Source of the DNA: Gammaproteobacteria bacterium
Lineage (GTDB): Bacteria > Pseudomonadota > Gammaproteobacteria > Pseudomonadales > Azotimanducaceae
Length of the DNA: 50,554 nucleotides
Reading direction: 5' to 3'
Assembly: GCA_026706425.1 (NCBI GenBank)
Contig: JAPOYW010000327.1
Coordinates: 1 to 50,554, forward strand
The notes under the pieces are model-generated. The model worked only from the letters and a program-made list of their open reading frames with translations, did no database searches and had not been told where the DNA came from. A program made the position numbers and the translations under genes. Position 1 is the first letter of the stretch; each line of letters opens with the position of its first letter. Positions 1 through 50,554 of the stretch are shown one piece after another.

Positions 1-146
1 CTTCCCGTTCCTTGTTCCGTTACAAAGGAGCGTTGAGAAGCAGTGTGCCCCGGTGGTACGCGGATCGTCAAAAAGTATTTCTTTATCAGATGGTTAGAGA
101 ACTTCAAGCGAAGTCCTGAAACCCCCTAACACACCCCTTGAGCGCC

Positions 147-165
147 CTACCGGTCCGCGCGCACC
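147..165. repeat. 19-nt copy of CTACCGGTCCGCGCGCACC, identical to the right arm of the palindromic element at 28394..28412
   Basis: Exact 19/19 match read directly from the sequence. It lies 15 nt 3' of the kinase stop codon (181..183). A degenerate partner arm may be present at about 52..67 (ggtggtacgcggatcg). Confidence 0.5.
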
Positions 166-180
166 GTCAGCTACGCGGGC

Positions 181-1482
181 TTACGCTGGCGCGTGGGCCT
201 CGCCGATGGGGATGGCGACCCGCGCGTCGGTGCCGCCACCGGCGGCCCGCTCGAGCCTGATGTCCCAACCGTGCGCCTGACATAGCTGGCGGACGATCGC
301 GAGGCCCAGACCGCTGCCCCCGGTCGCCTGGCGCCGCGAACCGTCCAGGCGATAGAACGGCTGGAATACCTTTTCCCGATCGTGCTCGGGAATACCCGGA
401 CCGTGGTCCAGGACATGCACCACGACCCCGTCGGCGCCGTTGTCCACCATGATCTCGGCGCCGCCGCCGTGCTGCCGTGCGTTGACGACCAAGTTGGTGA
501 GGACGCGTTGGAAAGCCTCCGGCGCCAGGTTCACCTCGCCGAACGGGCCGTCACGCCACTCGACGCCGAGGTCGTCGTCGATGCCGGCGACCACGGACTC
601 GAGGTACGCCTCGAAATCCAGCGGGTGGGCGTCTTCGCCGGTCCCGCGCGCGAAACGCAGGGCGTTGGAGATCAGTTCCTCCATGGCGCTCAGGTTGCGT
701 TCGAAACGCGCCACGATCTCCCGGTCCACGTCGTCGGGCAATAGCTCCACGGCGAACCGCATGCGCGTGAGCGGCGTGCGCAGATCGTGGGAGATGCCGG
801 CGAGGAGCGTCGTGCGATTGGACAGCAGCTCGCTGACGTCACGCGCCATGGCATTGAAGCTCGCCGCGAGGGTGACCAGCTCGGCCGGGCCCTCCTCCGG
901 CAGCGGCGCAAACGGCTCGGCGCCGCGAAACGATTCCACCGCCCGGGCCGCCTCCGACAAGGGACCCGCCACCCGGCGGACGATGTGCACCGACGTCGCG
1001 AACACGATCACCGCCCCGATGAGGACGACGGAGATGATCACGTACAGCGGCTCGGAAGCCCGCCGCTCCGGCGAGATGCCGATCTGCAGGACAACGCCGC
1101 CCGCCGGGATGTCGGCCCACACGAGCCCGTCGCTTTCCATGAGCTGGACGGGTTCGCCCGAGCGCTGGCTCAATTTGCTCGCCAGCAACTCGTAGTAGGC
1201 GTTTCCGGTGTCGACGAACGGCAGTGGGCGCGGTTCCGCCAAGATGGTGAGATCGTGTTCCTGGAGCATCTCCAGGGCGAAGTAGAGTCGTGCCTCGGGC
1301 GAAAGCTCGACCCAGGTCTTCGCCGACAACACGATGAGACCGGCCTCGTCGTCCGCTGACCGGTCCTGAATGGGCCGGATGACGAACATCGCCAATGCCA
1401 GGATCGACGTCGCAGCGATTCCCGCCGCACTCAAACCGAGCACGATGTTCGTTCGCGAGAGGAGCGTAGAGGGCAATCTCAT
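181..1482 (-). CDS. envZ: EnvZ-like sensor histidine kinase (TM, periplasmic loop, TM, HAMP, HisKA, HATPase)
   Basis: The ORF 181..1614 contains the H-box SHDLRTPLTRMR, an N-box NLVVNARQHG and a G2 box GGSGLGLAIVRQL. The internal ATG at 1482 gives MRLPSTLLSRTNIVLGLSAAGIAATSILALAMFVI, an EnvZ-like N-terminus with TM1. The longer TTG start at 1614 overlaps the ompR stop and cannot be excluded. Confidence 0.85.
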   Translation of the reverse strand: MRLPSTLLSRTNIVLGLSAAGIAATSILALAMFVIRPIQDRSADDEAGLIVLSAKTWVELSPEARLYFALEMLQEHDLTILAEPRPLPFVDTGNAYYELLASKLSQRSGEPVQLMESDGLVWADIPAGGVVLQIGISPERRASEPLYVIISVVLIGAVIVFATSVHIVRRVAGPLSEAARAVESFRGAEPFAPLPEEGPAELVTLAASFNAMARDVSELLSNRTTLLAGISHDLRTPLTRMRFAVELLPDDVDREIVARFERNLSAMEELISNALRFARGTGEDAHPLDFEAYLESVVAGIDDDLGVEWRDGPFGEVNLAPEAFQRVLTNLVVNARQHGGGAEIMVDNGADGVVVHVLDHGPGIPEHDREKVFQPFYRLDGSRRQATGGSGLGLAIVRQLCQAHGWDIRLERAAGGGTDARVAIPIGEAHAPA

Positions 1483-1610
1483 CGCGCTCGCCGTTCGATC
1501 GCGTCGTGCGAGCGACGCGCCTGGTTGCTTGCCGGCGATTCTAGTATGCCGGCGGGCTGGGTGCTCTGACGCGTCGGGCGTCCGCCTGCTTGCTTTACGG
1601 CGTAGCCCCG

Positions 1611-2315
1611 TCAAGCGTCCGGGCAGAACATATAGCCCTTGCCCCAGACAGTGCGGATGTACGTCGGCGAGCCCGGGTTCGGTTCGATCTTGCTGCGCAA
1701 GCGCGTGATGCGCACGTCGATGCTGCGATCGAACGGCGACCGTTCCGCGCCGGTCAACAGGTCCAGAATGCGGTCCCGGTCGAGAACGCGATTGGGATGG
1801 CGCACGAGAATCGTCAGCAAGTCCAGTTCCCCGGAGGTCAACCCCACCGGGTCACCACCCCTGGACAGGCGCTGCGCATTGAGATCGAGACGGTACTCAC
1901 CGAACGACACGGCACCGCCGTCGCTCCCCTTGCCGTGCGCACGGCGCATGACCGCGCGGACACGCGCGAGCAACTCGCGCGGATTGAAGGGTTTGGCGAT
2001 GTAGTCGTCCGCGCCGACCTCGAGGCCGACAATGCGGTCAACGTCCTCGCCCTGAGCGGAGACGATGATGATCGGCGTGTTGGCATCCTGCTTCAGCCGC
2101 TTGGCGATCGACAGGCCATCCTCGCCGGGGAGCATCAAGTCCAGGATGACCAGGTCGATGTCCTCCGCGAGGAGCGCATCGTCCATCTCGACGCCATCGG
2201 CAACCGCAGTGATGTGGTAGCCCTGCTTCGTCAGGTACGCGGTGATGAGCTCTCGGAGTTCAGGGTCATCGTCAACGACAAGAAGCCGCGCACGGTCTTC
2301 GACCGCCTTGGCCAT
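1611..2315 (-). CDS. ompR: OmpR-family response regulator (receiver plus winged-helix domain)
   Basis: LLVVDDDPELRELI...VILDLMLPGEDGLSI...VDRIVGLEVGADDYIAKPFNPRELLARVRAVMRR...RTVWGKGYMF is closely collinear with E. coli OmpR as I remember it. The ATG at 2315 overlaps the TGA of the upstream ORF (TGATG). Confidence 0.9.
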   Translation of the reverse strand: MAKAVEDRARLLVVDDDPELRELITAYLTKQGYHITAVADGVEMDDALLAEDIDLVILDLMLPGEDGLSIAKRLKQDANTPIIIVSAQGEDVDRIVGLEVGADDYIAKPFNPRELLARVRAVMRRAHGKGSDGGAVSFGEYRLDLNAQRLSRGGDPVGLTSGELDLLTILVRHPNRVLDRDRILDLLTGAERSPFDRSIDVRITRLRSKIEPNPGSPTYIRTVWGKGYMFCPDA

Positions 2316-2899
2316 CAAGTCCCACCATCCGGCTTGCCCGGGCGCTGGTGCGCCGATCCCGGCAATCGAACACTCGCCGGAGTCGGGTTACCCTCGGATC
2401 CGGCTTGTACCTTGAGACGGCGTTCGAAGCCGAGGCCATAGGCTCGAGGATCGTCGCGGGCGTCCGTGGTCGCCGCCGGCTGGGCCGTGACGCGCGTCAC
2501 CGTGCCGTCCCGATTGCGCACCACCTGTCCGAACCGGGCACTCGCGCCGATCGGGATCTCGGGAGCCCCGTCGGTGGCCATCAGCCGCTTGCGCACCTCA
2601 ACGAAAAACCACCGCTGTTCGTCTTGGTTCAAGGTTGCCCAACGGTCCGCGACGTCCGCCAACTGCTCGTTGCTGATCCCCGCAAAGGGGTTCGCCGAAA
2701 GGCCACCGGAGGCGACCGTGAGTGCGCGTGGCAACGGTGCTGAACTGGGCGCGGCGCCGGACGGCGTGTCGGCCGACCCGGTCGCGCTGGTCGCCACCAC
2801 TTCGGACGCCCGGCTGGCCAAGGCCAAGGTCAAGACGAGCGCGGAAGCCACCGCGACTCGCACGGTCATCCGGCGTTCAGTGGGCACTCGACTTGCCAT
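2315..2899 (-). CDS. Secreted or periplasmic hypothetical protein, first gene of the ompR-envZ operon
   Basis: Signal-peptide-like N-terminus MASRVPTERRMTVRVAVASALVLTLALASRASE. The stop codon overlaps the ompR start. I recognised no family. The start could be 2899 or 2869. Confidence 0.55.
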   Translation of the reverse strand: MASRVPTERRMTVRVAVASALVLTLALASRASEVVATSATGSADTPSGAAPSSAPLPRALTVASGGLSANPFAGISNEQLADVADRWATLNQDEQRWFFVEVRKRLMATDGAPEIPIGASARFGQVVRNRDGTVTRVTAQPAATTDARDDPRAYGLGFERRLKVQAGSEGNPTPASVRLPGSAHQRPGKPDGGT

Positions 2900-2982
2900 G
2901 CGTTCACCGTGCCGCCCCCACGACGGGTGAGTGTCACCGACAACGGTTTCCTGCCCATTGCCGCACAGTATCAAGATGTAAC

Positions 2983-3016
2983 GAAGCCGGCGACCGCTTT
3001 CGTGGTCGCCGGCTTC
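2983..3016 (-). terminator. Perfect 13-bp stem with an 8-nt loop, downstream of the thiolase gene
   Basis: GAAGCCGGCGACC-gctttcgt-GGTCGCCGGCTTC lies 53 nt 3' of the thiolase stop. The U-tract on the minus strand is weak (gttacatctt), so activity as an intrinsic terminator is uncertain. Confidence 0.45.
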
Positions 3017-3068
3017 TCATTCACGAGCGCTCGAACGCAGGGCATTCGAGCGATGTCGTGGCGAAGTG

Positions 3069-4256
3069 TCAGGCGCGCTCGAAGAGCCCGGCCGCGCCCT
3101 GACCGCCGCCGATGCACATCGTCACCACGCCGTAGCGTTGCTGGCGACGCTCGAGTTCGCGCAGGATCGTGCCCGTGCAGCGCGAGCCCGTCATGCCGAA
3201 CGGGTGGCCGATCGAGATGCTGCCGCCGTTGACGTTGTACTTCTCGTTGTCGAGGTCGAGTTCGTTCCGGCAGTAGACGCATTGCGATGCGAACGCCTCG
3301 TTCAGTTCCCACAGGTCGACGTCGTCCTTGCGCAGCCCCGCATTCTCGAGGAGCCTAGGGATGGCAAACACCGGTCCGATGCCCATCTCGTCGGGCTCGC
3401 AGGCCGCGACGGTGAAGCCCCGGTAGACGCCCATCGGCTTGAGCCCGAGTTGATTCGCCCGGTCGGCGCTCATCAACAGGGTCATGGAGGCGCCGTCCGA
3501 TAGCTGCGATGCATTGCCCGCGGTCACGGTGCCGTCTTCCTCGAAGGCCGGCGGCAGTCCGGCCAGGCCCTCGATGGTGGAATTGGGCCGGTTGCATTCG
3601 TCCCGATCCACGACCACCTCGGAGAAACTCTCTTCGCCGGTTTCCCGGTCGACCACCTTCATGGTCGCCGTCATCGGCACGATCTCGTCGCCGATCCAGC
3701 CGGCGGACTGCGCCTTGGCGTAGCGAAGCTGGCTTTGCAGCGCGTACTCGTCCTGCATCTCGCGGGTGACCTGGTAGCGGCGCGCGACCACCTCGGCGGT
3801 GTTGCCCATGGCCATGAAGATCGCCGGCTTCTCGTCGACCAACCGCTTGTTGCGGGTGTCGCCACCACGCGGGGAGCGCGTGGCACCGGAGATCGAATCG
3901 ACACCGCCAGCCATCGCGATGTCGGTCTGACCGGAGGCGATCTGGTTGGAGGCGATGGCGATGGATTGCAGGCCGGAAGAGCAGAACCGGTTGATGGTCA
4001 TCCCGGCCGTCGTGATCGGCAGCTTGGACAAAACGACGGCCAGCCGCGCCAGGTTGCCGTCCTGTTCACCGGTGTGGTTGGCGGCACCGACGACGACGTC
4101 CTCGACCTCTTCAGCCGCGACGTTGGGATTGCGTTCCAGGAGCGCGTCGATGCAGTGCGCCAGCATGTCATCGGAACGCGTCAGGTTGAAGCTGCCGCGA
4201 TGGGACTTCGCAAGCCCCGTGCGGACGCTGTCTACGACTACGACTTCTCGTGCCAT
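3069..4256 (-). CDS. Acetyl-CoA C-acyltransferase / 3-ketoacyl-CoA thiolase
   Basis: 395 aa. The active-site Cys is in the context [12 protein letters not shown]. The C-terminal thiolase motifs are [19 protein letters not shown] and [14 protein letters not shown]. Confidence 0.9.
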
Positions 4257-4421
4257 TCGTGATTCCCCTCAACAAAAGGTTTTAGGCCGACTCGACCGTC
4301 GAGCCGGCGAAGTTCACAAGCGTACCCATATCCGCGCGACGTTATCAACCGCGCCCTGATTGAGCCGCCACGCCGCCCGCAAGTCGGATGGACTCGCGGA
4401 CGGCGCTGTACCACCGTGGCG

Positions 4422-7400
4422 TCAGTTGCCCATGTAATAGGTCACACCGAGCTTGACGATGCGCCCGAACGGATTGTGCGTGAACGCGTCGTAGTTCATC
4501 TCGATCCCGGTGAACGGCGGGTCCTCATCCGAGATGTTCAAGACCGACGCCCACACGTCGAGGCGCTCGGACGCCAGGGCGACGTTGACGTGCAGGTCGT
4601 GCGTCAGTTGCTCCTCCACGGTGACGTCCGCGGTGTCGCGTTCGTACTCGTCGACGTAGTTGGCCCGGTAGCGGACGTTCACGGGACCAACGGCGTAGTT
4701 GATCATCGCCCGCCCTTTCCACTCGACCAGCGACCGCGCCAGCGACGTGCCGTAGTTCATGCTGCCGAGCGCGTCGTAGGCATCGCCGAGGACCCAGGCA
4801 TCGATCTCGTAGCCGAGGATCTGGGTACCGGTCACGCCGAACGTAGCAATCCCCGGCCCGACCGGCAACGCGTAACGGGCCGTGAAGTCCACGCCGTCCG
4901 TCTTTATGTCGGGCCCATTGACGATGTACACATCGATGATCTCGAGGTTGGTCGGCGCCGGCGGGCCCCCGAAGGCGAGTCGGTCGAAGTAAGGACTCGA
5001 CGGGTCGCATGCTCCGGGACAGGCTGCCCCTAGGACGGCGCCGAACGGCTCGGTAACCAGCGGCTTCTCGAAGTCGTACGACCAGTAGTCGAGCGTCACG
5101 AACAGGTTGTCGTCGCCAAGCAACAGCCCGTCGTGGTCGACGAGAAGGCCGACGTTCACCGTGGTCGCTTCCTCCGGCTGGAGATCCGGGTTGCCCTTGG
5201 TGTCCACGCGCTTGAAGGCACCGGTCGCCCCGACGAACTGCAGGCTATTGGACGAGTCGTCGGCCACCGTCTGATTGAGCGTCGGCCCGCGGAACGTGGT
5301 GCCGAGCGAAGCGCGGAAGCCGATGCTCGGCGTCGCTTGCCAGCGGATGGCCGCCTTGGGATCGAGGCTCGACCCCGTCGCACTCCCGTAGTCCTCGTAG
5401 CGAAGCGAGAGTTGCGCTTCCAGCGTGCTGGCCAAGGGAAGCTGCAACTCGCCGAAGAACGCGTAGATGTTCCGGTCCTGGTCGATGTCGGTACTCGGCG
5501 GCAGGAATCCGAAGAGGCCATTGCGGTCGGTCGTGCAGTTCCTGATTTCCGGTCCGGCCGCGCACGGGAAGAGGTCGAAATCGTTGATGTCCCATGGTCC
5601 GCTCTGGTAGCTCTCGCTGCGCCAGTGCGCTCCCGCTGCGTAACTCACCTCGCCGCCGGGGAGCGTGAACGCCAAGGGACCGCCAATCACACCTTCGAGC
5701 ACGAGGAGCGAGGTCTCGCCGGTGCCGCCGAGTTCGGTCAGCAGGTAGTCGTAGAGGTCCTGGTTGTTGAGCGCGGGGTTGAAGGTGGGGTTGTTGGCGA
5801 TGCCGTTCTTGACCTGTGGATGCGATCCGCGCATCGAGTTGGAGAAGGGGATCCAGTACCGGCAAGGGCCTTGCCCCGCGTGCGCCATCACGGTCTCCAG
5901 CGAGAAGACGAGGTTGCCGTTCGCGTCGTACTCGTTCGGCACAGCGGCTTCGCACTCGAACCCGCCGAGGCCCTGTCTCGCGCGCGCGTCCCGGTAAACC
6001 ATGGTGTCGGCGCCGCCTGAATAGCGTTCGGATCCCGAATAGACGGCCGACAGGGTCCAGTCGTAGCGCTCGGTCGAGCCGTCGAGCGCGACTTCCAGGC
6101 GCCAAAGGTCGTTTTCGCGCGGGTGGTCGCGCAAGGGGCCGTCCTGCCCGAAGGTGCGACCGTAGAACCACGCCACCTCCTGCCACTCGGTCGGGATGCC
6201 CGCTGCGTCCTGGGCCGGATCGCCCGCCCAGCCGCAGTAGCTCGCGCCGCACCACGCCAAGTCGCCGTAGAGGTCGGGATACCTGCTCGCCATGTCGACG
6301 AGCCCCGGGTTGTTCGCGCGGATGGTGCGGTTTGCGTCGATCAGCCGGTTCGGCGGGTACGACGGCGAGGTGTTCCACCCCGGCACGTCGCTGTCGGTCA
6401 TCAGGAAGTTCGCGCTCAACGTGGTGTTGTCGTCGATCTCCCACGAACCCTCGGTCAGCCACTGCCATCGCTGCGCTTCCTCGGCGATATTGTCGAAGGC
6501 CGTGTACTGGAAACGGCAGAAGCCACCCAAGGGGTTCTGCGGAAGAACCGTGGTTCGGGTACCGCCGAGCACCTCGCAGTTGGGGTCGACGATGCCGCCG
6601 AGGAGCAAGCCGGTGAAGCCACCGAGGCCGGCCGCGGACAAGCCGTTCCAAGTCCGCAGCGGGACCACCACGGAAGGCCGGCCGACGGACGACCATCCCC
6701 CGGTGGGGCTGTCGGCGTACGGCAGAACCGCCCAGTCCCGATCCGATAGCGTCAGTTCGCCCCGCTCGATGTGGCTGAAGGAAGTGACCAGGTGGCCGCG
6801 ACCATCGGCGAATTCCCGACCCCAGATGATCCCCAGTTCCGTGTCGCCGTCGGATGCGTCGATCACCTTGTGGTTGGCCGACGCCTCGAAGCCGACGAAG
6901 TCGCTGCGGGTGATGAAGTTCATCACCCCGGCGATGGCGTCCGACCCGTAGGTCGCGGCGGCGCCGTCACGCAGGATCTCCACGCGTTCTATGGCAACCG
7001 AGGGGATGACGTTGACGTCCACCAGCAACTGCGCCTGGGCGCCGATCGCGTGCGGGGACCAGGTCGTGCGGCGGCCGTTGATCAGCACCAGCGACCGGCT
7101 CGGGCCGAGGCCCCGAATGTTGACCGTGGCCCGGTCCGCGCCGGCGCCGGCCTGGAATTGGTCGGTTTCGCCGTCGGCCCCTTGGCTGAACGACAGGTTC
7201 TTGACCAGGTCGAGGACCGTGGGCGTGCCTTCGTTGACGAGTTCGTCGCGGGTGAATGTCGTGACCGGCAAGGGCGCATCTTCCGGCGTTCCTTTGATGT
7301 AGGAGCCCGTGACGATGACCTCTTCGACGGTCTCGTCGGGCGGCTCCGCGGATGTGTTGTCCTGTCCGTGTGCGCTCAATGTCGCGATCACCGAGAAAGC

Positions 7401-7457
7401 GAACGCGCACGACAGTGCGACTCGGGCCGACCGGCCCAATTCGGGGGTACTACTCAT
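4422..7457 (-). CDS. TonB-dependent receptor (1011 aa)
   Basis: Signal peptide, then a TonB-box-like EEVIVTGS and a plug domain (FTRDELVNEGTPTVLDLVKNLS, VNIRGLGPSRSLVLINGRR, IERVEILRDGAAATYGSDAIAGVMNF), followed by a long Gly/Tyr/Asp-rich barrel. Confidence 0.9.
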   Translation of the reverse strand: MSSTPELGRSARVALSCAFAFSVIATLSAHGQDNTSAEPPDETVEEVIVTGSYIKGTPEDAPLPVTTFTRDELVNEGTPTVLDLVKNLSFSQGADGETDQFQAGAGADRATVNIRGLGPSRSLVLINGRRTTWSPHAIGAQAQLLVDVNVIPSVAIERVEILRDGAAATYGSDAIAGVMNFITRSDFVGFEASANHKVIDASDGDTELGIIWGREFADGRGHLVTSFSHIERGELTLSDRDWAVLPYADSPTGGWSSVGRPSVVVPLRTWNGLSAAGLGGFTGLLLGGIVDPNCEVLGGTRTTVLPQNPLGGFCRFQYTAFDNIAEEAQRWQWLTEGSWEIDDNTTLSANFLMTDSDVPGWNTSPSYPPNRLIDANRTIRANNPGLVDMASRYPDLYGDLAWCGASYCGWAGDPAQDAAGIPTEWQEVAWFYGRTFGQDGPLRDHPRENDLWRLEVALDGSTERYDWTLSAVYSGSERYSGGADTMVYRDARARQGLGGFECEAAVPNEYDANGNLVFSLETVMAHAGQGPCRYWIPFSNSMRGSHPQVKNGIANNPTFNPALNNQDLYDYLLTELGGTGETSLLVLEGVIGGPLAFTLPGGEVSYAAGAHWRSESYQSGPWDINDFDLFPCAAGPEIRNCTTDRNGLFGFLPPSTDIDQDRNIYAFFGELQLPLASTLEAQLSLRYEDYGSATGSSLDPKAAIRWQATPSIGFRASLGTTFRGPTLNQTVADDSSNSLQFVGATGAFKRVDTKGNPDLQPEEATTVNVGLLVDHDGLLLGDDNLFVTLDYWSYDFEKPLVTEPFGAVLGAACPGACDPSSPYFDRLAFGGPPAPTNLEIIDVYIVNGPDIKTDGVDFTARYALPVGPGIATFGVTGTQILGYEIDAWVLGDAYDALGSMNYGTSLARSLVEWKGRAMINYAVGPVNVRYRANYVDEYERDTADVTVEEQLTHDLHVNVALASERLDVWASVLNISDEDPPFTGIEMNYDAFTHNPFGRIVKLGVTYYMGN

Positions 7458-7717
7458 GGGATGTGCCTCGCAAGGTTGGTTGAGTGACTACGGGCGTACC
7501 GCCTCCACAAACGGCGGCCACCCCAGCTCAGGCGCGGACCATAACCGAGTTTTCCCTGCTCTGCGACCCTAGGGAACCCAGCCCCTAGGATCGCAGTTGG
7601 TAGTGCACGCTGCGGCGGGACGTGCGCGCGTTCTGCGCCACGGTTATTCTCCTAGCGTTGTTGAGCAAGTCCTTCTTTTCGGTTGAGCAAGCCCTTGGAA
7701 ACGCACGGCGGCGAGAC

Positions 7718-8923
7718 ATGACTATGCGCCACGGACGGGGATTCGACGATCTCGAGAGCCGCCTTGCCGACCTTCGCCGCCGGGACATGTACCGCGTCCG
7801 GCGCAATCTCGAGGGACCGCAGGGGCGCGAGGTCACCCTTGAGGGCCATGCGTTCCTCAACTTCAGCAGCAACGACTACCTCGGGCTTGCCGGCGACCCG
7901 CGCGTGGCGGAAGCCTTCAAGCGCGGCATCGACCGGTGGGGAACCGGAACCGGCGCGTCGCACCTGATCTCCGGCCACACCGCCGCGCACGAGGAACTCG
8001 AGGAAGCCCTCGCCGCGTTCACCGGCCGGCCCAGGGCGCTGCTCTACGGGAGCGGCTACGCGGCCAATGTCGGCGTCATCAACGCCCTGTTGAGCGTCGG
8101 CGATTTCGTTTTCCAGGATCGGCTGAACCACGCATCGCTCCTGGACGGCGGCTGGATCAGCCGCGCCACGTTCACATGGTTCGAGCACGGCGACAGCGCC
8201 GATCTCGAAGCCAAGCTCGCCGCAGTCGACCACGAACCCACGCGCAAGCTAATCGTCAGCGACGGCACGTTCAGCATGGACGGGGACGCGTGCCGCCTGG
8301 ACGAACTGGTGGCCGCGTCGGCCCGCCACCGTGCCTGGGTCCTGATCGACGACGCCCACGGCATGGGTGTGCACGGCCGCAGCGGCGTGGGCGTGGTGGA
8401 TCCGGAACGCTACGCCACGACCGATGTGCCGGTACTGGTTGGCACGCTGGGCAAGGCTTTCGGGACGGCTGGCGCATTCGTCGCCGGCGAGGACGCGCTG
8501 ATCGAGACGCTGATCCAGCGCTCCCGCAACTACATCTTCACCACCGCCATGCCCAGCGCGCTGGCCGTTGCGACGCAGAAGAGCCTCGAGATCGCCGTCA
8601 CCGAGGACTGGCGACGCGAACACCTCGTGACCTTGATCGACCGCTTCCGGGCCGGCACCCGCGATCTCGGCTTCGACCTCTTGCCATCGACGTCGCCAAT
8701 TCAGCCCTTGGTCGTGGGCGATCCGGCGCGCGCCCTGGGCTTGAGCCGCGCGCTCAAGCAACGCGGTTTCTTGATTGGCGCCATTCGGCCACCCACCGTG
8801 CCGGAAGGGACGTCGCGGCTGCGCGTCACGCTGACGGCGGCGCATAGCGTGGCGGATGTCGACAGCCTACTCGATACCTTAAGCACACTCGCCGCCTGCT
8901 GGTCGCGCGCCTCGGCGAGTTGA
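7718..8923 (+). CDS. bioF: 8-amino-7-oxononanoate synthase
   Basis: FLNFSSNDYLGLAGDPRV, SGYAANVGVI, FSMDGD, VGTLGKAFG (PLP lysine) and AIRPPTVPEGTSRLRVTLTAAH are collinear with E. coli BioF. I chose the internal ATG at 7718 (MTMRHGRGF...) because the 32 upstream codons of the ORF look non-coding. Confidence 0.9.
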   Translation: MTMRHGRGFDDLESRLADLRRRDMYRVRRNLEGPQGREVTLEGHAFLNFSSNDYLGLAGDPRVAEAFKRGIDRWGTGTGASHLISGHTAAHEELEEALAAFTGRPRALLYGSGYAANVGVINALLSVGDFVFQDRLNHASLLDGGWISRATFTWFEHGDSADLEAKLAAVDHEPTRKLIVSDGTFSMDGDACRLDELVAASARHRAWVLIDDAHGMGVHGRSGVGVVDPERYATTDVPVLVGTLGKAFGTAGAFVAGEDALIETLIQRSRNYIFTTAMPSALAVATQKSLEIAVTEDWRREHLVTLIDRFRAGTRDLGFDLLPSTSPIQPLVVGDPARALGLSRALKQRGFLIGAIRPPTVPEGTSRLRVTLTAAHSVADVDSLLDTLSTLAACWSRASAS

Positions 8924-9606
8924 TGCGACCCTTTTTCGTCACGGGTACGGACACGGAGGTCGGCAAGACAGTCATTGCCGCGGCACTCCTGCGCCTGGCC
9001 CGACAACACGGCCTACGCTGTGCGGCCCTGAAGCCCGTCGCCGCGGGATGCAGCCGAGAGAACGGCCGACTGGTCAACGACGATGCCCTGCAACTGATCG
9101 CGGCGAGCGGAACCGACCTCGACTACCCCACGGTCAACCCGGTGGCCCTAGAGCCCGCCATCGCCCCCCACATCGCCGCGGCGCAGGCCGGGATCGAGCT
9201 GAGCGCAGCCAAGCTCAGCGCCCACTGCCGCGCCGCGCTGGCTCGCGACATCGACTTCGCCATCGTGGAAGGCGCCGGCGGCTGGTTCGTTCCCCTGAAC
9301 CCCACCGAGACGTTGGCGGACGTCTGCCTTGACCTCGGTGCACGCCCAATTCTCGTGGTCGGCATGAAGCTCGGTTGCTTGAATCATGCGCTTCTGACCG
9401 CCGATGCCATCGCCAAGGCCGGGGTCGAGATGGCCGGCTGGGTCGCCAATTGCCAAGAACCGGCGATGCCCGTTTTCGGCGAGAACGTCGCCACGTTGCG
9501 CGAGCGCCTATCGGCGCCCTGCCTAGGTGTCGTTCCGCACCTCGGAAAGGCCGCCTCGCCGGAAGCCGCAGCGGTGCACCTCGACATTCGCCCACTCCTG
9601 CCATGA
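8923..9606 (+). CDS. bioD: Dethiobiotin synthetase
   Basis: [23 protein letters not shown] matches the P-loop of the BioD N-terminus. The ATG overlaps the bioF TGA. Confidence 0.9.
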
Positions 9607-10883
9607 CCGACCCGCTCCGATTCGACCGCGACCACATCTGGCACCCGTACACGTCCATGGTGGATCCCTTGCCGGTCTATCGGGTGGCGTCCGCCAACGG
9701 CGTGTGCATCCGCCTGGCCGACGGGCGCGAGCTGATCGACGGCATGTCGTCGTGGTGGTGCGCGATCCACGGCTACAACCATCCGGCTCTGAACGCCGCA
9801 CTGCGCTCGCAACTCGACGATGCCGCCCACGTCATGTTCGGCGGCTTGACCCACGAGCCCGCCATCGAGCTCGCCCGAACACTCATCGAACTGACCCCTC
9901 CCGGGTTGCAGCACGTCTTCTTTTCCGACTCCGGTTCTGTCGCGGTCGAAGTCGCCATCAAGATGGCCCTCCAATACTGGGGCGCGCTCGGCAAGCCCGA
10001 GAAGCAGCGGCTCGTCACCATCCGGGGCGGCTACCATGGCGATACGTTCGGCGCCATGAGCGTCTGCGACCCCGTCAACGGCATGCATGAACGCTTTCGC
10101 CCGGTCCTCCCGCAGCATCTCTTCGCCGACCGGCCCACGTCGCGCCCGGGAGAGCCCCTCAGCCTTGAAGATGCACGCGGCATCGAACAGCTGCTCCGCG
10201 AACACCACCAGGAGACCGCAGCCGTCATCCTGGAACCGATCGTGCAAGGGGCCGGCGGAATGTGGTTCTACACGCCCGACTACCTGAACCACGTCAAAGC
10301 GCTTTGCGAGAGGTTCGACGTGCTGCTCGTCTTCGACGAGATCGCCACCGGGTTCGGGCGGACGGGACGCCTCTTCGCCTGCGAGCACGCCGGCGTCGAG
10401 CCGGACATCATGTGTCTTGGCAAAGCACTGACCGGCGGCTACCTCAGTCTCGCCGCGACCCTGACCTCGACCCGCGTGGCCCAGGGCATCTCCGCCGACG
10501 GCGGCGTGCTGATGCACGGACCCACGTTCATGGCGAATCCGTTGGCCTGCGCGGTGGCCAGGCGCAGCATCGAACTGCTGCTAACCGGGGACTGGCAAGG
10601 CCGGGTTGCCGCGATCGAGGCCCAGCTCCGCGCGGAGTTGGCGCCCTACGCCGCGTTAACGGAAGTGCGCGACGTGCGCGTACTCGGCGCCATCGGCGTG
10701 GTTCAGACCGATAAGCCCGTCGACGTTGCGTCGCTGCAGCGTGTATTCGTCGATTCCGGCGTCTGGATCCGGCCCTTCAACGACCTGATCTACCTCATGC
10801 CGCCGTACGTGATCGACGAACCGGCGCTCCGCCAACTCACGCAGGCCATCGGCCAGGGGCTTAAGGGCACCGCCGCCGGCTGA
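9603..10883 (+). CDS. bioA: Adenosylmethionine-8-amino-7-oxononanoate aminotransferase
   Basis: [19 protein letters not shown]...[19 protein letters not shown]...[12 protein letters not shown] matches BioA. The ATG at 9603 forms an ATGA overlap with the bioD stop. The 76 upstream codons of the ORF are Arg-rich and look spurious. Confidence 0.92.
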
Positions 10884-10886
10884 CGC

Positions 10887-13358
10887 TCACCAGCGATACT
10901 GGAGACGCCCGACGACGTGGCGCGGCAGCTCCGGCAGCACGATCACACCACCGAAGAGGTTGGGGAAATTCGCCCGGAAGTAGCGCTCGTCGCTTAAGTT
11001 CTTGGCCGTCGCCGAGAGCGTCCAGTTGCCCCGTTCGAAGACGAAGCCGGCATTGACCAGCGTGTACGCCGGCAGCCGGACGGAGTTGGCGAACCCCGAG
11101 TGGACAGCGTCCACGTCCACCACGCTCGCCGAGACCGCCAGGCCGTTGCCGAAGGCGTACGTGCCGGTCAAGGACACGATGTTCTCCGGGATACCGGCCC
11201 TGCGGGCGCCGTCGCGGCCGGGCTTGACGATCGAACCGCCAAGGGCCCCTCCGTAGAAGGCCTCGGGAGGGACGCCCGGGATGTCGTCCGCGCCGATGAA
11301 GCTGAACCGGCCACCGGCGTTGAGGGTGTTGAGGTTCACGACCTCGATACGCGAGTAGCCGAGGCTGAAGAGCAGCCGGTCATTGACCGCCCAGCGCGCC
11401 TCGAACTCGGCCCCCGTGGTCTGTGCCGCCTGGTTGGTGTCCACCGACTGGGCGGAGTAGTCGGTTCGTTCCTGTTCGTAGACCGCCGCCGCCAGGTAGA
11501 GCCTCTCGTCCAGAACGCTGGCCTTGACCCCGACCTCGCGCAGCGTGGAGTGGTCGAAGGCCGTGCCGTCGGCGACATTCGCTGGCGCGATGTCGGCACC
11601 TTGGCCGGCGATCACCGTGCCCTGGCTCGACATCGTCACGTAGGGGATGATGCCGGCGTCGTTATCGAGGCTGAGGCTCAGGGTCCAGGACACCGCGTCG
11701 ACGCGATCCGACGCCTCGGCGACGACGCAGGACGCATCCAGGCAGAAGTGGGTGGCGCTCGGCAGCAGAAGCTTGTCCACCGGCTGGCGGCTCTCGAAGG
11801 CGATGCTGTCGTAGCGCACGCCGGCCAGCATGTTCAGACGCCGCCAATCCGCGTCCACGAGAACGGCCAGACCCAGGTCGACGTAGTCGCCGACGTGGTA
11901 GCGGCTGTAGTCGTCGTCGATCTGGGTTGCGAGCAACCGCCGATCGAGGGCGCTCGCAGGCTTGGTCAGGTCGCGCCGATCGAAGTACTCGTTGGTGAAG
12001 TCATCGCCGTGGTCGAAGTCCGTCACCCGGACCGAAGGCGAAAACTGCACGGTGGCTTCCGCGCCTCCGCGCCGGAGTCGCTTGGCCAGCACGAGCTTGT
12101 CCTCGAACACCGCCGCGTCGTGGAACGACGAGAACCCGTAAGCCACCTCGTTCACATTGTCGTAGCTCTCGTAGAAGGCTTGGTTGCGCCATTCCCAACC
12201 GCCGGCGGTGGTGCCCACGACGTCGAAATAGAGTGTCAGAACCTCGTTGGCAAGTTCGTCCTCCGCGGCGATCAGGACCTGGCTGCCTTCGATCGCCGCC
12301 GTGCCGACGTTGTCGAGCAACAGGAGATCCGGCCGGCAACCGAAGAGCGTCGTCGTGCCGATCGAGCACGCGCCGGGAAACGGGCCCGGCCCTAGCTGCG
12401 CAGTCGTGCCGGGCTTGAGGCCCGCAGCGAACGGATTGAGATCGGTGAAGCCGTTGCCGTCGACGTCGAACTCCTGGTGCGAGATGCGTCCGTCGCCGTT
12501 GGTGTCCAAGGGTTTCGGTGAACCGGTGATGTAGGTGCCGGTGTCGATGAGGTCCTGCGTCAGACGGTTCCACCCGGCATTCTCCGTGCCCGTAAACTCG
12601 TGGTACATGCCGCCGAACTGCAGGCCAACGGCGCCCACATCCATATCGAACGACGCCTGGATGAGCGTCTGCGAGATGTCGCCGTGGTCGTAGTAGCTGC
12701 CGGAATCCTCGGCCTCCGCATACAACCAATAGCCGAAGTCCTCGCTGCCGAGACGCCCCGGCCCACCCACTTCCGCCGTGGCGATGCGCCGGCCCCAAGA
12801 GCCGAAGTCCACGCCGGCACTGCCGGTGGCCTCTTCGATGAATTCCCCGGTCGCCTCGATGCGCGCCGACTTCGGATTGAAATTGAGGTAGCCGCCGATC
12901 TTCGCCGGGCCGTGAATCGGCGACGCCGGGCCCCGAACGATGTCAACCCGCTCGGACGCGCCGATGGGCGTCGGATAGTTGCCGGGATTGTCGAGACGCC
13001 GGATGCCCCGGAAATAGGTCTCGCCGGTGGTCCCGCGAATGTCCAGAGTGCCCGCGACACCGAAGAACGACTGCGTGAAGCTGCCCGGTGCCAGCGCGAT
13101 CAACTCGTCGATGTCGCGGATGTTGAAGCGCGCCATCATCTCGTCGCTGACAGTGGACGCCGAGCGTGGCGTATCGAGCAGCGACCGGCCGAATCCGAAA
13201 ACCGTGCGCATCTCGTCGTCCGGCAAGCTGTCGAGATCCGCCGTCACGACCAACTCCTCGACGTCGTCGTCGGGGTCGGCAGTAGCGGTTGCGGTACCGG
13301 CGCAAACGGTGGCGAGAGTCACGAGGATCGCGAAGCGCGGACGCCCACACACGGGCAC
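10887..13358 (-). CDS. TonB-dependent receptor with an EF-hand-like loop
   Basis: Plug motifs are present (FGFGRSLLDTPRSASTVSDEMM, LDIRGTTGETYFRGIRR, VDIVRGPASPIHGPAKIGGYLNF), and the protein ends RLQYRW. The GTG at 13358 follows AAGGAG by 5 nt and yields the signal peptide MPVCGRPRFAILVTLATVCAGTATA. The ORF maximum is 13391. Confidence 0.88.
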   Translation of the reverse strand: MPVCGRPRFAILVTLATVCAGTATATADPDDDVEELVVTADLDSLPDDEMRTVFGFGRSLLDTPRSASTVSDEMMARFNIRDIDELIALAPGSFTQSFFGVAGTLDIRGTTGETYFRGIRRLDNPGNYPTPIGASERVDIVRGPASPIHGPAKIGGYLNFNPKSARIEATGEFIEEATGSAGVDFGSWGRRIATAEVGGPGRLGSEDFGYWLYAEAEDSGSYYDHGDISQTLIQASFDMDVGAVGLQFGGMYHEFTGTENAGWNRLTQDLIDTGTYITGSPKPLDTNGDGRISHQEFDVDGNGFTDLNPFAAGLKPGTTAQLGPGPFPGACSIGTTTLFGCRPDLLLLDNVGTAAIEGSQVLIAAEDELANEVLTLYFDVVGTTAGGWEWRNQAFYESYDNVNEVAYGFSSFHDAAVFEDKLVLAKRLRRGGAEATVQFSPSVRVTDFDHGDDFTNEYFDRRDLTKPASALDRRLLATQIDDDYSRYHVGDYVDLGLAVLVDADWRRLNMLAGVRYDSIAFESRQPVDKLLLPSATHFCLDASCVVAEASDRVDAVSWTLSLSLDNDAGIIPYVTMSSQGTVIAGQGADIAPANVADGTAFDHSTLREVGVKASVLDERLYLAAAVYEQERTDYSAQSVDTNQAAQTTGAEFEARWAVNDRLLFSLGYSRIEVVNLNTLNAGGRFSFIGADDIPGVPPEAFYGGALGGSIVKPGRDGARRAGIPENIVSLTGTYAFGNGLAVSASVVDVDAVHSGFANSVRLPAYTLVNAGFVFERGNWTLSATAKNLSDERYFRANFPNLFGGVIVLPELPRHVVGRLQYRW

Positions 13359-13735
13359 GGCAACTCCTTGAAGGGTTCGAAGCGGCGGCACCGTAACGTA
13401 AAACCCCTTTTGCGAGAACCCCGATGTCGCCTTTCGAACTCCGAATGTCGGCTTTCCGGGCCGTCGTTCACGTTCGACATGAACGGCCGAGCGGTACCGC
13501 GGTCAGCTTCGACTCGGTGCTGCCGGTCGCAGCATCCACGGCCGCCTCCGCGGCGTCCACTACCCTCCAAGGGTCAAGCTCGTCGCGAGGTCGATCCCGA
13601 GGCGTGTTACGTTTGTGCTTGGACCGTTTCGTTGCCGAATGATGACACCCCGTCGACCTGGCGTCCGAGGTTGTCGGGAAAGAAGCGGGGCGGACCCGTC
13701 CGTCAGTTTTTTGGCAGCTTGAGGAGAGAGACGCA

Positions 13736-14194
13736 GTGGGAGTTGACGTTGGAGAGGTTGCACCGGATTTCACCCTCGAAACAGCGAGCAGGGCAGGCAG
13801 CGGAACGCTGCGGCTGAGTTCGCTGCGAGGCCGAAAGGTCGTCCTGTTCTTTTATCCGGCCGACCATTCGTACGGTTGCACGACCCAGGTCTGCGCGTTG
13901 CGCGACGCCTATGACGAGCTGGTTGGTCACGGTGTCGAAGTCGTAGGTATCAGCGGGCAGACAGTCGCGTCCCACGAGAGCTTCGCCGGCAACCACGCAC
14001 TGCCCTTCCCGATCGCCAGCGACCCCGGCAACCGCGTGCGTCGCGAGTACGGTGCGTCCAAGTGGATCTTGCCGTGGCGCGTGACGTACCTCATAGACGA
14101 GGACGGCGTCGTGGTCGACGTGTACTCCGGCATGGTTCGACCCCTCATGCACGTCGAACGCGTGAAGGAGTGGATAGCTGGCGCGGTCGGCTAG
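13736..14194 (+). CDS. bcp: Peroxiredoxin, Bcp/PrxQ type thiol peroxidase
   Basis: GEVAPDFTLE...KVVLFFYPADHSYGCTTQVCALRD is a Bcp-like active site with a second Cys five residues downstream. GTG start preceded by GAGGAGAGAG. Confidence 0.85.
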   Translation: MGVDVGEVAPDFTLETASRAGSGTLRLSSLRGRKVVLFFYPADHSYGCTTQVCALRDAYDELVGHGVEVVGISGQTVASHESFAGNHALPFPIASDPGNRVRREYGASKWILPWRVTYLIDEDGVVVDVYSGMVRPLMHVERVKEWIAGAVG

Positions 14195-14304
14195 GCAGGC
14201 GTGTCCCGGGAAGGGCAAAGCGTACTTTGGATTCGCCGAGGCACCGCCTCGACCCCCGTGCAGGGTCCACCTCGGGCCCGGGAGGGTAGGCGCGCCTCTG
14301 ACGT

Positions 14305-17039
14305 CTACTGCGTATTGACCTTCAGGCTCACCCCGTAGCTGATGCCTGCGTTGTAGCGTTCATAGAGCAGCCCGCCCTGACGCCACTCGACGGCGTCGTC
14401 CAAGAGGTTCGACGCCTTGAACTCGATCTGGGCATCGAAACCAAACACGTCGAAGAGGTAGCGCGCGAGGAAATCCAGCTTGCCGCGAGCGTCCTCGACG
14501 ATGTTGGGGGCATTCTCCGCACCCACCAGGACGATGCGGTCGCCCGTGTGGTTATAGGCGAGCGACCCCTCGATGCCGCGGCTTGAGTCGACATAGCTCA
14601 GCATCAGGTTGCCCAACACGTCCGATTGGCCGCTCAAGGCCCGTTCGTTTTCAAACAGCCGGGCAATCTGGCGCGATCCTGTGACGGGCACGTCGGCGGC
14701 CGTCTCGCCTTCCCCGAACAGGGTCACTTGGGAGTCCATCAACGTGACGTTCGCGTTCAGCTTGAAGAAATCCCACGACGCGCCCAAGCCGAACCACTCG
14801 CCGAAGAACAGGTCCTTGCGCAGCTCGACCTCGACACCCTGAAGCTCCGCTTCTTCACCGTTGAACCACGTGTAGATGTCGTTCTGCGCCTGGACTTTGC
14901 CGACCTCGATGGGGTTGTCGAAGAACTTCTGGAAAACGCCGATCGACAGGCTTAAGTCTTTGCCGAAGTACCACTCCCAACGGGCGTCGAGATTGTCGAC
15001 TTTGGCGGGTGCCAAGAAGACGTTGCCGCGATAGAGGTTCGAGTCCTCCGGGTTGCGCAGCGTGGTGCCGGTGATCTCGAGCAGACTCGGCCGGTTCAGC
15101 GTGTTGGAGTACGCGAGGCGCAGCTGCATGTCGTTCACCAACTCGAGAGTGAGGGAGGCCGAGGCCAAGATGTCGACGTAGTCCTGGCTAACGGCGTTGC
15201 TGGTGCCGGCCTGGGTGTTGCCACCGTAGGCGTCCGCGAACAGGGTCGTCTCCTCCTGGCGGAAGCCTGCGGCCGCGCGGACTCGCGGCGTGAGCTGCGC
15301 ATCGAACCCTAGGTAGACCGACATCGTCTCTTCGCCCGACTCGGCGAACGGGAAGATGCCCGCGGCGTTCGCCGCACCCGCCGAGAAGTCGCGCACATCC
15401 AGATAGCCCTTGCCCCAATTCTCGAGGCCGAAGAGCTGGTAGGGGGTCATCAGGGCGATGTGGCCCGGGGCCAGCGACGTGATGTCGAACCGGAAGAAGC
15501 GATCGGCGCTGGCGCGCGTCCGTTCGTAGCTGGAAGCGCCGAGGATGGCCGTCATCTCCACGTCGCCGGCATAGAAGGGCAGCTCCGCGTCGACGCCGTA
15601 TTCGCTGATCTCGTCGCGCAGTTCCGTGTATACGCGGTCTGGTGCTGGAACACCTCGCGCAGGTCGCCGGCGGCTTGGCGGCTCGGCGTCACGACCTCCT
15701 CGAGGCCCTCGGCATTCTCTGCGTAGGTGTAGGTGCGCGTGTCGGGCGACTTGCGGGTCGCCGCCCCATCGGTCGCGCGCCAGTTGATGCTCATCTGGTG
15801 GAAAGGGCCGACGTTGAAGTAGTGCTCGCCCTTCAACTGCGTCGAGCGGATGGTGTTCTCCGTCCACTGGAAGCGGTAGCTCACCACCGGCGTGCCGTCG
15901 GTCACGTCGTCCTCGCTCGACAGGCCGCGCAACCGCTGGGTCTCGTCGTCGGTCTGGGCAAGCACGACCTGGGACAACTGGATCGAGTGGCCGTCGCCGA
16001 ATTCGAACCCGGAGTTGACGAAACCGGCCCAGTCGATGGTCTGCCGGGTGGTGAACTGCCTGTAGTCGACGGTTTGCGTGCTGCCGCCGTCGACGCCGCT
16101 GAACTCGTAGCGCCGGAAGTCCTTGTCGCGGTTCCTCCACTTGCTGCCGTAGCGGCCCGCGGTCAACACCCCGGCAGAGAAGCCCGGGAAGTCGCCGCGC
16201 AAACCCAGTTCGCCACTCCCGGTGAAGTTGGGCTTGAGTCGCTGCTTCTCGAAGACCTCCCAGTGGTTGTAGAAACTGGCACCCAGGTCCGCGCTGTCCG
16301 GCCACGGCACCGCTTCGAAGTCGTCGCTGCTCATCCCGGCGATGTTCCGCGGCATCTTGCGCGTCCCCTCGTCGAACCCCCAGTTGTCAGCCGGACCGCC
16401 GCGATAGGACAGGCCTTCCCCTTGCGTGGTCTCCGAGTCGCCGGCAACCCCGGCTTTGAGCGTCGCGTAGTTGCGGTCGGGCGTCGCGCGGGTGCGGATC
16501 ATCACCGTGCCGCCGCTGAAGTCGCCCGGCAGGTCCGGCGAGTAGGTCTTCTGTACCAGGAGGTTGCGCACGATCGCCGTCGGGACGATGTCGAGCGGCA
16601 CGGTTTTCTGGAACGGAACCGGCGACGACAGCCGGCTGCCGTCCAGCACGGTGGACGAGTAGCGCTCGCCCAAGCCCCTCACGTAGACGTACTTGTCGCC
16701 GACGAGGCTTAAGCCCGTTACCCGCGACAGGGCACCGCCGACGTCGGTGTCCGGCATCAGCGCCAGCTCCTCGTAGTCGAGCATGTTCGCCACTTCGGCC
16801 GTGATCCGCTTATCGCCCGGGATGAACTGGCCGAGGACTACGACCTCCTCGACGTCACCGGGGTTTTGCAACACCACGCGGTTGTGCTGGCGCTCGCCGT
16901 CTGACTCCTGGGCCGAGGCGCCGGGGCCGGCGCCCAAGCCCAAGGCCATCGTCCAGATCATTGCCAACACGTGTGCGAGGGGTGCCCCCTCGCGCTCCCC
17001 GGCTGAAGGCTCTTTGCGATTCATTGCTACTCCCGGCAT
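14305..17039 (-). pseudogene. TonB-dependent receptor (about 910 aa) interrupted by one frameshift near 15630..15650
   Basis: The N-terminal frame (17039 to 15552) carries a signal peptide and plug (VEEVVVLGQF, LSRVTGLSLVGDKYVYVRGLGERYSSTVLDG). The barrel continues in another frame (from about 15633, VYTELRDEISEYGVDAELPFYAG, to the stop at 14305). The two frames are contiguous and differ by 1 nt. Confidence 0.75.
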
Positions 17040-17058
17040 GGTTCGAGTTCGCGCCGCC

Positions 17059-20000
17059 CTACTGCGTTACGCCGACGGTCCAGCCCGAACCCCAATTTGC
17101 GATGTCGGAACCGATGACGGTGTCGCCCGCGGGGTCGAGGCCCGCAGGCAGGGCAACCGGATTGGGCGTCGTGCCGTCCTGGGTGACGTTGGTCGAGCGG
17201 TCGAGGAAGTCCTGGACGAGCTGCACTTCGTCCTGGGCCGTATCGGGGTCATCGCGGGCGTCGTTGACGGTCGAGCAGTCGAGGCCGACGCCTTGAAACG
17301 TGATCCGGGTGTTGAGCAGGTTCACCGACTCGCCGTCGACGCGCACGCACTGCGCCGAGCCGGAGACCAGCGTGTTGTAGAGATGCACGCCCGTGCCGCG
17401 CCGCAAGCGGAGTGCGCGGTCCGTGGAATTGCCCACCATCGTTGCGTTGGCGATCGTCGGTTCCGAGATGGGCGTCGCCTGCTCGGCCTGCTCGCGGTTG
17501 TCCGCCTCGATCAGTTGGTCGCCGGCACCTTGGGTCTGCTCGATGTGCAGATACTGGATGCTGCCGGTCCAGCCGTCGGTCCAGTCCAGGCTGTCGTCCG
17601 CGTTGCCGATGAGGACCACGTGGTTCGCATTGACAGTGCCGCCGAAGAGCTCGATACCGTCGTCGAGGTTGTTGTAGACCTCGATGTAGTCTACTTCCGT
17701 GCCGTCGCCCACGCCCTGGAAGGCGATGCCGTTCAACTGGTTCTCCGGGTCCACGTTCGAGCCCGCGAACTTGACCACCACGTAGTGGAGCCTTCCGCTC
17801 GAGTCGTTCGGATCGCCGCCGCCGAAGAGTCCGGAATTCGCCTCGCCTTCCTTGGTGCACTCGGCGGTGCCACCGGTCGCGCCTTGCGGACAGTCGTTGA
17901 TCGGCGCATTGCCGTTGATCACCAGGCCGCCCCACAGTCCCCGGGTGGTCTCGGGGTTGGCGATGTCGCCGTCGACGTCGTCCGCCGCCGTCAAGGTGAT
18001 CGGGGCGTTCTTCGTACCGTTGGCGAGAATCTGCGACCCGCGCGCGATGACGAGGAAGTCGGTCGGGTTGTCGCCGATGATCGTCGTGCCGGACTCGATG
18101 TGCAGCGTGCCGGAGTCCGCATTGTCACCGCCCACGGTGACCTTGCCGTCGAGGATGTAGTAGTTGCTGCGCGTGAGCGCCAGTGCGCCGGAGATCGTGC
18201 CGGAGATCTGACAGGTCCGCCGACCGCCAACCTCGCTGATCTGCGCCGTGCCGTCGGGGCACGCGAAGTCGGCGGTCGCACTCGGCATGGCCACAGTCCA
18301 GCCCGTCGTCCAGTCCTCGTCGTTACTCTCCACGGCACCGATGAAATCCGTCGCGTCGAAGAAGCTCATCGCACTCAGGTCCGCCGCGCGCACCGACTGG
18401 CCGGTGGTCGACACGTTGCTGCTCGCGCCGAGCAAATTGTTGATCGCCGAAACGTCGTCGCCTTCCACCACCGTGTCGCAGTCGAAACTCAACCCCTCGA
18501 ACGTGATGCCGCCGCCGAGTAGATTCAGCGACTCGCCTTGGATGCGCAGGCACCTCTCGCTGTCCTGGACAACCGAGCTGTAAAGCTCGAGCCCGGTGCC
18601 GCGGCGAAGCCTGATGGCCCGCTCGCCAGGGTGGCCGGTGATGGTCATGTTCGCGATCTTCGGGCGTGACCGTGGCGTGGCGTTCTCGTCGCCTTCCCGG
18701 TTGTCCGCCTCGATTCCGTTGTCGCCGGCGTCGGCGGCCTGGTCGATGACCAGGTACTGGATGCTCCCCGTCCAGCCGTCGGTCCAGTCCAGCGAGTCGT
18801 CGGCATTGCCGGTGAGCACGACGTGCTTGGCGTTCACGGTGCCGCCGAAGAACTCGATGCCATCGTCAAGGTTGTTGTGGACCTGGATGTAGTCCACCAC
18901 GGTGCCGTCGCCCACGGCCTGGAAGGAAACCCCGTTGAGCTGGTTCTCGGGATCCACGTTGGCCCCGGCGTACTTGACCACGACGTAGCTCAGCGTGCCG
19001 CTCGAGTCGTTCGGATCCGCGCCGCCGAAGAGGCCGGAATTCGCCTCCCCTTCCTTCGTACAGGCCGTCGTGCCTCCCGTGGCACCCTCCGGACAGTCGT
19101 TGATCGGCGCATTGCCGTTGATCACCAAGCCGCCCCACTCTCCTCTCGTCGTCTCGATGTCAACCGAGCCCTCGAGGTCGGATTGGCTGGTCAGCGTGAT
19201 CGGTGCGGTGCGTGAACCGTTGGCGACGATCTGCGAACCCCGGGAGATGACCAGGAAGTCCACGGCCGTGCCGCCGAAGATCGTCGTGCCCGCCTGGACG
19301 GTGAGCATCGCCGAGGCCTCGTTGTCGCCGCCGATGACCACCTTGCCGACCAGTTCGTAGAGATTATTGCTGGTAAGCAGCAGATCCTGGTTGATCGTAC
19401 CGTTCAGTTGGCAGACGCGCTTACCCGTCAGCGTGCGGCTGGAAACGGTCGTGCCGTCCGGGCAGCCGAAGTCGGGCTGCGAGGCGCCGCTCACGGAACC
19501 CGCATACGTCCAGCCGGCGGACCAATCCTCGGTCCCGAAGGCGCCGATGAAGTCCACGGCGTCGAAGAACGAGTCGCCCAAACTCACCGGGTCTACGCCG
19601 TCGCCGTTGACCGAAACGTTCGTAGCGCTCGCCAGGTACGCCGCAACGGCACCGTCATCGTCGTTCCGGTTCGTCTGCGCACACGCGAAGCTGACCCCCT
19701 CGATCGTCAGGTCCGTGCCGAGGAGGTCGCGGCTGGTGCCGTCGACGCGGATGCAGGTGGCGGAACCGCCGACAAAGCTGTTGCTTAGCGCCAAACCGGT
19801 GCCGCGCCGGAGGCGCAAGGCGTTTTCGTCAGGTTTGCCGAGTACGGTCATGTTGGCGATGCTCGGGTTGGAGCGAGGCATCGCGCCTTCGTCGCCTTCA
19901 CGGTTGTCCGCCTCGATGGCGTTGTCCGCCGAGTCGGTCTGTTCGATGTAGAGGTACTGGATGCGCCCGGTCCAGCCGTCGGTCCAGTCCAGCGAGTCAT

Positions 20001-20946
20001 CGGCGTTGCCGGTTAGGACAATGTACTTGGCGTCGACCGTGCCGCCGAAGAACTCGACGCCGTCATCCAGGTTGCTGTGGACCTGCACGTACTCCACGGT
20101 AGTGGCGTCGCCGACACCGTGGAAAGCGATGCCGTTCCGCTGGTTCTCCGGATCTACGTTCGAACCGGCGAACCGCACACTGACGTAGCGCAGAACGCCC
20201 GAGTTGTCGTTGGCATTGTCGCCGCCGAAGAGACCGGAGTTGGCCTCGCCCTCCTTGGTGCAGTCGGCCGTGCCGCCGGACGCGCCCTCGGGGCAGTCGT
20301 TGATCGGCGCATAGCCGTTGATGACGAGCCCCCCCCAGAGGCCACGGTCGTTGTCTTCCGCGTCGCCATCGACCTCGGCGCGGGCCGTGAACACGATCGG
20401 CTGGTCAGCGGTGCCGTCCGCCATCAGCGCACAGCCCTGCTCGATGATCAGGAAGTCGGTGCTGGAACCGCCGGCGATCACCGCGCCGGGTGCCATGTCG
20501 AGTTGGCATTCCGGCAATCCGCCACCGCTGCTCACAGCGGCGCCATCGGGCGCGGTAATGCGGGCGGCCCCGCCTGCGATCTCGAAGATGACATCGTTGC
20601 CGAGCACCAAGCCCGCGGGATCCAAGGCCGACGTGTCGCTGACATCGATCGTGTAGATCGGCTTGTTGCCGAATGCCGCACCGGCGGACTCGCCGGAGTT
20701 CGAGATCACGTCCTCGAGAGCGCTCGGGATCACTGTCGCGACGGTCGTCTCATCGACCGGATCCTGACTCCCGCTGTCGTCGTCGTCGCCGTCGTCGTCT
20801 TCATCATCATCGTCACCGCCGACATGGACCGGCACTTCCACGATGACCGAACCGGGTGATGCGTTTTCGGACGACCCGCCACATGCGGCGAGGACCAAGG
20901 CGACGCACGCCGGCGCGCCCAGCCTGAGCAGATTAGTGAGGTTCAT
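17059..20946 (-). CDS. Large lipoprotein (1295 aa) made of three tandem modules of about 400 aa; family not recognised
   Basis: The ATG at 20946 gives MNLTNLLRLGAPACVALVLAACGG, a lipobox LAAC. This is followed by a poly-Asp tract and then three copies of ...WGGLVINGxAPINDCPxGAxGGTxxCTKEGEANSGLFGG...NGxxFxxVGDxTxVxYxxVxxNLDDGxExFGGTVxAxxxVLxGNADDSLDWTDGWTGxIQY...EADNRE...LRLRRGTG.... The stop codon is 19 nt upstream of the TBDR start. Confidence 0.85.
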   Translation of the reverse strand: MNLTNLLRLGAPACVALVLAACGGSSENASPGSVIVEVPVHVGGDDDDEDDDGDDDDSGSQDPVDETTVATVIPSALEDVISNSGESAGAAFGNKPIYTIDVSDTSALDPAGLVLGNDVIFEIAGGAARITAPDGAAVSSGGGLPECQLDMAPGAVIAGGSSTDFLIIEQGCALMADGTADQPIVFTARAEVDGDAEDNDRGLWGGLVINGYAPINDCPEGASGGTADCTKEGEANSGLFGGDNANDNSGVLRYVSVRFAGSNVDPENQRNGIAFHGVGDATTVEYVQVHSNLDDGVEFFGGTVDAKYIVLTGNADDSLDWTDGWTGRIQYLYIEQTDSADNAIEADNREGDEGAMPRSNPSIANMTVLGKPDENALRLRRGTGLALSNSFVGGSATCIRVDGTSRDLLGTDLTIEGVSFACAQTNRNDDDGAVAAYLASATNVSVNGDGVDPVSLGDSFFDAVDFIGAFGTEDWSAGWTYAGSVSGASQPDFGCPDGTTVSSRTLTGKRVCQLNGTINQDLLLTSNNLYELVGKVVIGGDNEASAMLTVQAGTTIFGGTAVDFLVISRGSQIVANGSRTAPITLTSQSDLEGSVDIETTRGEWGGLVINGNAPINDCPEGATGGTTACTKEGEANSGLFGGADPNDSSGTLSYVVVKYAGANVDPENQLNGVSFQAVGDGTVVDYIQVHNNLDDGIEFFGGTVNAKHVVLTGNADDSLDWTDGWTGSIQYLVIDQAADAGDNGIEADNREGDENATPRSRPKIANMTITGHPGERAIRLRRGTGLELYSSVVQDSERCLRIQGESLNLLGGGITFEGLSFDCDTVVEGDDVSAINNLLGASSNVSTTGQSVRAADLSAMSFFDATDFIGAVESNDEDWTTGWTVAMPSATADFACPDGTAQISEVGGRRTCQISGTISGALALTRSNYYILDGKVTVGGDNADSGTLHIESGTTIIGDNPTDFLVIARGSQILANGTKNAPITLTAADDVDGDIANPETTRGLWGGLVINGNAPINDCPQGATGGTAECTKEGEANSGLFGGGDPNDSSGRLHYVVVKFAGSNVDPENQLNGIAFQGVGDGTEVDYIEVYNNLDDGIELFGGTVNANHVVLIGNADDSLDWTDGWTGSIQYLHIEQTQGAGDQLIEADNREQAEQATPISEPTIANATMVGNSTDRALRLRRGTGVHLYNTLVSGSAQCVRVDGESVNLLNTRITFQGVGLDCSTVNDARDDPDTAQDEVQLVQDFLDRSTNVTQDGTTPNPVALPAGLDPAGDTVIGSDIANWGSGWTVGVTQ
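17062..20667 (-). repeat. Three in-frame tandem coding modules, period about 1200 nt (roughly 19495..20667, 18292..19494 and 17062..18291)
   Basis: The WGGLVING motif recurs at residues 225, 625 and 1026 of the 1316-aa ORF. The cores of modules 2 and 3 are about 80% identical by eye. Stretches such as ccgtcggtccagtccag recur at the DNA level. Confidence 0.8.
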
Positions 20947-21110
20947 GTGCCCCCAAGAGGTACCGCATGCGCGACAGACCGCGTGACCCGGTCGAAGGAC
21001 GCACAGCACGCCTGCATCGACGGGAAGTAGAACCTACCGGCGGACCATGAACGTACGGTTACAAAACCGTTTTGTTATTGTGACAGCGCCTTAAGGCAAG
21101 ACGACGCGCG

Positions 21111-22373
21111 TTGCGGAAATACTGGCGCTTCTACTGGCCGCTCGCCCTGACCGGCGTCGCGATGGTGCTCGCGGTCCAGTTCCAGAACGGCGCGCTGGCG
21201 CGCTACCCGAACGCGGTCACCGAACTCGCCGTGTTCGCCTTGGCTTCCAGCACGTTCGGGTTCCTCAACGCGGGGCTCAACTTTGCCCCCCAACTCTCCA
21301 ACGTGTTCGCCCGCAGCCCTCACGGCAAGCGGCTGAGTCACGGGTTCATCGCCGTGTGGAGCCTGGTCCTGACCATCCCCCTGGCCCTGATTGCAACGAC
21401 GCCGGGCGGGGCGGCCGGCGTCGCGCTCGCGTACGGAATCGACGCGCCATTGACCGAGCGGGTAATCGAGTACCTGCTCTACATGCTGCCGCTGTTGTTC
21501 ATCACCGCGCAGCGGATGTTCTACACGGGGCTCCTGGTGCAGGCGCAACTGACAGGCTGGGTCACCGCGCTGAACGCGGTGTTCCTCGCGGCAGCCGTCA
21601 TCGCTCTCGTGACCGGCTTCGCGATCGGGTTGGAACCTGTGCTCACCGTTGTCGGTGCGCAGACCATCGCCGGCGTCCTGCATTGGGGCCTCACCGCGCT
21701 GGTGTACCGCACCCGTTATCGGTGGCCCGTGACCCTCGAGCACGAGACCCTCCGCGTTGCCGAACTGCTGCGCTTCTTCCTGCCGATGACCGCCACCGGC
21801 GTGATGTTCGCGATCAGCCGACCCGTGCTCTACGCCTTCGTCAGCCGCATGCCCGATGGCATCGCCAGCATCGCCGCGCTACGCGTCGCCTTCGATTTCA
21901 GCACGATGTTCCAGCAGGCGGCGAACCAGTTCCGGCATTTCTTCGTGACTTTCGGTTTGGACGACATCGAGACCAAGCGGCGGTTCATGGCGCTCGTTGG
22001 CGCCGGGTTGACCGCCATCATGCTCGGCATCACGTTGACACCCCTGTCGCTGTGGATCCTAGGCGGCTTGCTCGGCATCCAAGGCCAGGTGCTGGACCAC
22101 GCCACCGAGGTCCTGCTGGTGATGTGTCTCATGCCCGTCGTGATCATCGCGCGGAACTACTTCCACGGCACGCTGATGGTCAAGCGCCGCACCGGCAGCA
22201 TGGCCATCGGCGGCGTGATGCGGGTGCTGGCCATCGCCGTTCTCGCGCAAGCGGCGTTCGCCGCAGGGTGGCTCGACCATGTCGTCGCTGCCGTCATTCT
22301 CCTGCTCGGCTTCGTTGCCGAGACGGTGGTCGTCCTCGTGGGACACACGCGGCTGAAAACGCGAGCCGTCTGA
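21111..22373 (+). CDS. Polytopic membrane protein (about 12 TM), MATE/MOP-superfamily-like
   Basis: 420 aa, hydrophobic throughout, with regularly spaced helices (YWPLALTGVAMVLAVQF, LAVFALASSTFGFL, IAVWSLVLTIPLALI and others). TTG start. The family assignment rests only on overall architecture. Confidence 0.65.
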   Translation: MRKYWRFYWPLALTGVAMVLAVQFQNGALARYPNAVTELAVFALASSTFGFLNAGLNFAPQLSNVFARSPHGKRLSHGFIAVWSLVLTIPLALIATTPGGAAGVALAYGIDAPLTERVIEYLLYMLPLLFITAQRMFYTGLLVQAQLTGWVTALNAVFLAAAVIALVTGFAIGLEPVLTVVGAQTIAGVLHWGLTALVYRTRYRWPVTLEHETLRVAELLRFFLPMTATGVMFAISRPVLYAFVSRMPDGIASIAALRVAFDFSTMFQQAANQFRHFFVTFGLDDIETKRRFMALVGAGLTAIMLGITLTPLSLWILGGLLGIQGQVLDHATEVLLVMCLMPVVIIARNYFHGTLMVKRRTGSMAIGGVMRVLAIAVLAQAAFAAGWLDHVVAAVILLLGFVAETVVVLVGHTRLKTRAV

Positions 22374-22647
22374 CGTCCGCGTAGCAAGCGGGAGACCCTC
22401 GCACACACGCGTACGCGCCGCTCGTACACCCTTGCTCCGTTGACACAGGTACGCCTTAACTCCATGATTAACCCGACATTTTGCAGACGATCGACTGCGT
22501 CGTCAGAGCGACGCAAGTCCCTACGGGCGACGATTGAAACGATGCAATCACCAGCAGGCCACAGGCGAGAGACCTCGGATCGCAGCGCGCGGCGCGCCCG
22601 TGACACCTGCCGAGCCGGCCGCCACCCATGAGGTCGAGGACAAGTCT

Positions 22648-23235
22648 ATGGAGACAGATGAACTCGTAGCGTTGTTGCGGCGCGACACCGAGGGCGTCAA
22701 CCAACGCATATCTGATCTGGATGCCCATATGGGCGAGCGAATCGACCACGTCGACAAGCGGATCGATGACCTCGGCACGCGTCTTGGCGAAAGGATCGAC
22801 GACGCCAACAGGCGGATCGACGACTTGGGCACCCACCTCGGCGAGCGCCTCGACGACACCAACGCCCGGCTCGATAGGTTCGACAGTCGGTTCGAGCAGG
22901 TGGACAAGCGGTTCGAGCAGGTCGACAAGCGGTTCGAGCAGGTCGACAAGCGGTTCGAGCAGGTCGACAAGCGGTTCGAGCAGGTCGACAAGCGGTTCGA
23001 GCAGGTCGACAAGCGGTTCGAGCAGGTCGACAAGCGGTTCGACGAACAGGCCTCCTATCTACGAGCCTTCGAGCAACGCATGTTCGACCACATCCAATCC
23101 GTGCAGACCGAACTCGGCCGCCGGATTGACGCGGCGCAGCAATTCAAACTCCAAGGCATCGCGCTGGTCGTCGCCCTCACTGCGACCTCCGCAATCGTCG
23201 GAACTTTCGCACTCCAACTGGTTGCGACGTTGTAG
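22648..23235 (+). CDS. Tail-anchored coiled-coil repeat protein (195 aa)
   Basis: The ATG at 22648 is preceded by GAGGA 7 nt upstream. Degenerate 11-residue repeats (ERIDHVDKRIDDLGTRLGERIDDANRRIDDLGTHLGERLDD) are followed by seven copies of FEQVDKR. The protein ends in a single TM helix (GIALVVALTATSAIVGTFALQLVATL). Confidence 0.75.
   Translation: METDELVALLRRDTEGVNQRISDLDAHMGERIDHVDKRIDDLGTRLGERIDDANRRIDDLGTHLGERLDDTNARLDRFDSRFEQVDKRFEQVDKRFEQVDKRFEQVDKRFEQVDKRFEQVDKRFEQVDKRFDEQASYLRAFEQRMFDHIQSVQTELGRRIDAAQQFKLQGIALVVALTATSAIVGTFALQLVATL
22891..23037 (+). repeat. Seven tandem copies of the 21-bp unit TTCGAGCAGGTCGACAAGCGG
   Basis: Read directly from the sequence. Copies 2 to 7 are identical, and copy 1 differs by one synonymous base (gtG). 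The array is in frame and encodes the heptad FEQVDKR. Confidence 0.95.
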
Positions 23236-23257
23236 CGGGCCTGGGCCCGGTCAACCG

Positions 23258-25744
23258 CTACAGCCTGTAGTTCAACTGCACCCCGAACGTGCGCGGTCGA
23301 CCGAACCGGTAGCCCACCTGGTTGAGTTCGTAGACCACGGTTTCGTCGAACAAGTTGCGGATGTAGGCACCGACCTGCCAGTCGTCCCGTCCCAGCAGTA
23401 GCTTAGCGTCGAAGGTCTCGTACGCGGGCGCCGGGCGCTCGTTGTTGGCGGTGTTCCAGGACTCCGCGATCATGTAGCCGTCCAGGCGCGCTTGGGCGTT
23501 GTAGCCGGCCAGGACGAAGTCGTACATCAACGCGGCGTAGCCGCTGTACTCGGGCGCGTTGGCCAAGCGGTTCCCCGGCTCGATGGCCACGCCCCCGTAG
23601 CGCCCCCGGCCGGCAGCCCCGATCACGGCCTCCCAGTTCCAGTCGCCGCCGAAGTTGAGGCGCAGATTGTCCGTCAACACCGTGCGGATCTCGAAGTCCA
23701 TCCCCTGGCTCTCCGCCGTGCCGCCGTTGATGTTGTAGTTGAACGGCAATGGCGATACGCCCGGAACGTCCGGAATCTCGTCGCTGACGCTGATGATCGT
23801 GTCCTTCCAATCGAGTTGGTAGAGAGAACCGACGAAGCTGACGCGACCGTCGGCGACGGTGGCCTTGATGCCCAGCTCGTAGTTGACGACGGAGTCGCCA
23901 TCGACCTCCTGCAGGTCGTTCAAGTTCTGGTAGTACTGCTCGGCTGCCGGGTTGCCAGCGCGCACCGCATCCAGTTCGGCGATCCGCGTGGCGAGCCCCG
24001 TGTTGATGATCCCCGGCCGGAACCCGGACGAATACGTGCCGTAGATCATCAAGTCGGTCCTCGGGCGCCAAGTGAGGGTGACTTTCGGCGACAGGAACCG
24101 GCTCGGCGTGGAGAGTGACCTGTCGGGGTTGTCGCGAGAATCGCTGCCGGGCGGGGCGAGGTCCAGGTCGTACTGGACGCGTGCCGAACGCGCGCCGACG
24201 AGTAGCTCCCACTGTTCGTTGAAGCGGTACGAGACCTCGCCGAAGAGCGACTCCTCGCCGAATGTGCGGAAGTTGGTGGTGCCCGGGTAGATCGCCGTGT
24301 TCAGCCAGAGGACGATGGCCTGTTGCGTGGCCAAGGGCACATTGTCGTAGAACGAATACTGCAACGCGCAGTGCGTATCGATGCCGGCGTAGAGTGGCGA
24401 CCCGCCCTCGTGGCACGCGCTGTGGCGCGTGCCCTGGGATTCGTCGTCCTTGTAGTAGCCGCCAACCGTCCATTGCCACGGTCCATCCGTATTGGATACC
24501 AGCCGAAGCTCCTGAACGAAGCGCTCGGTCGCTCGGTAGAAGATGCCGTCGCCACCGAGGCTCGCCAACGTGTTGGGCCCGCACCCGGGGACGGCCCCGA
24601 AACATGCCGCTCCATTGACCAGACCCCGCAGCCCGGCCGAGAACCTGGGGCTCGTTTCCTCGGAGTAGTCCGTCTGGCGGTCGAAGTACGACGTGGAGGC
24701 GGTCAGGTCGGCGAAGGCCAGTTCCCACTCGATGTTGAAGTTGTACATCGCCTGGTCGTCCCAGCCGCCGCTCGTGTGGGTCGGGTGCGCCAAGTGCGTG
24801 ACGTACGGATCGCGGCCGAACTGGTCGAACTGGCCCGCGCAGGTCGTGCCGGGCAGGTCGTACTCGGGGAACTGGCCACCCGGGTCCGACGGCGTCGACT
24901 CGGTGAAGCAGTGGTAGCCGAGGCCGGGGCCACCGTAGTCGCCGTTGATGATGTTGACCATCGCGGACACCTCGACGGTGTCGCTCGGGAACCAGGCCAC
25001 CTTGATGCGTGCGCCGTCCTCGAGGAACGTGTCCACGTCTTTCTCGTTGCGGGGCGCGACCTGGTCGAGAATCCCCACTCTGTCGCGGCGGTACGCGACC
25101 AAGCGCGCTGCGAGGCGGTCGCCCAGCGGGATGTTCACCATGGCGTCGGCGCGGTACGAGAGGCCGTCGGATTCGCCGATGTCCTCGACGTTGGTCTGGA
25201 ACGAGTAGTCGAAGCCGCTCGGGTCGGGTTTCTTGGTGATGTAGCGGATCGAGCCGCCGAGGTTGCCTTCGCCGTACAGCGTGCCTTGCGGACCCTTGAG
25301 GACCTCGACGCGTTCCATGTCGAACAATGCGCCCAAGGTCTGCGACAGCCCGCCGGTATTGCTGTCCGTCATCGGCAGGTTGTCCGTGTAGACGCCGACC
25401 ATGGCGCCGCCGCCACCGGACGGTGGGGTCAGTCCCCGAACCGACAGCGTGTTGTAGGTCTGCGAGTTGGTGCGGTACGCCAAGCCGGGGATCGACTGGT
25501 AGAGCGTCTGGATGTCCTCGATACCCTTGGCGACGATCTCGGCGTCGGTGACCGCCGAGATGGTCAGGGGGGTATTCATCAGTCGGGTGTCGCGGTAGGT
25601 CGCCGAGACGATGATCTCCTCGATGTCCTCGCCCTGTGTTTCTTCCTGGCCCTCGTCGTCCTGCGCGAGCGCGGGCGCCGTTCCGAGCAGGAGAGCGCCG
25701 GCCAAAGCCGAGGTTAGCGAGCGAAGCGGAAACGGTGTGGTCAT
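23258..25744 (-). CDS. TonB-dependent receptor (828 aa)
   Basis: Signal peptide MTTPFPLRSLTSALAGALLLGTAPALAQ, then IEEIIVSATYR. Plug motifs are TISAVTDAEIVAKGIEDIQTLYQSIPGL, LSVRGL and MERVEVLKGPQGTLYGEGNLGGSIRYITKKP. The protein ends FGVQLNYRL. Confidence 0.9.
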   Translation of the reverse strand: MTTPFPLRSLTSALAGALLLGTAPALAQDDEGQEETQGEDIEEIIVSATYRDTRLMNTPLTISAVTDAEIVAKGIEDIQTLYQSIPGLAYRTNSQTYNTLSVRGLTPPSGGGGAMVGVYTDNLPMTDSNTGGLSQTLGALFDMERVEVLKGPQGTLYGEGNLGGSIRYITKKPDPSGFDYSFQTNVEDIGESDGLSYRADAMVNIPLGDRLAARLVAYRRDRVGILDQVAPRNEKDVDTFLEDGARIKVAWFPSDTVEVSAMVNIINGDYGGPGLGYHCFTESTPSDPGGQFPEYDLPGTTCAGQFDQFGRDPYVTHLAHPTHTSGGWDDQAMYNFNIEWELAFADLTASTSYFDRQTDYSEETSPRFSAGLRGLVNGAACFGAVPGCGPNTLASLGGDGIFYRATERFVQELRLVSNTDGPWQWTVGGYYKDDESQGTRHSACHEGGSPLYAGIDTHCALQYSFYDNVPLATQQAIVLWLNTAIYPGTTNFRTFGEESLFGEVSYRFNEQWELLVGARSARVQYDLDLAPPGSDSRDNPDRSLSTPSRFLSPKVTLTWRPRTDLMIYGTYSSGFRPGIINTGLATRIAELDAVRAGNPAAEQYYQNLNDLQEVDGDSVVNYELGIKATVADGRVSFVGSLYQLDWKDTIISVSDEIPDVPGVSPLPFNYNINGGTAESQGMDFEIRTVLTDNLRLNFGGDWNWEAVIGAAGRGRYGGVAIEPGNRLANAPEYSGYAALMYDFVLAGYNAQARLDGYMIAESWNTANNERPAPAYETFDAKLLLGRDDWQVGAYIRNLFDETVVYELNQVGYRFGRPRTFGVQLNYRL

Positions 25745-25814
25745 GTGTACTACTCCTGCGTTGCCATTGCTGGCAATTGACGTCTACGAGGCGACAGCCA
25801 TTGCCTTTGTCCGC

Positions 25815-26729
25815 CTAGGACTGCCAGCTATTGCGACCCGTGCGCAGCGTCTTGGCCCCATCGGCCTTGTAGCCGCCGTTCTTCTGGTCGAGGAAGGCCG
25901 GGCCCTCCTCCATCCACCCCATGTGTTCGTTGAGTCCCGCCAACTGGCGGAATACCGCGTTGTTGCCGTGCCGGTCGATCACGTCCTGCGGCAAGGCGTC
26001 GCCATAGCGCTCCTGCACTTTCCAGTACGGGCGGGCGTGGTACACGGCCAAGTTCAGCCGTAGCCCCGGGATCCGGCGCGGGTAGCTGCCGTGCCACATG
26101 TTGCCGTGCCAGATCACCGCGTCCCCGGCGCGAATCTCCATGGCTTGCGCGTTCGGATTCGCAGCCGGGCCGTCCAGGAAAATCTCCGAGGGTTCGGGGT
26201 TGCGCGCCCACTTGTGGCTTCCCGGCACGATCGCGAGGCACCCGCCTTCCTTGGAATAGTCGGTCAGCGCGTAGTTGATGTTCGCCACCTGCGAATACGG
26301 CGGGAGCGGCGCCGGCATGCCGGTGTCCGTGTGCAGCGGAAGCTGGCCGCCGTCGCCCGGCCCCTTGAAGTGGCAGGTCATGGACGAAAGCTGGGCGCTC
26401 TTGCCGAGCAGGTAGTGCATCAGCGCGACCGAAGTCTCGTTGAGGAGGATGTCCTGAAAGACCGGATGGCGCGGCATCAGGTAGGGAATGAGGCGCCAGT
26501 CTGGATGCGAATCGCCCTTCTCGAAGTCCGGCTCGACGCCCGTCTGGCGCTCGCAGATGTCCGCCAGGGCCTGCCGCGCCGTGGACGTCGTGTCGTCGTC
26601 AAGAATGCCTTCGAGGACGGTGAATCCGTAGGCGTCGAGCTCTAAGACCCGCTTCTCGAGCCCGAGCCGCTCGATCTCGGCCATGACGTCGTTGAGATCC
26701 TCGCACGCGGCGTAGTGGTGACTGTGCAT
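25815..26729 (-). CDS. Phytanoyl-CoA dioxygenase (PhyH) family Fe(II)/2-oxoglutarate oxygenase
   Basis: The HxD motif is in LPLHTDTG and the distal His is in VIWHGNMWHGSYPRR. Size and layout are typical of PhyH proteins. The gene lies 70 nt upstream of the TBDR on the same strand. Confidence 0.8.
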   Translation of the reverse strand: MHSHHYAACEDLNDVMAEIERLGLEKRVLELDAYGFTVLEGILDDDTTSTARQALADICERQTGVEPDFEKGDSHPDWRLIPYLMPRHPVFQDILLNETSVALMHYLLGKSAQLSSMTCHFKGPGDGGQLPLHTDTGMPAPLPPYSQVANINYALTDYSKEGGCLAIVPGSHKWARNPEPSEIFLDGPAANPNAQAMEIRAGDAVIWHGNMWHGSYPRRIPGLRLNLAVYHARPYWKVQERYGDALPQDVIDRHGNNAVFRQLAGLNEHMGWMEEGPAFLDQKNGGYKADGAKTLRTGRNSWQS

Positions 26730-26771
26730 CTCGCCTCCCTCAAGATGAACACCGCGAGACTATCACAGGGG

Positions 26772-28218
26772 TCAGGACACGGCCCGACGTTGCTGCAATT
26801 GCTCGACAATCGCCCTGTGTCGCTTGCGGGTGATGCGATAGCGCAGGTAGAACAGCAGGGCCAACAGCGAGAATACCGACGTGGCTGGGCCAGCGATCAG
26901 GCCCAGGTTCCAGACAGTCTCCGCTGGCACCTCGCCGCGCGTCGCGTTTCCGGGAAGTCGATCGCGGACAGCAGGATGCCGCCGAATAGAGTGCCGAAAG
27001 CCGCCGTGGCCTTGTTGGAGAACGCTCGGACCGCATAGAGCACGCCTTCGCGGCGGATACCCGTCTCCAATTCGTGCTCGTCGGCGACATCGGCGAGCAT
27101 GGAATTCTGGTTCGCGCCGATGATGGGCGCGGAGAGCGCACCGACCGTGGAGGCGCCAAGGAAGATCCACAACACCCAGATCGACTCGTTGCTGGGGTAC
27201 CAGGGCACATCCGATAGCCGCAGCACGATGGGCGTGTTCGCAGCCGTGATCCAGCAGGCGAGCGGGACCATCACGGCCATGCGCTTGTCGAGCAGGCGTG
27301 TCAAGGCCGGCGTGAGTACGAAGGCGACGGGAAACGAGACGAGACCTACTATCCCAAATAGGACAAGTCTTCGGTCGTGAAGCCCCAGAAGTGCACGCCC
27401 ACGAATGGCGTAAACGCGGACTCCACGCCGCCGACGATGGATCCAAGGACGATGGCCGCGAAGAGTGCCCGGAACGACCGGTTCGTGAGCACCGCGCCCA
27501 TCTCCTTGAACACCGTGAGCACGCCGAACCGTTCGCGGTTCTGCGTCTCACGTAGATGCGGAATCTCCCGCGCGGTCCCCAGTACGCACAGCACGATCGC
27601 GAGCGCCATAACGACGGTGAAGTGCAGCGACAACAACGGGTAGCGCCCGGCGTTCAGGAGCCCCGGGTCGAAATCGTCCGTGGTCGGGAAGTAGTAGCGC
27701 ATGATCAGGCCGTAGGACACCGCCACGGACATCGCCCCGATGAAGGCCGAGTACGCGAACAGGGTGGAGCGCTGGTCGTAGTCGTGCGCCATCTCGGCAC
27801 CTAGCGCCAGGTGCGGGATGTTGTAGAACGTATAGGACGCCCGGACGAGGACGCCGAAAACCATCAGCCAAAGGAAGTTGCCGAGTTCCGAGAGTCCCTC
27901 GGGCGGGTTGAAAAGCGCGATGAAAGTCGCGGCCAGCGGCACGGATGCGGCTAGCAGCATCGGATGACGGCGACCCCAACGAGTGCGGATGCGGTCCGAC
28001 CAAGTCCCGATGAGCGGGTCGGTTACAGCGTCGATCATCACTGCGATGGCTATGGCGAGACCGACGAGCGCGGCCTCCACCCCGATGACCTGCTGGTAGT
28101 AGAAGAGCAGCAGAACACCCCAAGCCATGTTCTTGAACGCGCCCGATGCCTCGCCGATGCCAAAGGCCAGCATCGTGGCAACGCTCAAACGGCGTTGTGC
28201 CAAAGCCAAGCCCACCAA
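26772..28218 (-). pseudogene. GPH-family (MelB-like) MFS cation symporter with two frameshifts
   Basis: The GPH signature is DAVTDPLIGTWSDRIRTRWGRRHPMLLAA. The reading frame changes near 27352..27372 (EDLSYLG* continues as LFGIVGLVSFPVAFVLTPALTRLLDKR). It changes again near 26948..26956 (SAIDFP continues as GNATRGEVPAETVWNLGLIAGPATS), at a cccgg run. Confidence 0.75.
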
Positions 28219-28309
28219 GGATCCCTTACGAACGCAAACGATACGCGAAGATGTACGGTTGGCGGCCAGCCCCGCGCACGACTGCCGCTGCCGGGCTGCA
28301 GCCCCTCGA

Positions 28310-28412
28310 GGTGCGCGCGGACCGGAGGTCCGCCGCCTCCCGGCCCGCTCTTGAACAGGGTGCTACGCCGTGTGCGGACGTGGACGCGGCGGACTACCGG
28401 TCCGCGCGCACC
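28310..28412. repeat. Imperfect palindromic element with 27-nt arms and a 49-nt loop (REP/MITE-like)
   Basis: The left arm GGTGCGCGCGGACCGGAGGTCCGCCGC (28310..28336) pairs with the right arm GCGGCGGACTACCGGTCCGCGCGCACC (28386..28412) with 2 mismatches. The element starts 4 nt 3' of the APC permease stop. The right arm recurs at 147..165. Confidence 0.7.
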
Positions 28413-28416
28413 CACG

Positions 28417-29781
28417 CTAGCGCTGACGCTTCATCCAGACGAGACCGCCCACCGCGGCCCAGATCAACACGATTATCCACTCGTGCGGCCACGCCAGTCC
28501 CGAAGGACTGCCTGGCAGATAGAGGCAAAGTAGCCCGGCCGCGAGGACGATGGCAGCGTAGCCCACGAGGCGCGGATAGCGCACCTCGAACGGGCGCGGC
28601 AGCTCGGGCTCGCGGTGGCGCAGCACCAGGAAGGCAATGGGCACGAAGATGTAGGCCACGACCACCGCAAGGCTGCCGGTGTTGATCAGCCAGACGAGGA
28701 TCGTCCGGCCGAAGAGCGGGGATATGCAGGACAGGACGCCGATCAGGACGATCGCGGCGTAGGGCGTCTTGTACCGCGGATGGAGGCGTGCGAACACCGC
28801 CGGCAGCGAGCCGGACTCGGCCAGCGCGAAGATGAGCCGGCTGCCGCCGATGATGAAGGCGTTCCAGCTCGTCAATATGCCCCCGATGCCGCCGATCAGC
28901 AGCAGGTCACCCGCCCATGGATGCTGCCAAAGGCGGGCAGCCGCGTCGGCCGTGGCCATGTTCGCATCGCCCAGTTCAGCACTCGGAATTGCGCTCGCGA
29001 CCGCGAACGACACGGCGCCGTACCAAAGCACGGCCAAGCCCACCGAGAACACCAGCAAGACCCCGATCCGCCGCGCCGGGAGGTCCACTTCCTCGGCCGA
29101 CTGCGGGAGCACGTCGAAGCCCACCAGCATGGCCGGGACCATGATGAGCACCGTCAGTATCCCGATAGCCGGTTCGGCGACGAAAGGACGTGCCGTCTCA
29201 ATGCCGCCGCTCGTCGCGGCCCCCGCGATCAGGAAGATGCCGGCGGCCACGATCATCCCGGTGACGATGTTCTGCACCACGGCGGCCGTCCGGATGCCGA
29301 CATAGTTCACCACCGTCATGACGATCGCGCCAATCCAGCCGACCACGACGAATCCGATGTCCACCGGAGCGTCCACCACCGTCCACAGGGTACCCACACG
29401 GATGGCCGGGACGAGGTATTCAACGGCTGTCGGGAGTGCGACCGATTCGAAGACGCACACGGTGACGTAGGCCATGAGCAGGGCCCACGTGCACACGAAC
29501 GACCAACCGGGTCCGAGAGCGCGCAGCGTGTAGACGTGCTCGCCGCCCGCCTTGGGCATGGCGGACGCAAGTTCCGCGTAAGTGAACGCGATGAAGCCGA
29601 TGGCGAGGCCGCCGGCGGCGAAGGCCACCAGCGTGCCGACGCTGCCGGCGTTGGCGACCCACACGCCGGTCATCAAGACCCAGCTCCAGCCGATCATCGC
29701 GCCGAACGAGAGGGTCAGCACGGCGCGCGCCTTGAGCACGCGCGCGAACCGCGGCGCAGCCGGCTGGTCCAGCTCAGCCAC
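28417..29781 (-). CDS. APC-superfamily amino acid/polyamine permease
   Basis: About 12 TM helices. The N-terminal signature is LSFGAMIGWSWVLMTGVWVANAGSVGTLVAFAAGGLAIGFIAFTYAELASAMPKAGGEHVY. The GTG at 29781 is preceded by AGAGGA with 6-nt spacing. The ORF maximum is 29826. Confidence 0.85.
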   Translation of the reverse strand: MAELDQPAAPRFARVLKARAVLTLSFGAMIGWSWVLMTGVWVANAGSVGTLVAFAAGGLAIGFIAFTYAELASAMPKAGGEHVYTLRALGPGWSFVCTWALLMAYVTVCVFESVALPTAVEYLVPAIRVGTLWTVVDAPVDIGFVVVGWIGAIVMTVVNYVGIRTAAVVQNIVTGMIVAAGIFLIAGAATSGGIETARPFVAEPAIGILTVLIMVPAMLVGFDVLPQSAEEVDLPARRIGVLLVFSVGLAVLWYGAVSFAVASAIPSAELGDANMATADAAARLWQHPWAGDLLLIGGIGGILTSWNAFIIGGSRLIFALAESGSLPAVFARLHPRYKTPYAAIVLIGVLSCISPLFGRTILVWLINTGSLAVVVAYIFVPIAFLVLRHREPELPRPFEVRYPRLVGYAAIVLAAGLLCLYLPGSPSGLAWPHEWIIVLIWAAVGGLVWMKRQR

Positions 29782-30574
29782 CGACAGTCCTCTGTGGCAA
29801 GGCCCCAAGCCCTGGCAGCTTGACACCGAACGGCTTGGCGCCGATGCCCGCCGACAGCCCCAACAGGTTCACCTCGACCCCTTCCCGGGGCGAGGCGATG
29901 ACGCCCGCCAAGCCCAGTACGGAGAGCTGCACACCCCGGCCGCTCGGCGGTATCCCAAGCCAGGCGCCATCGGCCAGGTAGTCCTTGCCGATCGCCGTCG
30001 GCGGGAGCTGCAAACCCAGTTCCGGCACGCGTCGGCCGACGTAGGCGGTGAACGTGTTGCTGTTCGGTCCCGGCCAGGTGCGGTATTCGCGCGAATAGGG
30101 GTATTCGTCGATCGCGGCTTCGATACGGTCGATCAGCCCCTCGACGCCGACGCCTCGCCGGTCGACCAGCAGCAGCGGCCGGTTGGAGAACCATTGGTCG
30201 TCAGGGGAACCGTCCCGCTGGGCGAGAGCGGAACCGGTTCGGTAGAGTCGCCAGCCGATTACCTCGTGGCGGCGGTAGCGATCAGCGCCGGGCCGTTTGG
30301 TCGCAATCCAGCTATGCACGGCCACGCTGCCGCGCAGTCCCCATGTTCGCGCCGCATAGACCTGGACCACCGCTTCGGGCGTATCGGCCGGCGACGGCGC
30401 AAATCCGGTCGCGGCATGATCCGCGTCGCTCCAATGCGGGCGCTCGGCAGCAAGCCTGAGCGCGAAAGCAACCACGGCGGGGAGTACAAAAACTGCGAGC
30501 AGCACCCAGGCCACGATCCTGACCGGACGCTTGGTTCTACTTGGCAGGCGAGGGGTTAGAATCCGCCACCGCAT
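29774..30574 (-). CDS. Membrane-anchored hypothetical protein (possibly DUF3750-type; from memory, unverified)
   Basis: An N-terminal TM helix (VRIVAWVLLAVFVLPAVVAFAL) is followed by a conserved-looking YRTWPGPNSNTFTAYV and LPPTAIGKDY. The stop overlaps the APC permease start by 8 nt. The start at 30574 is uncertain. Confidence 0.6.
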   Translation of the reverse strand: MRWRILTPRLPSRTKRPVRIVAWVLLAVFVLPAVVAFALRLAAERPHWSDADHAATGFAPSPADTPEAVVQVYAARTWGLRGSVAVHSWIATKRPGADRYRRHEVIGWRLYRTGSALAQRDGSPDDQWFSNRPLLLVDRRGVGVEGLIDRIEAAIDEYPYSREYRTWPGPNSNTFTAYVGRRVPELGLQLPPTAIGKDYLADGAWLGIPPSGRGVQLSVLGLAGVIASPREGVEVNLLGLSAGIGAKPFGVKLPGLGALPQRTVGG

Positions 30575-30836
30575 GCCCCACCGGTTCGACATTCCCCACC
30601 GCCACAGAGCCTTCAGCATCGTCATCGGCGACGACGACGGGCTCGAACTGTGGCTCGATGGCTGCTTGCGCAAGCGCCGCGACCCGTCGCCCCGGGATCC
30701 CCTGTACGTGTGGACAAACGTGGAACTCGACTGGGAAGAGCACCACTACGTCGAGGCGCGGTACTTTCGCAACACTCGTCAACTGCAGGTGACAATCAAC
30801 GGAGCGCCGATCCTCGAGCGGTCGCTGGCGCCGTAA
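30573..30836 (+). CDS. Small hypothetical protein (87 aa), doubtful
   Basis: MPHRFDIPHRHRAFSIVIGDDDGLELWLDG... has G/C at most third positions, which is coding-like. However, it abuts the divergent DUF3750-like start and overlaps the RND gene 3' end by 41 nt. Confidence 0.3.
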   Translation: MPHRFDIPHRHRAFSIVIGDDDGLELWLDGCLRKRRDPSPRDPLYVWTNVELDWEEHHYVEARYFRNTRQLQVTINGAPILERSLAP

Positions 30837-33800
30837 GCGGTGCCGCGTGGCTCGCCCGACCCGTGACGAACTCGCGCAGGCTAGCCTGGATCGCGTAAAG
30901 GCTCGGGATCAGCAGCAAGGTGATCCCGGTCGCGAACAGAATGCCGAACGCCAGCGATATGGCCATCGGTTTCACCATCTGCGCGTGCATGGACCGTTCC
31001 GCCACGATCGGCACCAGGCCGCAGAAGGTCGTCAGCGAGGTCAAGAGAATCGGCCGGAACCGCACCATGCCTGCCTCGATGGCCGCGGCGATGGTGGGGA
31101 CGCCTTCGGAAACGCGACGATTGATGTAGTGCACGAGGATCAGGCTGTCGTTCACCACCACGCCGGCGAGCGCGAAGAAGCCCAACGCCGAAATGGCATT
31201 CATGGCGATGCCGCAGATCCAGTGTCCGATCACCGCCCCGATGAGGCCGAACGGAATGACCATCATGATCATCAGCGGCTGCAGGTAGGACTTTAGCGGT
31301 ATCGCCATCAGCACGTAGATGCCGATCAACGCCGCGCCGAAGCCGAGCAGCATCTCGATCACCGAGGACGCCTGTTCCAGCGCCGACGTGCCGAGGCCGA
31401 ATTCCACCCCCGGATAGCGCGTCCTCATTTCCGGGATGATCGTGTTCCGAACGGCATTCATGACGGCACCCGGCTCGACCATGCCGGTGTTGGCGTTCGC
31501 CTCGACCGAGACCGTGCGTCGACTGTTGATGCGGCGGATCGAGTTGTAGCCGCGCTCTAGCTTGTAGTCGGCGACCGCATTGAACGGCAACTCGCGACCG
31601 TCCGGCAGCCGAATCCACATGTTCTCGAGGTTGCCGATCGAGACCCGCTCGCTGCGCGGATAGCGCACCATGACCCGGACCTCCGAGTCGCCGCGCTGGA
31701 TGCGTTGCGCTTCGGCGCCATAGAAAGCCTGCCGGACCTGGCCGGCCAGATCCGCCAACGTGACGCCCAGCGCCTCCGCCTCAGGGCGGACCTCGAGCTT
31801 GACTTCCTCCGGACCGACGTTCGCTGAACTCTCGATTTCGTAGAGCCCGTCGTAGTTGCGCAGATGGTCGGCCAGTTCGTCGGCGGCTGCCTCGACCTGG
31901 CGGTAGTCTCGACCCGACAGGCGGAACGAGACCGGCGCGCCGCTGCTCATGCGCATGCTGGAGGAGAACCTAAGTTCCTCAGTGCCGGCGATGTCGCCGA
32001 TCTTTCCACGCCAGCGTCTCTCGACCTCCTTCGGGCTGACGTCGCGCGTCTCGCCCTCGACCAATTGAACCTGGAAGCGGGCGGAATTGCCCCCTTGTAT
32101 GGAGCCGAACGAGTGCTCGACGACGTCGTAGTCGAGGTCGTACTCCTCCTTGAGTTCCTCGTTGACGGCCCTGAGTCCGGCGTCCATCTGCTCGACGATG
32201 CTCTTGATCAGACTCTCCGGGGCGCCTTCCTGGATCTGCACGGTCGCGGAGACGAAATCCGCCTCCATCTCCGGGAAGAACACGACACGAACAAAGCCGC
32301 CGAGTACAAGGCCGATCATGAGGATGGCGATCCCGATGAAACTGGCGACGGTGGTCCAGCGGTGCTCGATGGCACGCTTCAGTAGCGGGCTGTAAACATG
32401 GCTGACGAACCACATGAGCTTCGTTCCCGCCCAATCGGCAAAGCCGCGCCTGGAGCCGTGGGACGAGCGCATGATCGCGAGGTGCGACGGCAGGATGAGC
32501 TTGCTCTCGACGAGCGAGAAGGCAAGGCACAGGATGACCACCCAGGCGATCGCGCCGGCGAAGGCGGACGTGCGTCCCGTCTGGAACAGCATGGGCAGGA
32601 ACGCCATGATCGTCGTCAGCACGCCGAATGTCGCCGGCACCGCCACGCGCTGCGCGCCACGGACGATGTTCGGCAAGGTGTAGCCCTTGCGCTCCGTCTC
32701 GGCGTACGAACTCTCCGCGATGATGATCGCGTCATCCACCACCACGCCCAGCACGAGAATGAACGCGAACAGGCTCATGATGTTGATCGAGACGTCCACC
32801 AGCGGCAGCGGCATCATCATGAACGCGCCCAGGAACGCCACGGCCATGCCCAGGATCACCCACAGGGCGATCTTCAAGTGCAGGAAGACGCCGAGGATCA
32901 CGAGGACGAGGACGGCGGCGAGCGCCATGTTCTTGAGCATCATCGTCAGGCGGCCTTCCAGGAACACCGAAGTGTCAGCCCAGACCGTCATCTGCGCCTC
33001 GGGGGGCAGCGTGGCGTTGCGCTGCTCGACGTAGTCCCGCACCGCAGCGCTCACATCGATCGGGTTCTCGTCCTCCGTCGCCGAGACGTTGATGCCGAAG
33101 GAGCGCTTGCCGTCGAAGAACGAGTAGCTCTCCGTTTCAGCGAAGCCATCACGGATATTCGCCACGTCGCCGAGGTGTATGCGCGTTCCATCCGGCCGCG
33201 TCAGCAGCACGATGTCCTTGAACTCCTGCCCGGTGTACGCCTGGCCCGTGGCGCGCAGCCGGATGTCGCCGGCCGCCGAGCGGATCGCGCCGCCCGGCAA
33301 GTCCAGCGACCAGCGCCGAATCACCTGGGCCACGCCGTCGAGCGTCAGCCCGTACTGGCGCAATGCGCTCTCGGAGATCTCGACCGATATCTCGAACGGC
33401 CGCGACCCCATGACCTCGGCCGACGACACGTCCGGCAACGCCACGACCTCTTCCCGGATCGTGTCGGCGAGTTCCTTCATTGTGGCCTCGTCGAGATCGC
33501 CGGCCAGTTGGATGTTGACCACGCCGGTCATGAACCGGAACTCGGAGATCATCGGCCGCTCGGTCTCGTTCGGGAACGTCGAGATGCCGTCGATGGCGAG
33601 TTTCAGCTTGTCGGTCATCTCGGCGATCTCGAAGCCTTCCCTGAGCTCGACGCGGACACTGGCCACGCCTTCGCTGGCCGTCGACGAAATCTCGTGAATG
33701 CCCTCGATGGACTCGATGGCCTCCTCGATGCGCACGACGACGGCCTTCTCGACCTCCTCGGGTGCCGCGCCGAGATAGGGCACCTGGATCTGGATCATGT

Positions 33801-33966
33801 TCGACTGGAACTCGGGGAACGTCTCCTTCTTGAGGATGAAGACGCCGACGATGCCGCCGATGATGATGGCGAACATCATCAGGTTCGCCGCGACGTGGTT
33901 CTGCGCGAACCAGCCGATCAGGCCGTGGACTTCGTCCTCGGGAGCGACCGCCGCCTGGTCACTCAT
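30796..33966 (-). CDS. RND efflux pump, inner-membrane permease (AcrB/AcrD/AcrF family)
   Basis: 1056 aa with two large periplasmic loops and 12 TM helices. Typical stretches are WFAQNHVAANLMMFAIIIGG, LVLGVVVDDAIIIAES and GFFALAGVVVNDSLILV. The start overlaps the adaptor gene stop by 8 nt. Confidence 0.92.
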   Translation of the reverse strand: MSDQAAVAPEDEVHGLIGWFAQNHVAANLMMFAIIIGGIVGVFILKKETFPEFQSNMIQIQVPYLGAAPEEVEKAVVVRIEEAIESIEGIHEISSTASEGVASVRVELREGFEIAEMTDKLKLAIDGISTFPNETERPMISEFRFMTGVVNIQLAGDLDEATMKELADTIREEVVALPDVSSAEVMGSRPFEISVEISESALRQYGLTLDGVAQVIRRWSLDLPGGAIRSAAGDIRLRATGQAYTGQEFKDIVLLTRPDGTRIHLGDVANIRDGFAETESYSFFDGKRSFGINVSATEDENPIDVSAAVRDYVEQRNATLPPEAQMTVWADTSVFLEGRLTMMLKNMALAAVLVLVILGVFLHLKIALWVILGMAVAFLGAFMMMPLPLVDVSINIMSLFAFILVLGVVVDDAIIIAESSYAETERKGYTLPNIVRGAQRVAVPATFGVLTTIMAFLPMLFQTGRTSAFAGAIAWVVILCLAFSLVESKLILPSHLAIMRSSHGSRRGFADWAGTKLMWFVSHVYSPLLKRAIEHRWTTVASFIGIAILMIGLVLGGFVRVVFFPEMEADFVSATVQIQEGAPESLIKSIVEQMDAGLRAVNEELKEEYDLDYDVVEHSFGSIQGGNSARFQVQLVEGETRDVSPKEVERRWRGKIGDIAGTEELRFSSSMRMSSGAPVSFRLSGRDYRQVEAAADELADHLRNYDGLYEIESSANVGPEEVKLEVRPEAEALGVTLADLAGQVRQAFYGAEAQRIQRGDSEVRVMVRYPRSERVSIGNLENMWIRLPDGRELPFNAVADYKLERGYNSIRRINSRRTVSVEANANTGMVEPGAVMNAVRNTIIPEMRTRYPGVEFGLGTSALEQASSVIEMLLGFGAALIGIYVLMAIPLKSYLQPLMIMMVIPFGLIGAVIGHWICGIAMNAISALGFFALAGVVVNDSLILVHYINRRVSEGVPTIAAAIEAGMVRFRPILLTSLTTFCGLVPIVAERSMHAQMVKPMAISLAFGILFATGITLLLIPSLYAIQASLREFVTGRASHAAPLTAPATARGSALR

Positions 33967-35116
33967 TGACGCGGACCAGCATCCCGGGCAGCGGCTGTTC
34001 GGGCGGTGTCACGGTGTAACGTTCGCCGTCGGCGAGGCCGCTCGCCACGTAGGAGAACCGCTCGTCGGCGCGGACGATCTCGAGGTGCCGGGGATGTATT
34101 GCCATGTCCTCGCCAACCAGCCACAACGTCTCGCCGCGCTGCAGCGAGTGGCGCGGGATGACGAACATGTCGCCGCCGTCGCGCCCTTCGATCTCCGCGG
34201 TCACGAAGGTGCCGATCCGCAAGGGCTCGTCACCGTTCCCAGTCTGGCCATAGGGGTCGTCCACCTGGGCCACGACGTGCAGGACCCGGCTTTCCGCGTC
34301 GAAAACACCTTCAGAGCGCACGATGCGGCCCTGCCATGCCCGGCGCACGCCGCCGATGTCCGCGCTAAGCTCGACGGGCAGGAATGTTTCGCTGTCCGCG
34401 TCCGGCAGATCGAGGTATTGCAGGTCCACCTGCGGCAAGGGCAAGCGGACCTCGGCGTAGTCGGTTGCGAAGGTCTCGGCGACTTGCGTTCCCACGTTGA
34501 CGTACTGGCCGACATCGGCGCGCTTCTCGCGCACCATCCCGTCGTAGGGTGCACGGATCACGGTGCGATCGAGATCCTCCGTCGCCTTTTCCAGATCCGC
34601 CTCGGCGAACTCCAGGGCTGCAACCGCCTCCGCCAGTTGCGGCTTGCGCAGCGCGAGGTCCGAAGCGGGACGGGACGCCGCGGCGTTGAGCTCGCGCAAG
34701 CGCTGCCAATCCTGGTACGCGTAGCCAGCGAGGGCATGCTCAGTGGCCACCTTGGTGCGCGCCTTGGCCACTTCCGAACGAGCCCGTTTGAAGGCGGTCT
34801 GGTAGTGCCGCGGATCGATGCGCACCAGCACGTCGCCGGCTTTGAAGAATCCACCGCTAACGAAGGCGGGCGCGACCTCGGCAATCTGCCCGGAGACTTC
34901 GCTCACCAAGGTGGTGCGGGTGCGCGGCGTGACGACCCCCTGCGAGTGCACGGTAAAGGTCACCGGCTCGCGTTCCGCCACGGCGACCTGCACGAGCAGC
35001 GTGGGCGGAGGCGCAGCGATTCGCTCGACCTCGGGACGTGCCGCAATGATCTGCATTGCGACCAAAATGGCGCCCCCGATGATGGCGATGGGCAGAACGA
35101 TTTTGAGCCAGCGCAT
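33959..35116 (-). CDS. RND periplasmic adaptor (membrane fusion protein, HlyD/AcrA family)
   Basis: An N-terminal anchor (MRWLKIVLPIAIIGGAILVAM) is followed by a lipoyl-like hairpin (GGFFKAGDVLVRID), a coiled-coil segment and a beta-barrel (IRAPYDGMV). The gene is translationally coupled to the RND pump. Confidence 0.88.
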   Translation of the reverse strand: MRWLKIVLPIAIIGGAILVAMQIIAARPEVERIAAPPPTLLVQVAVAEREPVTFTVHSQGVVTPRTRTTLVSEVSGQIAEVAPAFVSGGFFKAGDVLVRIDPRHYQTAFKRARSEVAKARTKVATEHALAGYAYQDWQRLRELNAAASRPASDLALRKPQLAEAVAALEFAEADLEKATEDLDRTVIRAPYDGMVREKRADVGQYVNVGTQVAETFATDYAEVRLPLPQVDLQYLDLPDADSETFLPVELSADIGGVRRAWQGRIVRSEGVFDAESRVLHVVAQVDDPYGQTGNGDEPLRIGTFVTAEIEGRDGGDMFVIPRHSLQRGETLWLVGEDMAIHPRHLEIVRADERFSYVASGLADGERYTVTPPEQPLPGMLVRVNE

Positions 35117-35223
35117 GGGTCCGGTCGCGGCAGCCGCCCGCTTGCTGCGCGAGTGCTACCAAAGGTAACGTTAGCGGTCCACAGTAGCGCACCCACGCAA
35201 GAAATGGAAACACTTTTTTCGTC

Positions 35224-36003
35224 GTGACGACCCGGTCCCCCGCCGATCCAGATCGCTACGCGCTGCCGAGTGCCCGTTACCGGCGGGACGGCTACGTCGT
35301 ACTCCGCGAGTTCGCGTCCGCCGAGCAGTGCAACCTCCTTGCGGATCTGGCCCGGCGCGATCTCGAACCGCTCGTCGGGCCGGCGGAGTTCGAAGCCGAT
35401 GTCGGCTATCCGGGCGCACCGCGCTCACGCAACGACGCCGGCGGGACCACGCCCCGGCGACTGCTTCACGCCTACTCGCGCGATGCCGCGTTCCGTCAGT
35501 TCGCCACGCGAAGCGACCTCGGCGCCGTACTGCGGCAACTACTGGGTAACGAGCCTTGCCTGTCCCAATGCCATCACAACTGCGTCATGACCAAGCACCC
35601 GGGTTACTCGAGCGCCACGTTGTGGCACCAGGACGTGCGCTACTGGTCGTTCGACCGCCCGGATCTGGTGTCGCTGTGGCTGGCGCTGGGCACCGAGACG
35701 GCCGCCAACGGCGCGCTGATGGTGATCCCCGGCAGCCACCGCCTGAACCTGGACCGGGGACGGCTCGACCGCGACCTGTTCCTGCGCCCCGATCTTCCCG
35801 AGAACAATGCGCTGATCGAGCAGGCCATGACGCTCAAACTGGCCGTCGGCGACGTGCTGCTGTTCTCGAGCCGGCTGTTCCACGCCGCGGGACGCAACGA
35901 CACCGATGCCGTCAAGCTGTCGCTGGTGTTCACCTACCACGCCCCCGACAACCGCCCGATTCCCGGCACGCGCTCGGCCCAGTACCCGTCGATCCGGCTC
36001 TAG
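35224..36003 (+). CDS. Phytanoyl-CoA dioxygenase (PhyH) family Fe(II)/2OG oxygenase, second copy
   Basis: LWHQDVRYWSF (HxD), MVIPGSHRL and LLFSSRLFHAAGRN (distal His). GTG start. Divergent from the RND operon. Confidence 0.82.
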   Translation: MTTRSPADPDRYALPSARYRRDGYVVLREFASAEQCNLLADLARRDLEPLVGPAEFEADVGYPGAPRSRNDAGGTTPRRLLHAYSRDAAFRQFATRSDLGAVLRQLLGNEPCLSQCHHNCVMTKHPGYSSATLWHQDVRYWSFDRPDLVSLWLALGTETAANGALMVIPGSHRLNLDRGRLDRDLFLRPDLPENNALIEQAMTLKLAVGDVLLFSSRLFHAAGRNDTDAVKLSLVFTYHAPDNRPIPGTRSAQYPSIRL

Positions 36004-36130
36004 CTTCCGCAACCAAGTGGTAACCGCACTTTCCACTCGGTCGTGAATAGTGGCAATTGGCCGCACGGTCGGACGACCGACCTGGTTGCGGCGTCCGCAT
36101 CCGTCCCTACGGCTCGCCTGAGCTCCGCGC

Positions 36131-36337
36131 TTACGGTCGGACCGATCGATGGAAGCGCAGCGCCAGGGCCACGTGCACGATCGCCAACGCCCCGTAAGCG
36201 GCGACGAACAGGCCGCCTGCCGGCATTACGAAGCTCTGCGCGAACGCGAGCGAAGCCCAGGCGATTCCAAACGCCGCATGCCACCGAACTCGCACCGCGG
36301 CCGAGGCTGCCGAGCGAAGCCATTGAACCAACGTCAC
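36131..36337 (-). CDS. Small two-TM membrane protein (68 aa), doubtful
   Basis: The start overlaps the acyl-CoA dehydrogenase stop by 4 nt. There are two hydrophobic segments (AAFGIAWASLAFAQSFV and GGLFVAAYGALAIVHVALAL). I recognised no family. Confidence 0.35.
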   Translation of the reverse strand: MTLVQWLRSAASAAVRVRWHAAFGIAWASLAFAQSFVMPAGGLFVAAYGALAIVHVALALRFHRSVRP

Positions 36338-37452
36338 AGCCGTCCCTTCCCCAGATCCAGCCGGCCGCGCACGAGGTTGAGCCTAAGCACGTCGCTCGCG
36401 CCTTCCGCCAAGCGCATCGATCGCACCCGCCGGTACAGTTCCTCCAACGGATGCCCGGTCCGCAGCGCGATCCCGCCGACGAGTTGAATGCCGGCGTCCA
36501 CGATGTCGCCAACCGCCTCCGTGGCGAAGACCTTCGACGCGATGCCCTCGTTGACGATGTTCTCGCCCGCGTCGCCGAGCCGGGCCGTGCGATAGACCAT
36601 GCTGCGCGCTGCATAGGCGCGGATCCGCATGTCGGCGTAGCGCAATCGGACCCCCTCGCGGTCGCCGAGGGGCGTGCCGCTGCGATGCGGTCGCTGGATG
36701 TACTCGGTGACGAAGTCGATGACCCAGCGTGCCAGGCCCACGCTCTCGGCCGCGAACGCCAGTCGGGTGTCGCCGATCTGGCGCAATGCGCGCGGCATGC
36801 CCCGCCCGGCCTCGCCGACGATGTGCGCCGCCGGCACGCGCACGTCGTGGAACTCCATATAGGCATGATGGCTGCCGTCCATTGACGCGAACGTGCGCGC
36901 GACCTCGACGCCGGGCGCGGCGCGGTCGATGACCACCATGGCCGGACCATGGCCCTCCACGTCAAGGAGCACATTGATGAAGTCCGCATCGGCACCGCCC
37001 GTTACGTAGGACTTCTGCCCGTTGACCACGAGGTCGTCGCCATCGCGGCGCGCCCAGGTCGCCCGTTCGGCGCCGTCCGGTTCGGTAAACCCGAACGCGC
37101 CGCGCTTTTCCCCGGCGAGCACTGGCGCGAGATAGGCACTCTTCAATGGCTCGTCAACCCCGGCCAACACGCCCGGCCCGGGACCGAACAGGCCGCCCAG
37201 ATGGCTGACGTTGTGACTGCCCAACGTGTCGCGCACGACCGTCATGGCCAGGAGCGATGCGCCGGAGCCGCCGAACTCCGTCGGTTGCGTCATCGTGAAG
37301 ACGCCCGCGTCCTTGGATGCTTGGCGCGCCCGCGCCGCCCGTTCCCTGGGCTCGAGCGAGGCGTCGTCGCGCAGCGGCACGAGCACGTCGCGGGCCATGG
37401 CGTCCACGCGATCGCGCAGGGCCGCCAGATCGTCGGTCAGTTGCTCCGGCAT
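36334..37452 (-). CDS. Acyl-CoA dehydrogenase
   Basis: From the internal ATG at 37452 the protein reads MPEQLTDDLAALRDRVDAMARDVL. It contains AFGFTEPDGAE, VVNGQKSYVTGG and a C-terminal IQLVGGIALRTGHPLEELYRRVRSMRLAEGASDVLR. The 121 upstream codons of the ORF overlap the neighbouring gene and look spurious. Confidence 0.9.
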   Translation of the reverse strand: MPEQLTDDLAALRDRVDAMARDVLVPLRDDASLEPRERAARARQASKDAGVFTMTQPTEFGGSGASLLAMTVVRDTLGSHNVSHLGGLFGPGPGVLAGVDEPLKSAYLAPVLAGEKRGAFGFTEPDGAERATWARRDGDDLVVNGQKSYVTGGADADFINVLLDVEGHGPAMVVIDRAAPGVEVARTFASMDGSHHAYMEFHDVRVPAAHIVGEAGRGMPRALRQIGDTRLAFAAESVGLARWVIDFVTEYIQRPHRSGTPLGDREGVRLRYADMRIRAYAARSMVYRTARLGDAGENIVNEGIASKVFATEAVGDIVDAGIQLVGGIALRTGHPLEELYRRVRSMRLAEGASDVLRLNLVRGRLDLGKGRL

Positions 37453-37454
37453 CG

Positions 37455-37847
37455 TTAAAGGAGCGTCGGCACGAAGACCATGAGCACAACGGCCACCAGC
37501 AGGCCCGCCAACAGCAGCAACGCGTAGAAAAGCCACGTCTCGCGACGCGCGTTGCGTTGCACCAACGCCACGATCTGCTCCTCGCCACGGGCGGCGACGG
37601 ACGATGCCAGCCGGTAGCGCGTGATGCCGTCGCCACGGCCCGGCAGCTTGACGAACAGTTCCGGTGTGCGCCGCAGCGTTTTCACCACGTCGTAGATGGG
37701 CAGCCCGGCCTCGCGCGCGATGTGGGTCGGCGCCAAGCCCTTGTTCGGCTCTTCCACGAATCGCTCGACGATGGCCAGGATCATGGCGGTCCGACCGCGG
37801 AAACGGAACGTCCACGGTGCGAGCAGGTTCGAGACGATTTCAGCCAT
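37455..37847 (-). CDS. Hypothetical protein: winged-helix-like N-terminal region plus C-terminal TM anchor
   Basis: MAEIVSNLL...ILAIVERFVEEPNKGLAPTHIAREAGLPIYDVVKTLRRTPELFVKLPG is followed by WLFYALLLLAGLLVAVVLMVFVPTLL. It overlaps the CYTH stop by 8 nt, and its own stop is 2 nt before the dehydrogenase ATG. Confidence 0.55.
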   Translation of the reverse strand: MAEIVSNLLAPWTFRFRGRTAMILAIVERFVEEPNKGLAPTHIAREAGLPIYDVVKTLRRTPELFVKLPGRGDGITRYRLASSVAARGEEQIVALVQRNARRETWLFYALLLLAGLLVAVVLMVFVPTLL

Positions 37848-38313
37848 CCGGCCTCCACGATGAGTAGGGATGCAGCGCAAGGTAGACGTTCTGGTAGCGC
37901 AGGTCGTGCGAGACGTCGTCGCCGAGCCACTTGGGCTGCGGCAGCTTCTCGACCCGCGACCGATGGGTGATCTCTGCGAGCATCAGCGGGGCGTTGTCTC
38001 CCTTGAACACATCGATGGTCCACGCCGCCTCGTCATCGATGCGATAGCGGTCCTTCTCGATTACCGGGGTCACCGCCAACCGCTCGATCATCTCGCGTGC
38101 ATCCGCGACGGGTACGCTGTACTCGTAGCCCATGGACTCGCCTGCGCGAACACCCACCACGCCGAGCCAGGCGCTCGCTCCGGCGATGCGCAGGCGCACC
38201 GCGGTCTTGCCGGTGGCTAGGTAGGCTTGCCGGATCGCCACCGGCGGCTCGGTGGCATGGGCAATCACACCGCGCTCGGCCACGAGGAACTTGCGCTCGA
38301 TCTCGGTGCTCAT
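37840..38313 (-). CDS. CYTH-domain protein (CyaB/ThTPase-like triphosphate tunnel metalloenzyme)
   Basis: The N-terminus MSTEIERKFLV carries the diagnostic ExExK motif. The size (157 aa) is typical. ATGA overlap with the cmoB stop. Confidence 0.82.
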   Translation of the reverse strand: MSTEIERKFLVAERGVIAHATEPPVAIRQAYLATGKTAVRLRIAGASAWLGVVGVRAGESMGYEYSVPVADAREMIERLAVTPVIEKDRYRIDDEAAWTIDVFKGDNAPLMLAEITHRSRVEKLPQPKWLGDDVSHDLRYQNVYLALHPYSSWRPDG

Positions 38314-39200
38314 CGAGACGCGATCATAACGGCGCGCTCGGGTGCCGGATAGCCTTCGACCGTGCGGGTCGGGTCATCCGGGGCCAATGCGTCGGCAAGG
38401 GACTGGTAGGTCATCCACGGAGTCGCGCGCTGTTCGGCCACCGTGGTGACCGAGCGGTCGACCAAGCGCACGGTCGCGAAGCCAGCCGCCCGAAGCCAGC
38501 CGGCGAGGGTTGCCACGTCCGGAACCACGTGCACGTTGCGCATCCGCGCATAGCGGTCCGGCCGCTCGATCGGACCGCCGTCCACGACGAGCGATTCGAG
38601 CACCACTACCGTGTCGCGATGCGCGTGGCGGGCCAGGGCGCGGACATGCGCTGCCGGGTCACGCCGGTGGTAGACGACGCCCATCGAGAAGACGGCGTCG
38701 AATGTGCCACCGGGCTCGACATCCTCGAGGGCGAGCGGCAGCACGAGGTTGCGCGGATCGTCCGCGTAGTACGCCACCGCGGCGTGCTGCAACACGAACA
38801 GAAGCGACGGATCGATGCCCGTAACCGAGGCCGCGCCCGCCTCCAGCATCCGCCAACCGTAGTAGCCGTTGCCGCACCCGACGTCGAGCACGTGGGCACC
38901 CTCGAGGTCCAGGTGCGGCGCGATTCGCGCCCACTTCAGGTCGCTGCGCCACTCGGCGTCGATCTGCACGCCGAACAGACGGAACGGACCCTTGCGCCAG
39001 GGCTTGAACCGCTGCAGGACATCCGTGAGTCGAGCCCGTCCCACGGCGTCGAGGTCGCGCGCATGGCCGACGCTGACGCAGTCGCGGAGCGACACGCACC
39101 CGGACACTGCGGTGGGCAACTTGGCCAAGGCGGCGAGCCACCGGGACCGGTCCCCGTGGTTGCGTATTTCCGGGGAGCGCGAGGGGCCTGCCCCTCGCAT
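38310..39200 (-). CDS. cmoB: tRNA U34 carboxymethyltransferase
   Basis: KPWRKGPFRLFGVQIDAEWRSDLKWARIAPHL, VLDVGCGNGYYGWRM, FDAVFSMGVVYHRRDP, DRYARMRNVHVVP and TVEGYPAPERAVMIA are collinear with E. coli CmoB. Confidence 0.9.
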   Translation of the reverse strand: MRGAGPSRSPEIRNHGDRSRWLAALAKLPTAVSGCVSLRDCVSVGHARDLDAVGRARLTDVLQRFKPWRKGPFRLFGVQIDAEWRSDLKWARIAPHLDLEGAHVLDVGCGNGYYGWRMLEAGAASVTGIDPSLLFVLQHAAVAYYADDPRNLVLPLALEDVEPGGTFDAVFSMGVVYHRRDPAAHVRALARHAHRDTVVVLESLVVDGGPIERPDRYARMRNVHVVPDVATLAGWLRAAGFATVRLVDRSVTTVAEQRATPWMTYQSLADALAPDDPTRTVEGYPAPERAVMIASR

Positions 39201-39281
39201 GGAAAGGACTTCGACGCAGCGACGGGCGAGGGGCGACGCATCCCGCCAGGTCGTTGTCAGCGTCTGCAGTGCGTCGATGCG

Positions 39282-40019
39282 CTACTCTCCCGGCCGCTTG
39301 GGGAAAGCCGCGATGGCGCCCCAGTTCAGGCACCGGAACCAGACTTCCACCTCGTCGAAGCCCGCCTGACGCAACCGGGCGACGTGCTCATCGAGCGAGT
39401 CGATGCGCATCACCTTCTCAAGCGCCGCGCGCTTCTGACTGATCGCCAGATCGCTGTAGCCGTTCGCACGCTTGAAATCGACGTGCAGGTCCGTGAGGTA
39501 CTGCGAGGCCTTGAGCTTCTCGGAGAGCAGCAGAACGCCGTTCTCGTTCAAGCCATGGCGGATCGAGCGCAACAGCCCCAGGCGGTCCTCGGGCGGCAGG
39601 AACTGCAACGTGTAGTTGAGGATCACCACGTCCGCCCTCTCGATGGCCGCTTCGCGCACGTCCGCCTGCAACCAGCTCACACGGTCCTCGCCACGGGCCA
39701 ACGGCTTGGCACGGGCCAGCATGGCGGCGGAATCGTCGACGGCCACGATCTCGCACGGTCGGTCGCCGACGGCGCGCAGCACGGCGTGGGTGGCGGCGCC
39801 CAGCGAGCAGCCGAGGTCGTAGCAGCGACCGTTTTCCGGCAGGTGCCGCGCTGCGATCAGACCGGTCAGCGGCGTGACCGTCTCGTATCCCGGGACGGAC
39901 CGGCGGATCATGTCCGGAAAGACGTCTGCGACAGACTCGTCGAACGCGAAATCGACGAGGTGGCGCGGGCTGTCGAACAGCCGATCCGTTCCGGTGGTAC
40001 TCTGTTTGGTCGTGCCCAC
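39282..40019 (-). CDS. cmoA: Carboxy-S-adenosyl-L-methionine synthase
   Basis: DRLFDSP...FDESVADVFPDMIRRSVPGYETV...YDLGCSLGAAT...ILNYTLQFLPPEDR...HVDFKRANGYSDLAISQKRAALEKVM is collinear with E. coli CmoA. I chose the GTG at 40019 by alignment. The upstream part of ORF 39282..40580 is antisense to ppk. The start is uncertain. Confidence 0.85.
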   Translation of the reverse strand: MGTTKQSTTGTDRLFDSPRHLVDFAFDESVADVFPDMIRRSVPGYETVTPLTGLIAARHLPENGRCYDLGCSLGAATHAVLRAVGDRPCEIVAVDDSAAMLARAKPLARGEDRVSWLQADVREAAIERADVVILNYTLQFLPPEDRLGLLRSIRHGLNENGVLLLSEKLKASQYLTDLHVDFKRANGYSDLAISQKRAALEKVMRIDSLDEHVARLRQAGFDEVEVWFRCLNWGAIAAFPKRPGE

Positions 40020-40029
40020 GGGCGCGATT

Positions 40030-42111
40030 ATGGTGACAAGCGTGAACGCGGCCAACCTCGCGAGCCCCGATCTCTTCATCAACCGGGAACTCTCCCTGCT
40101 CGAATTCAACCGCCGCGTGCTCGAACAGGCCAAGGGCACCGACGTACCCTTGCTCGAGCGCCTGCGCTTCCTGTGCATCAGCGGCTCGAACCTAGACGAG
40201 TTCTTCGAGATCCGGGTGTCCGGCCTTAAGCAGCAGGAGGCCCTCGGCGCGACGCAGCGCGGTCCGGACAACCTCTCACCCACCGAACAATTGCAGCGGA
40301 TCGCGGCGCTCGCGCACGAACTCGTCGATGAGCAGTACCGGGTGCTGAACGACGTCCTGTTCCCGTTGCTCGATGCCGAAGGCATCCGCTTTCTCCGCCG
40401 CAGCCAATGGAATGCCGCGCAGGAGCAATGGCTCGCCGATTTCTTCCATCGCGAATTGGCGCCGATCCTGACGCCTATCGGCTTGGACCCCGCGCACCCC
40501 TTCCCACGCATCATCAACAAGAACCTCACGTTCATCGTGACGCTCGAAGGAAAAGACGCGTTCGGACGCTTGAGCGGCATGGCGGTCGTGCAGGCGCCGC
40601 GGGCCCTGCCGCGCGTGGTCCGCTTGGCGCAGGATCTCGCCGAACACCCTTACGACTTCGTCTTCCTGTCGTCCATCATCCACGCGCACGTGGACGAGTT
40701 GTTCCCCGGCATGCGTGCGGTCGGCTGCTACCAGTTCCGGGCCACCCGCAACAGCGACCTGTTCGTGGACGAAGAGGCCGTCGAGGATCTCAAGATCGCC
40801 TTGGAAGGGGAACTGCCGTCCCGGCGCTTCGGCGATGCCGTTCGGCTCGAACTCGCCGACGACTGTCCCCGCGAGGTCGGGCAGTTCCTCACCGACGAGT
40901 TCGAACTGCTCCCCGAGGACGTCTACTACTGCAACGGCCCGGTCAACCTGATGCGCCTGAACGCCATCCCCGACCTGGTGGACCGACCGGACCTCAAGTA
41001 CCCGGGTTTCACCCCCAGCGTGCCGCGCCGCATCCAGACCGCACCCGACGTCTTCGCGGCCATTCGGGCTCGGGACATTTTGCTGCACCATCCCTTCCAT
41101 TCCTTCGCGCCGGTGCTCGACTTCCTGCGCAGCGCGGCCCGGGATCCCGACGTGCTGTCGATACGCCAAACGCTGTACCGCACCGGAGCCGACTCGTCCG
41201 TTGTCGAGGCGCTCATCGAGGCCGCCGCCAACGGCAAGGAAGTGCTGGTCGTCATCGAGTTGCGTGCGCGCTTCGACGAGGCCGCGAACATCGAACTCGC
41301 CAACGACTTGCAGGAGGCCGGGGCGCAGGTGGTCTATGGGATTGTCGGCTACAAGACGCACGCCAAGATGCTCATGGTGATCCGCCGGGAGAACGGCGAA
41401 CTGCGCCGCTACGTGCACTTGAGCACCGGCAACTACCACGCCAGCACCGCGCGGCTGTATACCGACTACGGGCTCCTGACTTGCGACCCCGACCTCAGCG
41501 CGGACGTGGCCAGCATGTTCCAGCAACTCACGGCCATGGGCCGCGCCGGGCAACTCAACAAGATGCTGCAGTCGCCCTTCACGCTGCACGAGACCATGCT
41601 CGCCCACATCGAAGCCGAGATCGCGCACGCCAAGGCCGGGCGACCGTCGGGCGTCCTCGCGAAGATGAACCAACTCATCGAGGAGGACGTGATCCAAGCC
41701 CTCTACCGCGCCTCTCAAGCCGGCGTCCGCGTGCGTCTCGTGGTCCGCGGCATCTGTTCCCTGCGGCCCGGAATCAAGGGCGTCTCGGAGAATATCGATG
41801 TGCGCTCGATCATCGGTCGCTTCCTGGAGCACGCGCGGATTTTCGTGTTCGAAAACGGCGGCCAGCCTCACGTCTACCTGTCGAGCGCCGACTGGATGGG
41901 ACGGAACTTCTTCTCACGGGTCGAGGCTTGCTTTCCGATCGAGGACAAGCGCATCCGCAAGGCGGTACTGCAGGAAGGGATCGACCCGTACCTGGACGAC
42001 AATACCCAGGCTTGGGTCCTGAAGTCCGACGGCAGCTACGAGCGCGCCGAGCGCGGCACCGGCGAGAAGCGCTGTGCCCAGGAGGAACTGCTCGAGAAGC
42101 TGGCGCGGTGA
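40030..42111 (+). CDS. ppk: Polyphosphate kinase 1
   Basis: From the ATG at 40030 the protein reads MVTSVNAANLASPDLFINRELSLLEFNRRVLEQA. It contains LRFLCISGSNLDEFFEIRV, IELRARFDEAANI, GYKTHAKMLMVIRRE, HLSTGNYHASTARLYTDYGLLT and SADWMGRNFFSRVE, collinear with E. coli PPK. Confidence 0.93.
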   Translation: MVTSVNAANLASPDLFINRELSLLEFNRRVLEQAKGTDVPLLERLRFLCISGSNLDEFFEIRVSGLKQQEALGATQRGPDNLSPTEQLQRIAALAHELVDEQYRVLNDVLFPLLDAEGIRFLRRSQWNAAQEQWLADFFHRELAPILTPIGLDPAHPFPRIINKNLTFIVTLEGKDAFGRLSGMAVVQAPRALPRVVRLAQDLAEHPYDFVFLSSIIHAHVDELFPGMRAVGCYQFRATRNSDLFVDEEAVEDLKIALEGELPSRRFGDAVRLELADDCPREVGQFLTDEFELLPEDVYYCNGPVNLMRLNAIPDLVDRPDLKYPGFTPSVPRRIQTAPDVFAAIRARDILLHHPFHSFAPVLDFLRSAARDPDVLSIRQTLYRTGADSSVVEALIEAAANGKEVLVVIELRARFDEAANIELANDLQEAGAQVVYGIVGYKTHAKMLMVIRRENGELRRYVHLSTGNYHASTARLYTDYGLLTCDPDLSADVASMFQQLTAMGRAGQLNKMLQSPFTLHETMLAHIEAEIAHAKAGRPSGVLAKMNQLIEEDVIQALYRASQAGVRVRLVVRGICSLRPGIKGVSENIDVRSIIGRFLEHARIFVFENGGQPHVYLSSADWMGRNFFSRVEACFPIEDKRIRKAVLQEGIDPYLDDNTQAWVLKSDGSYERAERGTGEKRCAQEELLEKLAR

Positions 42112-42121
42112 GCGCGCTTGG

Positions 42122-43639
42122 CTAGCGCACGGACACCTTGAGCTTCAAAGGGATGGCGGACAGGTAGTCGGCCTCCTGCTCGAGATCGAGCTTGGTCAGC
42201 GGGTGCTCGGCGAGCCACTTGCGCGGAAACGAAAGCGACACCTCGCCGCCCGGTGCAAGCCCGTCCGTGGCCGTCACCGAGAACCGCGGCAGAACCTGGT
42301 CCGAGCGCGCCCGGTGCAACACGGTCGCCAGTCGCAGCAGGACGCACAGCGCCACCATCTGCGGCGCGTGGCGGAACTCCTCGATGGGGAACTTGCGCCG
42401 GTGGCCGCGGACGATGATCGACAGGTGGTGCTGCTCCGAGCGCGAGAAGCCCGGCAGGTCCATGTTGTCGAGCAGGTAGCCGCCGTGCTTGTGGTACTGG
42501 CTGTGGGCGATGTCCATGCCGATCTCGTGCAGCATCGCGGCCCAGCGCAGCAGCCGGCGGGCGCCGAAGCCCGTCAACTGCCAGCCGCCCTGTTCGAGGA
42601 TCCGCGCCGCCGTGCCGGCGACGCGACGGCCGTGGGGCTCATCGATGTGGTAGCGCTCGATCAGGTCGGCGACCGTGGCGTCGCGGATGTCCTGGGCATG
42701 CACCCGGCCGAGCAGGTCGTGCAGCAATCCCTCCCGTAACGCACCGTCCGAAACCGTCATCTCCCTGATGCCGAGCGACTCGAAGGTGGCCGCCACAATG
42801 GCCACGCCGCCGGGAAACACGGGCGCGCGCTCTTCGTCGACCGCGAGCAGATCGAGACCGTCCGTCCGACCGGCCGCCAGTAAGCGGTCCTTGAGGGCGG
42901 CCAGGCCGTCGCTCGTGATGCCGCGAACGCCCGTGAGTTCGACAATGGCATCGTGAATCGCAATCAACGTACCGGACGAGCCGATCGCGGTGTCCCAGCC
43001 GCGGGCGCGGTAGATTTCCTCGATCACCTCGAGTTCCTGGCGGGCGGCGGTCTCCGCCCGCGCGAACCGCGTGGCGTCGATGGCGCCGTTAGCGAAGTGC
43101 CGGGCCGACATCGATACGCAGCCCATGTAGAGGCTCTCCATCAGCCGTGGCTGGAACTGGCGCCCGAGAATGAGCTCCGTGCTGCCGCCGCCGACGTCGA
43201 CCACGAGCCGCGAGTCGAACTGGTCTTCTAGCGAGTGCGACACGCCGAGGTAGATCAGCCGCGCTTCCTCGCGGCCGCTGATGATCTCCACGCGGTGCCC
43301 GAGGACCTCCTCGGCGGCGTCGATGAAGTCGCGGCTGTTGCGCGCCTGGCGCAACGCGTTGGTGCCGACGATGCGCACGTGGTGTCGCGGCAGGTGGCGG
43401 ATGCGCTGACCGAAGCGCTTGAGGCATGCCAACGACCGGGCGGCCACGGTCGCGGACAGCTCGTTGGCATCCGTCAACCCTTCCGCGATGCGCACCATCT
43501 CCTTGTGGCGATCGACGACCTGCAGACGGCCGTCGTGGTCGTGGGCGACGATCAGGTGGAAGCTGTTGGACCCGAGATCCAGCGCGGCGTACGGCTGATC
43601 CGCGACCTCTTGGCGCTGGGATTGCGGATGGGCAGCCAC
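42122..43639 (-). CDS. ppx: Exopolyphosphatase (Ppx/GppA family)
   Basis: YAALDLGSNSFHLIVA, IVGTNALRQARN, VVDVGGGSTELI and a C-terminal HD-like domain (LHEIGMDIAHSQYHKHGGYLL). I chose the GTG at 43639. The rest of the 965-aa ORF runs antisense through glpK and is rejected. Confidence 0.9.
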   Translation of the reverse strand: MAAHPQSQRQEVADQPYAALDLGSNSFHLIVAHDHDGRLQVVDRHKEMVRIAEGLTDANELSATVAARSLACLKRFGQRIRHLPRHHVRIVGTNALRQARNSRDFIDAAEEVLGHRVEIISGREEARLIYLGVSHSLEDQFDSRLVVDVGGGSTELILGRQFQPRLMESLYMGCVSMSARHFANGAIDATRFARAETAARQELEVIEEIYRARGWDTAIGSSGTLIAIHDAIVELTGVRGITSDGLAALKDRLLAAGRTDGLDLLAVDEERAPVFPGGVAIVAATFESLGIREMTVSDGALREGLLHDLLGRVHAQDIRDATVADLIERYHIDEPHGRRVAGTAARILEQGGWQLTGFGARRLLRWAAMLHEIGMDIAHSQYHKHGGYLLDNMDLPGFSRSEQHHLSIIVRGHRRKFPIEEFRHAPQMVALCVLLRLATVLHRARSDQVLPRFSVTATDGLAPGGEVSLSFPRKWLAEHPLTKLDLEQEADYLSAIPLKLKVSVR

Positions 43640-43668
43640 GCCGCGTAGTTTAGCAGCGCGGTCCTTGG

Positions 43669-45168
43669 CTACAGCGCCCGCGCCACGGCACGCTGCCAGT
43701 CGCGCAGCCAAACCGCTCGCTGTTCGGCATCGACGGCCGGCGTGAACCGTCGCCCAGGCACGCCTTCTACGGACGCCGGCGCCCCGGCCCACGTGCGGCT
43801 TCCAGCCCGGATGTCGCCGTGCAGCCCCGCACCCACGGCCGCCAGGAGGCCGGCGCCCAGCACCGTCGTCTCGATGCTTGCCGGACGCACGACGTCCATG
43901 CCCGCGACGTCCGCCAGGAATTGGCAGAACCAGTCGTTGACGGCCATGCCGCCATCGACGCGCAACTCCGTCGCGGCCACGCCGTCCGCCGCAACCGCGG
44001 CGAGCAGATCCGCGGTTTGGAACCCGACGGCCTTCAACGTGGCGGTGACGATGTGGTCGGGGTTCGAGTCCAGGGTCAACCCGGTGATCAGACCCCGGGC
44101 ATCCGGCCGCCAATGCGGGGCGCCGAGACCCGTGAATGCAGGAACGACGAAGACGCCACCCGTGTCGCCCGCGATGCGCCGCGCCGCGCGCTCGGTATCC
44201 GCCGCGGACTCGATCAGGCGCAGCGTGTCGCGCAGCCACTTGATGGCCACGCCAGCGTTGAAGATGCTGCCTTCCAAGGCGTAGGTGGTGGTGCCGCCCA
44301 CGCGGTAGCCCACGGTGGTGAGCAGGCGCTGGCTTGATCGCACCTGCTCGGGGCCGGTGTTGGCAATTACGAAACACCCCGTCCCGTACGTGCTCTTGAC
44401 CATCCCGGGCTCCAGGCAGCCCTGACCGAGCAACGCGGCCTGCTGGTCGCCCGCCACGCCGCGGATGGGAATCGACGCGCCGAACCATTCGGCGTCGGCC
44501 ACGCCGTAATCGGCGACGCAGTCGAGCACCGTCGGCAGCACGGCCGGCGCGATGCCGAAGTAGTCGAGCAGCCGGTCGCTCCACGCCTGCTGGCCGATGT
44601 CGAAGAGCTGGGTGCGCGCGGCGTTGGTCGCGTCCGTCGCGTGCCGGTCGCCTTTCGTGAGCCGCCAAACCAGGAAACTGTCCACGGTGCCGAAACGCAC
44701 GTCGCCGCGGGCCGCGGCCGCCTCCAAGTCGCGCTCCTCCAGCAGCCATTTCAGCTTCGTGCTCGAGAAGTACGGGTCCACCAACAGGCCCGTGATCGCC
44801 GCGATCTCGGGTTCGACGCCTTCGTCGCGGATTCGCTGGCACTGCTCGGCTGTGCGACGATCCTGCCAGACGATGGCGTTGCCGAGCGCGTCCCCGGTGC
44901 GCGCATCCCAAGCCAGCGTCGTCTCGCGCTGGTTGACGATGCCGATCGCCGCGATCTCGCCCGGCGCCACGCCGCTCTCGGCGATCGCCTCGCGGCCTAC
45001 GCGCAGCACACTTCTCCACAGGGCCCGCGGATCCTGCTCGACCCAGCCGTCGGCGGGGAACACGGCCTCGACAGGGTGCTGCGCGATCGCCACTTCGCGA
45101 CCGTCGGCGTCGAACACGACGGCGCGCGAACTCGACGTCCCCTGATCGATCGCGAGCACGTACGCCAC
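43669..45168 (-). CDS. glpK: Glycerol kinase
   Basis: YVLAIDQGTSSSRAVVF, AIGIVNQRETT, GTVDSFLVWRLT, GVAGDQQAALLGQGC, TYGTGCF, VPAFTGLGAPHW and LRVDGGMAVNDWFCQFLADV are present. The GTG at 45168 has GGGAG 7 nt upstream. The ORF maximum is 45222. Confidence 0.92.
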   Translation of the reverse strand: MAYVLAIDQGTSSSRAVVFDADGREVAIAQHPVEAVFPADGWVEQDPRALWRSVLRVGREAIAESGVAPGEIAAIGIVNQRETTLAWDARTGDALGNAIVWQDRRTAEQCQRIRDEGVEPEIAAITGLLVDPYFSSTKLKWLLEERDLEAAAARGDVRFGTVDSFLVWRLTKGDRHATDATNAARTQLFDIGQQAWSDRLLDYFGIAPAVLPTVLDCVADYGVADAEWFGASIPIRGVAGDQQAALLGQGCLEPGMVKSTYGTGCFVIANTGPEQVRSSQRLLTTVGYRVGGTTTYALEGSIFNAGVAIKWLRDTLRLIESAADTERAARRIAGDTGGVFVVPAFTGLGAPHWRPDARGLITGLTLDSNPDHIVTATLKAVGFQTADLLAAVAADGVAATELRVDGGMAVNDWFCQFLADVAGMDVVRPASIETTVLGAGLLAAVGAGLHGDIRAGSRTWAGAPASVEGVPGRRFTPAVDAEQRAVWLRDWQRAVARAL

Positions 45169-45296
45169 GGTCACACTCCCAACGGCAAGACCAGCCGGGA
45201 CTTTACGACATCCGTTCGGCACGGTAAGTGGATAGAAACGTGGCCAAGGTCTCCACCCACCGCATCCAAACGACTTTTCCCGAACTTATCAAGGCG

Positions 45297-45305
45297 TTAT
45301 CCACA
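45297..45305 (+). promoter_or_regulatory. Consensus DnaA box TTATCCACA upstream of nrdA
   Basis: Perfect 9/9 match to the R-type DnaA box, about 400 nt upstream of the nrdA ATG. DnaA control of nrdAB is established in E. coli. A single site could occur by chance. Confidence 0.4.
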
Positions 45306-45326
45306 ACCTTACTCACCCGCGATCAC

Positions 45327-45342
45327 CCACAACATATAGTGC
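45327..45342. promoter_or_regulatory. Candidate NrdR box
   Basis: ccaCAACATATAGtgc matches the published NrdR-box consensus acaCwAtATaTwGtgt at 13 of 16 positions. Confidence 0.45.
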
Positions 45343-45462
45343 CTCCCGGTTCGCCTCGGTTGCTCACTCGTTGTGCACCGCTGCACGGGGGGTTGGCCAC
45401 CAGGTGCCAAGGAGTTGTGCACAGGTTTCGGTCTGCGAAAACCTGTTGCATTGTGCCGCAAA

Positions 45463-45510
45463 CCGCTCTATGTTGGGTTCCGAAGGAGAGGGCATGCCTA
45501 CATATTGCGT
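45463..45510. promoter_or_regulatory. Candidate tandem NrdR boxes, 32 bp start to start
   Basis: ccgCTCTATGTTGggt (45463..45478) and tgcCTACATATTGcgt (45495..45510) each match the consensus at 11 of 16 positions. The 16-bp gap matches the usual tandem NrdR-box geometry. Confidence 0.4.
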
Positions 45511-45710
45511 TCTGACGGAGCACATAGGCGCGCCCCGCAGCGTGCCACGGCCCGTTCATCCCGGCCAGACGCCGCACAAACCGCCCCCTACCATTCCACC
45601 GTTCCATGCCGCAGCCCGATCCACGCCGTAGGTCGGCGACAACCTAGGTATAGCGCTGGATAAATAACCAGGTACGCGATAAAGTCACAGAACAAGGAGC
45701 CGCCAGTCAT

Positions 45711-49736
<4,026 letters not shown>

Positions 49737-49821
49737 GGCGGCTTTCGGAGGGTAAAGGACGCGCGGTGACGCGCGTGACGAGAGAACGAAAGGACATCGT
49801 GGATTTCAAAAGGAGGCGAAC

Positions 49822-50554
49822 ATGCTGAGTTGGGACGACTACGAACAAGATGGCCTCGCTGGGGGTGCCGCCACGCCGCGCGAGGGGCCTAGCCGGTCGT
49901 TTCTTGAAGGCCTGGAAGTCGCCGTACCACAAGACCGACAACCGGAGCCGGTGCCTCCGCCGAGCCCTGCCGAGCCACCTGTCCCCTCTTTGGACGCCTT
50001 GTCCGAGGCGCCCGCGATGCCGCTGCCGCCGTTGCCGCAGATGCCACCAGCAGTGCCGGATCCGGAGCCGGCACCGGCCGCGGCGCTAGCGGACGCGGTT
50101 GCCCAGGCGGCCGCCCATCTCGACGACGAGTCCGAGATCGAACATGGCGAGCGCGTCACCGTGGATCAGAAGGCCATGATCAACTGCCGCGCCGACCTCA
50201 ACCAGCTCGTGCCCTTCAAGTACGACTGGGCTTGGCAGAAGTACCTCGACGGCTGCGCAAACCACTGGATGCCGCAGGAAATCAACATGACCGCCGACGT
50301 GTCCCTGTGGAAATCGGACGCGGGCCTGTCCGACGACGAACGGACGATCGTCAAGCGCAGCCTCGGGTTCTTCTCGACGGCGGATTCGCTCGTCGCCAAC
50401 AACCTCGTGCTGTCCGTGTACCGCCTCATCACCAACCCGGAGTGCCGCCAATACCTGCTGCGCCAAGCCTTCGAGGAAGCCATCCACACCCACGCCTACC
50501 AGTACTGCATCGAGTCGCTGGGCATGGACGAGGGCGAGATCTTCAACATGTACC
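49822..50554 (+). CDS. nrdB: Class Ia ribonucleotide reductase beta subunit, 5' partial (runs off the window)
   Basis: My own translation from the ATG at 49822, which has AAAGGAGG 5 nt upstream. It reads [11 protein letters not shown], then a Pro-rich linker, then [37 protein letters not shown]...[15 protein letters not shown]...[32 protein letters not shown]. The ORF track does not list it because no stop codon falls inside the window. Confidence 0.93.

Follow-up and report, generated by a model that had tools for sequence, protein, structure and literature searches.

A three-module ElpS-family lipoprotein paired with a frameshifted TonB-dependent receptor in a gammaproteobacterium, a candidate phosphorus-scavenging system

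Introduction

In Caulobacter crescentus, the gene encoding the lipoprotein ElpS (CC0170) adjoins the gene of the TonB-dependent receptor CC0171 (Le Blastier et al. 2010, PMC2996285). ElpS, a palmitoylated outer-membrane protein, is specifically induced when cells are starved of phosphate, and its surface exposure was demonstrated by proteinase K sensitivity on intact cells combined with fractionation (PMC2996285). Purified and refolded ElpS had no phosphatase activity on pNPP, and deletion of elpS left phosphatase levels unchanged (PMC2996285). The FI, FII and FIII lipoproteins of Flavobacterium johnsoniae are Fjoh_3856, Fjoh_0546 and Fjoh_4889, and Fjoh_0545/0546, located in a phoBR operon, are induced about 2^8 to 2^10-fold upon phosphate depletion (Lidbury et al., PMC8115612). 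Few proteins of Caulobacter or Flavobacterium are induced more strongly by phosphate starvation than the ElpS-type lipoproteins.

In Bacteroides thetaiotaomicron, BT4056 and BT4055 were described as a putative "lid" and a non-SusC TonB-dependent transporter, with BT4056 stated to be homologous to ElpS and predicted to lie against the transporter's outer face (bioRxiv 10.1101/2023.03.17.533168). AlphaFold-Multimer gave only a few confident contacts between the two proteins, and the lid role, proposed for the Flavobacterium and Bacteroides homologues, is a prediction. According to the same work, proximity of ElpS-type and receptor genes is kept in 621 genera, 171 of them Proteobacteria.

Results

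A lipoprotein with an acidic linker

The window is the whole stretch of gammaproteobacterial DNA analyzed here, 50,554 nt in length. It contains, on the minus strand, an ORF of 1295 codons that starts with an ATG preceded by GGGGG and ends with TAG. The features of the gene and its upstream region are as follows.

17059..20946 including the stop codon, minus strand: ElpS-family lipoprotein gene, 1295 aa (ORF and translation; ElpS homology)
20881..20946, minus strand: signal peptide with lipobox LAAC (read from the sequence; same arrangement in orthologues L001-L005)
20776..20814, minus strand: Asp/Glu-rich low-complexity linker, residues 45-57 (sequence)
19498..20766, minus strand: ElpS-like beta-helix module 1, residues ~61-483 (self-alignment, BLASTP to ElpS, key residues present)
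18286..19497, minus strand: ElpS-like beta-helix module 2, residues 484-887 (AlphaFold2, BLASTP, hhalign)
17062..18285, minus strand: ElpS-like beta-helix module 3, residues 888-1295 (self-alignment, BLASTP, key residues present)
20947..21110, no strand: intergenic region between the lipoprotein gene and a divergent ANKH-like gene (sequence)

Residues 1-22 form a signal peptide by rule, LVLAAC/GG, in which Cys22 is predicted to be lipidated and the residue at +2 is Gly, not Asp, in agreement with the lipobox proposed in the first-pass annotation. The acidic tract proposed there, DDDDEDDDGDDDD, is found at exactly the position given (residues 45-57). Its composition varies among orthologues, which carry PEPE, GGGTT, GGD or VEPP in its place; the Asp/Glu tract is one variant of a low-complexity spacer and is no evidence for metal binding.

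Membership in the ElpS family

As a reference for ElpS we used a 512-aa ORF on a contig (L081) retrieved with a published elpS qPCR primer (PMC2996285). This ORF fits the published details of ElpS, with LAGC at residues 17-20, Asn38 and the C terminus TACTSLPTN, and its N terminus reads MKLFRNL versus MKLYRNL as derived from the primer. Module 2 aligned end to end with the reference in BLASTP (32% identity, E 3e-56) and at an hhalign probability of 100%, and modules 1 and 3 gave BLASTP E-values of 7e-47 and 1.5e-47, respectively. All database homologues carry the recent Pfam tag PF28492. By sequence homology, the 1295-aa protein is a three-module member of the known ElpS/FI-FIII/BT4056 family, and the earlier statement that it is unrecognized does not hold. 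The modeled beta-helix is not a SusD- or TbpB-type fold, and the Pfam scan gave no domains of SusD-like or Slam-dependent surface lipoproteins.

The module profile matched 8084 cluster representatives in a large protein library. Module number, which we compared among relatives as had been suggested, was 1, 2 or 3 per protein in the surveyed loci, with up to 5 matched stretches in the large library; single-module forms are common among the homologues, and module duplications arose independently in several lineages. The family is distributed over Alpha- and Gammaproteobacteria, Bdellovibrionota, Myxococcota and Desulfobacterales, with loci also in Aliidiomarina.

Three beta-helix modules with a conserved acidic/Arg cluster

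Self-alignment bore out the three tandem modules of ~400 aa, which share pairwise identities of 53%, 51% and 61%, far beyond chance; the N-terminal ~70 residues of module 1 are unlike those of modules 2 and 3. Each of the core motifs listed in the first-pass annotation is present in three copies spaced 400-401 aa apart. WGGLVING starts at residues 204, 604 and 1005, and NDCPxG, CTKEGEANSGLFGG, NLDDGxExFGGTV, GNADDSLDWTDGWTG and EADNRE are likewise present in all three modules, LRLRRGTG reads IRLRRGTG in module 2, and W..GWT marks the end of each module (475, 879 and 1285). The 18 Cys residues outside the signal peptide sit at equivalent positions across the three modules, a pattern consistent with three disulfide pairs per module.

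AlphaFold2 modeled module 2 alone as a right-handed beta-helix with a pLDDT of 96.2 and a pTM of 0.94, and modules 2 and 3 together with a pLDDT of 92.1 and a pTM of 0.85. All Foldseek matches of the module model were beta-helix proteins, in line with the fold that had been guessed from the residue pattern, at a best E-value of 1.7e-3 and TM-scores of at most 0.44, so these structural matches are weak; Foldseek found no close structural match in the PDB. PDB chain sequences gave no match to the module with either a single-sequence or a profile query, and the Pfam Beta_helix family was weakly matched by 16 of 48 homologues. Sequence and structure searches with a single module gave no confident match to an unrelated characterized enzyme or adhesin family.

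Across 145 modules, D211, D212, E215, D233, D237 and E263 (module numbering) are invariant, and D234, D265 and R298 nearly so. Caulobacter ElpS has all nine residues, as does each module of the 1295-aa protein; in module 2 they correspond to D694, D695, E698, D716, D717, D720, E746, D748 and R781, positioned on successive helix rungs. Metal binding by the DD..D motifs within the modules is plausible. The cluster, kept in nearly every module, provides a concrete target for mutagenesis.

Receptor synteny and association with the Pho regulon

A receptor of the same type lies directly downstream on the same strand in 62 of 74 informative loci, and somewhere within the locus on the same strand in 67. 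The pairing of lipoprotein and receptor anticipated from this one locus thereby extended to the surveyed homologues, and absence of synteny in relatives was not observed. Genes encoding PhoB are found at a distance of at most 6 kb in 23 of 80 loci and PhoR in 20 of 80, with representatives exceeding the NCBIfam cut-offs for PhoB or PhoR, and 10 loci contain a PstS-family gene. Pho boxes are about 29-fold enriched (42 sites within -300 to +60 of the gene, in 28 loci; twenty permuted motifs as a control gave 0-4 sites). The family is associated with the Pho regulon, a link to phosphate starvation that the first-pass annotation had missed. Many loci are also linked to a dedicated TonB system (TtpB/DUF3450, TtpC, ExbBD, TonB, TPR) or to type II secretion genes. 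Genes for GspC and GspD come after the receptor gene in alphaproteobacterial loci only; linkage to type II secretion is lineage-specific and not family-defining.

Near the lipoprotein gene of this window, no Pho box with up to 3 mismatches was found. The upstream region (20947..21110) contains one perfect Pho half-site, CTGTCAC (21080..21086, minus strand), and a 16-bp palindrome (21055..21070). In this window phoBR is not adjacent, the two-component system present being EnvZ/OmpR-like, and no type II secretion domain appeared in those window ORFs that the Pfam scan covered.

A single-nucleotide deletion in the receptor gene

Downstream of the lipoprotein gene, two further features were identified.

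14305..17039, minus strand: cognate TonB-dependent receptor, CC0171/TonB-Xanth-Caul type, frameshifted (plug and barrel in different frames)
15644..15645, no strand: 1-nt deletion shifting the receptor frame (tblastn with the L001 orthologue; metagenome contigs)

Measured from the lipoprotein stop codon, one ATG, at 17039, is 19 nt away and another, at 17024, is 34 nt away; the latter, preceded by GGGAG at a spacing of 5 nt, is likely the better receptor start. If read through, the receptor comprises ~909 aa, shares 29% identity (E 9e-48) with the receptor downstream of ElpS on the reference contig, and matches the TonB-Xanth-Caul subfamily model with a score below the cut-off. It is split over two frames near 15644, with the plug domain in one and the barrel in the other, whereas the orthologues are single ORFs. 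Near-identical contigs of metagenome runs X2 and X5 have an extra C behind 15644; an independent Logan contig of run X1 matches the window. The earlier description of a TonB-dependent receptor beside the lipoprotein, with a start 19 nt from the stop codon, holds for the pairing, but the receptor is not one intact ORF here and the frameshift had been overlooked. Since the receptor is frameshifted in this strain, a phosphorus-scavenging system encoded here may be impaired.

Discussion

The best explanation of this locus, to which we assign a probability of roughly 0.6, is that the ElpS-type lipoprotein, displayed on the cell exterior, and the receptor of the adjoining downstream gene together constitute a phosphorus-scavenging system. 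Three tandem beta-helix modules would be tethered by a flexible acidic linker to the lipidated Cys22 and would be surface-exposed, as is their Caulobacter homologue ElpS. The acidic/Arg cluster most likely binds Ca2+, judging from its residues, and by way of the Ca2+ a phosphorus-containing ligand, possibly a polymer, which would be captured, perhaps cleaved, and passed to the receptor for TonB-powered import. Having three modules would increase valency. The copy in this window is presumed to be under Pho control. A more far-reaching proposal, possible but doubtful at present, is that ElpS modules are individually Ca2+-dependent, each serving as a receptor or enzyme for some phosphorus-containing polymer, and that repeated independent duplication to 2-5 modules is adaptive, raising avidity or processivity at the entrance to a dedicated, TonB-powered importer. 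Candidate polymers include polyphosphate, phosphorylated glycan, teichoic-acid-like polymers and extracellular DNA. If true, these proteins would represent a new biochemical class of phosphorus-scavenging proteins, widespread in marine bacteria.

Alternatively, the modules might act as a polysaccharide lyase or hydrolase that cuts an acidic glycan at the surface, with oligosaccharides passing to the receptor as a source of carbon, as in proteobacterial carbohydrate loci containing TonB-dependent receptors. The fold is of the pectate-lyase type, and the Foldseek matches include PL9 Pel9A, PL6, GH28, GH87, GH110 and AlgG/AlgE. On successive rungs, acidic residues are followed by an invariant Arg, an arrangement reminiscent of Ca2+-dependent lyase sites, and the receptor matches, below cut-off, the TonB-Xanth-Caul subfamily. 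Moreover, plant glycans were suggested as the target of homologues (Lidbury et al., PMC8115612). Yet the structural matches are weak, as given above, and there is no sequence match to PDB chains or to local Pfam/NCBIfam enzyme families. The conserved neighbors identified are phoBR, pstS, a TonB system and type II secretion genes, with no sugar-catabolic genes among them, and the family extends to loci of Bdellovibrionota and Aliidiomarina, which are not known as glycan users. Limitation of phosphate, but not of N or Fe, elicits a response of ElpS and Fjoh_0546 (PMC2996285, PMC8115612). We consider glycan cleavage for carbon quite unlikely. It is very unlikely that the protein is an accessory factor that activates or stabilizes secreted phosphatases and delivers nothing to the receptor, which was the first proposal for ElpS. 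Overexpression of ElpS raised phosphatase activity in the supernatant while the purified protein itself was inactive, but deletion of elpS had no effect on phosphatase activity (PMC2996285), and such a role leaves unexplained why one receptor type is paired with the protein almost universally on the same strand, why a dedicated TonB system is linked and why the acidic cluster is invariant in every module.

A surface adhesin or structural repeat protein with a merely incidental receptor neighbor would account for a repetitive beta-helix on a long linker, as in some adhesins and tailspike-like proteins, but is highly improbable given that single-module forms are common and that synteny with one receptor family spans Alpha- and Gammaproteobacteria, Bdellovibrionota, Myxococcota and Desulfobacterales, and 621 genera (bioRxiv 10.1101/2023.03.17.533168). 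For this strain, the locus could instead be a decaying remnant, its receptor inactivated and its partnerless lipoprotein drifting towards loss in a sponge-associated bacterium. The 1-nt deletion, present in the window and the run X1 contig and absent in runs X2 and X5, fits such decay, as do the lack of a Pho box and of adjacent phoBR. However, the 3.9-kb lipoprotein ORF is fully intact, the three modules retain the nine key residues and every equivalent Cys, and the deletion, a single event, might have arisen recently, vary within the population or reflect a consensus error. We regard decay as unlikely.

The window itself adds no new kind of system. One receptor type is paired with ElpS-type lipoproteins in hundreds of genera, and our survey shows that in marine Gamma- and Alphaproteobacteria this pair is linked to phoBR, pstS, Pho boxes and a dedicated TonB system, and that the modules multiplied independently in many lineages. 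Knowledge of the substrate would shed light on TonB-dependent phosphorus uptake in marine bacteria.

Comparison with known systems

The polysaccharide lyase Pel9A of family PL9 (PDB 1ru4; Foldseek rank 11, probability 0.98, TM-score 0.37) resembles the modules in its right-handed beta-helix and in having acidic residues on consecutive rungs with a basic residue after them, but differs in genomic and regulatory context and has no detectable sequence similarity. SusCD, BtuG and HmuY are alike in that a surface lipoprotein, presumed to capture substrate, is encoded beside a transporter, but these SusD-type partners have folds unrelated to that of the ElpS family. Compared with the lid proposed for BT4056, three modules cannot form a simple one-to-one lid.

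The 1295-aa protein shares with ElpS homology over the full length of the domain, the lipobox, a short SPG-containing motif after the lipidated Cys, a homologous receptor directly downstream and the nine-residue cluster. ElpS differs in having one module (512 aa) instead of three and lacks several motifs of the marine clade, with DVDVGA for DWTxGW and VELQSLTPS for NELNGIAFQ. It also adjoins type II secretion genes, a linkage seen in Caulobacter and with the Xanthomonas xcs cluster and absent from the scanned window ORFs. Phosphate control was demonstrated for elpS and is only inferred for the copy in the window. The F. johnsoniae FI, FII and FIII proteins, compared here by their published description, are hypothetical lipoproteins that have a pectin-lyase fold and are relatives of ElpS, and the genes of two adjoin those of low-phosphate-inducible receptors; they differ in belonging to Bacteroidota and in having been found in the exoproteome, and tandem modules are not described for them (PMC8115612). 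The position of FII within a phoBR operon mirrors the phoBR linkage in 23 proteobacterial loci.

RESULTS

Anatomy of the lipoprotein

The lipoprotein is encoded on the minus strand by a gene of 1295 codons (ORF list and translation), which begins with ATG preceded by GGGGG and ends with TAG. The features of the window considered here are as follows.

181..2387, two-component system
4422..7487 (-), TonB-dependent receptor gene
10887..13391 (-), TonB-dependent receptor gene
14305..17039 (-), the receptor: TonB-dependent receptor gene downstream of the lipoprotein gene
17059..20946 (-), lipoprotein gene
20776..20814, acidic tract DDDDEDDDGDDDD, lipoprotein residues 45-57
21055..21070, 16-bp palindrome ACGGTTACAAAACCGT
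21080..21086, CTGTCAC, perfect Pho half-site
21111..22373 (+), ANKH-matching membrane protein
23258..25744 (-), TonB-dependent receptor gene
25815..26759, PhyH-family dioxygenase gene
27349..28362 (-), MFS_2 transporter ORF
35188..36003, PhyH-family dioxygenase gene
45654..49736 (+), ribonucleotide reductase large subunit
49756..50554 (+), ribonucleotide reductase small-subunit gene

The first-pass annotation described a lipobox, an Asp/Glu tract, and three modules, an anatomy that the ORF, its translation, and self-comparison bear out. The N terminus, MNLTNLLRLGAPACVALVLAAC|GG, is a lipoprotein signal with lipobox LAAC, Cys22, and Gly at +2. Every motif listed in that annotation is found in triplicate, the copies spaced 400-401 residues apart; the modules span residues ~61-483, 484-887, and 888-1295 at pairwise identities of 51-61%, and the repeat structure is real and well past chance level. 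The 18 cysteines beyond the signal peptide occupy equivalent positions across the three modules, which would be consistent with three pairs per module and fits an extracytoplasmic, disulfide-bonded protein.

Gene neighborhood in relatives

We scanned one genome per species and obtained 80 loci (L001-L080) with homologues of the lipoprotein. A receptor orthologue was defined by E < 1e-20 to the receptor of the window, and flanks were fetched up to 6 kb.

Position of the receptor orthologue relative to the lipoprotein gene in relatives
Directly downstream, same strand: 62 loci
Directly upstream: 2 loci
Further along, same strand: 3 loci
Not decidable (contig ends): 6 loci
None in fetched locus (flank up to 6 kb): 7 loci

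The receptor is thus directly downstream in 62 of 74 informative loci, and the proposed operon with a TonB-dependent receptor stands. PhoB orthologues occur in 23 loci and PhoR orthologues in 20, with representatives that pass the PhoB or PhoR cut-offs of NCBIfam, and a PstS-family binding protein is found in 10 Alteromonadales loci. The phoBR genes are arranged in three ways (upstream co-directional, upstream divergent, or downstream), which argues for a functional rather than an inherited linkage. A six-gene TonB system (DUF3450/TtpB, TtpC, ExbB, ExbD, TonB, and a TPR protein) is also a recurrent neighbor, and in L015, L027, L030, L035, and others it lies downstream of the receptor. It might be the same system as the Vibrio TonB3 operon, in which a receptor gene also comes first (PMC6957404). 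Among Alphaproteobacteria, GspC, GspD, and prepilin peptidase recur, as in the Caulobacter arrangement. Six loci, including Alteromonas, have a 2OG-Fe(II) oxygenase gene (2OG-FeII_Oxy_3) between the pstS-like and ElpS-like genes (L035, 2147..2983; same position in L045 and L046).

Pho-box-like sites were defined as CTGTCAY-N4-CTGTCAY with at least 12/14 matches. Within -300..+60 of the lipoprotein gene there are 42 such sites, in 28 loci; the remaining 934 kb contains only 48, giving a 29-fold enrichment near the gene. Twenty permuted half-site motifs, used as a control, yielded 0-4 sites. Of the 48 sites elsewhere, many precede the receptor, TonB genes, or phoB.

The lipoprotein belongs to the ElpS family

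Local Pfam and NCBIfam held no family for the lipoprotein, the single match being a sub-threshold and meaningless 'FeS'. A large protein database yielded >3855 homologues, all without a name and all carrying PF28492.1, a precomputed Pfam tag that the local Pfam copy lacks; the literature yielded nothing under 'PF28492'. The conserved gene neighborhood pointed to phosphate, and the literature search that followed led to ElpS of Caulobacter crescentus. This palmitoylated outer-membrane lipoprotein is made solely under phosphate starvation and is digested when intact cells are treated with proteinase K; its gene immediately precedes that of the TonB-dependent receptor CC0171 and a type II secretion cluster (PMC2996285).

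The ElpS sequence was obtained by scanning a metagenome collection with the qPCR primer from Table S2 of PMC2996285. The single match, metagenome contig L081, carries a 512-aa ORF that agrees with published ElpS in LAGC at residues 17-20, Asn38, and the C terminus TACTSLPTN (FLAG-fusion primer); its N terminus, MKLFRNL, differs by one residue from the MKLYRNL of the cloning primer. Module 2 aligns end to end with this orthologue (32% identity, E 3e-56), modules 1 and 3 match it at E 7e-47 and 1.5e-47, and hhalign against the family profile gives a probability of 100%. The downstream receptor of L081 is likewise homologous to that of the window (29% identity, E 9e-48). On the homology of modules and receptor, the lipoprotein is a three-module member of the ElpS family, and its initial description as unrecognised has to be given up, all three modules being homologous to ElpS (E 3e-56 to 7e-47).

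A short motif following the lipid Cys is kept throughout the family: CGGSSxNxSPG in the window's clade, CSDTxISSPG in alphaproteobacteria, CGGDININEG in Alteromonadales, and CGSDDISSPG in ElpS. Next comes a low-complexity linker whose composition varies (PT, PE, GGG, GGD, or D/E). Because the linkers of orthologues are of unrelated make-up at this position, the acidic tract is best regarded as a spacer; for the same reason its suggested role as a metal-binding site was rejected.

Module fold, conserved residues, and duplication

An AlphaFold2 model of module 2 from 47 homologues (mean pLDDT 96.2, pTM 0.94) shows successive short strands. Foldseek against the PDB returned right-handed beta-helix proteins only (tailspikes, PL6 and PL9 lyases, GH28, GH87, and GH110 enzymes, and AlgG/AlgE), all of them weak matches: no E-value was better than 1.7e-3, and no TM-score exceeded 0.44. 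The predicted structure therefore supports the generic beta-helix class only, with no close relative in the PDB. Sequence searches of the PDB with the single sequence and the family profile gave no match; 16 of 48 homologues weakly matched Pfam Beta_helix. A model of modules 2 and 3 together (pLDDT 92.1, pTM 0.85), less confident at the junction, suggests that the two may have a defined relative arrangement.

Across 145 modules, D211, D212, E215, D233, D237, and E263 (module numbering) are invariant and D234, D265, and R298 near-invariant. Caulobacter ElpS and every module of the lipoprotein carry all nine, and none of these modules appears degenerate; in module 2 the residues are D694, D695, E698, D716, D717, D720, E746, D748, and R781.

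Among 75 complete genes, 23 encode one module, 40 two, and 12 three. When 1.84 billion representatives were searched with the profile, 8084 proteins matched at E ≤ 1e-3, of which 4147 reached E ≤ 1e-30; among them are large-library proteins of 1740-2403 aa with as many as five matched stretches (e.g. P0122, P0131, P0145, and P0212). In a neighbor-joining tree, modules of one protein or lineage cluster together (Alteromonas, Pseudoalteromonas, Rheinheimera, Colwellia, SAR86, several alphaproteobacteria, and a Desulfobacterales MAG), indicating that tandem duplication occurred many times independently; examples are L035 3178..7251 and L073 5191..8391. The triplication is common to the window's clade (L001, L004, L005, and L006), in which module 1 branches away from modules 2 and 3.

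A single-module form of ~590 aa in L008, L010-L012, L038, L044, L055, L058, and L071 has an ordinary signal peptide without a lipobox, together with an additional domain at the N terminus (about 170 aa, no family match); in several of these loci (L008, L010, L012, and L038) phoBR follows the receptor. The lipobox is also missing in L006 and L007.

The copy in the window

A sponge metagenome run holds 99% of the window's sampled words, so the window sequence is nearly fully present there. The receptor of the window is split across two frames by a 1-nt deletion at 15644/15645, placed by comparison with the L001 orthologue. The extra base is present in near-identical contigs from metagenome runs X2 and X5 and missing from the Logan contig of X1, the run matching the window. 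The system may be impaired in the window's strain.

No Pho box with three or fewer mismatches was found near the lipoprotein gene in the window. The shared intergenic region contains one perfect half-site, CTGTCAC, beside a 16-bp palindrome that may be an operator for some regulator; a pairing of the half-site as CTGTCAC...TTGTAAC overlaps the palindrome and is unconvincing as a Pho box. The two-component system of the window is EnvZ/OmpR-like and not PhoBR. Given both results, it is from the family only that we infer phosphate control of this copy. Rfam gave no match across the whole window; a search for promoter-like sites found none, and the frequency of terminator-like sites did not exceed chance.

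A stretch of about 21 kb contains all four TonB-dependent receptor genes, each on the minus strand. The ANKH match (E 1.3e-7, 31.7 bits, gathering cut-off 22) is divergent from the lipoprotein gene and is not conserved beside it in other loci. The MFS_2 ORF covers just positions 2-262 of the 427-position profile, and a truncation or frameshift is possible. In the ribonucleotide reductase large subunit there are two ATP-cone matches and an intein insertion (Hint_2 and LAGLIDADG_3); the small-subunit gene comes next.

DISCUSSION

The best-supported reading of the lipoprotein is that of a surface-tethered, multivalent, and probably Ca2+-dependent binder or processor of a phosphorus-containing substrate. 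The receptor and, in many genomes, a dedicated TonB system would be its partners. A carbon-oriented glycan lyase would share the beta-helix class with the PL6 and PL9 lyases, matched weakly here, and would have to be reconciled with a neighborhood that points to phosphate. An adhesin, which is very unlikely, would fit the repetitive beta-helix architecture; the conserved pairing with one receptor type speaks against it.

Refolded ElpS had no pNPP phosphatase activity (PMC2996285). A role as phosphatase activator would agree with the higher phosphatase activity in supernatants upon ElpS overexpression, and less well with the absence of any change upon deletion (PMC2996285). The frameshifted receptor is what a decaying remnant locus might contain, set against three modules that each retain all nine conserved residues. 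An iron role is unlikely, as elpS is not induced by iron depletion (PMC2996285) and the Flavobacterium johnsoniae homologue FII is repressed under Fe limitation (PMC8115612).

Further members of the ElpS family are the F. johnsoniae lipoproteins FI, FII, and FIII; FII (Fjoh_0546) and its receptor Fjoh_0545 lie within the phoBR operon, and phosphate depletion induces them by about 2^8 to 2^10-fold (PMC8115612). BT4056/BT4055 of Bacteroides, also in the family, is a proposed transporter 'lid' pair whose proximity is conserved across 621 genera (bioRxiv 10.1101/2023.03.17.533168), and ElpS also has a homologue in the Xanthomonas xcs cluster, XAC0692 (PMC7777525). As far as the searchable literature shows, the recurrent independent duplication of modules, the conserved nine-residue cluster, and the linkage to phoBR, Pho boxes, and the TonB system in marine proteobacteria have not been described before. 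The lipoprotein is a new three-module representative of an already known family, and our comparative results extend an existing picture rather than opening a new one.
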